Assembly: GCA_004431415.1 (NCBI GenBank)
Contig: QPMI01000475.1
Location: 27,887-91,886 of the forward strand
Source of the DNA: Cyanophora paradoxa CCMP329
Taxonomy: Eukaryota; Plantae; Glaucophyta
DNA: 64,000 bases
Reading direction: 5' to 3'
Shown: positions 1 to 64,000 of the stretch, piece after piece
Position numbering within the stretch: the first letter of the stretch is position 1
Layout of the letters: the number at the start of each line of letters is the position of its first letter
Program-made: the position numbers and the translations under genes
Notes under the pieces: model-generated
Database searches by the model: none
What the model saw: only the letters and a program-made list of their open reading frames with translations
Told to the model about the DNA's origin: nothing

Positions 1-10268: not shown

Positions 10269-10920
10269 TTATCAATTGTTTAATTGGACATAATGCAACT
10301 CTGGGGTCAATTTTGATACAGTAAAAATCTTACCCGAATCTCATCGATTGTTTAATTGGACATAATGCAGTAACCATCTAATCCAACAAAATACACCGCA
10401 ATCTCATCAATTGTTTAATTGGACATAATGCAGTAACCATCCCTTCCAACAAAATACGCCGCAATCTCATCGATTGTTTAATTGGACATAATGCAGTAAC
10501 GAGTGAATTATTTTCATCCGATATTTCATCGATTGTTTAATTGGACATAATGCAGTAACCATCCCTTCCAACAAAATACGCCGCAATCTCATCGATTGTT
10601 TAATTGGACATAATGCAGTAACCATCCCTTCCAACAAAATACGCCGCAATCTCATCGATTGTTTAATTGGACATAATGCAGTAACGAGTGAATTATTTTC
10701 ATCCGATATTTCATCGATTGTTTAATTGGACATAATGCAACTCTGGGGTCATTTTTGTTTCCCGCAATCTCAACGATTGTTTAATTGGACATAATGCCGT
10801 AACGAGTGAATTATTTTCATCCGATATTTCATCGATTGTTTAATTGGACATAATGCAGTAACCATCTCTTCCAACAAAATACGCCGCAATCTCATCGATT
10901 GTTTAATTGGACGTAATGCA
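10269..10920. repeat. CRISPR-like repeat/spacer array: 11 x 29-bp repeat with three recurring 30-43-bp spacer types
   Basis: TCATCGATTGTTTAATTGGACATAATGCA starts at 10269, 10341, 10404, 10467, 10526, 10589, 10652, 10711, 10770, 10829 and 10892. Confidence 0.9.
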
Positions 10921-11274
10921 ACTCTGTGTGAATTTTTGCGTTTTACGATAGAATGGGAGGTGGACTACTTCAATCGTGATTGATTATATCATAAATTTAT
11001 GTTCCCTCAATCGAGATTATATCGATTTTGCATAAAATACAAATTAATCGCGTTTATATCAATCGCAAAATACGTATTTTTCATTTAAATACAAATTAAT
11101 CGCGTTTATATCATTAAATCAATCGAGAAATACGTAATTTATCAAAAATTTATATAAATTTCATAAAATCATAATTTAATTGATATTATACCAATTAATT
11201 TAATCGAATTTATTTAAATTTAATTGATTTTATTAAAAATTTTGATTTATTTTTTAAATATTTTCGATTAATTT

Positions 11275-11381
11275 ACACATAAATAAAAACAAATTTAAAT
11301 CCTGAGCGACAGAGCGAAATGAGCGCGAAGCGCGAATTGAGCGATAGAGCGAGGGATTTAAATTTGTTTTTATTTATGTGT
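11275..11381. repeat. Family-1 terminal cassette: perfect 28-bp inverted repeat around a GAGCG-rich loop
   Basis: ACACATAAATAAAAACAAATTTAAATCC (11275-11302) and its reverse complement (11354-11381). Confidence 0.9.
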
Positions 11382-11382
11382 T

Positions 11383-11499
11383 ATGGGTATCAGAACAGAT
11401 ATAGCTGCTGTCTCAGCTCTTAGAGGTGTTACTCCTGATACTCTTTCTCAAACAGGGTTTTACCAAGAGCCAGATGTAATTGATGACCCAACCCAATAA
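11383..11499 (+). pseudogene. 3' remnant of the family-2 paralogue-A gene, cut by the family-1 insertion
   Basis: MGIRTDIAAVSALRGVTPDTLSQTGFYQEPDVIDDPTQ* aligns with FGMRTDPAAVAATRGLNPDNNLNNFYDDPFPGDPTP* at the end of 7220..8062. Confidence 0.8.
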
Positions 11500-11522
11500 A
11501 AGATATATCCCTTTAATGTAAA

Positions 11523-12353
11523 ATGGCTGAGCAACCCCCACTTGAACGAATTATTACACCACAGCTATCATTAGCTGCCCCAGCAAACCATGTTCTACAG
11601 CATGCTACCTTTGATGATGTAGAGGGTCTCCAATCGACAGAGGTCCAACCTACAATGAACACCTTTGGTTCCACCCATAAACTGAGATTACAGGAACTCA
11701 GATGTGATAAAAATAATGGAATAGTTAAGACAACTAAGCTACTTGTTACCAATGCAAACTTTTCTGCTCATTATGGAGACCCAGATAGCTATGGAGATCC
11801 TCTTTCTACTTATTCTTTTGAATCTAGGTCGGGAGCTATTAACTGCAAATCGGGGGAGCTTATATTGGTGATGGTCTTAGGGTTGGTGGGGCTGTTGGAG
11901 CGCCTCTATTTGTGAATGATCAACCCAATCCCATTGATCCCAACACAAGAATTCGAACCTATGTCCCAGCATGAATGCCCCTATATAATCAAGATATTCC
12001 CCATTGTTGTGAATGAACAAACAGCAGTAGTAGATTCTCTTGTTGAGATTGGTGACCACTACAAGGTAGTTGTGGATATTCCACCAGATGTTTATGCTCT
12101 TTGTCAAGTAGAGGGTGGAACTCCTAATTTTGCAGTTGTGATCACCCCATATGATAATTTTGGTATTGCTTATCATGGAGTCAATTTCGGTTTGGAAGAC
12201 TATCAGTTTCTGGTTAGAGCCACCAAGTTTGGTATCTACAAGTGTGTATTATATGCTGAGAGAACCGATTTTATTGCAAAGCAGAATACCTATGCTGAAT
12301 ACTATGGGACAAATCGATATTTCCCCATTTTCGGGCAGGATACTGCTCCATAA
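11523..12353 (+). CDS. Family-2 paralogue B fibre-like protein (frameshifted in this assembly)
   Basis: ORFs 11523..11915 and 11916..12353 are collinear with 8082..8927, with frame changes near 11855 and ~11915-11970. Confidence 0.75.
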
Positions 12354-12375
12354 GAATATTGGTTATATATAGAGT

Positions 12376-12648
12376 ATGGATAGTAAAACAAAAAAGTTTA
12401 TTGATGCTGCTATGACAGTCCATGGTAAAGATAAATTCGATTACAGTGAGACACATTACATCAAAGCTCAAGAGAAAGTATCTGTTAGATGTTTGCAATG
12501 TAACAAGGTGATCCTAACATATCCCTTTAATCATGTGAAGGGATCAGGGTGTAGGGACTGTAACAAAAGAAAGAGTCAAGCACACAGGAAAAGGGCTACT
12601 TCATCAATCAGAGTAGAGTATAGGGATATTTGCATTAGGTTTGACTAG
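12376..12648 (+). CDS. Small Zn-ribbon protein, family 2
   Basis: Same length as 8949..9221 (90 aa) and clearly orthologous (KAQEKVSVRCLQCNKV..NHVKGSGC). Confidence 0.75.
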   Translation: MDSKTKKFIDAAMTVHGKDKFDYSETHYIKAQEKVSVRCLQCNKVILTYPFNHVKGSGCRDCNKRKSQAHRKRATSSIRVEYRDICIRFD

Positions 12649-12671
12649 TTAATTTTTCTAAGGTATTCTTA

Positions 12672-13070
12672 ATGGAGACTAAATACAGAGGCTTTCATGT
12701 TATGCTTGATTACAAGGCTAAATCAGCTATTGCAACAGGACATGAGCATGTAAGCTTCCTAGGTAATTGGATTATGGGAACCCTTGAACAAGCAGTATTA
12801 AGACAAGGCATTAGGATTGTTCATAAACACTGTGAGATATTTGATGGCAAAATATCACCTCCTGGTTTTGCATTGGTTCTGCTATTAGATGAAAGCCATT
12901 GCACAGCTCATTGTTATTCCAATGAAGGCATGTTAGCAATTGATATATTCAGTTGTGGTAAAGAAGCTCAGCATAAAACACAAGCAGTTGCAGATGAGAT
13001 CGATAAAACAATGAATTTCTTAACATTTGAGAAGACTGAGAGACATAAACATGATAGATTCCCGTTTTGA
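12672..13070 (+). CDS. speD: S-adenosylmethionine decarboxylase proenzyme, family 2
   Basis: PPGFALVLLLDESHCTAHCYSNEGMLAIDIFSCG. Intact orthologue of 9408..9809. Confidence 0.9.
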   Translation: METKYRGFHVMLDYKAKSAIATGHEHVSFLGNWIMGTLEQAVLRQGIRIVHKHCEIFDGKISPPGFALVLLLDESHCTAHCYSNEGMLAIDIFSCGKEAQHKTQAVADEIDKTMNFLTFEKTERHKHDRFPF

Positions 13071-13303
13071 TGGGTTTCTATTATGGTGATCAGGGTGATT
13101 TACCTTTTTTATTACAATGGCAATCGTTAAAAAAGGATATAATATATCCTTTCCTACAATAGCTTTCTACAATGATTTTCTTTCTACAGTAGCTTTTGTT
13201 ACAATAGAATTCTACTGTATGATGTAGCCGAAATATGAATGCACCCTACATTAAGCAATGTCAAGTATTTCGAATACTATTCGATTTCCTTACAATAACA
13301 CTC

Positions 13304-14481
13304 AGCATCTGCCCTAGATTCCCCCTATTATATTATATTTATATTTAAGTGGACTCAAGGTTGACTCATATTAATCGTAAAAGTAGTAAAAGTATATGGA
13401 TTTTGTTACGAATTCAATGCAAGGGTTGACTAAGTGGGTTGAGTTGACTCAAATTTCACAGGAAATAACAATGAATCAGAGTATAAATGCATTTTTTGAA
13501 TCAACTACACCAACTAACACTGAGATTTTACCAATATATGAGGTCCTTACTGAATATGGTTTGTGTGACAGGTGTGACAGGTCTATCCCAAACTTTTCTA
13601 TAGCATAAAAATGAACTCTCAAAAGTTTGGGATGGACCTGTCACACCTGTCACACTCGATTATTTCATTTGTTTATTCAAGTAGAATTACATAGATAAAC
13701 TTCTTACTTATTGTTACTGAGTTTTTCATTATAAAAGAGATCCTTACTGAATATGGTTTGTGTGACAGGTGTGACAGGATGCATTTTGTGAATCAACTAC
13801 ACCAACTAACACTGAAATTTTAACATTAAAAGAGATCCTTACTGAATATGGTTTGTGTGACAGGTGTGACAGGTCTATCCCAAACTTTTCTATAACATAA
13901 AAATGAACTATCAAAAGTTTGGGATAGACCTGTCACACCTGTCACACCCAATTATTTCAAAAATCCTAAGGGTCCCCCTTAGAATCATTAAAACATGATA
14001 AAAACATATAAGTTTCATGTATAATTACGATTGAATTCAATAAGAGATCGATTTGTTTTATTTAACAAATGAATCTTTTATGGATCTTAATCGAGTTTAG
14101 CGATATATTTCCGATTAAATGAATTAAATTTAATTAAATTTAATCGAGAAAGTACATGAATATAATATCGATTAAATCAATTAACTTTTAGACCAATCAC
14201 ACATAGTAAAATGCGGAGTTTTAACCAGAGGCAAGATCTAATTGAGATTCAGTTATATTATTCGGAAATATATACAGATTATCGATAGACTCAGTAAGAC
14301 TAATCGGAAAATAAGAGAAATTTACGATAAAATATCGAAAAGAATACAAAATAATCGAAATAAATGAATATTCGATAAGATATACACAGATTATCGATTG
14401 ATTGAAATAGAATATACGAGATATATCAACAAAATCAATTAAGATAAGCCGAGGGTTAAAACTCCGCATTTTACTATGTGT
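13304..14481. repeat. Family-2 terminal inverted repeat (~1.18 kb), right end of left element
   Basis: Reverse complement of 58169..59343 with only a handful of differences. Contains TGTGACAGG iteron hairpins (13563-13655, 13855-13947) and the terminal 283-bp cassette 14199-14481. Confidence 0.95.
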
Positions 14482-15400
14482 CGTGTATACAGCCAACAGG
14501 CCGTCTCCCGCGGGATTGGCATTTCCTGAAAAGCAAATGACTCGTGAACCCGCCCGCAGACGACTGGAAAACAGCTGGTTTGTCTTGAATGCGAAGCTCG
14601 CGTTCGCAAGAAGATACTCCGTTATTCCACAATCGGAAATCACATATATCCAGCCATCGCCCTTTGAGTCTGTACAAAACCCAGATCCGAGAAATTCGCC
14701 TGACGTCGACGTTCCAGATGGACATTGCGGACCGAAAGAATTTCGATAACCATTGCCTGGACGCCATAAGGTCACGCCGTAGTCTTCAGGAATAATCATC
14801 GCCGAGGCATCTGGAACCCAGAAGAGGCTGCCCACGTTTTTCGAACTCCCTGCGCCTCTGGCAATGGAATATAGAAGGCGCTTGCCGGAATCCCAGATAT
14901 TTAAACGACTGGCGACAATATTGATGTTAGGATCGTTCTCAACGCATAGAGCGGCCAGTAGTCCATTTGAAGAAATTGCAATGTTTTCAACCTGCACACC
15001 GATTGATCGTATGCATGCGCCCGTTCAAATTGCAAAAACGCACCTTGCTTATTTGGTAAACGGAACCCTCAGAGATTGTAGCGACAAGCTCAAGGTGAAG
15101 CTGAAGCTTGTCCTTGACATTTGTGAAGCGCCAGGTAACGTTGTAGAAGAATATTCCTGCATCCTGAACACTCCACGGCAGTCCTCCCACGGCGAGATAT
15201 GAGCTGTCTGGGCTGAATGACAAGGCCAACACAGGGAATGGGCGCCATTGTATGGCTGCGATCTGAGAGCCATCGCTTGAGTTCCACAGACGAACCCAAG
15301 AATCTTGACTCCCTGAAGCTATCAAGTTCCCATCGGGAGAGATTGCAATTGCGTTGACTCGCTGAGTGTGTCCAAGAAGTATCGCCAGCTGTGTCCAGCG
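14482..15400 (-). CDS. Host WD40-repeat protein, fragment truncated by the viral insertion
   Basis: IASGSQDSWVRLWN..VLALSFSPDSSYLAVGG and VENIAISSNGLLAA..LNIWD. The reading frame runs into the TIR. Confidence 0.65.
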
Positions 15401-16559
15401 AGCTGTTGTGTATCGATATCGATATCATAAATATATATAAGATTACTTGCATGATATGAGCGGTCTTATAGATTATGCATGCGCATATATAAGCTCAAGC
15501 AGGATCCTGACCTGCGGCCGTCGGACTCCCTTGAAGAGGTGCCGGCGTCGGTGACGGTGGATCAGGATATCGATCCGTACGCGTGTTTTCAGATTGCAAT
15601 TGCGTGCGCCCTGGGCCGATGCCGAAGCTTAAGCCCGGTCTTGCACGGGCAGCGCTAGCGGTAGCTTCCATATAAATAGTCTTCGAATTCGAGGCCGGCG
15701 TTGCCGCATGCGCAAGTGCGCTCAACGTTAACGCAACCGAAATTTGAATGCATATGGCTAGCGCTGCAACTGTATACGTACGTATACATATACATGCATG
15801 CGCATATTCATCTTTGCATGCGCGCGTACGATCTGGATCTCGAGCTCTAGATCTAGCTACGAATACGGGAGCATACACAGATCTAGATCTCGCGATCGCG
15901 ATCGACGCTAACTTAAGCTTTCGATTGCGAAGCCGTCGACGTCGGCCGCGGGCTGTATACGTAGCTAACTTTAACGCAGACATCAATCGGCTCGCGATCG
16001 GAAGAACGTTGAATTGGGAACTGCAGCTGCGGATCGCTAGACTCTGAGATTATATATATAAAGCTAAGCGCGCGCGCGGCATGACTCTCATGCCATGATC
16101 ATATGCATGATGATCATCCCGCATGCGCAGTGCGCATAATATGATCATGATAGCTGATCATGACTCATGATCAGTGACTCTAGATGTGAGCTGCGCTGCA
16201 TCTGTCTAGATCTGGAGTCTCTAGACTCGAGACTCTATCGATATCTGCAGCGACTATCATATCTGCAAATGTGCAGCTACTATAGTACATGATGTGTACA
16301 TCATAGTATATATATCGCCGAGCACGTGATTGATCAGCTCAGATCATCGGATTCACTGACTCAAGTGATCGTGAGTCATGCCTGATCGATATCAGCTGCA
16401 GCTGCAGGCTGCAGCCTTGCATGGCGCCGGCCGCCCGGCCGCGCGGCCCCGGCGCGGCGGCCTATAGCTAGTTCCACTACCGTACGCGTAGTACCGGGCC
16501 ACTACTACCGGCCGCGCGCCGGGCCGCGGACTGTACAAGTACAGTAGTAGTACTGAGCA

Positions 16560-16819
16560 CTGTAAAACGAGAAATGCATATGTCCGGCGTCACTTTATTT
16601 CGGCAAAACCCGAATTGCGCCGAAATTGTGGTTCATCCGCATCATATTTTCGGCGGCACAGCCAGTCCGCCTGGGCGACGGGTACATTGACCCCTCTCCT
16701 GCCATACATCTGCACAATTCTGGCAGAAGCAAATATTCGGCGCCGCGGCCGGGGCTACGCCGAAAATTAAAAGCGCCGAATATTAAGTTCTGCCGGACAT
16801 TTCTCGTTAAATTTAACAG
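16560..16819. mobile_element. Degenerate MITE
   Basis: CTGTAAAACGAGAAATG..TGTCCGGC at left and GCCGGACATTTCTCGTT..AACAG at right. Internal GCCGAA repeats. Confidence 0.5.
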
Positions 16820-17283
16820 TACATGTGCTGAGAATTCGAATCGGCCGATCATCGGATCGCGATTCGCGATTCACGTCGATTTCACGATCAGATTCGCGTT
16901 AAATGATCGGCCCGGCGGCGAAGATCGCATTCGCCGATGATTCGCGATACTATATATGAAGTTTGATTCAAATTCATAGCGATCGCGACGGAGATTTGAT
17001 GAGTCCATTTTGAGATCGCGAATCGCGATTCGCGCAATCGCGAAGTTTATTTAATTTGCATGCAATATTAATTGCAATTGCAACTTGCAAGACTCCGAGA
17101 CTCGGAGTCGGCGATCGAATTCGAAGCGCCGCGGCGCAGCTGCCACTGCCTGCCAGTGCGCGCGTATATACGTACGATTCATGGCCATGGATGCGCCGCA
17201 TCATGCATATGGCATGCCGCATGAGGCCCGCATCGATACCGTAACAGTATTATCGTTATAATTAATTATATCCGATGATCGTA

Positions 17284-17541
17284 CCGTAAAACACAATATT
17301 AATGCGCTCAATATTAATGCGTTTTTGGACCCGGACCCCTCGTATGGCTAATAATGCGCCCCCAAATTAATGCGTTTTTACGCTTTCTCGCCTGCATAAG
17401 GGGGGTACTGAGTCCTACTGTCTGCAGTTTCTTAGCGTTCTGTTATTAATGCGCCCCCAAATTAATGCGTTTTGACGGCAAAAAACGCATTAATTTGGGG
17501 GCGCATTAATATTATGCGCGCATTAATATTCTGCTTTACGG
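17284..17541. mobile_element. Tc1/mariner-pogo-type MITE with TA target duplication
   Basis: TA-CCGTAAAACACAATATTAATGCGC ... GCGCATTAATATTCTGCTTTACGG-TA. Internal ATTAATGCG repeats. Confidence 0.75.
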
Positions 17542-18439
17542 TAGGTTACGGAACTTACGGACCAAGTTACTGTACGCGCCGTGTACGGTACGCATGCGCA
17601 CTACGGAGTCTCGAGTCTACGGTACATACGCGCACGATCGCGACGATCATCGTCGATTCATCGCATCGGCCGATCGACTTGTTGAGATTCTTGAGAATCG
17701 AATCGGCTAGCGCTGAGAGTCATATCCGGATTCCGGAGTCCGGCGGCTCCGGCCCGGCGGACCGGACTCGGGATGCGCGGAGTTGAGAATTCGAATCGGC
17801 CGATCGACGATCGCGAACTTGAATTCGAATCAGATTCGATTCGCGATCGGCGAAAATCGCGATACCGTGGAAGACTTAATTATAATTAGCGTTGGTAATT
17901 TGGACTTAATTATAATTAGCGCAAATTACCGCGCGGCGCCCGCGTTCTAAAACTTAAAATTGCAAATTAATATTACCGCGGTAATTTGGTACTACTAAAT
18001 TGGTAGCGCATGCGCAGCGGTTGTACGTACGTATACGTCTTTTGCGGTAATTTCGTACCGCGCCAAATCAAGGCGCAGAATTTAAGTTTTACATGCACCA
18101 GTACACCGTACTAGATATCCGATTCATTGCGATCGCGAGATTCGCGACGCGACGTCGTCGTCACGTCGACCGCGATCATTGGATCGAATCCGATCGATCC
18201 GGCCGCCGGCCCCGGCGCCGGCGGGCCGCGCGCAGAATCGCCGCAGATGCAAATTAACACTACAGCTACGTAAACGATTGGAGATAATTGTGAAATAAAT
18301 ACGATCCCGCAAATCAATGAAATCATGCCGCAGTGCGGGGGGCCGCGCCGCCGCGCCGCCGCGGCCTGCGGTCCTGGGCCCCTGGCTGCGGATCACGCGG
18401 ATCATGATCATGACTCAGTGATCATGGTCGACGTGCCGC

Positions 18440-19050
18440 AAAACTTGCGGCAAAAGGGCAGTCAAAAGGAGTACAAAAGCTGGCAGAGCTCGAGGTGGGT
18501 ACAAAAGGAGAACGTACAAAAGCTGGATCACAGAGTCAAGGGCAGGCAACGTTAACAGGACAGTCAAAGGGATCACAAAAGCTGGCTAAGGTGGGCTGTC
18601 GAACTGCAAACGACGGCGAACTATAGGTCGAGCGCGAGGACTGATTATCATAGTACATATACAGCCGGCAAAGCAGATCTAGAGGACAAAAAGAGAAGTC
18701 GGAATTCGAAGATAGTCACGGTCGGAAGAAGAAGCCTCTAGAGGACCAATTGCAAGGTCACGGGCCGGAAGTCGATCCGGGTGATTCCGGGATCCGGTCT
18801 CCTGGGGAGCGGGGAAGGGAGGTCACATATCATGCCCCGGCGCACGCTGTCATGGCTCTCGAGCTCTCCGAGTAGCACAGGTCATCCTCAGGGCCTGCAT
18901 GAGAAGCCTCCATCCGGTCTCTCGGAGTGGCTTAACGTGATCTGCCGAGAGCGCCTGCTCGCCCCGTAATGATCACCGCGGGCGGCGGATCTAGCCACGC
19001 AGGCGGCGCCCACCTCGGGGAGCCGCCACGGAACCGGAAGCAGGAGATTG
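18440..19050 (-). mobile_element. Diverged fragment of the retroposon family at 42099..43567
   Basis: 18555-18642 is a diverged reverse complement of ~43011-43105 (AGTCCTCGxGCTCGACCT..GTTCGCCGTCGTTTGCAGTTCGA). Outer limits are approximate. Confidence 0.5.
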
Positions 19051-19089
19051 CACGGCAGAGCAGAAAGGACCGCTGGGCCCCGCCGCCCC

Positions 19090-20013
19090 TCACCGGACGC
19101 GGGTCATGCTGAGGACGAGGACGTCGTCGGGGCTGACCGCCGGCTCCCCCTCCCCCTCCCCCTCGGCGGCGAGGCGGGGCGCCGGCCCGGCGCCAGGCCC
19201 GGCGCTGGGCCCGGCGGCCCCCGCGACGGCGCGCCACTTGAAGCTCTCGGCGAGGAGCTCGAAGAAGGGGCCGCAGTCGACGTCCCGCGCGTGGTACGCC
19301 AGCAGCACCTCCGTCTGAGCTCGAGGGGCGTCGGATTGTGAGCCACGGGCAAGACAGCGGAGCGGGGCGGGGCGGGGCGGGGGCACCTTGCCCGGGGTGG
19401 AGAGGGCGCGCATGGTGCGGGCGAGGGGCGCGAAGAGGGACTCGTGGTACACGCAGTCGGCCGCGAGGACGAGGTCGAAGGGGGGCCGGGCGCGCGCGAA
19501 GGCGGCGGCGGAGCGCGTCCAGTCGAGCTCGGCGACCTCGACGTTGAAGGCGGCGGGGTTCGCCTCCACGTTGGCCCGCAGGTTCTCCAGCGCCAGGTCC
19601 TTGTCCGTCAGGACCGCCCGCGCGCCCAGGCACGCCGCCGCGATCCCGCACAGGCCCGTCCCCGCCCCGAGCTCTGCAGCGCCGTCGATTATATATGATC
19701 AGTGATGCCCCACGCCGAAAGCGCGGCCCGCGGCAGCTGCAGCGGCGCATCGACGCGGCCGGCGCGGCGAGGCGAAGCGCACCAAGGACGTGCTTGCCGA
19801 TCAGGCAGCCGGGGCGCGCCCGTGCGAGCTCCTCGACATAGCGCGCCAGCCGCACGGCTCCCTCCCACAGCCGTCCGCCGGGCCCCGCGTTCACGGGATT
19901 CTCGAGCACCTGCCGCGCCGTTAGACGTTGAGCGGGAAGAGCCGCGCAATCGCGTCAGCCACGCAGGAGTGCACCTGCAGCGGAGCGCCGAAGAGCTCGA
20001 AAGTGGTCGGCAT
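19090..20013 (-). CDS. Protein-lysine methyltransferase, METTL21/Methyltransf_16 family (multi-exon)
   Basis: GGRLWEGAVRLARY, ELGAGTGLCGIAAACLGARAVLTD, ELDW and FDLVLAADCVY motifs across exons. Confidence 0.85.
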
Positions 20014-20266
20014 CGCCCTGCGCAACGCCTCCCGCGCGCCCAGGCGACGGTTTCACCGCCTCCGCAAGCTGCAGATGCTTCCTGTGACGCAGCGAGATGC
20101 GGCGACGGCTTCAGACTCAAGTTCAGAGTTCGAGCGGGGGTACGTGCAACTCGGGCGCATGAGCGCGAGGAGCGCCGAGCCGCCGGCGCCGCCGCCGGAC
20201 AGTGCGGGCGCCGTGGAGCTTAGCAAGTCTAGGAGGGCCCGCAGGGCGCCGCGGCCGGCGCCGGAG

Positions 20267-22250
20267 ATGGAGAGCGAGTCCGGGCACGATGCGGCCAGTG
20301 ACGCGCAGGAGGACATCGACGAGAACGAGGAGGACAGCGATTCCGAGTGCGATGTGCCCGAGCTGGCGGCGCCGTCCTCGGCGGGCACGCCATCGCGATC
20401 AGCGCCGCGACCGCACGTCTGCCCCATAGACGGCTGCCGCGCCACGTTCAAAAAGGTCGGCAAGCTCAACAGGCACATACAGAGCCACTCCGGAGCCGTG
20501 CGCCCCCCGCCGCCGCCGCCGCGGCCTTAGCTAAGGTTTTCGAATTCTCCCGCAGCGGCCCTTCGTCTGCGAGTACGCGGGGTGCGGTAAGTCGTTCACG
20601 CGGCGCGAGCACCTCGCGCGGCACGCGCCGGCGCACACGGGCGAGCGGCCGTTCAAGTGCACGCACCCGGGCTGCCCCGCCGACTTTGCGCTCAAGACGC
20701 ACCTCAACCGGCACGCCAAGCGCCACGCGAACGCGCAGCCCTACGCCTGCGCCGAGCCCGGATGCGGCGCGACGTTCTCCAAGCACTCGCAGCTGAAGAA
20801 GCACGGCGAGCAGCAGCACGCGCGCCTCGCCCTGGAGGCCCCGGCGGACGGGCAGCCGCTCGCGCTGGCGGCGGCCCCCTCCTCCGCCTCCTCCTCGGCT
20901 CTGGTCCCGAAGGCGGATTCCAAGGGGAAGAATAAGAAGAAGCAGCACGAGTGCCACATCGAGGGCTGCGGGCAGTCCTTCCCCGCCTTCTCCGAGCTCC
21001 GGGCGCACCTCAGGGTGCGCTCCGCGGGCCCTGAAGCGGGCCCCGCCCCCCCAGTGGCCGGGCCGACCCCCCCGCAGGAGGTGCACCACGCCAACGCGGC
21101 CGTCTGCGACGCGTGCGGGAAGAAGTGCGCCCGAGGGGCCCCCACGGGCCGCCCGGCCGGCAGCGCCCGAGCCGCGCGGCTCACGGGGCGGGGCGGGGCC
21201 GGGGCAGGTTCAACTCAGCGAGCGACATGCGGCGGCACAAGGAGGCGGTGCACTCGGACAACCCCGCCCGGGTCGTCTGCCCCCACGAGGGCTGCGGCAA
21301 AACCTTCTCCAAGGCCCGCCCTCCCGCCCGCCCGCCCGCCCGCCGGCCGCGGGGTGCGACGCGACGCGGGCGGCAGAGGGCGAACCTGAACACGCACATC
21401 AAGAACGCGCACGGCGAGGGCGCCGGGCACGTCTGCGACGCCGACGGCTGCGCCCGCGAGTTCTCCGACAAGTACACCCTCGCCCGCCACAAGAAGCAGG
21501 CAGGCCTTCGTCCCGGCCCGGCCCGGCTCGCGTCCCCGCGGGCCCTTGCTCAGGAGGCGCTCCGGGGCAGGTGCACGGGCCGGGGGAGGCGCGGCCGTTC
21601 AAGTGCGAAGTGGACGGCTGCGGGGAGTCGTTCAAGACAAAGGGCAACCTGAACAAGCACGTGAAGGGCGTCCACGAGCGCACCGACAAGGTCAAGGTGG
21701 GCGAGGGCGGGGCGGGGCGGGGCGGGGCGGGGCGGGGCGTCCCTCCTCCCCGCTCCCCGCTCCGATTCCTGACCGAGCGCCGCGCGCGAAGCCCCGGAGG
21801 GTCCTGAGGACGGAGCTGCTGGGGCCCCGCGGGGCCGGGGGCGCCTGCGCCCTCCTCGGGTGCGCAGCGGGCCTGCCCTTCGCCCCGCACGGCCCCGACG
21901 CGGGCGGGCCGGGCAGGGACGAAGAGGAAGACGAGGACGACGCCGGGGGCGGCGGGGGCGGGGGCGGCGGGGGAGGCCGCGGGGGGGAGGAGCCGGCGTG
22001 GGACTTCGAGGAAGAGGACACGGAGTCTGAGGGCGAGGAGGAGGAGGAGGAAGAGGAGGAGGAGCCCGTGCGCCCCGCAAAGCGGAGGCGGCGCGCGGGG
22101 GAGGCCGCCCCGCCCGTCGGCCCCTCCGCTCCTGCCGCCGGCCCTCCGCCCCGCCCCGGTCCTCCTCACCCGCGGCCCCTCCCGCCCCCTCCGCCTCCTT
22201 CTCCTCGTACCCCGCCCCTGCCGCCGGCTCGTCCCCGGCGCCCTCTCTGA
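20267..22250 (+). CDS. GTF3A: Transcription factor IIIA-like C2H2 zinc-finger protein (9 fingers, acidic C-terminus, multi-exon)
   Basis: Nine C2H2 fingers, mostly C-x4-C, with TGERPF linkers (HVCPIDGC, PFVCEYAGC, PFKCTHPGC, PYACAEPGC, HECHIEGC, VCDACGK, VCPHEGC, HVCDADGC, PFKCEVDGC). 3' end approximate. Confidence 0.75.
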
Positions 22251-23068
22251 CCGGGCCCGCCCCGGCTCCGCCCCCGGCCTCCTCGAAGCTTCTCCCCAAA
22301 GGCCCCCCGCCCCCGCCCGCTCCGAGCCGCCCCCTCCCGCCCCGCCCCCGAAGCCCCGGCACCAACGCCCCGCCCGCCCCGCACCGCTCCCATCGTCCCG
22401 CCCGCCCCGCCCGCCCCGTTCCCCCGCGGGCGCCACCGCACCCGCCGAGTCGCCCGCTCCGGCGCCGGCGCCCGCTCCCATCGCTCCCCCTTCGCAACAG
22501 GCGCCGGCGGCGGGGGCGGCGGCCGTGCAGCGAATCGGGGCGCCCGGCGCGCCGGGGCCGGAGGCCCCGCAGGCGCAGGCGCCCCCCTCCTCGAGGACCG
22601 CCGATTATATGTACGGGGACGAGGAAGAGCAGGCCTAGCTAGCCGTGGGCCCACGCGAATCGATAGGAAATCCAAGCTGGAATATTGATTGAATGCATCG
22701 TATATGGACGGACATTCGGGCAGGCGCATGCACAGAGTGGCGGCAATATCTATATGCCACTGACAAGCATGTGGCGCTGCGGATTGGCGCGACCTCGAGC
22801 TACTTATACAGCTAAACACTTACTGAGCCTCGACGAGCTGGCATTGAAAAGGACACGTACACCGGGATTGCCGGAAGCCTAAAAGGAACCTACAAACTCT
22901 CAAATAACACAAGTGCGGCCTTCTAAAATGGTGAAATGGGCCAGAAGCTGGCCGACCGATTGAAATCGAAGGCCGATGAGACGGCAAAATTGCGCCCCTT
23001 TTGGGGGGGTGAGCGGGGCAGCCGATAAGGGGGAGCTCGATCGGCGCCCCGGGCTGTGTCAGCTGCCC

Positions 23069-24289
23069 CTAGGCCTCGTGCTGCTCTTGTTCTTGTACCT
23101 GAAGATGGGGACGCGACGGCGGCGCGGCGCGGCCGTCGATCAGCAGCGCGCGGGGCCCGGGGGCGGGGCGGGGCGGGGCGGGGCGCACAGGATGCATATG
23201 ATGGTGACGGTGGCGATGAGGATGGCGATGACGAGCAGCGCCGTCCAGTTGCGGAGGCGCGCGGTCCGCCTCTCCCGCACCGCCACCCGCTGCAGCGTCG
23301 CAAGCTGCGCGCGCGTCGGGCCGGGCCGGGCGGGGCGAGGGGCGGGGGCGGGGGCGGGGGCGGGGGCGGACCTCCTCGGGGCTGAGGGCGTGCACCTCGG
23401 AGGCGGGGGGGATCTCGATGTCGACGGGTACGGCGGGCGTGATCCAGGACTTGCCGAGCTCGGAGGCCTGGAGGAAGCGCTCGGCCCGGCGCCGCTTCTT
23501 CGCGGCGCACGGGTTGTTCCGCTCGTTGAACGAGTCCACGAGCTGCTGCACGAGCGCGTCCCGCGCCACCCCCGTGATCTTCGTCCGGCACCGCGGGCAC
23601 TCCTCGTAGTTCTTGCGCCACTCCAGCAGGCACGGCCCGTCGAACGTGTGGCTGCACGGCGACACTACCCTCCCCGGAATCAGAGCGCTGCCGGCGCGCC
23701 GCGGAACCGCGGCCCGCACCCGTCACGCAGTAGCTGAGCAGGTCGTTGCAGAGGCTGCAGATGAGCGCCTCCTGCAGCACGGGGTCCGTCTGCGGAGCGC
23801 GCGCGCGCCGCCGCGTCAGGAGCGCGCCGCGAAGGGCGCGGCGCGGCGGCCGGGCCTCGGGATCGAGCGTCGAGTGGCCGTCCCTCGCTGCTTCGTGGAT
23901 GTACTTGAGGACGTTGTGCTGCGCGCGGGCGGGCCGCATGAGATGCGCCGCCCGCCGGGGGAGCCAGCCGCCCGCACCCGTATCAGGCCCAGCGTCTCCT
24001 CCTCCTCCACGCGCTTCACGTAGAACACCTTCTTCCTCCGCTCGTTCTCGCGGGGGACCACCACGACTTGCCTGCCGCCCGCGCGCGAATCAGCACTGCG
24101 GTAAGCGCGGGCCTCGCGCCCAGCCGCGGTCAGCGCCGGCGGTCGTGTGCTCGCCTGATCTTGAGTCCGAGGCTCTTCAGCGCGCGCGCCACAGTGAGGA
24201 AGAGCCCGGGCGTGCCCCCGCCCCCGTCCGTAAAAAGCAACCGGCTGCAACCCGCTGAGGCAGTCTGACGCAGACTGTGAGCTTTGCAT
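23069..24289 (-). CDS. RING-finger protein (multi-exon)
   Basis: LICSLCNDLL..SPCSHTFDGPCLLEW..ECPRCRTKI, followed by VQQLVDSF. Confidence 0.75.
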
Positions 24290-24388
24290 CGGCTTCGCCA
24301 CTTTCCCAGCGCTGGCAGCATCGATGGAGGGCTAGCCCCGAACCCCGAGACGCACAGTCAGCGAGCAACGTCGACGCGGCTCGTCGGT

Positions 24389-25171
24389 ATGGCCCAGAAC
24401 GAAGCACTGGAGCGGCTCGAGCGCGAGGTGGCGCGCGAGCTTGCGGCGTTGCGGGCGATACCCACTTCGGACGGGCCCGCGACGGAGACAGCGCTGAGGA
24501 CTGCCGCGGCTGCTCTGGACCGCTTGCGGTCTCTCGCCGCAGAGGCGGCCGCAGGCGGCCGGCAAAGTCCGCTGCAGCGGGTCCGCATGTACGCATCTGA
24601 CACGCTGACCGGCGCCTGGTCTGCAGCTGCGACTGACATCGCACGCCAGGGCTGAGGAGGAGCTCCAGGGGCGGCGAATGCAGCTGCAGCAGGCGCGAGC
24701 AGTCGCAGAGGCGGCAGCGAGGGCGCGCCTGCTCGGGCCGGCGTCAGGCAGGTCGAGCGCCGGGGCGCGGGAGGAGGAGCAGTACGCCGCCGACGTGGAG
24801 GACGCGGACGAGTCGGCCGGCCTGCTTCGCGAGCAGCGCGTCTCGTCCAAGGTCGGCCGTGCGCGGGCGGCGCTGGCGCTGGCCGAGGGCATCGCCGGCG
24901 CGACGGTTGCCGAGCTGGATCGGCACGGCGAGCGCCTGGGGCGCACGCGCCAGAAGCTGGAGACGGCGGGGGAGCGCCTGGGGTGCGCCGGACACCCCTC
25001 GCGGCTCCCTCCTCCTCTTGAGGCTCAGCCGGCGCGGGCAGGGCGCACCAGAGGCGGACGCGGGAGGCCGTGGCGGGCTCCCGCGTGGAGCGGAGGAAGC
25101 TCCTGGCCGGGGCCGCCGTGCTCGTGCTCGTCTGCCTCATCGCCGCCTGGTGGCGCTGGCGCGACCGGTAG
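24389..25171 (+). CDS. Qb-SNARE, Vti1-like (multi-exon)
   Basis: Helical N-terminus, SNARE-like motif AEGIAGATVAELDRHGERLGRTRQKL, and C-terminal TM KLLAGAAVLVLVCLIAAWW. Confidence 0.65.
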
Positions 25172-25556
25172 CTATAGCTCCGCTCCGGGCCAGGCCGGGC
25201 GAGGACGCCGCCTCCGCCGGGCGCCGCCTCAGTAGTAGTAGGAGCGTTAGACAGCCGCAGTTCAACGGTTTGAAATCGATGCACAGGAATTCATTTAACA
25301 GCAAATCACAGAATCTCATGAAACGCAAGGCGCTGCGAGCTGTCTGTGTACATCAGAGCAAACTTGAAGCTACGAGGGCCCGCGGGGTACCCGCCAGCTC
25401 AAGTATGCGACCCGAACTTGAAATCTAAAGGACTAGACTGCTAGCGAACTGACCCGGCAGCTGCATCCGCAGCCGCGCACTGCCGCTGACCCATACCATG
25501 GATCGAAATACGAAAACGCGGAGTCTCTACCGTCTCCGAGGCGCAAGCCGGCGCGC

Positions 25557-27420
25557 TCACAGCGCGAGCAGGCGGGGCGCCGGCGCCGCCGCGAATCTCC
25601 GGGGCGTGGCCGACGGAGCGGGGCCGGCGGGGCGCGGGGCCACGAAGGCGGCGGCGCGGGGCCCACGCGAGCTCCAGGGGGCGGAGGCGGAGGCGGAGGG
25701 CCCGGCGGAGGCGGCGCGGCGGGCCTCGGCCTCGCGGATGCGGCGGCGGCGGGCCTTCATGACGGGCCGGACGGCCTCGTAGACGGAGAAGAGGACGGCG
25801 GCCATGGGTCCCAGGTACCCGATGCGCGGCAGGATCCCCTTCGAGAGCGCGATCGGGCCCTCCTCCTTCACGATCCGCGCGAAGCAGTCCCCGATCCCCT
25901 GCGCCCGCCCCGCCCCGCCGCCGGCGTCAGCTTGGGACTTTAGCCCCGGCGCGCGCCGCGCTGCGCCCGCCCGCTCGCCTTGTACTTGTTCGGGTCGTCG
26001 GCGCGCTGCGTCATCAGCCGGGTCTTCACGACGTCCACGGGGGTCTGCGGGGCGCGCGTAGTGTCGGCATTGGGAGGAAGCCCTGCCGCGCGAGGGCGAG
26101 AGGGCCTCGCGCGTACCATCATCGCCGCGGCGAGGGCCCCAGAGACGCCTGGGCGGGCGGTCACGGGCCGGGGCGGGAGGGGGGGGGGGGGGGGGGGGGG
26201 GGGTACGCGGACCGCCGAGGGCGAGGTTTTCGGGCTTGGCGAGGGTGCGCCCCCCCACAAAGGCCTCGTACATCCCCTTGAACTGCTCGAAGAAGACGAA
26301 CGCCAGCGTGTTGTACGGCACTGGAAAAGAGGGGGGATGAGTCCGGGAGGGGTACGCGGGTCGGAGCCTGAGCCTACCGTCGCGCATGAACTGGGAGGCT
26401 GCGCCGACGTAGAGGCCCCGCGGGAAGCCGTCCGTCTTGATCAGGTCCGTCGCCACCGCCAACGCGTTGGGGTACAGGTCCGCCTGCCCCCAGTCGACGC
26501 GGGAACGGGGGGGGGGGGGGCGGAATGCATGTGTACCTGGACGCGCTGCTTGAGGATTTCTTGGGGTACGCGGAAGGTGAGGGCGCAGGTGGCGCCCACT
26601 GCGCCGGCCACGAGCTGAACGACTCCTCGGTTCGAAATGACGTCACCCAGCTGCGCCCCGGCTCGGGAGGAGGTACAGGGTACCGGGCGGGCCGGGGGTA
26701 CCTTGTCCTTGACGGTCTCGTAGGAAAGGAACTGCGCGGCGCCGGAGGGGACGGAGAGGACAACGCAAGGAATGATGCCTGGCGGCCGCGCTCAGGCGTG
26801 GGGCGGCGGCGAGGCGGGAGGGGCGGCGCCGCACCCTTCGCGAACGTGCCGAGCGACAGCGCGGTCTTGATCGTCTTCGCTTGCCGCCGGGTGCGGAGGA
26901 CGTCCATCGGGTGCAGCAGCGTCTGGGCAAGGCCGCGCCTGCGCCCGCCGCGAAGGGTCAGCCGCCGCCGCGGCGCAGCGCGCTAATCTGGCCCCGATAG
27001 ACTCGTTTCTTTCCGCTCTAGCGCGCGGCCGCAAGTCCCCGCCGCGAGCACTGATCGGGCTTGGGGGGCGCTCACGCAATTGAGCCGCAAATTACGTTGT
27101 CCGTGTGCGTTAGCTGCCGGAAAATCGTGCGCACTGTCAGATAAGCTGGAGCGCGCGCAGCGCGTGCTGGAGGAGCCTGGCGGATAGCTAGGCACGCCCC
27201 GCAGCCCGCGCCGATCGCGCGCGCAGCCCCGCGCCGGCTCATTGCATATGGGGCGCGCATGAAGTGAGCTAACTGTACCTGCACATCGTCGTCCGCGGCG
27301 GCGGGTGCGGGTGTCGGTGCTGGCGCCGCGGCGGGCTTGGCCCCCGCGGCCACGAACATCACTTGAACTCGGCCAGTATCGCCGAACTGCCGCTGCCGCC
27401 GCCTGGGAGCCATTTCCATC
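25557..27420 (-). CDS. Mitochondrial carrier family protein (SAM-carrier-like, multi-exon; start uncertain, possibly 27630)
   Basis: Three Px[DE]xx[KR] signatures (HPMDVLRTRRQ, VPQEILKQRVQ, TPVDVVKTRLM) and KGILPRIGYLGPMAAVLFSVYE. Confidence 0.85.
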
Positions 27421-27657
27421 GCCGACAAATCGATCGGAGGGGTACGCACAATCTCAAAGCCCAAAAGCAGACTAGCTGCTCTCGCCGCCCACCGCACTCT
27501 CTGGTGGGCCAGCAACAGGCGCGGTGACCTGCAGCAGCCTGCAATTCCTGGGACCTGCCCGCAGCTCCCAGCCCCCGGCACCCCGCGAGCCGTTCTCCTG
27601 GGCATCCAGGCAGCGGCCGCGTCCTCTCATTGAAGCTCGTCACGTAGCTTGCTAGAA

Positions 27658-30135
27658 ATGAACAGGTCCGCTGCCTCCTGCGGTCTTTGCGTGCCCCAGT
27701 GTCCCGTTTAGAGGCTCAGCTTCCACCGCAGGTACAAGCAGATCAAGCAGCTCGGCGATGGAACATACGGCAGTGTCATCAAGGCCGTGAATAGGCAAAC
27801 GGGGGAGGTGGTGCGCTGCTCTCTCCTGCCTCGCCGAGGGCGAGGCCCGCGGGCTTTCCTCGAGCCCCACACGCCCCACCTAATCCGCAGCTAACCATAG
27901 CTATCATTCCCCGATTGTCCGGGCGCCGCCTCACCCGCCGCTCGCTCTCCCGGCAGGTTGCCATCAAGAAGATGAAGAAGAAGTTCTACTCGTGGGAAGA
28001 GTGCATGGCGCTGCGCGAAGTGAAGGTCGGCTGCGCGAGCCACGCTGCGCATCTCCCGCCCACGCCCCGCCGCAGTCCCTGCGCAAGATGAACCACCCCA
28101 ACGTCGTCAAGCTCAAGGAGGTCATTCGGGAGAACGACGAGCTGTACTTCGTGTTCGAGTTCATGGAGCTCAACGTGTACCAGATGATGAAGGACCGGGA
28201 AAAGCTCCTCCCGGAGGCTCGCATCCGCAACTGGCTGTGCGTCTCATTCCCGCACACCCGAAGGTGTTGCGGCTCACGCCCGGTCGGCGCGCAGGTATCA
28301 GATCCTGCAGGGCCTTGCATACATGCACAAGCACGGATTCTTCCACAGAGATATGAAAGTGCGCTCCCTTTCTCTTCTTTTCTCCGCGCTCCTTTCGTTC
28401 CCTTCCTTTTCCCTCCCTACGGCGCCTCGCGCCGCAGCCTAGCAGATGAACCCTGTTTCCCTCCCTCTCCTCGCCTTCCTTCTCCGTTCCCGCCCGCCCC
28501 CTCCGCCGGCCGCCCCCGCAGCTGTCCTGACGCTGCGCCGCCACGCAGCCGGAGAACCTGCTGGTGACGAAGGACACGGTGAAGATTGCCGACTTCGGTC
28601 TGGCTCGGGAGATCCGCTCGCGCCCGCCGTACACGGACTACGTCTCGACCCGCTGGTACCGCGCCCCGGAGGTCCTCCTGCGGTCCACGAACTACAACTC
28701 GCCCATCGACCTCTGGGCCGTCGGGACCATCATGGCCGAGCTCTACACGCTCCGGTGCGCCCCGCCAGACCCCCCGGCCCCAGCCCGCGGGCCAGCGGCT
28801 GAGGCGGCCGGGCGCGGCAGGCCGCTCTTTCCGGGAAGCTCGGAGGCGGACGAGATCTACAAGGTCTGCAGCGTGCTGGGCCCGCCGACGCAGCAGACGT
28901 GGCCCGACGGCCTCAAGCTCGCCAACGCCATGAACTTCCGCTTCCCCCAGGTGCCCCCCGCCCCCGCTCACCCCCACCGCGGTCGAGGCCCGACGCGCTT
29001 TTTCGCAGTTCGTTGCGACGCCGCTGTCGGCGCTGATTCCGCACGCGAGCCCCGAGGCGATCCAGCTGATGACGGACCTGATCCACTGGGACCCGGCGCG
29101 GCGCCCGACGGCCACGCAGGCGCTGCAGTACCCCTACTTCCAGGTCGGGGTGCAGCTCCCAGTCGTGCCGCGCATGCCGGCGGTCGGCCAGCAGCAGCAG
29201 CAGCCGAGCTCGCAGCCGGGCAGCCAGCGGCCGTCCTCGATCGACCACGTGCCGCAGGGCCCGCTGACGAACATCCAGGACCTCAACGGGATGCCGCTGC
29301 AGGCGATCAAGGGCGAGTCGGCGCCGGCGCTGCCCTCGATCCAGCGGAGCGAGAACAACTCGTTCTACGGGAACAGCGGCCTCGGGAGCCAGTCCACGTC
29401 GCCCTTCGGCCTCCCCGCCGTCGCCCGCAACCGCGGCGCCGGCTCCCCGACCGGCAACAAGCCGGCCAACACCGGCGCCCCCGAGGACTGGAGCGTCCGC
29501 AACTCCCGCTACAAGCCCGGCGTCAACCCGCAGGGTGCGCTCACTCCCTGCCCCTCGCTCCTCCCGCGCCGCCCGCCGACCGCCGGCCGGCCGCAGCTGT
29601 GGGCGGGACGAGCTACGGGGCGGGCCCCTCGAACGCGGGCGGGGGCGGCGACGTGCTGGGCGCCGCCTCCTCGTCGGCCTTCGGCGGCGGCGGCAGCCCG
29701 GGCATGTACGGCAAGCCCGGCATGGGCGGCGGCGGCGGCGGCGGCTACGGCGTCGGGGGCGGCGGCGGCTACGGGGCGGGGGCCGGCGGCAACCTCTACT
29801 CGGCGCCGAAGCCGGCGGGCGGGATCCAGATGCCCGGCATGGGCGTCGGCGGCGGGATGGCCGGAGGCTACGGGGGCGGCTCGTCGTACGTGCCCCCGAT
29901 GGGCCGCGGGGCCGGCGGCGGCGGCGGGTACGGCATGGGCGGCGGCGCGGGCAACTTCGGCAACTTCGGCGGCGGCGGCGGCTACGGCATGGGCGGCGGC
30001 AACGCCGGGGGCATGGGGAGCGTCCCGCGAAACAACTTCGGGGGCAACGCGGGCCTGCCGCCCCTCGGCGGCAACTCCCCGGGCTCCAACTCGGGGCTGC
30101 CCTCCATCGGCCAGCAGGGCGGCCGCCGGCGATAG
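27658..30135 (+). CDS. MAK: MAK/ICK-type CMGC serine/threonine kinase with Gly-rich tail (multi-exon)
   Basis: [43 protein letters not shown], and [27 protein letters not shown] (TDY activation loop). Confidence 0.92.
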
Positions 30136-30600
30136 GTCGCGCGCCTCGCGTCGCCCCTCGGCGTGCCTTTAGGCTGCGCCCTCCCCGCCTCCATGCTTTC
30201 GAACCCCGCCCCTCCTCCCACACCAATCCTGCAGCCCCTCATTCGCACCCCCCCTCTCCCCTCAAACCAGTGTACCACTTCACTCTTGCGTTTTGCCTGG
30301 GCTTTGGAGAGAGAGGAGGGGGGAGAGGAGGGGCCAAAGGGGGAAAAGGGGCGCAGATTTCGAGGGGAGAGAGGAATTTCAGAGATCGGAGTGAACAGAA
30401 CAATCGTGAAGCTCAGTCAACGCATACGTGGGCCGCAGACATGAGCGTCGAGGGAAGAGACCTCATCCAACAAGCCGAGCGCGGCTGTTCGTCTATCTGT
30501 TGAAACCCGCGCGCGTTTTGCGATTGATCATGAGGTGCCGCGCGCAGCGGAGGTGTTTAGAACGTCTCAGGGCTTCGAGATCATGTGCGCGCGCTTCAAG

Positions 30601-31644
30601 ATGGGCTCGCGATCTCGATTGCAGGCCAGGCGCCGGCTGAGCGGGCCGTATGCCCAGAATCCCGCCGGGCGTGTCGCACCAGGAGGCGGCGAGAATCTGC
30701 GAGGCTCGTCTCTTGAAAATGTGCGTGACGCGCCGCCCATCGGTGGTGCTCCCGTGTTTTCGCGCGCCGCCCATTTTCGCGGCGCATGCGCAGGTTTAGC
30801 TCGCAAGAGCGATTCATCGGAGACCGGCTACCGCCAGAGTGCGTTGCAATATTAATTGGCGCAACTTAGATCGCCCCCGGCTGGCCGCAGTCGCCCTCCT
30901 TGCAGTTTCGCGATATCGATTGAATTTTCGCGCGCGAAGGTACCAGACGTACGAGCAGAGGAAGACGCACGCGATGCAGGAGTTCTTGAAGCAGGAGCAG
31001 AATCATCAGCACTGGGAGCCGGTCGCACGCACGAACCCGCGCGGCGCACTCGGCTGGTTTCCGGGTCCGCGCGCGCGCTGCTTAGCGGCCCATGGGCCAA
31101 CTTGCGTCTCTGATTTGCGAGCTCCGTTGCTGACACAAATCCGCGCAGGCAAGAACGTCATCGTCTGCCCGCAGCCGGATGACCCGCTGGCGCCCCTCGC
31201 GCGCCCAGGGATCGCTGGCGGCGGCCTCGGTCGCAGCCAGGCGCACAATCTGCCCAGCCCGCCCCACTGCTGTGCGCCCCGTTTTCACAGCCCTCTGCAG
31301 GTGGACCTCGACGCGGGGGGCAACGCCCCGCGGGCCATTCCCCCGGGCGCCTTCAACCGGCCCGTTCCCTTTGCCGAGGGACCGCCGCCGGCGCCCTACC
31401 CGCAGCGGTGCGCCGGCCGCTGCGACAAGCCGAACGTGTACCCGCGTTGATTGCGTTGAGCAGGTTTGAGGGCCGGGGGCAGGGCCGGAACCTGCCGGAG
31501 CGGGGCGGGCCCAGCGGCTGGGGGCCCGTCGCGGGCGGGGCGGGGGAGCAGGAGCTCGGGCGGGGCGCCGGGGGAGCCTGGGGCGACATGCCCCTGCCGC
31601 CCTCCGAGTTCTGCTACCCGCTGCCCGAGTACATGCCCTTCTGA
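30601..31644 (+). CDS. Uncharacterised multi-exon host protein
   Basis: Coding-like exons (YQTYEQRKTHAMQEFLKQEQ..; GKNVIVCPQPDD..; ..SEFCYPLPEYMPF*) separated by short introns. Start uncertain. Confidence 0.5.
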
Positions 31645-31848
31645 TCGCCCCTCGGGCTCGGCCGGCGACCCCGCCGGTCCTCGCTCTCGGCGGTCGCTCT
31701 TGTAGGTATGGAATAAAGGCGAGGCCATGAAGGGCAAAGGAGGGAAGGGGTAGAGGGATGCGGGAGGGGTATCAGTCAAGGATGCGGAGGGGCGCGAAAG
31801 AAGTTGGAGGGGACGGGAAGGGCTGTCGAGGAGGGCCGCCTGGAGAAG

Positions 31849-32311
31849 TCATCGGGCCCTGCGGCAAGCCTCAGAGTTCAGCTGCAGCTGCGCGGGCGTT
31901 GCGGCGGGAGGGGCGCGCATTCCGACCATCTCCTCCAGCTTCTTGAGCGACTTCTTCGCGTCCTGCGGGCGCCGGCGGCCGTGAGACGGCGCGGCCCGGC
32001 CCGGCGGGACTGGAGGAACGGCGGCGCCGGCGGACCTCGAGCAGGTGCCTCATTAGCTCCTCGTCCCGCACGCCGCGGTTCGCCTCGTAGCTCGCGCGGA
32101 TCTGCCGCGCGGCGCTCGAGCTGCTCAAAGGCGGCGCCGGCCGAGGGCGCGGACGCGCGCGCACCTGTTCGCGGATGGCGTCGCGCGTGCCCGGATCGGG
32201 CGCGCCGCGAGCGGCGCGCAGCAGTCGCCTGTACAGGCCTATGCTCTGCGACCGAAGGAGGAAGAACTTGAGCGACGGCCGCCACGACCCCGCCGCCGCC
32301 GGCGCTGCCAT
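31849..32311 (-). CDS. LYRM2: LYR-motif protein (LYRM2-like), 3 exons
   Basis: SLKFFLLRSQSIGLYRRLLRAAR..IREQ|IRASYEANR..MRHLLE|DAKKSLKKLEEMV. Confidence 0.75.
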
Positions 32312-32424
32312 CGCTCAGCGCGCAAGCTGTTGGCTTGATTGACGCGGCCGCTGAGCCGCTCGACGTTCCGCGCGCTGTGCGCCTGCCTGCTGGATCGCGG
32401 GCTGGTGCCGCGTGCGGCTTAGCT

Positions 32425-35400
32425 ATGGCGGAGGGGCGTCCGCGCGACTTCACCGCGTGCGGCACGCGCTCCTCTCCCCTCTTGTGCCGCTCGCACGCGG
32501 CTGCGCTGGCGCCCGTTCGTCGTCGAGGTCTGAGCCGTCGGCGCTGGAAGTCGTTGAAGGGCGCTACAACCCGCGCTAGCGTTCACACCGGCTAGTGTGG
32601 TCCGGAGTCCGGACAGGACCTCCACGCACGAGTCGCCGGCAGCGCGAGCCAAGCCAGACAGTGTTTCAGTCGCGTACCCCACTCCGCTCGTTAGCTGGCA
32701 ACGCCAGCAGCGGGCAGGCGCCATGGACTTCCTGCGCGCCTTATCCTTAGCGAGCAACACATCTGCGCCGGAGCTCGGCGGTCCGGTGACAGAGGCGATC
32801 TCGAGCGCGCTGCGGGTACGCAGCAGCGCCGCTGCGCGTGCGGGCGCCGCTTCTCTAGCTAACACGCCGAGTCGCAGCTTGGGCACACGCCAGCGCTGCT
32901 CGAGCAGCTGTTCGAGGAGCTCGCCTCGAGCCAGGATGACCTCAACTTCTCCTGCGCGTGCCTCCGGGCGCTGCACGTCCTGGCGCGGGACATGGAGTGC
33001 CCCAGGTCGACAGCCGTAAGCTCCGTCCGCGAGGGGGAGCCTGCGCGGCGCCAGAAGACGCGCCCCGCAGGTCCTGGCTCGCTTCTGGATCGGGCCGTGC
33101 ACGAAGCTCTTCTCGGCCGGCAGGGACCCCGACCGGCGGCCGCTTCGGAGGCTGGGTGAGCCTCCGGCGCCGTCCCCGAGCCGCGTGCGGGCGCGCGCCG
33201 ACGGCGAGCGCAGCGGGGCAGGTGCTGGCGGACGCGATCCAGCGCGCGGGGCCGGACGCGGGGGAAGCGCTGGCGGCGATCACAGGGGCGTGCGTGGGCG
33301 CGGTGCGGGACATGGAGGAGGGCCCCGGGGCGGACGGCCTGGGCGACGAGGGCGCGGCGCTGCCCGAGGGGCGCGTCTCGGCCTGGGGCGCCTGCGAGCT
33401 CGCCGCCGACCTGATCGAGTGCCTCCCGGTGCGAGCCGCGCGCGCGCGCGGCGAGCCTCGTCTGACAAGCGGGCCCGGGCAGGCGGAGGACGGGGCGCGG
33501 CTGGCGGGCGCGCTCTTCGGGCCGCTGCTGGTGCTGCTCGCCGCCTGCGAGACCCCGGCGCTGCTGCTCCACGCCGCCAACACCGCCCTCACCGCCGCCG
33601 TCGCCGCCTCCGCCGCCGCCCCGGACGCCCCCGCCCACTCCGCCCGCATGAAGGCGCGCGCACCCGTACCCCTCCGCCCCACGCGCTCTCGTCCGCGCGG
33701 CGCTCACTCGCGTACCCTCCACATGCACAGGACCTGTTCGAGACTTGCGCGGCGATGCTCTCCCGCGGGCGCGCCGATGCGCAGACCGACGCCCTCGGCA
33801 TCCTCTGCCGGCCCGCACCCCTCTACCCCTGCATCTTCCCCCCCCTTCTTACCCGTACCCCCCGCAGGTTTTACGGCGACCTCGAGTCCTCGGGCGGTGT
33901 GCTCGGCGAAACGCGCTTCTGGGACGCGCTCACGGTACCCGCCCCACTTGTGGAGCTCGGCGGTACTCTCGGTGCCCGCTGAACCGGCGGGGCGCAGGGC
34001 GGCCTGGTCGCCTCGGATCCCCTCGCCCGCAAGCGCGCCCTGTACCTGGCCAAGGTCCGCCCCTTCCCGTCCCCCCACTCGCCTCCTCTCCGCTCAGCCC
34101 GCGGCGCAGCGGGCGATCGAGAGCCTGACAGGGCCGGCGGGGTCGGCGCGCCCCTGGCCCGCCTTCGTGCCTTGGCCCTCCCGCCAGCTCTGGGACGCGT
34201 ACTTTCTCGTCTTTGGTGCGCGCCCCGTACCCCGTCCAACATCCCCCCCCCCTCCGACGCGCCGGCGCTGCAGACACGCTCGACACGCACGCGCTGCACC
34301 TCATCGAGGCGCCCGCTCGTACCCCCGCCCGCTCGCCGTACCCCCGGCGCGCTCACTTGTCTCCCCCCTCGCCCTGCAGCCGGTCTGGCCCCAGATCGAC
34401 GTCCTCATGGGCTGGGAGGCCCCTCGCGAGGTGCGGCTTCCTCGTGGACGTCGTTTCCGCTACCCGAATTAACATTGCCGTACCCCCAGGCGGAGAAGTA
34501 CTCGGGGATGCACTTCGCGTGGGTCGCCGCCCTCTTCCGCAAGGCGCGCCCCCCGCCCCCCAGCCCCTCCGCCATGTACCCCTCTCGAATCGCTAACATA
34601 CCCCCCGCTTCCCCACTTGACAGATCCTGGAGCACGGCAACTACACCGTCTCGAAGGTGCGCGTACCCCTCCCGCCCACCCCCCCCCCCCCCCCCTCTCG
34701 AATCCGAGCGGCGGCCTCCTCGCGCAGCTGGCGCTGGACTGGCTGGTGGCGCGGGGGGCGGGGCGGGGCGGGCTCGTCGTACCCCCCGACTTCCTCGTGG
34801 GGCACGTGATGCGGGCCCTCACCAGCGCCTCCTTCTACCGCGACGGCGACGGCTGCCGCCGGTGAGGCCCCGGATCGAATCAGATCTGATCTGACCTGAT
34901 CAGGTCTGATCTGATCTGATCGTGGCGCCTTGCGGGGGCAGGGAGGCCGAGTTCGCGGCGCGCTTCCGCGCCTACTTCGACGCCTGCGCCGCCGCGTACC
35001 CCCCGGGCGTGCGCGCCTGTACCCCTGCCGGCCAGGCGCGGCGTCGAGCGGGCACGGGGCGCAGGCGGTGTCGCGCCTGCTGAGCCTCCTGCTGACCGTC
35101 GTCACTGACGCCTGCGCCATCCGCCCCACCCTCGTCTGCCCCTTCCATCCGGCCCTTTGCTCCGCCTCCCTTCCTTGAGCTCACCTCGCCCCCAGCTGCT
35201 GTACCTGGCGTGTCTGGAGTCGGCGACGAAGCTGGCGCCCGCCAGCATGGGCCCCGAGGCCCTCGACGCCGTCCGCCGCATGGCCACCGACCGGGTACAA
35301 CAGCCTTTTGAGTGCTTGAATTTTCGAAGCTTTGAACGTCCCGGGCGCCCCGCAGATCCCGGGGTACCAGCCGGCGTGCTGCCGGGCGCGGATGAACGCG

Positions 35401-38400
35401 GGGGCGCTGCGCTGCGCGACGACGCTGGCGGACCCGCGGCGCTGCTCGCTGCCCGCCGCGGCGCGCTTCCTCTCCTCGTTCCCCCCGGCCGTGCTGGCCT
35501 CGGAGGCGGCGGCGGTGGAGGCGTGGCTGGGCGCCATGGGCCCCGCCTTCTCGGCCGGCCTGCCCGACACCGTCGACACGTACGTCCGCCCCACGGCGGC
35601 CGAGCAGCAGCACGGCGGGCACGAGCGGCGCTCCCCGCGGCCGGAGGCGCCGGCGCCGGTCTCGGGCGGGGACGTGCGGCGCTGGCGCGAGGCGGCCCAG
35701 CAGATCGCGTGCCTCGCGCGCTTCGTGCCCGCCGGCGAGTCCTTCCCCCGCCTCCTCGCCCCCTCTTCGGCAAGCTCGGCGGCATCTTCCGCCAGGCCCG
35801 CCCCCGTACCCCCCTCGGCGTTTCTCCCCCCCTCACCCCCATCCCCAGACGTACATGGCGCGGGGGACGCCGGAGCGGCTGCTCGTCCTCCTGGACACGC
35901 TCCTCGCCCACTTCGGCGCGCCCTCCCCCCACCGCCTCTCGGCTTTACCACCGTCTTCTAAGCTATTGTTTCGCAGGGTGGTACACGCCGGCGCAGCGCC
36001 GCGTCCTCGCCGAGGGCTCCGCCATGGTCGCCGAGGAGGCCCGCCCCGCTCCCCTTTCCGCCCCCGGCCCCTTCCCGCCGGATGACACTGCGGCAGGTCG
36101 TCGCGTACTGCTGCAGCCGCGTCCGTATGGACGTCGCCGACGGGTGCGGCCGGCCGGCCGGCGGCTCCGGCTCTTGTCCCCGCCTCCGGACCTGACGGCT
36201 TCCCCGCAGGTCGGAGGAGGAGGGGGCGGAGGGGACGCGCGTCTGCCTCCTCGCCATGCACGCCCTCGCCCAGGCGCGCTCCGCCCCGCGCCTCGTCCAC
36301 CATCCTTCTTCTTCCTCTGATCCCCTTCGTCTCCGGCAGCCGTGGCTGGCGTCCCGGGCGCCGGCCGTGCTCCCCTGCGTCGCCCGCCTCCTCGCCTCGG
36401 CGGTCCGCCTCCTCCGCTCCCCGGCCGTCGCCGCCGCCCGCGCCCCGGAGGCCTCCACCCCGGCCCTCGAGCTCGCCAAGCTCAACGCCGCGCGCGCCGT
36501 CTGGGTCGCCGCCGCCTGCGCCCTCAAGGGCGGCGAGGCCGAGTTTTCCGCGGCGCTCCGCTCCGAGCTCGAGGGCAGGCGCGCCCGCCCACGCCCGCGT
36601 TCGCGCCGTCTTTCCGCCTCTTCTGAAGGGTCGGCCGCAGCGGGGAGGAGGGCGCCTGGTGGGTGGAGGCGGCGCTGACGGCCCTCGTGGCGGCCCCGCC
36701 CCTCGCGCGCCCCGCGGGGGCCCGCGGGCACCCCTCCGGCGGCCTCGGCGTGCGCCCGGGGCCTTCCCCTCCAAGCTTCGCCTTCCGCCCTCAGAAGCTC
36801 CGTTCGCAGAAACTGGCGCACCTCGAGGGCTCCGCCGGCCTCAACTGGGTGCGCCCGCCCCCGCCCCGCCCCGCCCCGCCCCGCCCCGCCGGCCCCGCCG
36901 CTGACCTCGCCCCGCCCCCGCCCCGACCCCAGCTGGGCCTCTCGTCGGAGTACCTGGCGTGCAAGGCCGACGCGATGCTCTCGCTGCTGCGCCTGGCCGC
37001 CCGCGCGGGGCGGGCGCTGCCCCCCGCCGCCCTCGAGGCCGCCTGGGAATCCGCCTCGGGCGACGTCGGCCACGCCACCCACGGCGCGCCCCGTACCCCC
37101 CTTGTTCTATTTATAAATCCTCGCTCATTCTTCGCGCCGCAGAGCACGCGGTGCCCCTCTTCGAGTCCCTCGCGCACCTCGTCCTCCACGTCCTCGAGAG
37201 TGCGTACCCCCCCCTCACTCCCCCCCCCCTTTTTCTTAAAGCGGGCGCAGCGGACGGCGACGCGGCGCGCATCGAGCCGGTGCTCTCCTGCGGCTGGAGC
37301 CTCGTCTGCGAGTGCGTACCCCCGCCCCCGCCCCTTCGAGATACGTACCCCGGCTGATTCCTTCTCCCCTGCAGGCTGGTGAACAAGCTGCCGATCGCGG
37401 CGCTGAGCTTCGCGCGGCTGCTGCTGCCGCCGCCCGTCGCCGCCCGCCCCGACCTCCTCCCCCTCCTCGGGCCCCTCGTCCGCCAGTGCGCGGAACCCCG
37501 CCCCGTACCCCCTTCTCTCTCCCTCTGATCGGGTACCCAGGTACGCGGGGAAGCTGATCGCGTTCGGGGAGAAGGAGCGGCCGCGGCTGACGAACGCGAT
37601 CCCGATGCACCTCTGCGGCTCCGTCCTCGCCCCCATGCCCGCCGCCGCCGCCGTCTTCGCCCCCCTCGTCCGCCCCCGCCAGCGGCCGCCCTTCGCATCC
37701 GCTCTTCTTCGTGACTCGAACCGCTCCTCTTCCCCCGCCCCGCAGATCGTGGACCTCTGCATCTCGGGGTCCGCCAAGACCGAGCACGACGACGTGCGCG
37801 GACGCGCCCCTACCCCCCATCCAATCCCCCCCGACGCCCCCCCCCCCCCCCCCCCCCCCAGGCGCGGTTCGCGACGGAGGCGTCGGGGGGCTCGCTGGAC
37901 GAGGCGCTGGGGGGCCTCCTCGCGCCCCACGACGACGAGGCCTCCCTCCAGGCAATTTGATCTGAAGATTTGATCTGAGTATTCCACTTTCGATTTGAGC
38001 GAGCGTTCTGCAGGGGGCGCTGCTGGGGCAGGAGCTGCCCGTGAGCTCCCTCTTCGCGCGGCGCCTCGTGAACGTCTGGCTCGCCCGCGCCCTCGCCGAG
38101 GCGCAGGCCCCCGCCGCCCCGGGCGAGCCCGAGGCCGCCGCCCGCCGCCGCGCCGACTCCCGCGCCGCCGTCCGGTGCCCGACTCTACTCACTCTCGGCT
38201 CCAGCCCGCGCCTGATCTCGGCCCCTGCAGGGCGGTGCTGGCGGCGCTTCTGGAGCGGAACGAGTCGCGCGAGATGAGCCGAGACTACAAGGTCCCCTCC
38301 CTCCCTCTCCGATACTTTTCAGGGCAAACTCCTCTCACTTTCCGCGCGCGCGCGCGTACCCCAGGTCGACTCCCCCGAGCACCGCCGCAAGGTCCGGGCC

Positions 38401-40107
38401 CCTCCAGCCCATCTTCTCGGCCCCCGCCCGCCCGCCCCTTTCAATCACGCCCCCGCAGATCCGGCTGTGGCAGTCGATCTGCCTGCTCTCCCCCGCCGTC
38501 GCCTTAGACCGCGGCGCGCCCCCGCCCCGCCCGGCCCGCCCTCCCCTCGCCCTCGAGCCGGCCCTCACCCTCGCCCTCGCCCGCGCAGAGCTGGCGACGG
38601 AGGTGGAGGGGCGCGTCTGGCGCGTCCTCCTCGACCAGTTCAACCTCGCCTCCGTCCGCCAGGTCCGCCCAGGCCTTCCACGCCCCGCCCCCGCCCCGCC
38701 CCGCTCACTTTCCGCCAGTACATGGAGCTCGTGCTCGTGCGCCTCATGTGCATCTACCCGGACCGCATCCACGAGACCCTCGCCAAGTCCCCTCCCTCCC
38801 CCCTTTCCTCGCCTCCTATTCGTTTCGGTCCGGCCGACGCCGGGCGGCGCGCGGGGGCGCAGGCAGCTGGACAGCATGAACCACCGGCCGCAGAAGGCGC
38901 AGTCGCTGCTGCTCATCGCGACGCGCCTGCTCGGCTCCATGGCGCCCCGCCCCGCCGACCTCCGCCGCGTCCGCCGCCTTTCCCCCCCTTTCTTCTTTCC
39001 ACTTTTGATCGCGCGGGGCGGGCAGCATGCCTTCGTGCTGGTGCCGCGCCTCTCCCCCTACCTCGCCTCCCAGGTCCCCTCCTCCGCCCCCGTGTGGCTC
39101 TGCACCGAGCCGCGCGGGCAGAGCCACACGGTGCGGGCGCTGGCGGTGATCTGCCTCCGCCGCATCCTCGACGAGCTCCTCGCCGGCCACGCCCCCACCC
39201 GCCAGCCCCCGGCCCGCCCCGCCCCGCCCCGCCCCCTCCCTCCCGCCCTCCCTTACGCCCCCGGCAGGCCGAGGTGCCGGCGGGGGAGCTCGAGGCGATG
39301 GCCCCCGACCAGTGGTGGGGCGCCCTCGGCTGCCAGATCGCCCAGGCGCGCGTACCTCCCTCCGCTTCGCCCCCGCGCCCTCTGACGCCCCCTCCTCCGC
39401 CTCCGCCGCAGTGGGAGGGGCGGTTCCTCAGGGAGAACTCCGACCTGGTCAAGGTCTGGTCCAAGCAGGCGCGCCCCCGCCTCCTCACCGTTCCTTCTCG
39501 ATCCGCCTCTGAGCGAGCCCGTGGCCGGGGCGGCCTTCTCAGACGAAGTACTTCCTGGACGCGCTGCCGCCGGAGAAGGCGTGCGCGCTGGACGTGCTCA
39601 TCAACACGGCCGAGGGGACGGCCGTCGGCGCCGAGAAGGACGGGGAGGCGGGGGCGGGGGCGGGGGCGGGCCCCGTCGGCTCGGGCAACGTGGCCCCGGC
39701 CCCCGTCGAGATCCTCGCCTCCTTCCTCAAGGCTCGCGTACCCCCGCCCTCCTCTTTCTTCCCCCCTGTTCGATCCTCAGATCCGGGCGCAGCACGGGCT
39801 CTCGTTCGAGTACGCGGCCGAGCAGCCGCCGCCGACGCCCTCCACGCCCTCCACCCCGGCGGGGGCGGCGGCGGGGGCGGCGGAGGGGGAGGCGGAGTCT
39901 CCCGAGGCGGAGGCGGCGAACTTCCAGCGGAAGATCGTGCCGTGGAGCGAGATGGAGATCGGCATCGAGGCCGCCGCCTCCTCCAAGGTCGAGCAGGTCC
40001 GCCCCTCCTCCACGCCCCGGGCGCCTCGCCGGCTCACTCACCCTCCTTCCTCCCCCGCGCGGCAGGTCAACCGCCGGCGCCAGCAGGTGTGCCCCTCCCT
40101 CCCACCC

Positions 40108-40143
<36 letters not shown>

Positions 40144-41068
40144 ACCTCCCCGCAGATCATCGTGGTGGCGTCGCTGATCGACCGCGTGCCGAACCTCGCC
40201 GGCCTCGCCCGCACCTGCGAGGCCCGCCCCGCGCCCTCCCTCCCTTGCTCCGCCCCCCTCGAGCCCCGCCCGCGGCGCAGGTGTTCCTGGCGTCGCGGCT
40301 CGTCGTCCCCTCGCGCGCCCTCCTCGACGACGTCCTCTTCAAGCAGGCCCGCCCCGCCCCGCCCGCCCGCCCGCCCCGCCCAGGCTTCGGCTTAGGCTTC
40401 TGGGTGGACTCTTCTGTGTCTGACACGGCCGCGCGGCGCCGGCCGCCGGGCGCAGATCTCCGTCTCCGCGGACAAGTGGGTCCCCATCGACGAGTGCCCG
40501 CCCGAGGAGCTCGTCCCCTACCTCCGCGCGCGCCGCGCCGAGGGGTACAGCCTCCTCGGCCTCGAGCAGACCGCCAACAGCGCCTGCCTCTCCTCGTACC
40601 CCTTCCCCCCGCGCGCCGTCCTCGTCCTCGGTGCTTCCCCCGTACCCCTGCCGGGCGGGACTGTAACCCCACCGTGCAAGGCTGAACCCCCGACAGGGCG
40701 CGAGAAAGAGGGAATACCGGCGGACCTCATCCAGGTATGCCGCTGTACCCCTCCCTTCCCCTCTCGCTCCCTCCCTCTCTTCCCCTTACCGGGGTACGCC
40801 CGCAGCTGCTGGACGCGTGCATCGAGATCCCGCAGCTGGGCGTCATCCGCTCGCTCAACGTGCACGTCTCCGGCGCCATCATGATCTGGTACCCCCCGCG
40901 CCCCAAGCAATCCCCGCCGCCGCCCCCCGCGCCTGATGGAACTCGCGATCGGGCAGGGAGTACACGCGGCAGCAGCGCGTCAAGGCTGCTGCTGCTGCCG
41001 CCGCCGCCGCCGCCGCCGCTGCGGCACTGCCCCCGACCTCGGGTTCGAGCTCTGTTCCCGCGAGATGA
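32425..41068 (+). CDS. TARBP1: tRNA (guanosine-18-2'-O)-methyltransferase TARBP1/Trm3 (many short introns)
   Basis: C-terminal SpoU domain ([33 protein letters not shown]|[33 protein letters not shown]) preceded by NFQRKIVPW and a long helical region. Start uncertain. Confidence 0.88.
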
Positions 41069-41830
41069 CGTCGACGCCGACGGCAGTGTACAATGTACAC
41101 GTGCACGCGTACGCATTTACTATATGTGATAGAAATAATGAGCCCATCATATCGTGCCAGGCCAGGCTTGCCCGGCGCTGGCCAGGGCCTGGTCAGGGGG
41201 CCCAGGGTTCTCGGCCATGCCCCTCGCAAGCTTAAGGAGCTTCGAATTTCCGGCCTCTATATCTAGATCTCCGGTCCGGATCCGCCATCCTCATCATGGC
41301 ATTAATGCACCGGCCCACCCGCGGTTATCCCCGGCCACGCGTACGGCTGGAGTCGGGGGTAGGATACGTGCTTCTGCGCATATATATATGCATACATGCA
41401 TGCCGCTGCGCATGCGCATGCAGGCCCCCGCGCGCGAGAGGCCGGCGCCGGCGCCGGCGCATCCGCGCGCGCGCGGGCCGCAGCTGCGCATGCAGGCCCT
41501 GACTCACAGTCTGAGTGATCATGATCATGAGGGGCTCCGGATCCGGGCCGGCGCGCGCCGGCGCCTCCTGCGCGGTAGGCTGCACCATGCCATGATGGGC
41601 CGGCCTCTCCCCCGGCTCCGGCTTATAATTATACTCCCGCACGCGTGGCCGTACGCGTAGGCCAGCTAGACTCATCTCTCGACTTGACACAGATGGACAC
41701 CTCAGGGCCTCAGTTGTATTCCTAGCCATTTCTCGGTGTGTGCGAATTCGAATTCATTTATATATCCGGCCCCGCCCGGCGCGGCGCGTGCCGGCACCGG
41801 CCCCCTAGGCCTCGAGCTCCCCCTTAAGCT

Positions 41831-41861
<31 letters not shown>

Positions 41862-42098
41862 CCCCCACACCGCCGAGACCGGGTATCTGAAAGGGCGAGA
41901 TGGGGTACATGATCAGGAAACTACCTGTCCGAGTCGGCGCTGTCGATGTGCGCGTCGCTTCGATGCAGCATGAACGGGGCCCGTGACGTGGATGGGCGAC
42001 CAATGGTAAGCGAAATAACCGCCAACTATAAAATTCAGCCGGCCCCGTCGATTCGAAAAACGAAATTCTGTTTTATATATATGACATAGTTACCTTTG

Positions 42099-43567
42099 CC
42101 CTCCCTCCCCCCCTCGAGCTCCGGGTCCTCGGCCTCTGCCCCGCTTCCGAGTGTTGGCGAGACTGTCCTCTTTTCGGTCTCCCCGTCATTCCGGCTCCCT
42201 GCTCCCCCTTCGGCGCCTCGGGTCCCATATGCGGGTCCTATCCCGCTTCCTGGCGCTCGTGAGATTCGCCGCCGGCGCCCTCGTCGGGCCCTTGCGCCCT
42301 CGAGCTCGTCTCTCTCTGCGCCGCCCATGGCCATGACCTCCGTGTCATCTGATCCGGCGCCACCCGACCTTTCTCCAGCTTCGCTGCCCTCTCTTCGGCG
42401 CCGGCAGCGATCCCCGTCACCTGCTCGCGGCCCTTCCCCTGCCTCCGACCCTTCCTCGGCCCCTCCTCGCCTAGGCCTCTTCCGTCTCGTCGGCCCCCGC
42501 CGCATTCCCGTCGGCGGATCTCTCGATCGACCCTGGACTCTCCGCCTGCCACTGTCTGCGGGGTACCTCCGCCGCCGTGTTCGGCGCCGGCTGTCAGTAC
42601 TTTGCTCGGTAGCTCCCCGTCGTGGCTCCTCGGGGGCCTCTTCGTCGTCGTCGTTCGCTGGGTTCCGGCTCCGGTCAGATTTCTCGCCGGGCTTACCTTC
42701 TCCTGGCTCTGCTCCTGGGCCCTCAGCTCCGGGACCGGCTTCCCCGATCTCCTCCCGGACTCGTGGTCGTACCCGTCGCCGGCTTGCCGAGCCTGCGGCT
42801 CCTTCTACTTCCCCCCGGCGGTTTGCCGGGCCGGACCCTCCGGCCTTTGTTCTTGATACCGGACTGCCGCCTTTGCCTTCGTCTTCTGCTTCGCTGGTCG
42901 CGATCGTATCCCGCCGGCGCCGGCGTACTTCTTCGTCTTCTAGTTTAGTTCGGTCTGGTTCGGATTCTGATCGTAGTGTTGATGCTAGAGTTAGTTTCAA
43001 TACTAGCTATAGTCCTCGTGCTCGACCTGTTGTTCGCCGTCGTTTGCAGTTCGATTGCCCGCCTCGACCCTGGCCGGCTTTAGTGATTCCTTTGACTGTC
43101 CTTTTGCCTGCTCTTGATCCGCCTGCTCCGCCTCCTGTGTCCTCCTCGACCTCGTGCCGTAGCTCTGCCCTTTCGCATCGTCCTGCTTCGCCTCCGCCTC
43201 CATGTCGTCTTGTTGTTCCTCTTACTTGTCTTCTTCCTGTTATTTATCTTTCTCAATTTTGTCCCCCGCTTCTTAGTGATGTAATTCCTTCTGACTCAGT
43301 GATATTGATGGTATCTCTAGCTCTGGCTCTTCTTCGTGTCAGTTATCCTCTGTCCCTAGATCTGCTCGATTTATCGTCTCTTCTCGCTATCGATCTGTCT
43401 CGAGCTCTGTGTCTTTCCTTTTTTATTGTCGATTTTGGCTCTTTGTCTTATCTTTCTTCGTGCTCTTGTCTTAGTTATTTTGCTTTTTTGTCTTTATGCC
43501 CCCTGGGCAGCCCCCGCAGTGCTGGTGTCTAGAGACTGTGGCCGGTAATTCACCAAAAAAAAAAAAA
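42099..43567 (+). mobile_element. Non-autonomous or 5'-truncated poly(A) retroposon with 8-bp target-site duplication
   Basis: TACCTTTG at 42091-42098 and 43568-43575. Ends ...GGCCGGTAATTCACC-poly(A). Strongly C/T-rich, with no RT motif recognised. Confidence 0.85.
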
Positions 43568-44094
43568 TACCTTTGTTTTAAATCAACAAATTGCTTATCC
43601 ACTTGTACCCCAACTTCATTCGCAGCCTGCGGACTGACGTAAAAACTGCTGTCTGTAGAACCCCCGCGCCGCCCTTGCGCATGCTCGCCGGTGCGCAGTG
43701 CGCACTGCGGAGTCTGCGGCACACGGTATGCGCGCGCGCGAGGCGTACACTAGTACTACTATAGCAGCAACAGAAGCAACGTTGCTACGCCGCTACGGTT
43801 AACAGCAGGCTGTCAGCAGCAGCTGCTGCTGCGCGCGCGCCTCCAGGCCCTGAGGCTACGCCGATCCGCGGGGTCAGGGTTCAGGACTCCGGGACTCCGG
43901 GAGAGCTTGCTCATCCATCCCATCAGCGACCGCAGCATTTGAGCAGCCGCCGATCATCGTTACAACGGAGTTACTCGAGCTCGCGTCGGGTTCCCATTTT
44001 GGCTGCGCTCCGTGCGCGGCATCAGCAGCTGCAGGCGCCGCTGGGCCTGAGGGTCCGCAGCAGAGGCGAGTGAGAGACGCTGCCGGCGGCTGGC

Positions 44095-47000
44095 ATGGAC
44101 ATCGAGCGGGGGCTGCCGGCAGCGCTGGCGCCGGGGCCCGACCCCGCCGGGGGGCCTGTCTCGGGCCGCGAGCCGGAGCGGCCGCGCGGGGCGGAGGCCC
44201 ACATGCGCAGCCCCGAGGCGGGTGCGGGCGGAGGCGAGGCGGCGCGTGCGCAGATCGGGGGCGGGGAAGCCGGGCGGGCGAGCCCGGGGCCCTGGGGGCC
44301 GGAGCACGCGGAGAGCAGCGAGGCGCGGCATCCGAGCGTGACGCCGGCGCTGACGGGGCTTCCCCGCCCGCCCTCGTCCAAGTCGGTCCACAACTCGTGG
44401 CGCACGTCCCGCGTGCACCCCTTCCCGGCCTCGCCCACCTCCCCGGCCGCCTCCGAGGGCGGCTTCGGCGGCGGCGGCAAGGGCGGAAAGCGGGGCGCGG
44501 GGCGGCGGCTCCCGCGGCTGCCTCTAGCGGGCCTCCTGGCCGCCCTCTTCGCGATCCAGCTGGCGGCCGCCTGCGGGGCCGTCATCGCTCTGAACTACTT
44601 GTGCGCCCCGCCCCGCCCGCCCCGCCCCGCCTTTCCTGAGCGCGGCCGGCGCCGGCAGCCTGAACCGGGGCGGGATCGTCTCGACCGCCATCCAGACCTC
44701 CCAGCTCATGGTCAAGTCGGTGCGCGGGCCCTCGGGATCCCCCCGCCCGTCCGCGCCCCGCCTGACCGCGCCGCGGCGGCGCACCAGATCCGGGAGCGGG
44801 TGCAGGCCTCGATCGTCGACAGCGTGCTCACGGCCCTCCAGGCTGCCGCCTTCGGTCCGCGCCGGCCCCGCCCGCCCGACCGGGCCGACCCGACCGGCCG
44901 GCGCCGCCCCCGCTGACCTCGGGCAGAGTTCGAGTCGGGGAAGCTCTCGTTGGAGCGGCCCGTCGAGCTCGTCGGCTCCCTCGCCGCCGTCATGGCCCGC
45001 GGTCCGCCCGCCCCCGCCTCCTCCGCCCCCGCTTTCCTGCCCCGCCGACCCCGCCGGCCCTTCCCGCCCGGGCAGTGCCGGTGGTGAGCTACACGTACAT
45101 CGGCTTCGCCTCGTCCCACTTCTACGGCGCCTCTCGAACCGCCGTCCCCGCCACCGACCTCTACTCCTGGAAGTTCGGTCCGCCCGAGCCCGCCCGCCCT
45201 TCCGGCCAGCCGCCCGCTTAGCCCGGCCGCGGGGTGCAGACATCGCGAACCTGAGCCAGCCGCTGGCGAACATCGCGTGGGGTCCCACCCCGGACGGCGG
45301 CATAGACTTCTCCGCCCCCCTCTCCGTCCAGGAGTACGGTGCGCGGTCCCCCGGCCCAGGGGTGTGCCCCAGCCCCGCGCGCCGCCCCCGACGCCGGCCC
45401 CGCCGCGGCGCCCCGCGCAGACCCGAGCACGCGGCCGTGGTTCCTGGAGGCGCAGACGGCGGCGCTCGGCTGCACGGCCGCCGACGCCGCCGCCCGCGGC
45501 GGCCGCTGCAGCTGGGGCTCCCGCGTCACCTGGGGCACCCCCTACAAGGTCCTACCCCCCCCTCTTTCCCCTCCCCCCTCCACCCCGGCCTGACTCGCGT
45601 GCCCCTCTGAAGGACTTTGACGACCCGCGGCGGCTCGTGCTGACGCCCTCGCTCGAGATCGTCCCCGTTCTCCGCCCCGCCGACGTCGGCGCCGCCCGCG
45701 GCGCCGCCCAGGCCCCGCCGCGGTCCGCGCCCCGGCCCTGGCCCCGGCCGAGGCGCCCCTGAGGCGGCCGGACAGCCCGGGGGCCCGGTGCTGGCGACGG
45801 CGAACTTCGTGCCGCGGATCCCCGACTGGGAGCGGCCGCCCGCCCGCAACGAGCCGAGCCTGGGCAAGGCGCGCCGCCCCCCCCCCCCCCCCCCCCCCCC
45901 CCCCCCTTCCCTCGCCTCTAACTCCCCCCAGGCGGTGCTGGGGGCGGACATCTACCTGGACACGCTGCAGGCCGTCCTGCGCGAGTTCAAGCAGACCGAG
46001 AACACCCTCGTCTTCATCACAACGGTCCGCTTCCCCGCTGCCCCTCCACTGTGTCGCGCCGTCTTCTCACGCGCGCTTCGCTCACAGCGGGACGCGGCGG
46101 CGCTCGTCGTCGCCTCGTCCGACCCCGCGGCCGCCAACCTCCTGCAGCCGGCCAGGCCCGCCCGCCCGCCCCGCCCCGCCCCGCCCCGCCGGCGCGGCTC
46201 GAGCGCGGGGGGCGCAGCGAGGCGGCGAGCGCGGTGCTGCGGGCGGTGCAGGAGCACGTGGGGCGCCCCGCCCTCGAGCACGGCTCCTTCTCCATCGGCT
46301 CCGAGGGCTACGAGGTCTCCCGCGGTCCGCCCCCGCCCCCGCCGCCCCGCCCCGCCCCTCTGACGGGGCGCGGGCAGTGCCGCTGGTCTTCGACGGGGCG
46401 GACGGGGGCGAGGCGGGCGGCGGCGGCCTCGTCGTCTACATCGTCCTCCCCCAGTCGGACCTCACGCGGGCGCGCGCGCTCCCTTCCTTTCCAAAGCCCT
46501 CGAGCTCGGGCCTCGCCAACGCGAGCGGGCGCGCAGGAGCTGCAGCGGACGACGACGATCTCGTTCGCGGTGGCGGCGGCCATCGTCGTCGCCTTCGGCG
46601 TCTCCGTCCTCTTCACCGCCGTCCAGATGACCCGCGTCCGCCCCGGCCCCGCCCCGCCCAGGCCCCGCCCCCTGCTCGGCCCGAGCCCCCCGCCCCGCGC
46701 CCGCCCGCGCAGCCGCTCCGCCTGCTCGTCGGGGCCATGAATGCCATCGCCCACCCGAGCGACGGGGCGGCCACGCCGCCCGCGGCCCTCGCGCACTCGC
46801 TGCGCCGCTACGAGGCCCTCGCCGGCGGGGGCGGGGCGGCGGCGTCGTCCCGCGGGCGCGCCGCCGCTTCAGCAGCGTCCTCGACACGGACCTCGGCTTC
46901 GGGTTCCCTCCCGCGGCCCCGTGCGCCCTGCCGGTCTATTTTTAGCTCTTGAGCTGTGCCTCGGCCGACGCCCCCCGCGCAGTCGCGGCCCTCCTCGTTC

Positions 47001-48803
47001 GGGCCGGGCCGCCCCCTCGCCTTCAAGCCCGAGCCCGAGCGCCCCGCCGAGCGCGCCGCCCTCCCGCCCCGTCCGCCCCGCCCCACCCCGCCCCCCTCTC
47101 CCCGCCCCCGCTGAGAGCCGCGGGCGCGCGCGCAGGGACGGCGGTGGGGAGGAGGCGGCGGGCGCGGCGCTGGTGCACGTGCTCAACGCCAGCGCGCCGG
47201 CGACGGGCGAGCGGCCGGCGGGCGGCGCAGCCTCGCAGCCGGCCGTGAGCATCAGCTCTGCGGTGGCCCCCGCGAGGGCGCCGCCGCCGCGACGCCCCTG
47301 TCGGCGCCGGCCGGCAACGCGGCGGCGTCGACGGCGGCGGCGGCGGCGGCGCTGGGCGACCGGCGCGGGGCGGCGGCCAGCGCCGCGCCGACCTTCCTCG
47401 TGCCGCGGGGACCCGCGGAGACCTCGGGCGTGCAGAACGACTCCCTCGTCAAGGAGATCGCCATCGCCCAGGCCCGCCCGCCCGTCGCTCCTGTACCCCC
47501 ACCCCACCCCCGCCCTGACTTCTCCCCCAGGTGGCCTTCCGGAGCATGTGCGAGCGGCTGGAGAGCATCGGGAAGTACCTCGCGCAGGGGGTCATCGAGC
47601 CCCTGCACCGCGCCGGCCGCCTCGGCAAGATCGGCGCGCCCCCCCCGCACCCCCCCGCCCGCCCCTCTGAAACCCCCCCGCAGGCCTGGAGGAGCGGGAG
47701 CTGACGATCTTCTTCGCGGACGTCGCTGGCTTTACGTCCCTCTCCGAGTCGATCCCCCCCGAGCGCCTCGCCCCCTACCTCCAGTGCTACCTCACCGCCG
47801 CCAGGCCCGCCCCAGGCCCCCTCCCCTTCTCCTTCCCCTCCTCCTGACTTGATTTCGTGCCGCGCAGCCACGCAATCCAGGAGCAGGGCGGCACGGTGGA
47901 CAAGTTCATCGGGGACGGCGTCATGGCCTTCTGGAATGCGGTCCGCCTCGGCTCGGCCTGGGCTCGAGCGCCGGCCGCGCCGCGCGCCGCTGACTGAGGG
48001 CGCCGCCCCCGCAGCCGAGCGCGGTGGCGGGGCACGGGGCGGCGGCGTGCCGGGCGGCGGTGACCTTCTCGGAGACCCTCGAGGCCCTCGCCCCCAGCCT
48101 CGCCCTCCGCGACCTGCCCCCGGTCCGTCTCAGGCCTCGCGGGGCGGGCGGGCGCGCCCGCTGATGCTCCGGCCCTGCGCAGTTCAAGGTGCGGATGGGG
48201 ATCCACAAGGGGGTGGCGCTGGTGGGGAACGTCGGGTCGGACGACCGCATGAACTACACGTGCATCGGCGACGCCGTCAACCTCGCCTCGCGGCTGGAGT
48301 CCCTCGGCAAGTTCTACGGCGTCCAGTCCATCATCTCCGAGAGTGCGTGTCGCGCCGCGCCGCCCCTCCTGCGGAGTCCTGCGAGGGTCCGACGGCTCGC
48401 CCGCCCGCGCAGGCGTGCACGCGGAGGCGAAGGGGGCGCACCTGTGCCGCATGCTGGACCGCGCCGTAGTCGTGGGGCGCTCGCAGCCCGTGCTCATCTA
48501 CGAGCTCATGGGCCGCCGCCGCCGCTCCGGATCCGCCGCCGAGCCGGCGAGCTCGAAGCTCCCTCGATCGGGGCGCTGGGCGCGGAGGCGGCGGCGGCGC
48601 AGCAGGAGGAGCTGGCGCGGCGCTACGAGGCGGCGCTGCGGACGCTGTGGGCGCGCGACATCGCGGCGGCGCTGGCGGCCTTCGGGGACCTCGCGCGGGA
48701 CTTCCCGCGGGACGGCCCCACGCGCGTCATGCTCGAGCGGGCGGGGCGCTTCTCGCAGGACCCCGCCGCCTTCTCCGACGTCTTCGTCGCCTCCTACAAG
48801 TGA
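44095..48803 (+). CDS. Membrane class III adenylate cyclase with extracellular (Cache-like) sensor region (multi-exon)
   Basis: Two TM segments. ERELTIFFADVAGFTSLSE, GTVDKFIGDGVMAFWNA, RMGIHKG..VGNVGSDDRMNYTCIGDAVNLASRLES. The K in DKFIGD indicates ATP specificity. Confidence 0.88.
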
Positions 48804-49223
48804 CCCCCGCCCGGGGGGCCCTTGAGCTTCTTTCTTGTCATTCTTGTTATTATCGACAGCGGTCTCCCCCCTAGGCTTCTTTATTTGCTTTTCGATGTGT
48901 AGCTGTACATGTGGATGCCTCACCGAGCCTCCTGTTTTCTCCGAGGCCTGTGCAAGTTACAGTGCAACTGCACTTTTGTGATACTATGATACCCTGCTTT
49001 TCATTACCCTGATCTACTGAGCTATTCGAGTTTAAATACTTTATATGTGCTGCTGTCACAACATACCTAATTATTATGATATATATCTTGCTTCTTCGTG
49101 CTCGTAGTTTATTGAATAGAAAGTATGCGGACTGTATGAGTCCGACGGTCTGTATCATCGGTTTGTACATGTGTGACGATGTGTCACACTGTGACATGAT
49201 GTGTGCCGCGCCTTCGTACAGTA

Positions 49224-49437
49224 CTGTAGAAGGCGGAAAATTGCCGAGGCGAAAAATTGCCGAATTCGTCCCAAACCGAAATTGCCGAGTCGATAAATTG
49301 CCGAGGACAGACGTCCGCTCTATGGCGGCCCGAAAATCCCTACCCCCAGCAACATTGCCGAGTCATTAAATTGCCGAATTCGGTGTCTCGGCAATTTACG
49401 GCAATTTAAAGACCCGGCAATTTTCCGCCTCCTACAG
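49224..49437. mobile_element. MITE with TA duplication and AATTGCCG subterminal repeats
   Basis: TA-CTGTAGAAGGCGGAAAATTGCCG ... CGGCAATTTTCCGCCTCCTACAG-TA. Confidence 0.8.
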
Positions 49438-49710
49438 TACTCTCTTTGTTTTGAGTAACTTTTGACTTCGCCAGCGCTACGCAGGCTAACGCAGCGGCGC
49501 AGCCTACCGTAGTACGCTTCCCGCCATGGCCAGCGCCCAAATTCGAAGCTCAGCGGCTCCCGGAGTCCCGAATCCCGAATCCCGATCGCGCCGCGGCGAG
49601 TCCCCGCCGACGAAAGTTCCGGACTCCGGAGCTGCTGGCAGCCTGCCGCTCCCGGGACATGATATACTGGAGTAACTGGACCCATTACTGAGTCATACTG
49701 ACCAGTACTA

Positions 49711-51170
49711 CTGTAGGACGTCTTAAATTGCCGTCGTGAAAAATTGCCGAATTCGCCCAAAACGGAATTGCCGTGGTAATAAATTGCCGAATCCAAAAAT
49801 TTTGTTTGTTGGGGAAGGACCCCCTTCCCCTTCCCCCACTTGGGGGTGTTCGGGTGCCCACCCTAGGCCAAAATGAAATGTCCCGACCTCCCAAAACTCA
49901 GGTTTTCTCGCCTTTTGCTTGCAAGGCATGTCCCTAGGAGTCCGGAAACGTGTTCCGGGACATTCGGGCCCCGTCCGGTGGGCCAGGAATGGGCAATAAC
50001 ATGTTTTCGAAAAATGCGGTCTAGCGCCTCACCAGGTGGCGGTATATCTGCCGAACCAAGTGCGCCTAAATGCGCGTAATGAGCCCGTCGATTCATGTCA
50101 TACATGCCGAGACCGAAGGAGCACAGGGTGGCCCGCTAGGCCGCCTCAAGTACCTTTGTACTTGCTAGTCCGAGACTCGATCTATCGAAACTCCTGAGAG
50201 TTTCGGCCGATTGCTGGGTACACCGCTTGAACGCTGAGGTCCGCTAGGTGCCACGGTGGACAAGGAACAGCAGCTTCGTTTGTGCAACAGAGCAGCCGGC
50301 GCCGCCCCCGCCCGCGCCCCCGTCGCCGGCCCCGGCGGCGCGGCTCCTCCCGCTCCTGGAGCGCGACCTATCCGCCATCGCACGCTTCCCCGCGCTCCAG
50401 GCGATGCCATGATGGCGGCGGTGGTCTAGCGGCGGCACTCGGGCCGAGACAGCTAGCTTCGATTCATTGGCCTCCGAGACTCACCCCCCCTCTCTTCTTT
50501 CCTTTCTCTTCACCCAGCCCACAAGAGCCCGGCCCCCTCCCCCCGCCTCCCTCCTCCTCCTCCGGATCCTCCTCCTTCCCCCCCCCCCCCCCCCCCCCCA
50601 AATTTCCCACTGGGCCACCTCTCCCCCCGTTCACGCCGTGACGCAGCGCCAAGGTCTATGTTCCACATGCTCCTGTAAGGCTAGGATCAGACAACTATAG
50701 CTAGTTAGCACGTCGCCCCCCTAGGCCTTCCAATTGGAAGTCTCAGAGCAAGCCTCGCTTCCAATTGGGTGCCTGTTCAAAGTCTACTTCCTAATTGCAA
50801 CCTGCTCAGAACCTGCTCAGAACTTAGAGGTCCTTCCCCTCCAACAGGGCCGCTGCGACAGCAGTGTTCCTGTTCCGTTCATATGGGGCAGAAAATTAGC
50901 CCCCCTCCCCCCCCCCCCCCCCCCCCCCCCCCGAGGTACAAACTAGCTAAGGCTGACTATGACTGCGCATGCGAGCTCGAGGCGCCGGCCGCGGCGGCCT
51001 CCGCACGTCGTCGCTCATGGCGAGGTTCAAACTGTGCCGCGAACGTCGACGGCTGCGCCGAGGGACGGGGGGGGGGGACGAGCGACATTGCCGTCCCTTA
51101 AAATTGCCGAATTCGGCCTCTCGGCAATTTACGGCAAAATAAAACGACGGCTAAAAAAGCCGTCCTACAG
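49711..51170. mobile_element. 1.46-kb non-autonomous DNA transposon (same AATTGCCG family)
   Basis: TA-CTGTAGGACG ... CGTCCTACAG-TA with multiple AATTGCCG motifs at both ends. Confidence 0.75.
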
Positions 51171-51297
51171 TAGTTTCTGGTACAGACCGTGACTGTACAG
51201 AAATGCATGATACTGTGGGAGGCGGAATTTCGCCAGAGTCTATTAATTGCCGTAATTTACAAATTGCCGAAACGCCGAATTCGAATTCGGCAATTTA

Positions 51298-51588
51298 TTT
51301 TTTTTTGGTAAATTACCGGCCACAGTCTCTAGACACCAGCACTGCGGGGGCTGCCCAGGGGGCATAAAGACAAAAAAGCAAAATAACTAAGACAAGAGCA
51401 CGAAGAAAGATAAGACAAAGAGCCAAAATCGACAATAAAAAAGAAAAGACACGGAGCTCGAGACAGATCGAGAAGAGACGAGAAATCGAGCAGATCTAGG
51501 GACAGAGGATGACTGACACGAAGAAGAGCCAGAGCTAGAGATACCATCAATATCGGAAGGAATTACATCACTAAGAAGCGGAGGACAA
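51298..51588 (-). mobile_element. 5'-truncated copy of the poly(A) retroposon, inserted into an AATTGCCG MITE
   Basis: Reverse complement of ~43258-43567. Flanked by AATTCGGCAATTTA (51284-51297) and AATTTGGCAATTTA (51588-51601). A further 3' end lies at ~51775-51858 (+). Confidence 0.8.
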
Positions 51589-52754
51589 ATTTGGCAATTT
51601 AACGACTCGGCGTACGTATATATATAAAGATAAATTGTCGAATTCGCCTAAACTATATATATATATATATATTCGATGTACATGTCCTGCGAAAAGACTA
51701 GAATTAGGTCTTGTTGCTTTTAGTGCTCTTGCCTTAATTAGTTTTCTTATTTCAGTCGTTCTCTTTGTTGAATATGCCCCCTGGGCAGCCCCCGCAGTAC
51801 TAGTGCAGCAGTAGTGCTGGTGTCTAGAGACTGTGGCCGGTAATTCACCAAAAAAAATAGAATTAGATCGATATCTAGATTCTAGAACCTTGAATTTTTT
51901 CGATCGATTCAATGTCGAGTTCGAAGTCTTCGATCGGCATTGCCATTGGCCGAAGGGCTTCAAATTCGTCGACGTGTTAGCTTCGCCGATCGCGACGAAT
52001 TCGAAGGTCGGACGTCGACGTCGACGTTCGAATTCGGTTTTAATTTGCGATTGGCCAAGGGGGTTTCGTCGGACGAACGTCAGACGAACGTTAAAATGCA
52101 TTTACTGCAAACGTACGAATATCCGCCATCGTTTAATTTCGACTATTTTCGCCAGACCCGTGCGTTGGCGAATATTTGACGCTGGCGAATTGAGCTTTTG
52201 TATGGAGAGAGGGGTACTAGCCGCTGATTCGTCTATGGCGAGGGTCTCGGGGTGGCGAAATCAAGACGCTGGCGGACTAATTTTCGCCAGGATTTTCGGG
52301 TTTTGGCGAAATAAAGTGCTGGCGGATATAGGCTGCAGCCTGCAGCACTACCAGTAGTAGCTGCACTACGTATACCGTCCAACTTGCCAAGTTGGCTTTG
52401 AGTGGGCATTGTCAAGTTGAATCTCTCAAAGCTGATCCAGGCCCTCCGGATCCGGATCCGCATATGCATGCGCAGCCGTTGAGCTTGCAAAGGAGGACTC
52501 CGGGAGGCGGAGAGAGCCGCAAGGCTGGCGGCGAGGTTGGGCGGCAAGGTCGTGCCGCCGCGGCCGTCTTTGTCCCATGCATATGGCCAGGACTCCAGGA
52601 GGGGGCCCCGGGGCCCTCAGGGGTGCAGGCCTAGGAGGCTAGGACGACGACGAGGAGGAGGATGAGCCCGAGGAGGAGGAAGATGACGAGTACTACGGTA
52701 GGACGTAGCTGAGCCCTTTGGGGGCCTTGCCAAGTTGCTGCGCCCTCTCTCGTA

Positions 52755-52940
52755 CCGTCGGGCACTAAATTACCGTAGTACCGCGGCATAAATTACCGCG
52801 CGTTTTAAAACCCGGCCCGCCATAGGCCCATAGAGCAAAATACCGCGGTACGTACCAAATTACCGCGTTTTTACAAATTCTCGGCGCGGTAATTTGGTAC
52901 CGCGGTAATTAAGTGGGCGCGGTATTTATGTGTTCTACGG
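52755..52940. mobile_element. MITE (TACCGT...ACGGTA ends, AATTACCGCG repeats)
   Basis: Imperfect terminal inverted repeats. Related degenerate copy at ~17863-18062. Confidence 0.5.
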
Positions 52941-52979
52941 TAGCCGGCGCGCTGTTGTGTAGCTATAGGCCTAGGAGAG

Positions 52980-53130
52980 ATAGGAAACTTCCTATGGAAA
53001 CTATGGAAACTTCCTATGGAAACTATGGCAACCGTTGAACCTTGGAAACTTCCTATGGAACCTATGGAAACTATGGAAACTTCCTATGGAAACTATGGCA
53101 GATAGGAAACTTCCTATGGAAACTTCCTAT
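52980..53130. repeat. Minisatellite GGAAACTTCCTATGGAAACTAT
   Basis: Tandem imperfect copies visible directly. Confidence 0.85.
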
Positions 53131-53200
53131 CAGTTTCAACTTGGCAACCGTTGAACCACCGAACAGCGCTGGCTGCAGGGCCGGTGCAGCCTGGCATGCG

Positions 53201-53967
53201 CAGGGGCGCGGTCCGGCGTCCGAGGCAGAGGCAGAGACGTAATTCTGATTGGTTCGTCAAGTCTGCCTGCAGAATTTAACTTGAAAATACTATGATAGGC
53301 TCTGGACCGCCGCGCGCGGGCCGGTACCGGTACCGGCCTGCCTCGATCTGCCTCGACTTGAAACCCCGGACCGGCACGGCGGCACCTGCCTTGCCAGTGC
53401 CTTGCCAGGCTTGCCTTGCCTTTTTCTGCCTCGGCTGCCTACCGGTAGGTCGCGCCGGCGCCGAGGCCCCCCCCTAGCAGACCGAGGCAGACTTTTTTTC
53501 CGACCTGCAGCCAACGCATCGCGCCTACGGCGTAGCTGATGCGCGCTCGCTAGCGCTCCGTAAACGCGACGGCAAAGTGATCAGCATGCTTCAGCCGACC
53601 TGTGCGCGTTGAGCTCGTCGCCCAGCTCGGCCGGGCAGCCGACATCGCCAGCTTGCGAACTTTCTGGAACTTCGGAAGCTCGGCGCCGCGCGCCCGGCGG
53701 CCCAGACGCGTGCAGATGCTGCCAGGAACCTAGAGTAGCACTATGCACGCGTGCGCAATGCGCCGCAGCCCGCAGGACGCTGGCGGCGCTTTCTGGCCGA
53801 CTTCGCGAAGCTTCTTGCCTTGCCTAGGTTGACGACCGGACCGACCCAGGCAAGGCAGAATTAGGCAGAGGCAGAATTAACTTGAAATTTCACGTATCCG
53901 GGGCAGAGGCAGACTTGAAATAGGCAGAAAGGCAGCAGGCAGCCGGACGGCCCGGACCGCGCCCCAG
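53201..53967. mobile_element. Possible hAT-like non-autonomous element with GGCAGA subterminal repeats
   Basis: CAGGGGCGCGGTCCGG ... CCGGACCGCGCCCCAG inverted ends. No clear TSD. Confidence 0.45.
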
Positions 53968-53986
53968 GCTCCACAGCTGCAAGTTA

Positions 53987-54245
53987 CTGTAGTATTGCTT
54001 TTTTAGCCGATGTTTTAAGTTGCCGTATATTGCCGAGAGGCCGCCGGGCCGACTTCGGCAACTTTAAGCCACGGCAATTTTGAGGGGGTATACGGTACCT
54101 TGGGCTAAACGGCAGCTTTTGTATGGCGCCATACTATGATAGAGGATCCCGGAAATCCAGAGTTTCGGCAATTTATCGCCACGGCAATTCCGGTTTTGGT
54201 CGAATTCGGCAATTTAACTACGCGGCAATTTAAGCATTCCTACAG
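53987..54245. mobile_element. MITE of the AATTGCCG family (opposite orientation to 49711..51170)
   Basis: TA-CTGTAG ... CCTACAG-TA. Ends match the reverse complement of the 49711..51170 ends. Confidence 0.7.
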
Positions 54246-54806
54246 TAAAGCCTGCAAGTTGCTGCAACTTGCCTGCAGCTGCGAGCTGCGTGACAGCCTC
54301 TGACAGGCACTGACACTGTCTGACAGCCTGTGACAGGACACGCTCATGATCATGATCATATCACACATACCGGTATATAGGACACGCTCATGATCATAAT
54401 CATCGGATCATCGGATCAGCCCGGATTCAGCCGACGGGGCCTGGGCTCGCAGGAGTCGCAGCTCCAAAGAGGCGCCGGGTCTCGACTCTCGAGACAAAGC
54501 TAAGAGGCGCAGATATAGCTAGCCTGAGACTCTGAGATCTAGAGAAACGTCTGCGCATACGTACGAGCACAAAGCTGCAGCGGTGAGCACTTACACCGCA
54601 TACGTACTGCGGCAGTGGGAGTATTGCCAAGTTGGCAGGATCCCCAGTCCTGATCGTTAGCTCCTTGCAATCGGGTGCGTATGCTTTCCGAAGTTCGAAT
54701 TCGCGCGAGACTCCGACTTCTCCTTATTATATAATCAGCATTAGCGATAGCGCGCTTCTTACACGTGCGCCTTCATCATCTACAGGAGCACGAGATGATC
54801 GCAACT

Positions 54807-57541
54807 ATGGACCAGGATCCGGAGATGACATCGATGGAGCTGGCTCCGTCGGCGCCGTGCGACGCCCTCGAGGCGATGCCCGGCACCTTGATCGAGAAGG
54901 TAATCATAAACGATACGTTAACGTTATAATCAACGTTATAGGCTAGATCTGCTGCACTTGCTGCTCGTGTTCTGCGCGCAGCTGATCATGATGCCGCCAA
55001 CCCTCAGGGGACGTACGAGCTCCCATTCTCGTACGTATATATGCGCCGCGGCGCGTTTCTTGCGCACTAGAGGCATCTGTGGTGTATATATGTGTATACG
55101 TACGCGGTAGTGACTGTCGACGTCACAGGGAGGTGGGAAAGATCCGGTCCTCGGGCTCAGAGGAGGTGTGTCCATGCGCGCTTCCATGAAACCGTTGAAC
55201 GCTTCGGATCTAGACAGCCGCCTGCGTCTTCTATAGCTAATAACGCCCTGGCCGCTCCTGAACTAACCGGCCCCCGCATCTGCAGTACCACGGCTCTGGC
55301 GCGTACAAGCTCCCCGCGACCTTGACTCAAACTTACACGTGCGTACCGTAGTACTACGGTATATATATATAGAGACGACCGATTGCAACTGCATAGCCAG
55401 ACTTTGAGACGACCGATTGCAACTGCATATGACCGTCGGACCTTACCTATCCGGACCCTAGGCCTGATCCCTTATACGTATCCCACATGCATGTGCTGCA
55501 CATGTGCAGCTAGGTCTTCGTATTCGAAATCGCGCCTTTGCGTATATGAAAGATCATGATTTGCGTCAACGCTGCGCGTCGACGTGCGAATGAGCATGCA
55601 TATGCTTGATGCGTGCGACACGCGTCGGATCCGGAGCGCAGGTACTCCGACCAGTTCAAGGAGGGGAGGACCGTCGAGGAAATCGACTCGGTGACGGAGA
55701 CTGGTGCGTTCGCTAAACCGAGCTCGCCTTATATTCGATTCGCGCGAGCGCTCATGATCATGACCATGCATGTGATCATGAACTTGAACAATCGTCGACG
55801 TCCGCAGGTAACTTCGTGCTCCGTCAGATCGTGAGACCCCAGAAAGTCTTGTACGGAGAGTTCAAGAAAATTGCAGCCGGGTGCGATGCGCAGCCACGCG
55901 CACATGAACTTCAAATATAATTATAGATTCTCGCATCTAGCTAGCCGCTGAGCCGTGATCATGAATCACAAGAGCGAATCTTTCTGCTTTCTCTTAATGG
56001 GCTCTTACCCGTCATGTCAAATGCGTGTAGGTCGCCGGAGGAGAACCAGTCGCCCGGTGCGTCATCTGCGCATGCTGATCACAAGCTGTCGCAGTGTATG
56101 CGCGTCTGATCTCGATGCGGCAGCCCCGGACGCGGTGCAGTGGACGCGGGACCCCGCCTCCGAATCCTATGTGGGAGCGGGAATCCCCCAGCAAGGCCCT
56201 CGCATTCCGGATGGGCCTCGCGTGCCGGTGGAAGGCCCCGCGGGCCAGTGGGCGCCGATCGCGCCGCCCCTCGTCAAAGCCAGCAACGCTTCCATCAGCG
56301 TCGCCGAGCCGGTCCAGGCGTGCGGCGACAAGCCCTGGTGAACATCTCCAGGCAGTGCCCTGTCCGGGCTTCCTAAAGCTTCATCGTTTAAGGCGATTGC
56401 GCATGCGCAGCTTCCAGTCGCATCTGGCATCACTCGCGGTGGAGAGCGGGGCGCCGATGGTGCATGTAGGGGCAGCAGACAGCACTGTCCAAGTGGAGCT
56501 GGCTGCCAATAACATCCTGCTCCAAGCTCTTGAACTTAATGTGCGCCGCAGCCTGCGCATTCCCAGCTTGCGATTCCGCCGATTTCATGCGTAAAACGTC
56601 CGACGCAAGCAGGAGTCGTCTGACGCTCCGAAGAAAGAGCTGCTTCTCTCCGGGGACGCGCTCGTCAAGGTGTGATTCTATTCGCATTGGTGTGATTCTT
56701 ATGTGCGTGAGGGAGGCTGAGAAGCTCGCAGGACGTCGGCCTGATCCCCTACACACTCCATTACAACTTGTCCAAGAATTCGCATGAGTCACGCGTGCTC
56801 GAGGAGAAAGGTGATTCATGCTTAGAGAGTATTTTATTATTCTTAACTATAGATCTCAGACGGGCCAGCCGTTAGAGCCCCCTTTAACGCGCGATAGCTT
56901 CCTGTCGAAATCATTCCGTAATAAGTGCCTGAACGAGTTTGCTGCTCGCGATTGCAGGAACGTTCTCCGAAACACAGGTGTGCGGATGCGGCCTCGATCG
57001 CAAGCCTCTTTCAGCATCGGCGTCCCGGCCCGGGCCCGCGCGTTTGATTTTCTTTTCTTCGACCTCGCAGTCTGTCGAGGTCAACGGCCAAGGCACCTAC
57101 ACGTACTCGCACGGCGGCCTCTACGTCGGCGATTACGCCAAGCCCGGTCTCGAGGCGAGCAAACGACTTCACTGAGTCAGATAAAATCAAACATGCGGTC
57201 AGACCGTCGGACGATCAGATGTGCTAACCGGACGGCGAGCTCAGGTCGGAACGTACGAGATCTATGCCCGCGACGTCAAGTCCTCAGCTGTCGAAACGCC
57301 GGTGCACTCATCGGAAAATGTGGACCCTAACCAGGTACGCTCACGCTCGCAACTGCAAACTTGTAGTTTAGGGTCTTCCGATATCCAGCTGGATATCGCT
57401 CCTCGAAAGCTCGTCGCTGATGCAGTGCATATCCATGCTCTGCACGCAGGAGCAACTGCCGGTGGCACTCTCAATCCGGCTGGGGACCCCATCATCACCC
57501 CGGATGGCGAGGCCACGGGCGACCGCGTGCGCATGCGCTGA
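54807..57541 (+). CDS. Uncharacterised multi-exon host gene (boundaries uncertain)
   Basis: Coding-like exons bounded by GT..AG (SDQFKEGRTVEEIDSVTETG; QWTRDPASESYVGAG; SVEVNGQGTYTYSHGGLYVGDYAKP; VGTYEIYARDVK). Confidence 0.4.
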
Positions 57542-58168
57542 TCTGTCTGATCTCTCTCAGCTGAAATGCTGATGGACGGACCGGGTACCGGCACTATGTC
57601 ACTCGCGCAGGTCCCGCGTCGGAAGTTCTGGAGGCGTCGGACAGCACCGACCTGGAGCCGCGGCAGACAATCTCTGGGTCCGCGATCCGCTTTGCCATCC
57701 GATGTCCCTGCTTGACGCTACACTGTCCACGCTGCCGGCAGGGATCTGAAGCTCATTCCCGAGTTCAAATCGGACTCGATTCCAGGGCCCAAGTCATGCC
57801 CACGGTTCGCTTACGCGCTTCTCGCTTCGCTAAATTGAAGTGCTACAAGAAGAACATGCATATGCTTTCTCACGGCAAACTTCGTTTGTCTGTGTCATCG
57901 CAGGGAGAGTGCCTGGACGTCCAGGCCCCCATCCACAACGCTACGGACTTTCTCAAAACCGCCTGCGAGTGCGTTTCGCATACTTTAAACCTCACGCACA
58001 AATATATATATATAGCATACATTTGCACATATACGATTTATAAACCAGCGTCGAGGTTCGAATTCAGGGCCAGACGTTGAGATCGCGCGCGCGTGCGGTT
58101 TCGCAGCAGCGAGTCGGCCACCTGCGAAGTGCCCGTGGGCTTGAAGTGCCCGCTTGCGAACGCACAGC

Positions 58169-59343
58169 ACACATAGTAAAATGCGGAGTTTTAACCCTCG
58201 GCTTATCTTAATTGATTTTGTTGATATATCTCGTATATTCTATTTCAATCAATCGATAATCTGTGTATATCTTATCGAATATTCATTTATTTCGATTATT
58301 TTGTATTCTTTTCGATATTTTATCGTAAATTTCTCTTATTTTCCGATTAGTCTTACTGAGTCTATCGATAATCTGTATATATTTCCGAATAATATAACTG
58401 AATCTCAATTAGATCTTGCCTCTGGTTAAAACTCCGCATTTTACTATGTGTGATTGGTCTAAAAGTTAATTGATTTAATCGATATTATATTCATGTACTT
58501 TCTCGATTAAATTTAATTAAATTTAATTCATTTAATCGGAAATATATCGCTTAACTCGATTAAGATCCATATTAGATTCATTTGTTTAATAAAACAAATC
58601 GATCTCTTATTGAATCCAATCGTAATTATACATGAAACTTATATGTTTTTATCATGTTTTAATGATTCTAAGGGGGGACCCTTAGGATTTTTGAAATAAT
58701 TGGGTGTGACAGGTGTGACAGGTCTATCCCAAACTTTTGATAGTTCATTTTTATGTTATAGAAAGTTTGGGATAGACCTGTCACACCTGTCACACAAACC
58801 ATATTCAGTAAGGATCTCTTTTAATGTTAAAATTTCAGTGTTAGTTGGTGTAGTTGATTCACAAAATGCATCCTGTCACACCTGTCACACAAACCATATT
58901 CAGTAAGGATCTCTTTTATAATGAAAACTCAGTAACAATAAGTAAGAAGTTTATCTATGTAATTCTACTTGAATAAACAAATGAAATAATCGAGTGTGAC
59001 AGGTGTGACAGGTCCATCCCAAACTTTTGAGAGTTCATTTTTATGCTATAGAAAAGTTTGGGATAGACCTGTCACACCTGTCACAAACCATATTCAGTAA
59101 GGACCTCATATATTGGTAAAATCTCAGTGTTAGTTGGTGTAGTTGATTCAAAAAATGCATTTATACTCTGATTCATTGTTATTTCCTGTGAAATTTGAGT
59201 CAACTCAACCCACTTAGTCAACCCTTGCATTGAATTCGTAACAAAATCCATATACTTTTACTACTTTTACGATTAATATGAGTCAACCTTGAGTCCACTT
59301 AAATATAAATATAATATAATAGGGGGAATCTAGGGCAGATGCT
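58169..59343. repeat. Family-2 terminal inverted repeat (~1.18 kb)
   Basis: Reverse complement of 13304..14481. Terminal cassette 58169-58451 is bounded by a 28-bp perfect inverted repeat. Confidence 0.95.
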
Positions 59344-59548
59344 TACTAAATGCAGTGTTAGATTGATGGGATCATAGATGGGATCACAGTTATCGAAGCA
59401 ATATAATATAGTTGAATATTCGATATCATAAGTTGATCGAAACGATAAGTATATGGTTATAAATCGCGATTTTTGAGTTATAATCGAATTTAATCGAAAA
59501 AACCGCGTTTTTTTTTTACTTTTCAAGTTTCACGGCGAACGAAGTAAA

Positions 59549-59622
59549 GGTTCCCGAGCGGATTTGAACCGCGTAGTTTTGAGTCAGAAATCAAGCGCTC
59601 TATTCTCTGAGCCAAAAACGGC
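59549..59622 (-). ncRNA. tRNA-like / Pol III promoter-containing unit
   Basis: Minus strand GCCGTTTTTGGCTCAGAGAATAGAGCGCTTGATTTCTGACTCAAAACTACGCGGTTCAAATCCGCTCGGGAACC. D-arm GCTC/GAGC, T-arm GCGG-TTCAAAT-CCGC, imperfect anticodon arm, no acceptor stem. Confidence 0.5.
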
Positions 59623-59869
59623 TTACCACCAAGTCGACTCTGGGCTAGTGTTTCACCAAGTCTACTATGGCAAGTGACTTTTGCATCTTCAAACTGTTAT
59701 ATCTCATCACCAGATCATCAAAACGCAACGTTCTGCATATCGCTGTGAAGCGCTTGATAAGATCTACAAGACTATGTGTATATCATGTGCATATATGTAT
59801 ATCAGTCATACATATATTTGGAAAAAACGAGTTTTTGCCTAGCAAACTAGCTAGTTTTGGTCCTTTCTC

Positions 59870-61225
59870 TTAGTGTTCTCTGAGGTTTAGGGGCTGTATA
59901 TGACTCCTTAGTAGTCTGAAAGTCATTATACCATCTCTGGCTATTAACCTCAGAAAGTTTCTGTGTCCTGCTATAGTGAGCTTTTTGAGTTCCCTGTTAA
60001 CTTTCCCAGCCTTCTCCTTTCTAGCCTCTATCAAAGGCTTATCTGGGACTTCATTAGCAGCTTCTATGCCTTCTCTCCTTATAGCAGCATCAGCCCTGGC
60101 TTCTCTTTAGCTTGCTCCAAGGCATCCACTGTAGGGGTTTCTAGATATTCAACTGCATTCACAGGCAACAGCTCATGGAAAGCAAACCTGTTTTCTATGA
60201 TCTCACCAGTGGGACTCCTTAGCTTAAACTTAAAGCCTTCCCTACTATCAACAGTGTAAACCATCCTAGACAATTGTTACCCTGTTTAGCAAAGGGTTCT
60301 TCTCAACTTTCACTCTAACAAACATGCCAGGCTGCATGGTATCAAGGTAAGCTATTGATTTCTTGAATCTTTCATCTTCTAATCCCACTATATACCTATA
60401 ATGCTCCTCTGTAGTTTCGCCTGGCTTCATCTTAGTAGCTGAGTGAACTGTATTATTGTAATTATACTCAATATCACCTAACACATCAAAGAATCTAGCT
60501 GTGTTATTAGCTATGCAATAGTTTGTGATCAGTCTCTTAATCTGCTTGTTAAAGGCTTCAATTCGACCTTGGCTTCTATGGTCAGCAGTTCCACTCACTT
60601 GGTGTTCTATGAATTTACTAGATAAATACTCCTGGAATATTCGATTTTGGAATTCACTCCCAGCATCTGATTGAACTTTTACTATGGGTCTTGCCACTCT
60701 CATTTCAAGCTGTTTAAATGCAGCTAATGTAGTGAGAGCTGATTTATCCCTTATAGGTATGATATACCCAGTTCTCAGTGTAGATTCCATTGCAGTCATA
60801 AAGGTATCATAGCCATTGTTTTGTTTCTTATAAGCTGGGAAAAAGAGCAAATCAATCACATAGGTATCAAGGGGTTGCCTAATTGGGACCATGGAATCTC
60901 TCTTCCTAGATATAGCAGTGCATTGATCTGAACAACTTCTTGTTTTTTATAGAACTCTTGCAACTGCTTATAGGATTCATCAGGTAACTCAGCCCTCATA
61001 GCTTGAAGCCCTTTGTAACCAGTTCTCACATCATAGAATCTCTTGGCAATCTTGCTGGTTTCTTTCACTGCAATAGCAACTGGATCTCTACTGGGACAAG
61101 CTCTTTCATCTCTGACTTTTTACAATTCGAGATTCTCCCTTTTCCTCCTTGGGAACTGTGATAGGCAGTAGGTTACCTTGTAGTTGCTCAGTGGTTCTCC
61201 TAACTATTCTTCCAGTTGCTGGCAT
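59870..61225 (-). pseudogene. Retroviral-like (rve) DDE integrase of Polinton type, frameshifted in this assembly
   Basis: YVIDLLFF, KVQSDAGSEFQN, QGRIEAFNKQIK, YNNTVHSATKMKP. Pieces at 60856..61068, 60266..60892 and 60079..60273. Confidence 0.88.
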
Positions 61226-61228
61226 CTC

Positions 61229-64000
61229 TTAATTAAAAGGAACAGAATTAATACCATCTGGTAAGATGTATCTCTTTGCATCAAAGCAGTTTAGGGCAAC
61301 CCTTCTACTCACAGTGTCTATTATGTGTGATCTGCCCTTCTTTTCTGCTTTGCAGTCACAGTCTTGCTGATACCTGCAAATAAACACTGTTTAAAATCAT
61401 TAAATTGGAGTTCCTCAGTTGAAGTCCCAGAGAGCTTACTCCTCTCAATCTCAGCAGTTCTGAAACTGTAAACTTTAGCTCTCAGACCCACATACTCCAA
61501 TATAGCAGAGCCAGGCATTTCATTTTTGTATTACCTGGGTCATTCTGGAATCACCTCCAAGTCTAATGCATAGGATATATCTCTATATCTTTTTGTAGGG
61601 TCTTAGATTCGATATATAGACAAAGGAGTCAGTATCATGGAATAGTAACTTTGCTTTTGTCCATTGGGACCTTACAGTATCATAGAAGAACTTGTAGTTA
61701 TGCAGTTTGGCTGCATCCAGAACATAAGCCCAATAGCAACTGGCTTATCTAGCTTCACATGCTTTGTGTAAAACTCAAAGGCAACTGCTTTTTCGTTTAT
61801 GGGACTTGTTGATTTCACCAATGGGGAGGCTGCATATTTCATAAACAGTTTCTCACTGTTTGCATCTTAACCACAGATCTACCTCTGCAAGATTCAATGC
61901 ATTCCCATAGATTGAGTTATTCATGAGTTTATAGAAATCAGCCTCGAATTATTCACTGCTTTCCTTCTCATCTCAGTATTCAGCTCAATGTAGGGTTTCA
62001 TTACAGGAGCCACAGTAAATGATAGGACCCTGTGAACCTTCTTTAGTTTCACCCCTTTGTCCAACAGATACTGTAGAAGAGGCTCAGAAATCACATAGTT
62101 GGTCACAGAACAAAGTTTGCAGTTAGCTTAGGGGTCTTATCAAGCTCTTCTCCTGAGAGATCTAATAGGCTCTTTTGATATTGTGATAATTCTGCATATT
62201 CTACTATTTTCTTGTTAATAATTAGGGGAAATCACTGTGGTCTAGATATAGCCTAATTGGGTAATCCAGATCAACTTCCAGGAAACTGGATCTGTTATCT
62301 TGTGGGTTGAATTCGGTCTCCCATCTAAAATCACCAACTGGATTGGCTGACTCAAACAGTAGCCATACAAGTTGTTAGCATCAAACAGCATTATATGGGA
62401 GTTCTCACCATCAGCCTCAGCATACCTACAAGGCATTGTTGCAAAGCCACCCCTGATTCCCCTCTCAACAAATTCGTATTGCTCTACATCACTTATAAGC
62501 TCTATTTTTGCCTTGGTGTCCTAAGCATAGCATCCCAAGATAACCCAGGTGCAGATACATAATGAACTGGGTCCAATCCATATACTGAGTGTGAAAGCCT
62601 TCTGAAAGCCTGGAATTTGCTCATTACTCATCTACATCAGCAGCCCCAAAGTCCATAAAATTACTTGCATCAATGAACTTGTAAAGACCCCATTGCAATG
62701 AAAGGTATTGATCAAAGTTTTTCGAAAGGATTTCGATTCGCTTTTTATCACCATGCCTGCTATTTTTCTGAAAATGAATGTCCCACAGTCATCCATTTGG
62801 TCAACAACCACTGCTACTTTTGTTTGCTTTGAGATTCTCCTATGGAGATTGCAGTTTCTGCATGCAGGTGCAATGTAATTACCTGTGTGGTGATCATGAT
62901 CCCTGCATTTGAAGTTTTCCTTGGTGAACCTCTCACTGCAAAGGTAACAGTGTTTGGTAGCTCTGTAAATAGCCTTTTTGCTCATCTGTGAGTTCATTCA
63001 TGGGAATATTGGTGAACAGGAAATCGATTAGCTCTCTTGCTTTGGACTCCAAGCATTCAAACAGACCTCCCATTGGATCCTGACCCTCAAATCGAAACTC
63101 CTGAACATCTGCCCCAGTGACTATTCTAATGTTGACTGCTGAGACTTCCCTCTTGGATTTCGATGCATCAATGGGGATGCTTCTATGTTCAATCTTGCAG
63201 TAAACCACAACAGGAAGCCAGACAGTTTTCTGAGGTTTTTCAGTCCAAACTCTATTGTGGTGTCAGGCTTAGGGGTGATTCCCTTTGAGAGTCTCCAATC
63301 AATGCATCTGTTTGAGTCCACATGAGCAGTCAGTTTAGCCTCAGACCTGATCGAGATAAGCATGTATCACAGTAGTGTAACTTTTGATCCTTGGTTTTTA
63401 TCAAGGGCAACTCTGAGAAGTCTTGAAAGGGACATGATAGTAATATAGTGACCATTCCCTTCATCATCATGAATGAGCATTAGATTAATCTTTTGCTTTC
63501 TGCCTGGGTTGCTGGATTGATGTAGGGGATATATAACATCTCCATCCATTCCAAATATGTTGTATGCTGATGCCTGCATTTTGAGATTCGAATTTATCAA
63601 TGATTTCAGCATCACAAGGAACAGGGAATGGATATTGTCGAAATTGAGAGCCAAAGGATTGTATGTGGTTGGTGAGTATTTCCATTTGCGATATTGTGTA
63701 AGCTCACTTCTCTTGTGGGAATTTACATCTTTCCTATGGATCCATGCCAAAATGGCATTTTCAAAGCAAGAATCATCAATATTTCGAATATTCACTGTGG
63801 CTCTCTTGGCTGCAATTGATTCTGGTGTTTTAACATAGCAGCCACCAGTTGGGGCATAACTCATAATAGCAACTCTTAGCATTTCGATTCTCTCCAATCG
63901 ATAGCTATCAACAACATTCATCTGTTCCTGACACATTTGGGCTGCTTTATTCAGCTCAGTTCGAATATTTCTCGATTTGGTTAATACAAAATAATCGCTG
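61229..64000 (-). pseudogene. polB: Protein-primed family B DNA polymerase with endonuclease-VII-like Zn insert, frameshifted in this assembly
   Basis: FDANNLYGY (motif A), KLMNNSIYG (B), FHDTDSF (C), YVGLRAKVYS, FDAKRYILPDGINSVPF*, CRDHDHHTGNYIAPACRNCNL, and N-terminal VNIRNIDDSCF. Confidence 0.92.

What the first reader, a model, noticed from the sequence alone, without database searches (positions are those of the whole stretch)
10269..10920. CRISPR-like repeat/spacer array inside the terminal region of a eukaryotic virus
Seen: 11 copies of a 29-bp repeat (TCATCGATTGTTTAATTGGACATAATGCA) are separated by 30-43-bp spacers of only three types, in the non-periodic order A,B,B,C,B,B,C,A,C,B, with an A-like tail. 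The core TGTTT-AATT-GGACA can fold as RNA with two G-U pairs. It lies between the iteron hairpins and an extremely AT-rich stretch, and family 2 has nothing equivalent. Inference: not a canonical CRISPR (spacers recur, no cas genes in view), but a shuffled modular array that could yield small RNAs, act as a protein-binding or decoy platform, or vary between copies.
Basis: partly seen in the sequence, partly recalled or inferred. Interest (0 to 1): 0.7.

Follow-up and report, generated by a model that had tools for sequence, protein, structure and literature searches.

The report
Shuffled repeat array at virus end
Near one end of a virus-like element inserted in a eukaryotic (likely algal) genome sit eleven copies of a fixed 28-base core joined by related, reshuffled linkers; this is not a CRISPR array but likely a row of protein-binding sites mixed by recombination, although one linker found in other copies pairs with a gene of a sibling virus, which leaves an RNA-guide role open.

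Summary
The array is real: 11 cores (0-3 mismatches) and 10 linkers in the stated order, plus a worn 12th unit. It lies between two long hairpins and the terminal palindrome of a likely polinton-like virus nested in a sibling element whose ends lack it. It is not CRISPR: linkers recur, resemble one another, and the same types reappear across runs of different years and two species labels. Other copies carry at least six further linkers and other orders, so the array does vary. The core hairpin folds no better than shuffles. Best reading: a recombination-shuffled variant-repeat array whose conserved core likely binds a protein (0.55). One surprise: linker D, seen in 3 of 3 DNA runs, is antisense to a sibling-virus gene at 20 of 22 bases against 17 of 22 for the element's own homologue (chance about 1-2% over 13 linkers). 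No other linker shows an antisense match. An RNA-guide array against rival elements stays possible (about 0.15). No earlier scan note on this array was found.

The parts
10269..10920 (+). Array: 11 near-identical 28-29 nt cores and 10 linkers (A,B,B,C,B,B,C,A',C,B); unit lengths 59, 63 and 72 nt
10205..10268 (+). Worn 12th unit (degenerate core plus an A-related linker); in other copies this linker follows a full core, and further array sequence lies upstream of it
   Evidence: joints 10495->10231, 10432->10231, 10880->10211
10921..10955 (+). A-like tail after the last core
9898..9988 (.). Long hairpin 1 with repeated GGTAAC motifs (likely origin or terminator element; function inferred)
   Evidence: fold z -9.3, 0 of 200 shuffles; motif positions
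10115..10205 (.). Long hairpin 2, near-copy of hairpin 1, directly left of the array
   Evidence: fold z -9.8, 0 of 200 shuffles
10960..11274 (.). Very AT-rich stretch between the array and the terminus
   Evidence: sequence
11275..11381 (.). Terminal palindrome of family-1 element (28 perfect pairs, purine-rich centre); element end at about 11381
   Evidence: uninterrupted family-2 gene joins at 11381 in contigs of X1, X12, X20
9408..9809 (+). S-adenosylmethionine decarboxylase gene, last gene before the terminal region
   Evidence: Pfam PF02675 E 4.8e-12
8949..9221 (+). Small zinc-ribbon protein gene (also present in family 2, 12376-12648)
   Evidence: Pfam PF14311 E 1.5e-4, below the curated cut-off
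8262..8283 (+). Family-1 own homologue of the linker-D site, in ORF 8082-8927 (17 of 22 match to D, 14 of 16 in the block that is exact in family 2)
   Evidence: counts made by eye from the printed sequences
11703..11724 (+). Site in the family-2 gene (ORF 11523-11915) to which linker D of other family-1 copies is antisense: 16 nt exact (11703-11718), 20 of 22 in all, one of the two differences a possible G-U pair
   Evidence: D from table 5c
13304..14481 (.). Family-2 terminal region (comparison): hairpin motifs, AT-rich stretch and terminal inverted repeat, no array; inverted copy at about 58164-59343

Best explanation
The feature is a variant-repeat array at the end of an integrated, likely polinton-like virus: a near-invariant 28-nt core alternates with at least twelve partly related linker types that differ in kind and order between copies, likely because recombination and slippage at the shared core shuffle whole units, and the core likely serves as a repeated binding site for a replication or transcription protein beside the terminal hairpins. 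Shown: the anatomy, the kinship among linkers, their recurrence within and between copies, and the higher conservation of the core. Inferred: unequal exchange as the shuffling process (from the B,B,C duplication, the A/A' deletion, and linker D resembling F at its start and C at its end), location in a terminal inverted repeat, and the binding role (by analogy with baculovirus homologous regions). The protein is not identified.
For: Linkers are kin: mean pairwise score of 12 types 13.1 against 10.9 +/- 0.5 for independent viral fragments (1 of 300 reach it), 0 of 300 shuffled sets, and 10.2-11.2 in 6 real CRISPR arrays; 9 of 66 pairs at p<0.05. All 10 window linkers belong to a recurring type, against 0-4 near-duplicates per 29-109 spacers in the real arrays. 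Higher-order duplication at period 185. The same extra linkers recur between runs: D and the worn-unit variant in 3 of 3 DNA runs (X1, X12, X5), F in 5 of 6 runs laid, spanning 2017-2024 and two species labels: a standing repertoire, not fresh capture. Core more conserved than linker: in X19 record 1 all 5 differences fall in the 44-nt linker and none in 51 nt of core (p 0.019), and the same differences stand in X5 and X20. Position between the hairpins and the terminal palindrome. Modular unit-built termini and small repeat arrays are on record for related viruses (10.1101/2022.07.28.501842 Extended Data Fig. 1 legend; 10.64898/2026.10.13.758929 Fig. 6 legend).
Against: No binding evidence. 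The core's dyad symmetry is not above chance (1596 of 5000 shuffles). Unit lengths (59, 63, 72 nt) keep no helical phase. The sibling family 2 has the same end anatomy without an array, so the array is not generally required. Recombination at the shared core could keep it uniform without selection; within the window the core (6 differences in 308 nt) and the B linkers (5 in 170) differ at similar rates. Linker D's antisense match to a sibling gene (about 1-2% by chance) is not explained by this reading.
Confidence: 0.55

Rival explanations
1. Neutral compound minisatellite: the units are by-products of slippage and exchange in a repetitive viral terminus, the core stays uniform only because exchanges happen there, and nothing reads it.
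For: Family 2 lacks it; no fold or dyad above chance; similar within-array difference rates for core and B linkers; 12 of 13 linkers have no antisense match above chance.
Against: The core is unchanged across 12 or more barely alignable linker types and across two species labels while linker A accumulates changes; the array is kept in a compact multi-copy viral genome in all 3 DNA runs laid.
Confidence: 0.24
2. Antisense guide array: the array would be transcribed in the direction of the viral genes, cut at or near the cores, and the linkers would act through the host's RNA-silencing machinery or a viral protein against mRNAs of sibling viruses in the same nucleus, sparing the element's own homologues.
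For: Linker D (3 of 3 DNA runs) is antisense to a family-2 coding strand: 16 nt exact, 20 of 22, against 17 of 22 for the family-1 homologue. Chance: 0 of 300 shuffles of D and 6 of 300 for the best of 13 shuffled linkers; 0 of 500 in the G-U-tolerant antisense test, whose scoring was chosen after seeing D; 12-18 of 20000 natural decoys, about 1% over 13. Only about 5.7 kb of non-self viral coding sequence was available, so one hit in 13 is what a guide array could give. The element is inserted inside a family-2 gene. The likely host has small RNAs with a 21-nt class and RdRP homologues (PMC3700990, passages; host name from unchecked earlier notes).
Against: One hit, noticed after the fact, in AT-rich sequence. 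The other 12 linkers give nothing in antisense (combined p 0.49). D resembles F at its start (11 of 13) and C further on (11 of 12), so it can arise inside the array. A sense-strand match of variant B1 to the element's own gene scores almost as unusually (9 of 500 family-wise), which a guide model does not predict. Linkers are mutually related and stable between runs. No precursor-like fold. No exact match of 20-nt pieces of A, B or C in viral contigs (a weak test).
Confidence: 0.16
3. A true or derived CRISPR array (prokaryotic repeat captured by the virus, spacers acquired by Cas1-Cas2).
For: The 11-nt centre of the core also opens the repeat of a real prokaryotic CRISPR family with a similar period, and one worn-unit variant in table 5c ends in the same seven letters as those repeats.
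Against: The 11-nt match was forced by my search pattern; over the 28-nt core the best site in any of the 119 loci differs at 8 or more positions. No Rfam CRISPR family among 24 matches to E 10. No cas family among the 82 frames and proteins scanned. Spacers recur and are kin.
Confidence: 0.02

Closest known systems
Unit-built terminal inverted repeats of the polinton-like virus PgVV / Gezel-14T (10.1101/2022.07.28.501842; passages and the legend of Extended Data Fig. 1, figure not seen)
   Same: A small eukaryotic DNA virus whose termini consist of several types of near-identical units that differ between isolates and ends.
   Different: No constant-core plus variable-linker layout is described in what I read; no sequence comparison was possible.
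'Small repeat arrays' drawn in polisuvirus genomes (10.64898/2026.10.13.758929; section 13 read, figure not seen)
   Same: Same virus group, nested or tandem insertions, repeat arrays noted as a genome feature.
   Different: The text only names them in a legend and gives no anatomy or function.
Baculovirus homologous regions (PMC4535591; title and start of abstract in the search listing only)
   Same: Runs of about 64-nt units with a conserved core in non-coding viral DNA; the model for the origin or enhancer role I infer.
   Different: Those cores are 24-bp imperfect palindromes spread over several loci with tested function; here there is one terminal locus, the dyad is not above chance, and function is untested.
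Virus-borne mini-CRISPR arrays of archaeal viruses SPV1/SPV2 (PMC6858448; abstract)
   Same: cas-less array on a virus; one linker here matches a sibling virus, as those spacers do.
   Different: Those use the host's Cas proteins and 1-2 acquired spacers; this host is a eukaryote and the linkers recur and are mutually related.
MIMIVIRE of mimivirus lineage A (PMC6538805; abstract)
   Same: Short repeated sequence in a eukaryotic DNA virus matching a competing small virus (15 bp there, 16-22 nt here).
   Different: MIMIVIRE repeats lie inside a coding gene of a giant virus next to helicase and nuclease genes; this array is non-coding, on the small virus itself, and has no such neighbours in view.

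Membership tests
CRISPR array | Near-identical direct repeats of about 25-40 nt at a roughly regular period | tested here: met
   11 copies, 0-3 mismatches, period 59-72
CRISPR array | Unique, mutually unrelated spacers | tested here: not met
   10 of 10 window linkers belong to a recurring type; linkers are more alike than independent fragments (1 of 300) or real spacers
CRISPR array | Spacers match foreign DNA | tested here: inconclusive
   1 of 13 (D) matches a sibling element at about 1-2% chance; 0 of 3 exact 20-mer scans hit viral contigs; host genome not held
CRISPR array | cas genes in cis or in the host; repeat of a known family | tested here: not met
   No cas family in 82 frames and proteins scanned; no Rfam CRISPR match; only an 11-nt pattern-selected overlap with a prokaryotic repeat. 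The rest of the element and genome were not visible.
Variant-repeat (compound) minisatellite | Head-to-tail units of common origin with interspersed variant types | tested here: met
   TRF period 63, 9.5 copies, 77% matches; linker kinship; alignment
Variant-repeat (compound) minisatellite | Order and content differ between copies or alleles | tested here: met
   Further linkers and other adjacencies in contigs of X1, X12, X5, X19, X20; no contig spans a whole array
Repeats inside the TIR of a polinton-like virus | Array present in inverted orientation at both ends of the element | not testable with these tools
   Only one end of family 1 is in the window; no genome held. Inferred from the matching anatomy of family 2, whose end is repeated in inverted form.
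Repeats inside the TIR of a polinton-like virus | Element encodes polinton-like hallmark genes (capsid, packaging ATPase, integrase, polymerase) | tested here: inconclusive
   Family 2 has an rve integrase-like ORF (E 6e-5, below cut-off) and an endonuclease VII-like domain; family 1 shares three genes with it but its capsid and replicase genes are outside the window
Baculovirus hr-like origin/enhancer array | Conserved imperfect palindrome in each unit | tested here: inconclusive
   Core conserved but dyad 5 of 7 pairs is reached by 1596 of 5000 shuffles
Baculovirus hr-like origin/enhancer array | Binds a viral protein and acts as origin or enhancer | not testable with these tools
   Needs binding and reporter assays
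Polycistronic small-RNA (miRNA-like) cluster | Stable hairpin precursors per unit | tested here: not met
   Units and whole array fold no better than shuffles; 12 linker types combined z -0.94 and -1.05
Polycistronic small-RNA (miRNA-like) cluster | Discrete processed small RNAs | not testable with these tools
   Only assembled contigs were offered

The most novel reading that the evidence does not exclude
Probability: 0.15. Interest if true: 0.85.

Novelty: new variant of a known kind. Interest (0 to 1): 0.42.

Why it matters
[quoted passage not shown] This one has a definite internal plan (twin hairpins, a constant-core array with a pool of linkers shared between copies, an AT-rich tract, a terminal palindrome), and a sibling family in the same window lacks the array, which gives a natural control for what such arrays do in replication or expression. 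If the guide reading holds, it would be a new mode of conflict between integrated viruses of eukaryotes and would make a standing question testable: how many coexisting virus families in one protist genome keep each other in check. One whole-genome search and one small-RNA mapping would decide it.

Tried and rejected
No whole genome held, so no other full array and no other end of the element could be read. Exact repeat in viral contigs: 0. No related loci in viral contigs for the ORF 8082 alignment or the integrase. Protein searches gave 2, 1 and 4 hits (one shared with the first search), all unnamed and without context; the Atlas look-up did not run. Expression: no RNA holder listed on record. 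Three runs guessed to be RNA (X19, X20, X21) hold array-like contigs (10, 16 and 2 of 30 bins), but RNA is a guess, DNA can be in them, and contigs give no strand or ends; X19 and X20 contigs stop near 11057 with 12-13 unlike letters, which does not meet the tool's bar for even a weak hint; I count none of this for or against. Coding role rejected: 9-17 stops in each of 6 frames and unit lengths 59, 63, 72. No tRNA. Rfam matches are generic hairpin scores far below gathering cut-offs and almost all outside the array. Bacterial promoter scan at chance level (7 vs 8.7) and not apt for this host. Shared GTAAC between hairpin motifs and 8 linker starts was considered as a link to the origin but a shared five-letter word is too weak. 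General hairpin propensity of linkers: not supported. Loose-end tables were cut (24 of 123 rows, 16 of 33), so the linker list is partial and several linkers are seen only in their last 25-30 letters. Literature: no paper with virophage + polinton + CRISPR-like + terminal inverted repeat; one, on MIMIVIRE, with repeat-spacer terms; searches listed nothing on this array. No supplements were read and figures are not held; the supplements of PMC10120064 (listing only) and Fig. 6 of 10.64898/2026.10.13.758929 could hold these elements.

Full report
Observation. The array is in the sequence as described. Eleven cores of 29 nt with 0-3 mismatches start at 10270-10893; linkers are 43, 34, 34, 30, 34, 34, 30, 30, 30 and 34 nt in the order A,B,B,C,B,B,C,A',C,B with an A-like tail, and no other copy within 9 mismatches exists in the window. 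A worn twelfth unit lies at 10205-10268. The order contains a B,B,C duplication (period 185, 96% matches), and A' is A with a 13-nt deletion. The claimed core hairpin is weak: -1.1 kcal/mol, 134 of 200 shuffles as stable; the whole array is no more structured than shuffles on either strand; as a DNA dyad it is matched by 1596 of 5000 shuffles.

Setting. Bases 1-14481 and about 58164-64000 are 33-44% GC within host DNA that is mostly 65-79% GC and carries eukaryotic genes. Family 1 runs from the window start to about 11381: large repeat-bearing ORFs, two paralogues (7220, 8082), a zinc-ribbon ORF, an S-adenosylmethionine decarboxylase, two long hairpins (z below -9), the array, an AT-rich tract and a 107-nt terminal palindrome with 28 perfect pairs. 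It is inserted in a gene of family 2, whose uninterrupted form joins at 11381 in contigs of three runs. Family 2 repeats the same gene order and the same end plan, its end is present twice in inverted form, its other end carries an integrase-like ORF, and neither end has an array. That family 1 is a polinton-like virus and that the array lies in its terminal inverted repeat are inferences: its capsid gene and other end are not in view and no genome is held. Earlier unchecked notes on the same genome describe nested polinton-like viruses and a similar terminal palindrome and name a glaucophyte alga as host; I did not test the host name.

Other copies. Of 24 runs listed, 18 hold half or more of the sampled words of 7200-11400. 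I laid 6 different runs (X1, X12, X19, X20; X5, X19, X20, X21), all as short contigs. The same core flanks at least six linkers absent from the window (here D, F, G, H, I, J, read from tables 5c and 7, which showed 24 of 123 and 16 of 33 loose ends), and adjacencies differ from the window's. D and a variant of the worn unit stand in 3 of 3 DNA runs, F in 5 of 6 runs, over 2017-2024 and two species labels. The 2024 runs may be one campaign. So the array varies between copies, but draws on a standing pool. In X19 record 1 all 5 differences fall in linker A and none in 51 nt of core (p 0.019), and the same letters stand in X5 and X20.

Are the linkers captured spacers? Mostly no. The 12 types compared are more alike (mean score 13.1) than independent viral fragments (10.9 +/- 0.5; 1 of 300), shuffled sets (0 of 300) or spacers of 6 real CRISPR arrays (10.2-11.2), which have 0-4 near-duplicates per 29-109 spacers. 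Nine of 66 pairs align at p<0.05, forming groups A/A'/tail/lead, F/H/D and C/D. There is no cas family in 82 frames and proteins and no Rfam CRISPR match. My two-core pattern pulled a real prokaryotic CRISPR family that shares the 11 searched letters; that overlap is selected by the pattern and the rest of the core does not match.

The exception. Linker D is antisense to the family-2 homologue of ORF 8082 at 11703-11724: 16 nt exact, 20 of 22, one difference being a possible G-U pair; the family-1 site at 8262-8283 matches 17 of 22. Chance estimates: 0 of 300 shuffles of D, 6 of 300 for the best of 13 linkers against the whole window; 0 of 500 for antisense matches to viral coding strands with G-U allowed, a test designed after seeing D; 12-18 of 20000 natural decoys, about 1% over 13 linkers. 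Against it: the other 12 linkers give nothing in antisense (combined p 0.49); a sense match of variant B1 to the element's own ORF is nearly as unusual under the G-U scoring (9 of 500 family-wise; 53 of 300 without it); D looks like a join of F-type and C-type halves; 20-nt pieces of A, B and C have no exact match in viral contigs. Only about 5.7 kb of non-self viral coding sequence could be searched, so the test is weak in both directions.

Mechanism. Most likely (0.55) units were multiplied and shuffled by slippage and unequal exchange at the shared core, the linkers drifted into types, and the core is kept as a repeated protein-binding site next to the terminal hairpins, in the manner of baculovirus homologous regions (64-bp units with a 24-bp imperfect palindrome; listing of PMC4535591). 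The anatomy, kinship, copy variation and relative conservation are shown; shuffling route, terminal-repeat location and binding are inferred. Exchange at the core could also keep it uniform with no function (0.24). An antisense guide array against sibling elements rests on D alone (0.16); the likely host has small RNAs and RdRP homologues (PMC3700990, passages). A CRISPR origin is unlikely (0.02).

Comparison and novelty. Unit-built termini are on record for PgVV (legend read) and small repeat arrays are drawn in polisuvirus genomes (section read); terminal palindromes and nested insertions for Halocafeteria elements (passages). Passages on mavirus and EMALE termini gave lengths only, as did the cryptophyte survey. 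It works like a variant-repeat terminal array and fails the CRISPR membership test. My searches found no description of a constant-core, shared-linker-pool array in such a terminus; figures and supplements were not seen. I rate it a new variant of a known kind, interest 0.42, with a 0.15 chance of a guide system that would rate 0.85.

Noticed in passing
window 11275-11381: Terminal palindrome with 28 perfect pairs and a purine-rich centre; family 2 also ends in a long inverted repeat (about 14199-14481).
   Followed up: partly
window 11381/11382: Family-1 element is nested in a family-2 gene; the uninterrupted gene stands in contigs of X1, X12 and X20.
   Followed up: partly
L030-L145 (many loci), against window 10350-10362: A common prokaryotic CRISPR repeat family begins with the same 11 letters as the centre of the core, and a worn-unit variant in table 5c ends in the same seven letters as those repeats at about the right distance. 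Partly forced by my pattern; likely chance, but unexplained.
   Followed up: partly
window 9408-9809 and 12672-13070: Both virus families carry an S-adenosylmethionine decarboxylase gene (55% identical) as the last gene before the terminal region.
   Followed up: no
window 444-7170: Three large ORFs with 12-residue His-Thr repeats (36-nt units) and a module repeated about every 2 kb, likely fibre-like proteins (weak phage tail repeat hit).
   Followed up: no
window 11523-12353 and 60266-64000: The family-2 copies here are broken: the ORF 8082 homologue is in two frames, and the integrase-like ORF is shorter than its relative P0006 (208 against 463 aa, 83% identical), with fragmented polymerase-like frames upstream (polymerase call from recalled motifs, not from a tool).
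   Followed up: partly
window about 1490-1520: Linker variant B1 resembles the sense strand of the element's own ORF 444 (18 of 21 by eye); borderline, possibly chance or a templated insertion.
   Followed up: partly
window 43301-43568 and 51293-51554: An inverted repeat pair of about 270 nt, 98% alike, 7.7 kb apart, around host-like DNA that includes a cyclase-like frame at 48165-48800.
   Followed up: no
L002, L006, L009, L011, L012, L014, L016, L022 at about 2991-3061: Eight IMG/VR contigs share one sequence with two copies of the ten-letter pattern 51 nt apart; unrelated to this array beyond the pattern.
   Followed up: no

Follow-up and report, generated by a model that had tools for sequence, protein, structure and literature searches.

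Flank-dependent loss of CpG in a likely Polinton/PLV-type endogenous virus of Cyanophora paradoxa

Introduction

In a 64-kb stretch of DNA from Cyanophora paradoxa (the window), the genes of one family of virus-like elements have lost most of their CpG dinucleotides, and those that remain are nearly all preceded by T or followed by A. What could remove CpG so selectively? That methylated viral DNA loses CpG is well known, but for a clean, 60-fold, flank-graded loss that spares WTCGAW no precedent was found in the literature searched (text, figures excluded). Cyanophora paradoxa has CpG-only methylation (32%), carries DNMT1 and DNMT3, and methylates repeats and virus-derived genes (PMC12344493, available text); EM-seq and nanopore 5mC/6mA data exist for it (PMC12344493; PMC12695648, both in part). 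Polintons/PLVs with pPolB and an rve integrase have been reported from the same species (PMC8502044; PMC12220804; PMC10120064, available text).

Two families of elements in the window

Judged from its sequence, family 2 is likely a multi-copy Polinton/PLV-type endogenous virus residing in a GC-rich protist genome, and family 1 is a second virus nested in it. The window spans one end of each element copy, and the middles of both elements, where the double jelly-roll capsid, packaging ATPase and protease would be expected, lie outside it. Assignment of family 2 to this class is based on predicted polymerase pieces, an rve integrase and terminal inverted repeats (TIRs) of 1.18 kb. The polymerase pieces and an endonuclease VII domain (PF02945, E 4.7e-5) are predicted on the reverse strand at 61232..64000, where atlas look-alikes score 0.96-0.97 and one cluster (0.96), with PF03175 on 28% of its members, offers a lead. 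No match to the Pfam polymerase model was obtained on single pieces of this region, nor to the PDB with one piece, nor in a homologue search with the N-terminal piece; motifs read in it by eye are what we take to be those of polymerase B. The retroviral-type (rve) integrase gene (59850..61228, reverse strand) has its core at 60269-60946 and its flanking parts in other frames; it matches PF00665 at E 6-7e-5, below the Pfam cut-off, and an IS481-type model at E 1.7e-12, with a single homologue found (P0001, 35% identity).

Family 2 also includes a CpG-rich non-coding stretch (59400..59869), just beyond the coordinates given in the preliminary description and with reduced short-read depth in the bin 59456-59662, and the TIR at the left end of the right-hand copy (58169..59343), which ends in ACACATA and has its last ~30 bp repeated, inverted, some 240 bp further in. 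The TIR at the right end of the left-hand copy (13304..14481) is 99.15% identical to it over 1179 bp in inverted orientation; each arm is part of a separate family-2 copy, and host genes lie in between. A host kinase is closest to that of another glaucophyte (Gloeochaete).

The left-hand copy carries, on the forward strand, an S-adenosylmethionine (AdoMet) decarboxylase-like gene (12672..13070; PF02675 E 2.8e-11; TIGR03330 E 1.4e-11, the latter below cut-off), a small zinc-finger gene (12376..12648; PF14311 weak) whose orthologue at 8949-9221 in family 1 shares 66% of its amino acids, and an orthologue of a 281-aa family-1 gene (11523..12353) that is split over two frames in the assembly. Its halves are 74% and 46% identical to the family-1 gene, and each matches the full-length P0010, one of five matches to the 281-aa gene; P0010 represents a third family, seen as protein only, at 53-60% identity to both others.

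Family 1, also on the forward strand, comprises fibre-like genes with phage-tail repeats (1..7170; PHROG tail-fibre matches to E 5e-11, PF12789 weak) and a block of intact ORFs (7220..9809) with two paralogous 280-aa genes, the zinc-finger gene and an AdoMet decarboxylase-like gene (PF02675 E 4.8e-12) whose protein is 55-57% identical to that of family 2. Its terminal region (9850..11381) has tandem repeats of 63 bp as well as a hairpin at its end (11275-11381), and finishes in TATGTGT, as family 2 does. The preliminary description had family 1 nested in family 2, and the insertion indeed lies inside a family-2 gene, whose 3' remnant (11382..11499, forward strand) matches the C-terminus of 7220-8062 in 15 of 30 residues (E 1e-7). 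This nesting dates two copies only.

Searches for relatives returned no DNA of either family in the viral or metagenome contigs searched, and none of nine window ORFs was present in the protein collection searched. The viral-contig locus L001 was rejected as a relative: its 18-residue match is a chance one, on a phage-like contig that does not match the window. A TaqI-like methylase had been proposed as worth seeking; no methyltransferase of any kind occurs among the element ORFs scanned in the window.

CpG loss in family 2 follows a flank gradient

The impression, gained by eye, of some two dozen CpGs in 59870-64000, all in TCG or CGA and mostly TCGA, is borne out by counting: 25 CpG are present against 165 expected (O/E 0.15), all 25 in TCG or CGA, 18 of them TCGA and none VCGB (binomial P = 4e-7 against local TC/GA frequency). 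Across 2000 dinucleotide-preserving shuffles of this region, VCGB averaged 11.3 (minimum 4) and TCGA 2.5 (maximum 8). The pattern extends to 11382-13070, where 11 of 13 CpG are TCG/CGA; the single GCGC exception previously described there is one of two, GCGC at 11901 and CCGT at 13063. In the TIR at 13304..14481, CpG is retained mainly as TCGA (10 vs 3.3 expected, O/E 3.0; VCGB 2 vs 11.6, 0.17).

When the family-2 genes are pooled, retention is 1.10 for TCGA and falls to 0.134 where a single flank is T/A and to 0.018 where neither is (VCGB), a gradient of about 8-fold per flank. The two flanks multiply: a multiplicative model predicts 1.8 VCGB and an additive one 8.0 (P = 0.013), against 2 observed. 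Preference reaches one base further out, with A or T at position -2 in 51 of 59 surviving TCG compared with 429 of 694 other TC (P = 1e-4), a bias that family 1 does not have. The spared TCGA are mostly WTCGAW (A/T at -2/+2), and STCGAS hexamers such as CTCGAG number 0 against 3.2 expected.

The loss looks like C-to-T decay, as had been proposed, in that it is balanced 1:1 by gain of TpG+CpA (140 lost vs 143 gained in the right copy, 50 vs 57 in the left). It affects codon junctions (9 CpG vs 42.6 expected) and exceeds what synonymous-codon shuffles yield (CG 29 vs 79.2, VCGB 1 vs 28.2, TCGA 16 vs 14.2), and 39 of 47 Arg codons are AGR. In orthologue alignments, family 2 retains the dinucleotide at 4 of 73 places opposite a family-1 CpG and at 22 of 52 opposite a GpC. 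As for variants between copies, none of five TIR substitutions is at a CpG, few CpG being left, and one of the 18 copy variants checked (among 40 listed, with 188 more) falls at a family-2 CpG, the TCGA site at 61611.

The depletion has occurred in genes that the family 2 lineage has most likely kept, as the preliminary description held: frame breaks in the assembly match single bases that short-read contigs contain, and they are probably long-read errors. In-place decay of dead copies was rejected on the same ground and on the 99.2% identity of the TIRs.

Family 1 and host DNA as comparison

Family 1 has the same GC as family 2 (40%) and no TCGA bias. Its reputed abundance of CpG holds for 7220-9809 (149 CpG, O/E 1.36, all contexts) and fails for the remainder, 1-7200, where O/E is 0.70, again without sparing of TCGA. 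Both families' ends had been called rich in TCGA, which stands for family 2; the family-1 excess (1.9) falls largely on the tandem repeat of 63 bp, and the value for host intergenic DNA is itself 1.45, so that the family-1 end is no evidence. Pieces of host TIR transposons in the window retain CpG (TCGA 1.88, one flank 1.05, VCGB 0.85); this gradient runs in the direction of family 2 but is weak, and palindromes in general are in excess in host intergenic DNA, which confounds it.

Restriction-site avoidance

Certain palindromes are also missing from the viral genes, beyond what codon use and dinucleotides would lead one to expect. Family-1 ORFs contain no GTAC (22.7 expected), CTAG (14.1), CTNNAG (27.2) or GGCC (7.2), a result reached by 0 of 1000 codon shuffles for each; family-2 ORFs contain no GTAC (10.0 expected) or GGCC (3.6; 20 of 1000 shuffles), and host DNA in the window has 182 GTAC against 66 expected. 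On the face of these counts, the absence of GTAC and GGCC from both families, and of CTAG and CTNNAG from family 1 as well, is a restriction-avoidance signature, relaxed in family 2; further sequence-specific forces therefore act on both viruses. The missing words suggest a helper giant virus that carries restriction enzymes. No report of restriction-site avoidance in virophages or PLVs was found in the literature searched.

What removed the CpG?

The reading we favour, at a little above even probability, is that family-2 CpG was lost through deamination of 5-methylcytosine over a long lineage history, after methylation by a host enzyme that would disfavour a 5' T and a 3' A. CpG would have been removed over many successive periods of residence in a host with methylation. 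TCGA would be spared because the methyltransferase, presumably the host DNMT1 or DNMT3, is predicted to be poor with T before the C or A after the G, and both flanks may act jointly because a symmetric mark would persist only where both strands are well methylated. Purifying selection would meanwhile have preserved the proteins, moving Arg to AGR. Since the two TIR copies are 99.2% identical, the loss predates both insertions. Family 1 may have been exposed to host methylation for a shorter period and to restriction-type selection for a longer one, with a helper giant virus as the likely source of the latter. If this account is true, it shows how an endogenous virus can lose the sites at which its host marks it and yet retain its genes. 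Several observations count against it: host transposon pieces in the window retain CpG, mouse DNMT1 favours the spared hexamers in vitro, the excess of products has no context bias, CG to TG/CA changes in the orthologue alignment stand in the ratio of the GpC control, the one checked variant at a family-2 CpG hits a TCGA, and the stretch at 59400-59869 retains every CpG context (24 CpG, O/E 1.51, 11 VCGB). Restriction-type avoidance, too, shows that forces of another sequence-specific kind are at work.

An unlikely but substantial competitor places the methylating enzyme elsewhere, in a helper giant virus, in the middle of the element or in an earlier host, with the same flank bias acting during lytic replication and deamination following. 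Host transposons adjacent to the elements are not CpG-depleted, the loss is older than the present copies, both families show palindrome gaps of the viral restriction-modification (R-M) type, and chlorovirus genomes have genes for many 5mC enzymes whose targets are 2-4 bp long (PMC7019647, available text). Yet family 1 lacks GTAC and GGCC too, which makes a similar helper plausible for it, and still retains its CpG; in the host lineage methylation is confined to CpG and directed at viral DNA (PMC12344493, in part); and the scanned element ORFs include no such enzyme, the middles of both elements being outside the window.

Selection without mutational decay is quite improbable. It would have purged either sites that enable host silencing or sites cut by an enzyme, nicking or restriction, that recognises VCG/CGB, for which VCGB is a target on both strands, TCGB on one and TCGA on none. 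Such an order, both-strand sites absent and one-strand sites rare, also fits GTAC (0-1) beside GCAC/GTGC (7 vs 34; 24 vs 48), and chloroviruses have nicking enzymes with 3-bp degenerate sites (PMC7019647, available text). Nor is there a context-specific excess of products: TTGA/TCAA stands at 1.28 and the other classes at 1.21-1.39, although flanks may have drifted since, and in orthologue alignments CG to TG/CA changes (28) equal single transversions (28), the ratio of the GpC control (11 and 11). However, the gain of TpG+CpA almost exactly equals the loss of CpG, a strict site would not yield a graded -2/+2 preference, and 11 VCGB persist in 59400-59869. No such nuclease was found, and we know of none that reads VCG/CGB.

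Very improbable is a shield on TCGA, whether a TCGA-specific modification (TaqI-like 6mA), as the preliminary description suggested, or host 6mA at ApT, against a context-blind CpG methylase. TCGA alone does sit at an O/E of about 1, and giant viruses methylate CTCGAG (bioRxiv 2019.12.21.884833, in part). A shield of this kind is contradicted by the one-flank sites, whose retention is 7 times that of VCGB; of the 15 survivors that are not TCGA, 13 have a T/A flank on one side, where a share of 0.46 was expected (P = 0.0015). The missing STCGAS hexamers also count against it; ApT is not enriched 5' of surviving WTCG (36/50 vs 285/429, P = 0.53), and AMT1 methylates WATW least (PMC12695648, available text).

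Base composition, codon usage or assembly artefact is barely credible, despite the AT-richness of the element and the many single-base gaps in the assembly here, given that 0 of 2000 dinucleotide and 0 of 1000 codon shuffles match, family 1 is unbiased at the same GC, WACGTW numbers 0 against 5.0 expected where plain AT-richness would keep it, and short-read contigs from three runs, mostly 95-100% identical, show 14-19 A>G and 20-26 T>C over 6.2 kb against 140 missing CpG; the shuffles and the retention gradient together uphold the earlier preference for a flank-dependent enzyme.

Joined to host methylation and deamination, the palindrome gaps suggest a wider proposal, which we offer tentatively and think doubtful as a whole: two opposed sequence clocks. 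Family 2 would record which flanking bases are preferred by a glaucophyte CpG methyltransferase, one that would pass over WTCGAW as no measured DNMT does, and would be starting to regain restriction sites, while family 1 keeps CpG and is still purged of GTAC, GGCC, CTAG and CTNNAG by nucleases of a putative glaucophyte giant virus. Were it true, word counts alone would date residence, predict host-enzyme specificity and list the restriction sites of the helper.

Comparison with known systems

As in known Polintons/PLVs, an AT-rich insert in a GC-rich protist has long TIRs, a predicted polymerase adjoining an rve integrase, fibres with phage-tail repeats and many copies; the word 'CpG' is absent from the three main texts as available (PMC8502044; PMC12220804; PMC10120064), and neither an AdoMet decarboxylase gene nor virus-in-virus nesting was found in them. 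The 4-bp cutters and nickases of chlorovirus and giant-virus R-M systems could select against GTAC, GGCC, CTAG and CTNNAG in a dependent virus (PMC7019647; bioRxiv 2019.12.21.884833, both in part); here the avoidance is read from the sequence, and the helper and its cognate enzymes are putative. For virophages, the single methylome described was unmethylated and gave no support for an R-M role (bioRxiv 2019.12.21.884833, available text).

The repressive methylation described on viral insertions of Cyanophora, Acanthamoeba and Amoebidium supplies the likely mutagen, CpG-only 5mC on repeats and virus-derived genes. That work concerns giant-virus relics; 'TCG', 'CGA' and 'Polinton' are absent from its available text, and its supplement text has no flanking analysis, figures excluded (PMC12344493). 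Papillomaviruses are likewise DNA viruses whose CpG loss depends on the tetramer, but there TCGA/TCGT or ACGT is depleted, which is ascribed to TLR9, whereas here TCGA is spared and the host is a protist (PMC9040848, in part).

The closest enzymatic parallel is with DNMT1-UHRF1 and DNMT3A, for which two bases on each side set methylation (PMC13082072; PMC7381644; PMC7797059, available text). The flank bias of DNMT1 is almost 100-fold (PMC7381644), DNMT3A disfavours CpGpA (PMC7797059), and in vertebrate cells no hexamer is methylated less than CTCGAG (PMC13082072; all in part). In vitro, TTCGAA, ATCGAT, ATCGAA and TTCGAT fall in the favoured (>1) bin of mouse DNMT1 (PMC7381644, available text), and STCGAS is missing from family 2; the ranking seen in vertebrates therefore does not carry over, and it fails in Arabidopsis too. 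In vertebrates the flank effect is additive and lowest at CTCGAG (same sources, in part), whereas in family 2 the flanks multiply, the outcome in the sequence is much steeper and the centre is WTCGAW.

Loss of CpG and its dependence on flanking bases

Family 2, a CpG-poor element probably of the Polinton or Polinton-like virus (PLV) type, is present as a left copy (11382-14481) and a right copy (58169-64000). Across 59870-64000 only 25 CpG remain where 165 are expected (GpC, 186), and all 25 have T on the 5' side or A on the 3' side, 18 of them being TCGA (P = 4e-7 for 25/25 TCG/CGA, given local TC and GA frequency), which bears out the near-total loss outside TCG/CGA claimed in the preliminary description. 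Base composition alone fails as a cause, as zero CpG with neither flank (VCGB) was reached in 0 of 2000 dinucleotide-preserving shuffles (mean 11.3); more than eight TCGA likewise occurred in 0 of 2000. The same pattern had been claimed for 11382-13070, where it holds for 11 of 13 CpG, with two exceptions and not the one described. The orthologous block of family 1, a second virus nested in the left copy (1-11381), does have abundant CpG as claimed (149 in 7220-9809, every context represented), and its fibre genes have a CpG observed/expected ratio of 0.70 with TCGA not spared.

When family-2 genes were pooled and each site counted once, 23 TCGA were observed against 20.8 expected, 13 CpG with one T/A flank against 96.7, and two with neither against 112.1; the last class fits a multiplicative model (1.8 predicted) better than one that adds the effects of the two strands (8.0 predicted; P = 0.013). 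The flank rule is graded and extends beyond four bases. Surviving TCG have A or T at position -2 in 51/59 cases, counted strand-wise, against 429/694 for other TC (P = 1e-4; in family 1, P = 0.45), and among hexamers (W, A/T; S, G/C) WTCGAW is found 16 times against 9.9 expected, STCGAS 0 against 3.2 and WACGTW 0 against 5.0. Codon usage carries the same mark, with ACG 0, GCG 0, CCG 1, TCG 5 and AGR for 39 of 47 arginines, and nine CpG span codon junctions against 42.6 expected. Synonymous-codon shuffles of 1250 family-2 codons gave 28.2 VCGB (observed 1), 36.6 one-flank sites (12) and 14.2 TCGA (16). CpG deficits of 140 and 50 face TpG+CpA surpluses of 143 and 57. This footprint in base composition is genuine and clean, and it is unusually steep. 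A search of a literature collection with few subscription journals found no report of TCGA-sparing CpG depletion, nor any of PLVs or virophages avoiding restriction sites.

A 470-bp stretch adjoining the family-2 terminal inverted repeat (TIR), 59400-59869, keeps 24 CpG, 11 of them VCGB (observed/expected 1.5). It is CpG-island-like, with every context, and is present only at this family-2 end; short-read depth in part of it is ~8-fold below its neighbours, so the stretch may differ among copies.

Copy number and frame breaks

Short-read contigs of three runs gave the right copy a summed depth of roughly 10,000-30,000, against 279 in one of the runs for the host bin beside it, although summed contig depth does not equal copy number; together with hundreds of variant contigs, this indicates that family 2 is multi-copy. 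Eleven of the 12 single-base insertions listed from these contigs fall in 59870-64000 (51 further insertions exist), each no more than about 20 bp from a frame switch, and a single-copy flank shows eight gaps against one or two substitutions over 370 bp, so the frame breaks are likely long-read consensus errors.

Depletion of palindromes

All 4-mers and gapped palindromes were scanned, and the palindrome signal survives that multiple testing and is upheld by codon shuffles. Family 1 lacks GTAC (30.1 expected), GGCC (17.5), CTAG (18.8) and CTNNAG (23.4) altogether, and family 2 (11382-14481 and 58169-64000) has one GTAC against 14.9, no GGCC against 12.5 and seven GCAC/GTGC against 34.4. TGNCA, GGNCC and GCAC/GTGC are partially depleted in viral DNA; host DNA is free of such depletion and has GTAC in excess (182 against 66). 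In the host intergenic stretches 15400-18900 and 49200-57500 all 16 four-base palindromes are in excess, opposite to the viruses.

From sequence, the gaps look like avoidance of sites cut by putative restriction enzymes. Passages of PMC7019647 describe packaged cutters with 2-4-bp targets, and nickases, in chloroviruses. Family 2 avoids less than family 1 (CTAG, P = 0.0003; AGCT, 0.001; CTNNAG, 0.002; TGNCA, 0.006). Tentatively, CpG loss in family 2, as a record of methyltransferase flank preference, and palindrome purging in family 1, by giant-virus nucleases, might be opposed sequence clocks; the avoidance contrast would be explained equally well if each family had its own helper.

Elements, insertion order and host DNA

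The two family-2 copies point away from each other and flank 43.7 kb of host DNA, and their TIRs (13304-14481 and 58169-59343) are 99.15% identical. An rve integrase in the right copy has a profile match; its putative polymerase, in pieces, comes from a feature-based lead and motifs read by eye, no single piece giving a Pfam polymerase match. The left copy holds orthologues of the family-1 block at 46-74% identity, including an AdoMet decarboxylase-like gene (PF02675; 9408-9809 in family 1, 12672-13070 in family 2). Both proteins contain ESH, presumably the self-cleavage motif, and could lower SAM or supply polyamine synthesis. The gene is common to both families and therefore does not explain their CpG difference; no mention of AdoMet decarboxylase together with a PLV or virophage was found in the literature searched.

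Family 1 ends at 11381 with a TATGTGT terminus like that of family 2, and interrupts a family-2 gene of which the C-terminal 38 codons remain. Because its end cuts that gene, this copy of family 1 inserted later, and the claim that family 1 is the newer arrival holds as far as this copy goes. Both families, with TATGTGT/ACACATA termini, repeat their terminal ~30 bp inverted inside, after ~80 bp (11275-11381) and ~240 bp (58168-58452), a possible genome-end fold-back. The family-1 terminal region (10236-11010 and 9867-10212) has 63-bp tandem repeats with ATCGATTG and a 96-bp direct/inverted repeat, and 3-7170 holds three large fibre-like genes built from common modules; they contain HTHTK-type repeats of 12 residues and match phage tail fibres.

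The intervening host DNA is 72% GC and intron-rich, with kinase, mitochondrial carrier, zinc-finger and methyltransferase genes. With the variable C-terminal part of the MAK-type kinase as query, five of 863 candidates matched, the best at 49% over the full query, clustering with a Gloeochaete wittrockiana protein. A glaucophyte is therefore the likely host, and GC content, introns and the published PLVs suggest Cyanophora paradoxa. By eye, the host gene at 36000-41000 is RNA methyltransferase-like, with many short introns, several apparently using GC and not GT donors. Non-autonomous host TIR elements lie at 43280-43570, 49222-49450, 49709-51172, 51215-51560 and 53985-54247, many with TACTGTAG ends and some nested.

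Origin of the CpG loss

Methylated viral DNA is known to lose CpG, and the family-2 footprint is best read as methylation-driven CpG loss with an additional signal of restriction avoidance. We lean, by a little, towards a lineage that would have been integrated in host chromosomes, its CpG methylated and decaying to TpG/CpA while selection on its proteins maintained the reading frames; TCGA within A/T flanks would survive because the enzyme marks such sites poorly. As far as the sections seen of PMC12344493 go, 5mC in C. paradoxa is CpG-only (32%), lies on repeats and virus-derived genes, and accompanies DNMT1 and DNMT3. Against host methylation, the TIR transposon pieces nearby still bear CpG, with only a weak TCGA > VCGB gradient, and a methyltransferase from a virus or a former host is a possible, if doubtful, source of the footprint. 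Also against methylation, the TpG/CpA excess has no context bias, transitions in the orthologue alignment do not exceed the GpC control, and the single listed variant touching a family-2 CpG is at a TCGA site; selection against CpG sites that are cut or silenced is nonetheless an unlikely account. Shielding of TCGA or ApT by 6mA is highly improbable, and the TCGA-specific block proposed in the preliminary description fails, being unable to account for the one T/A flank in 13 of the 15 other surviving CpG (P = 0.0015). Short reads differ from the assembly over 6.2 kb at so few A>G (14-19) and T>C (20-26) places per run that the CpG loss is not an assembly artefact, and artefact of any kind has a negligible claim. 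If methylation is the cause, the footprint predicts the specificity of a glaucophyte methyltransferase, a prediction that is directly testable.

Comparison with known systems

The family-2 element probably belongs with the pPolB/rve Polinton-type viruses, which excerpts of three papers report from Cyanophora (PMC8502044, PMC12220804, PMC10120064); its capsid genes would fall outside the window. A flank bias of comparable size has precedent in the part consulted of PMC7381644, but there mouse DNMT1 in vitro favours WTCGAW, the hexamer spared in family 2, which speaks against methylation. Partial matches come from extracts of two other sources: CTCGAG ranks last for methylation in vertebrate cells (PMC13082072), resembling the sparing of TCGA, and DNMT3A dislikes CpGpA (PMC7797059), resembling that of CGA. 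In papillomaviruses CpG depletion is also context-specific, but, in the portion available of PMC9040848, it concerns the opposite tetramers to those of family 2.
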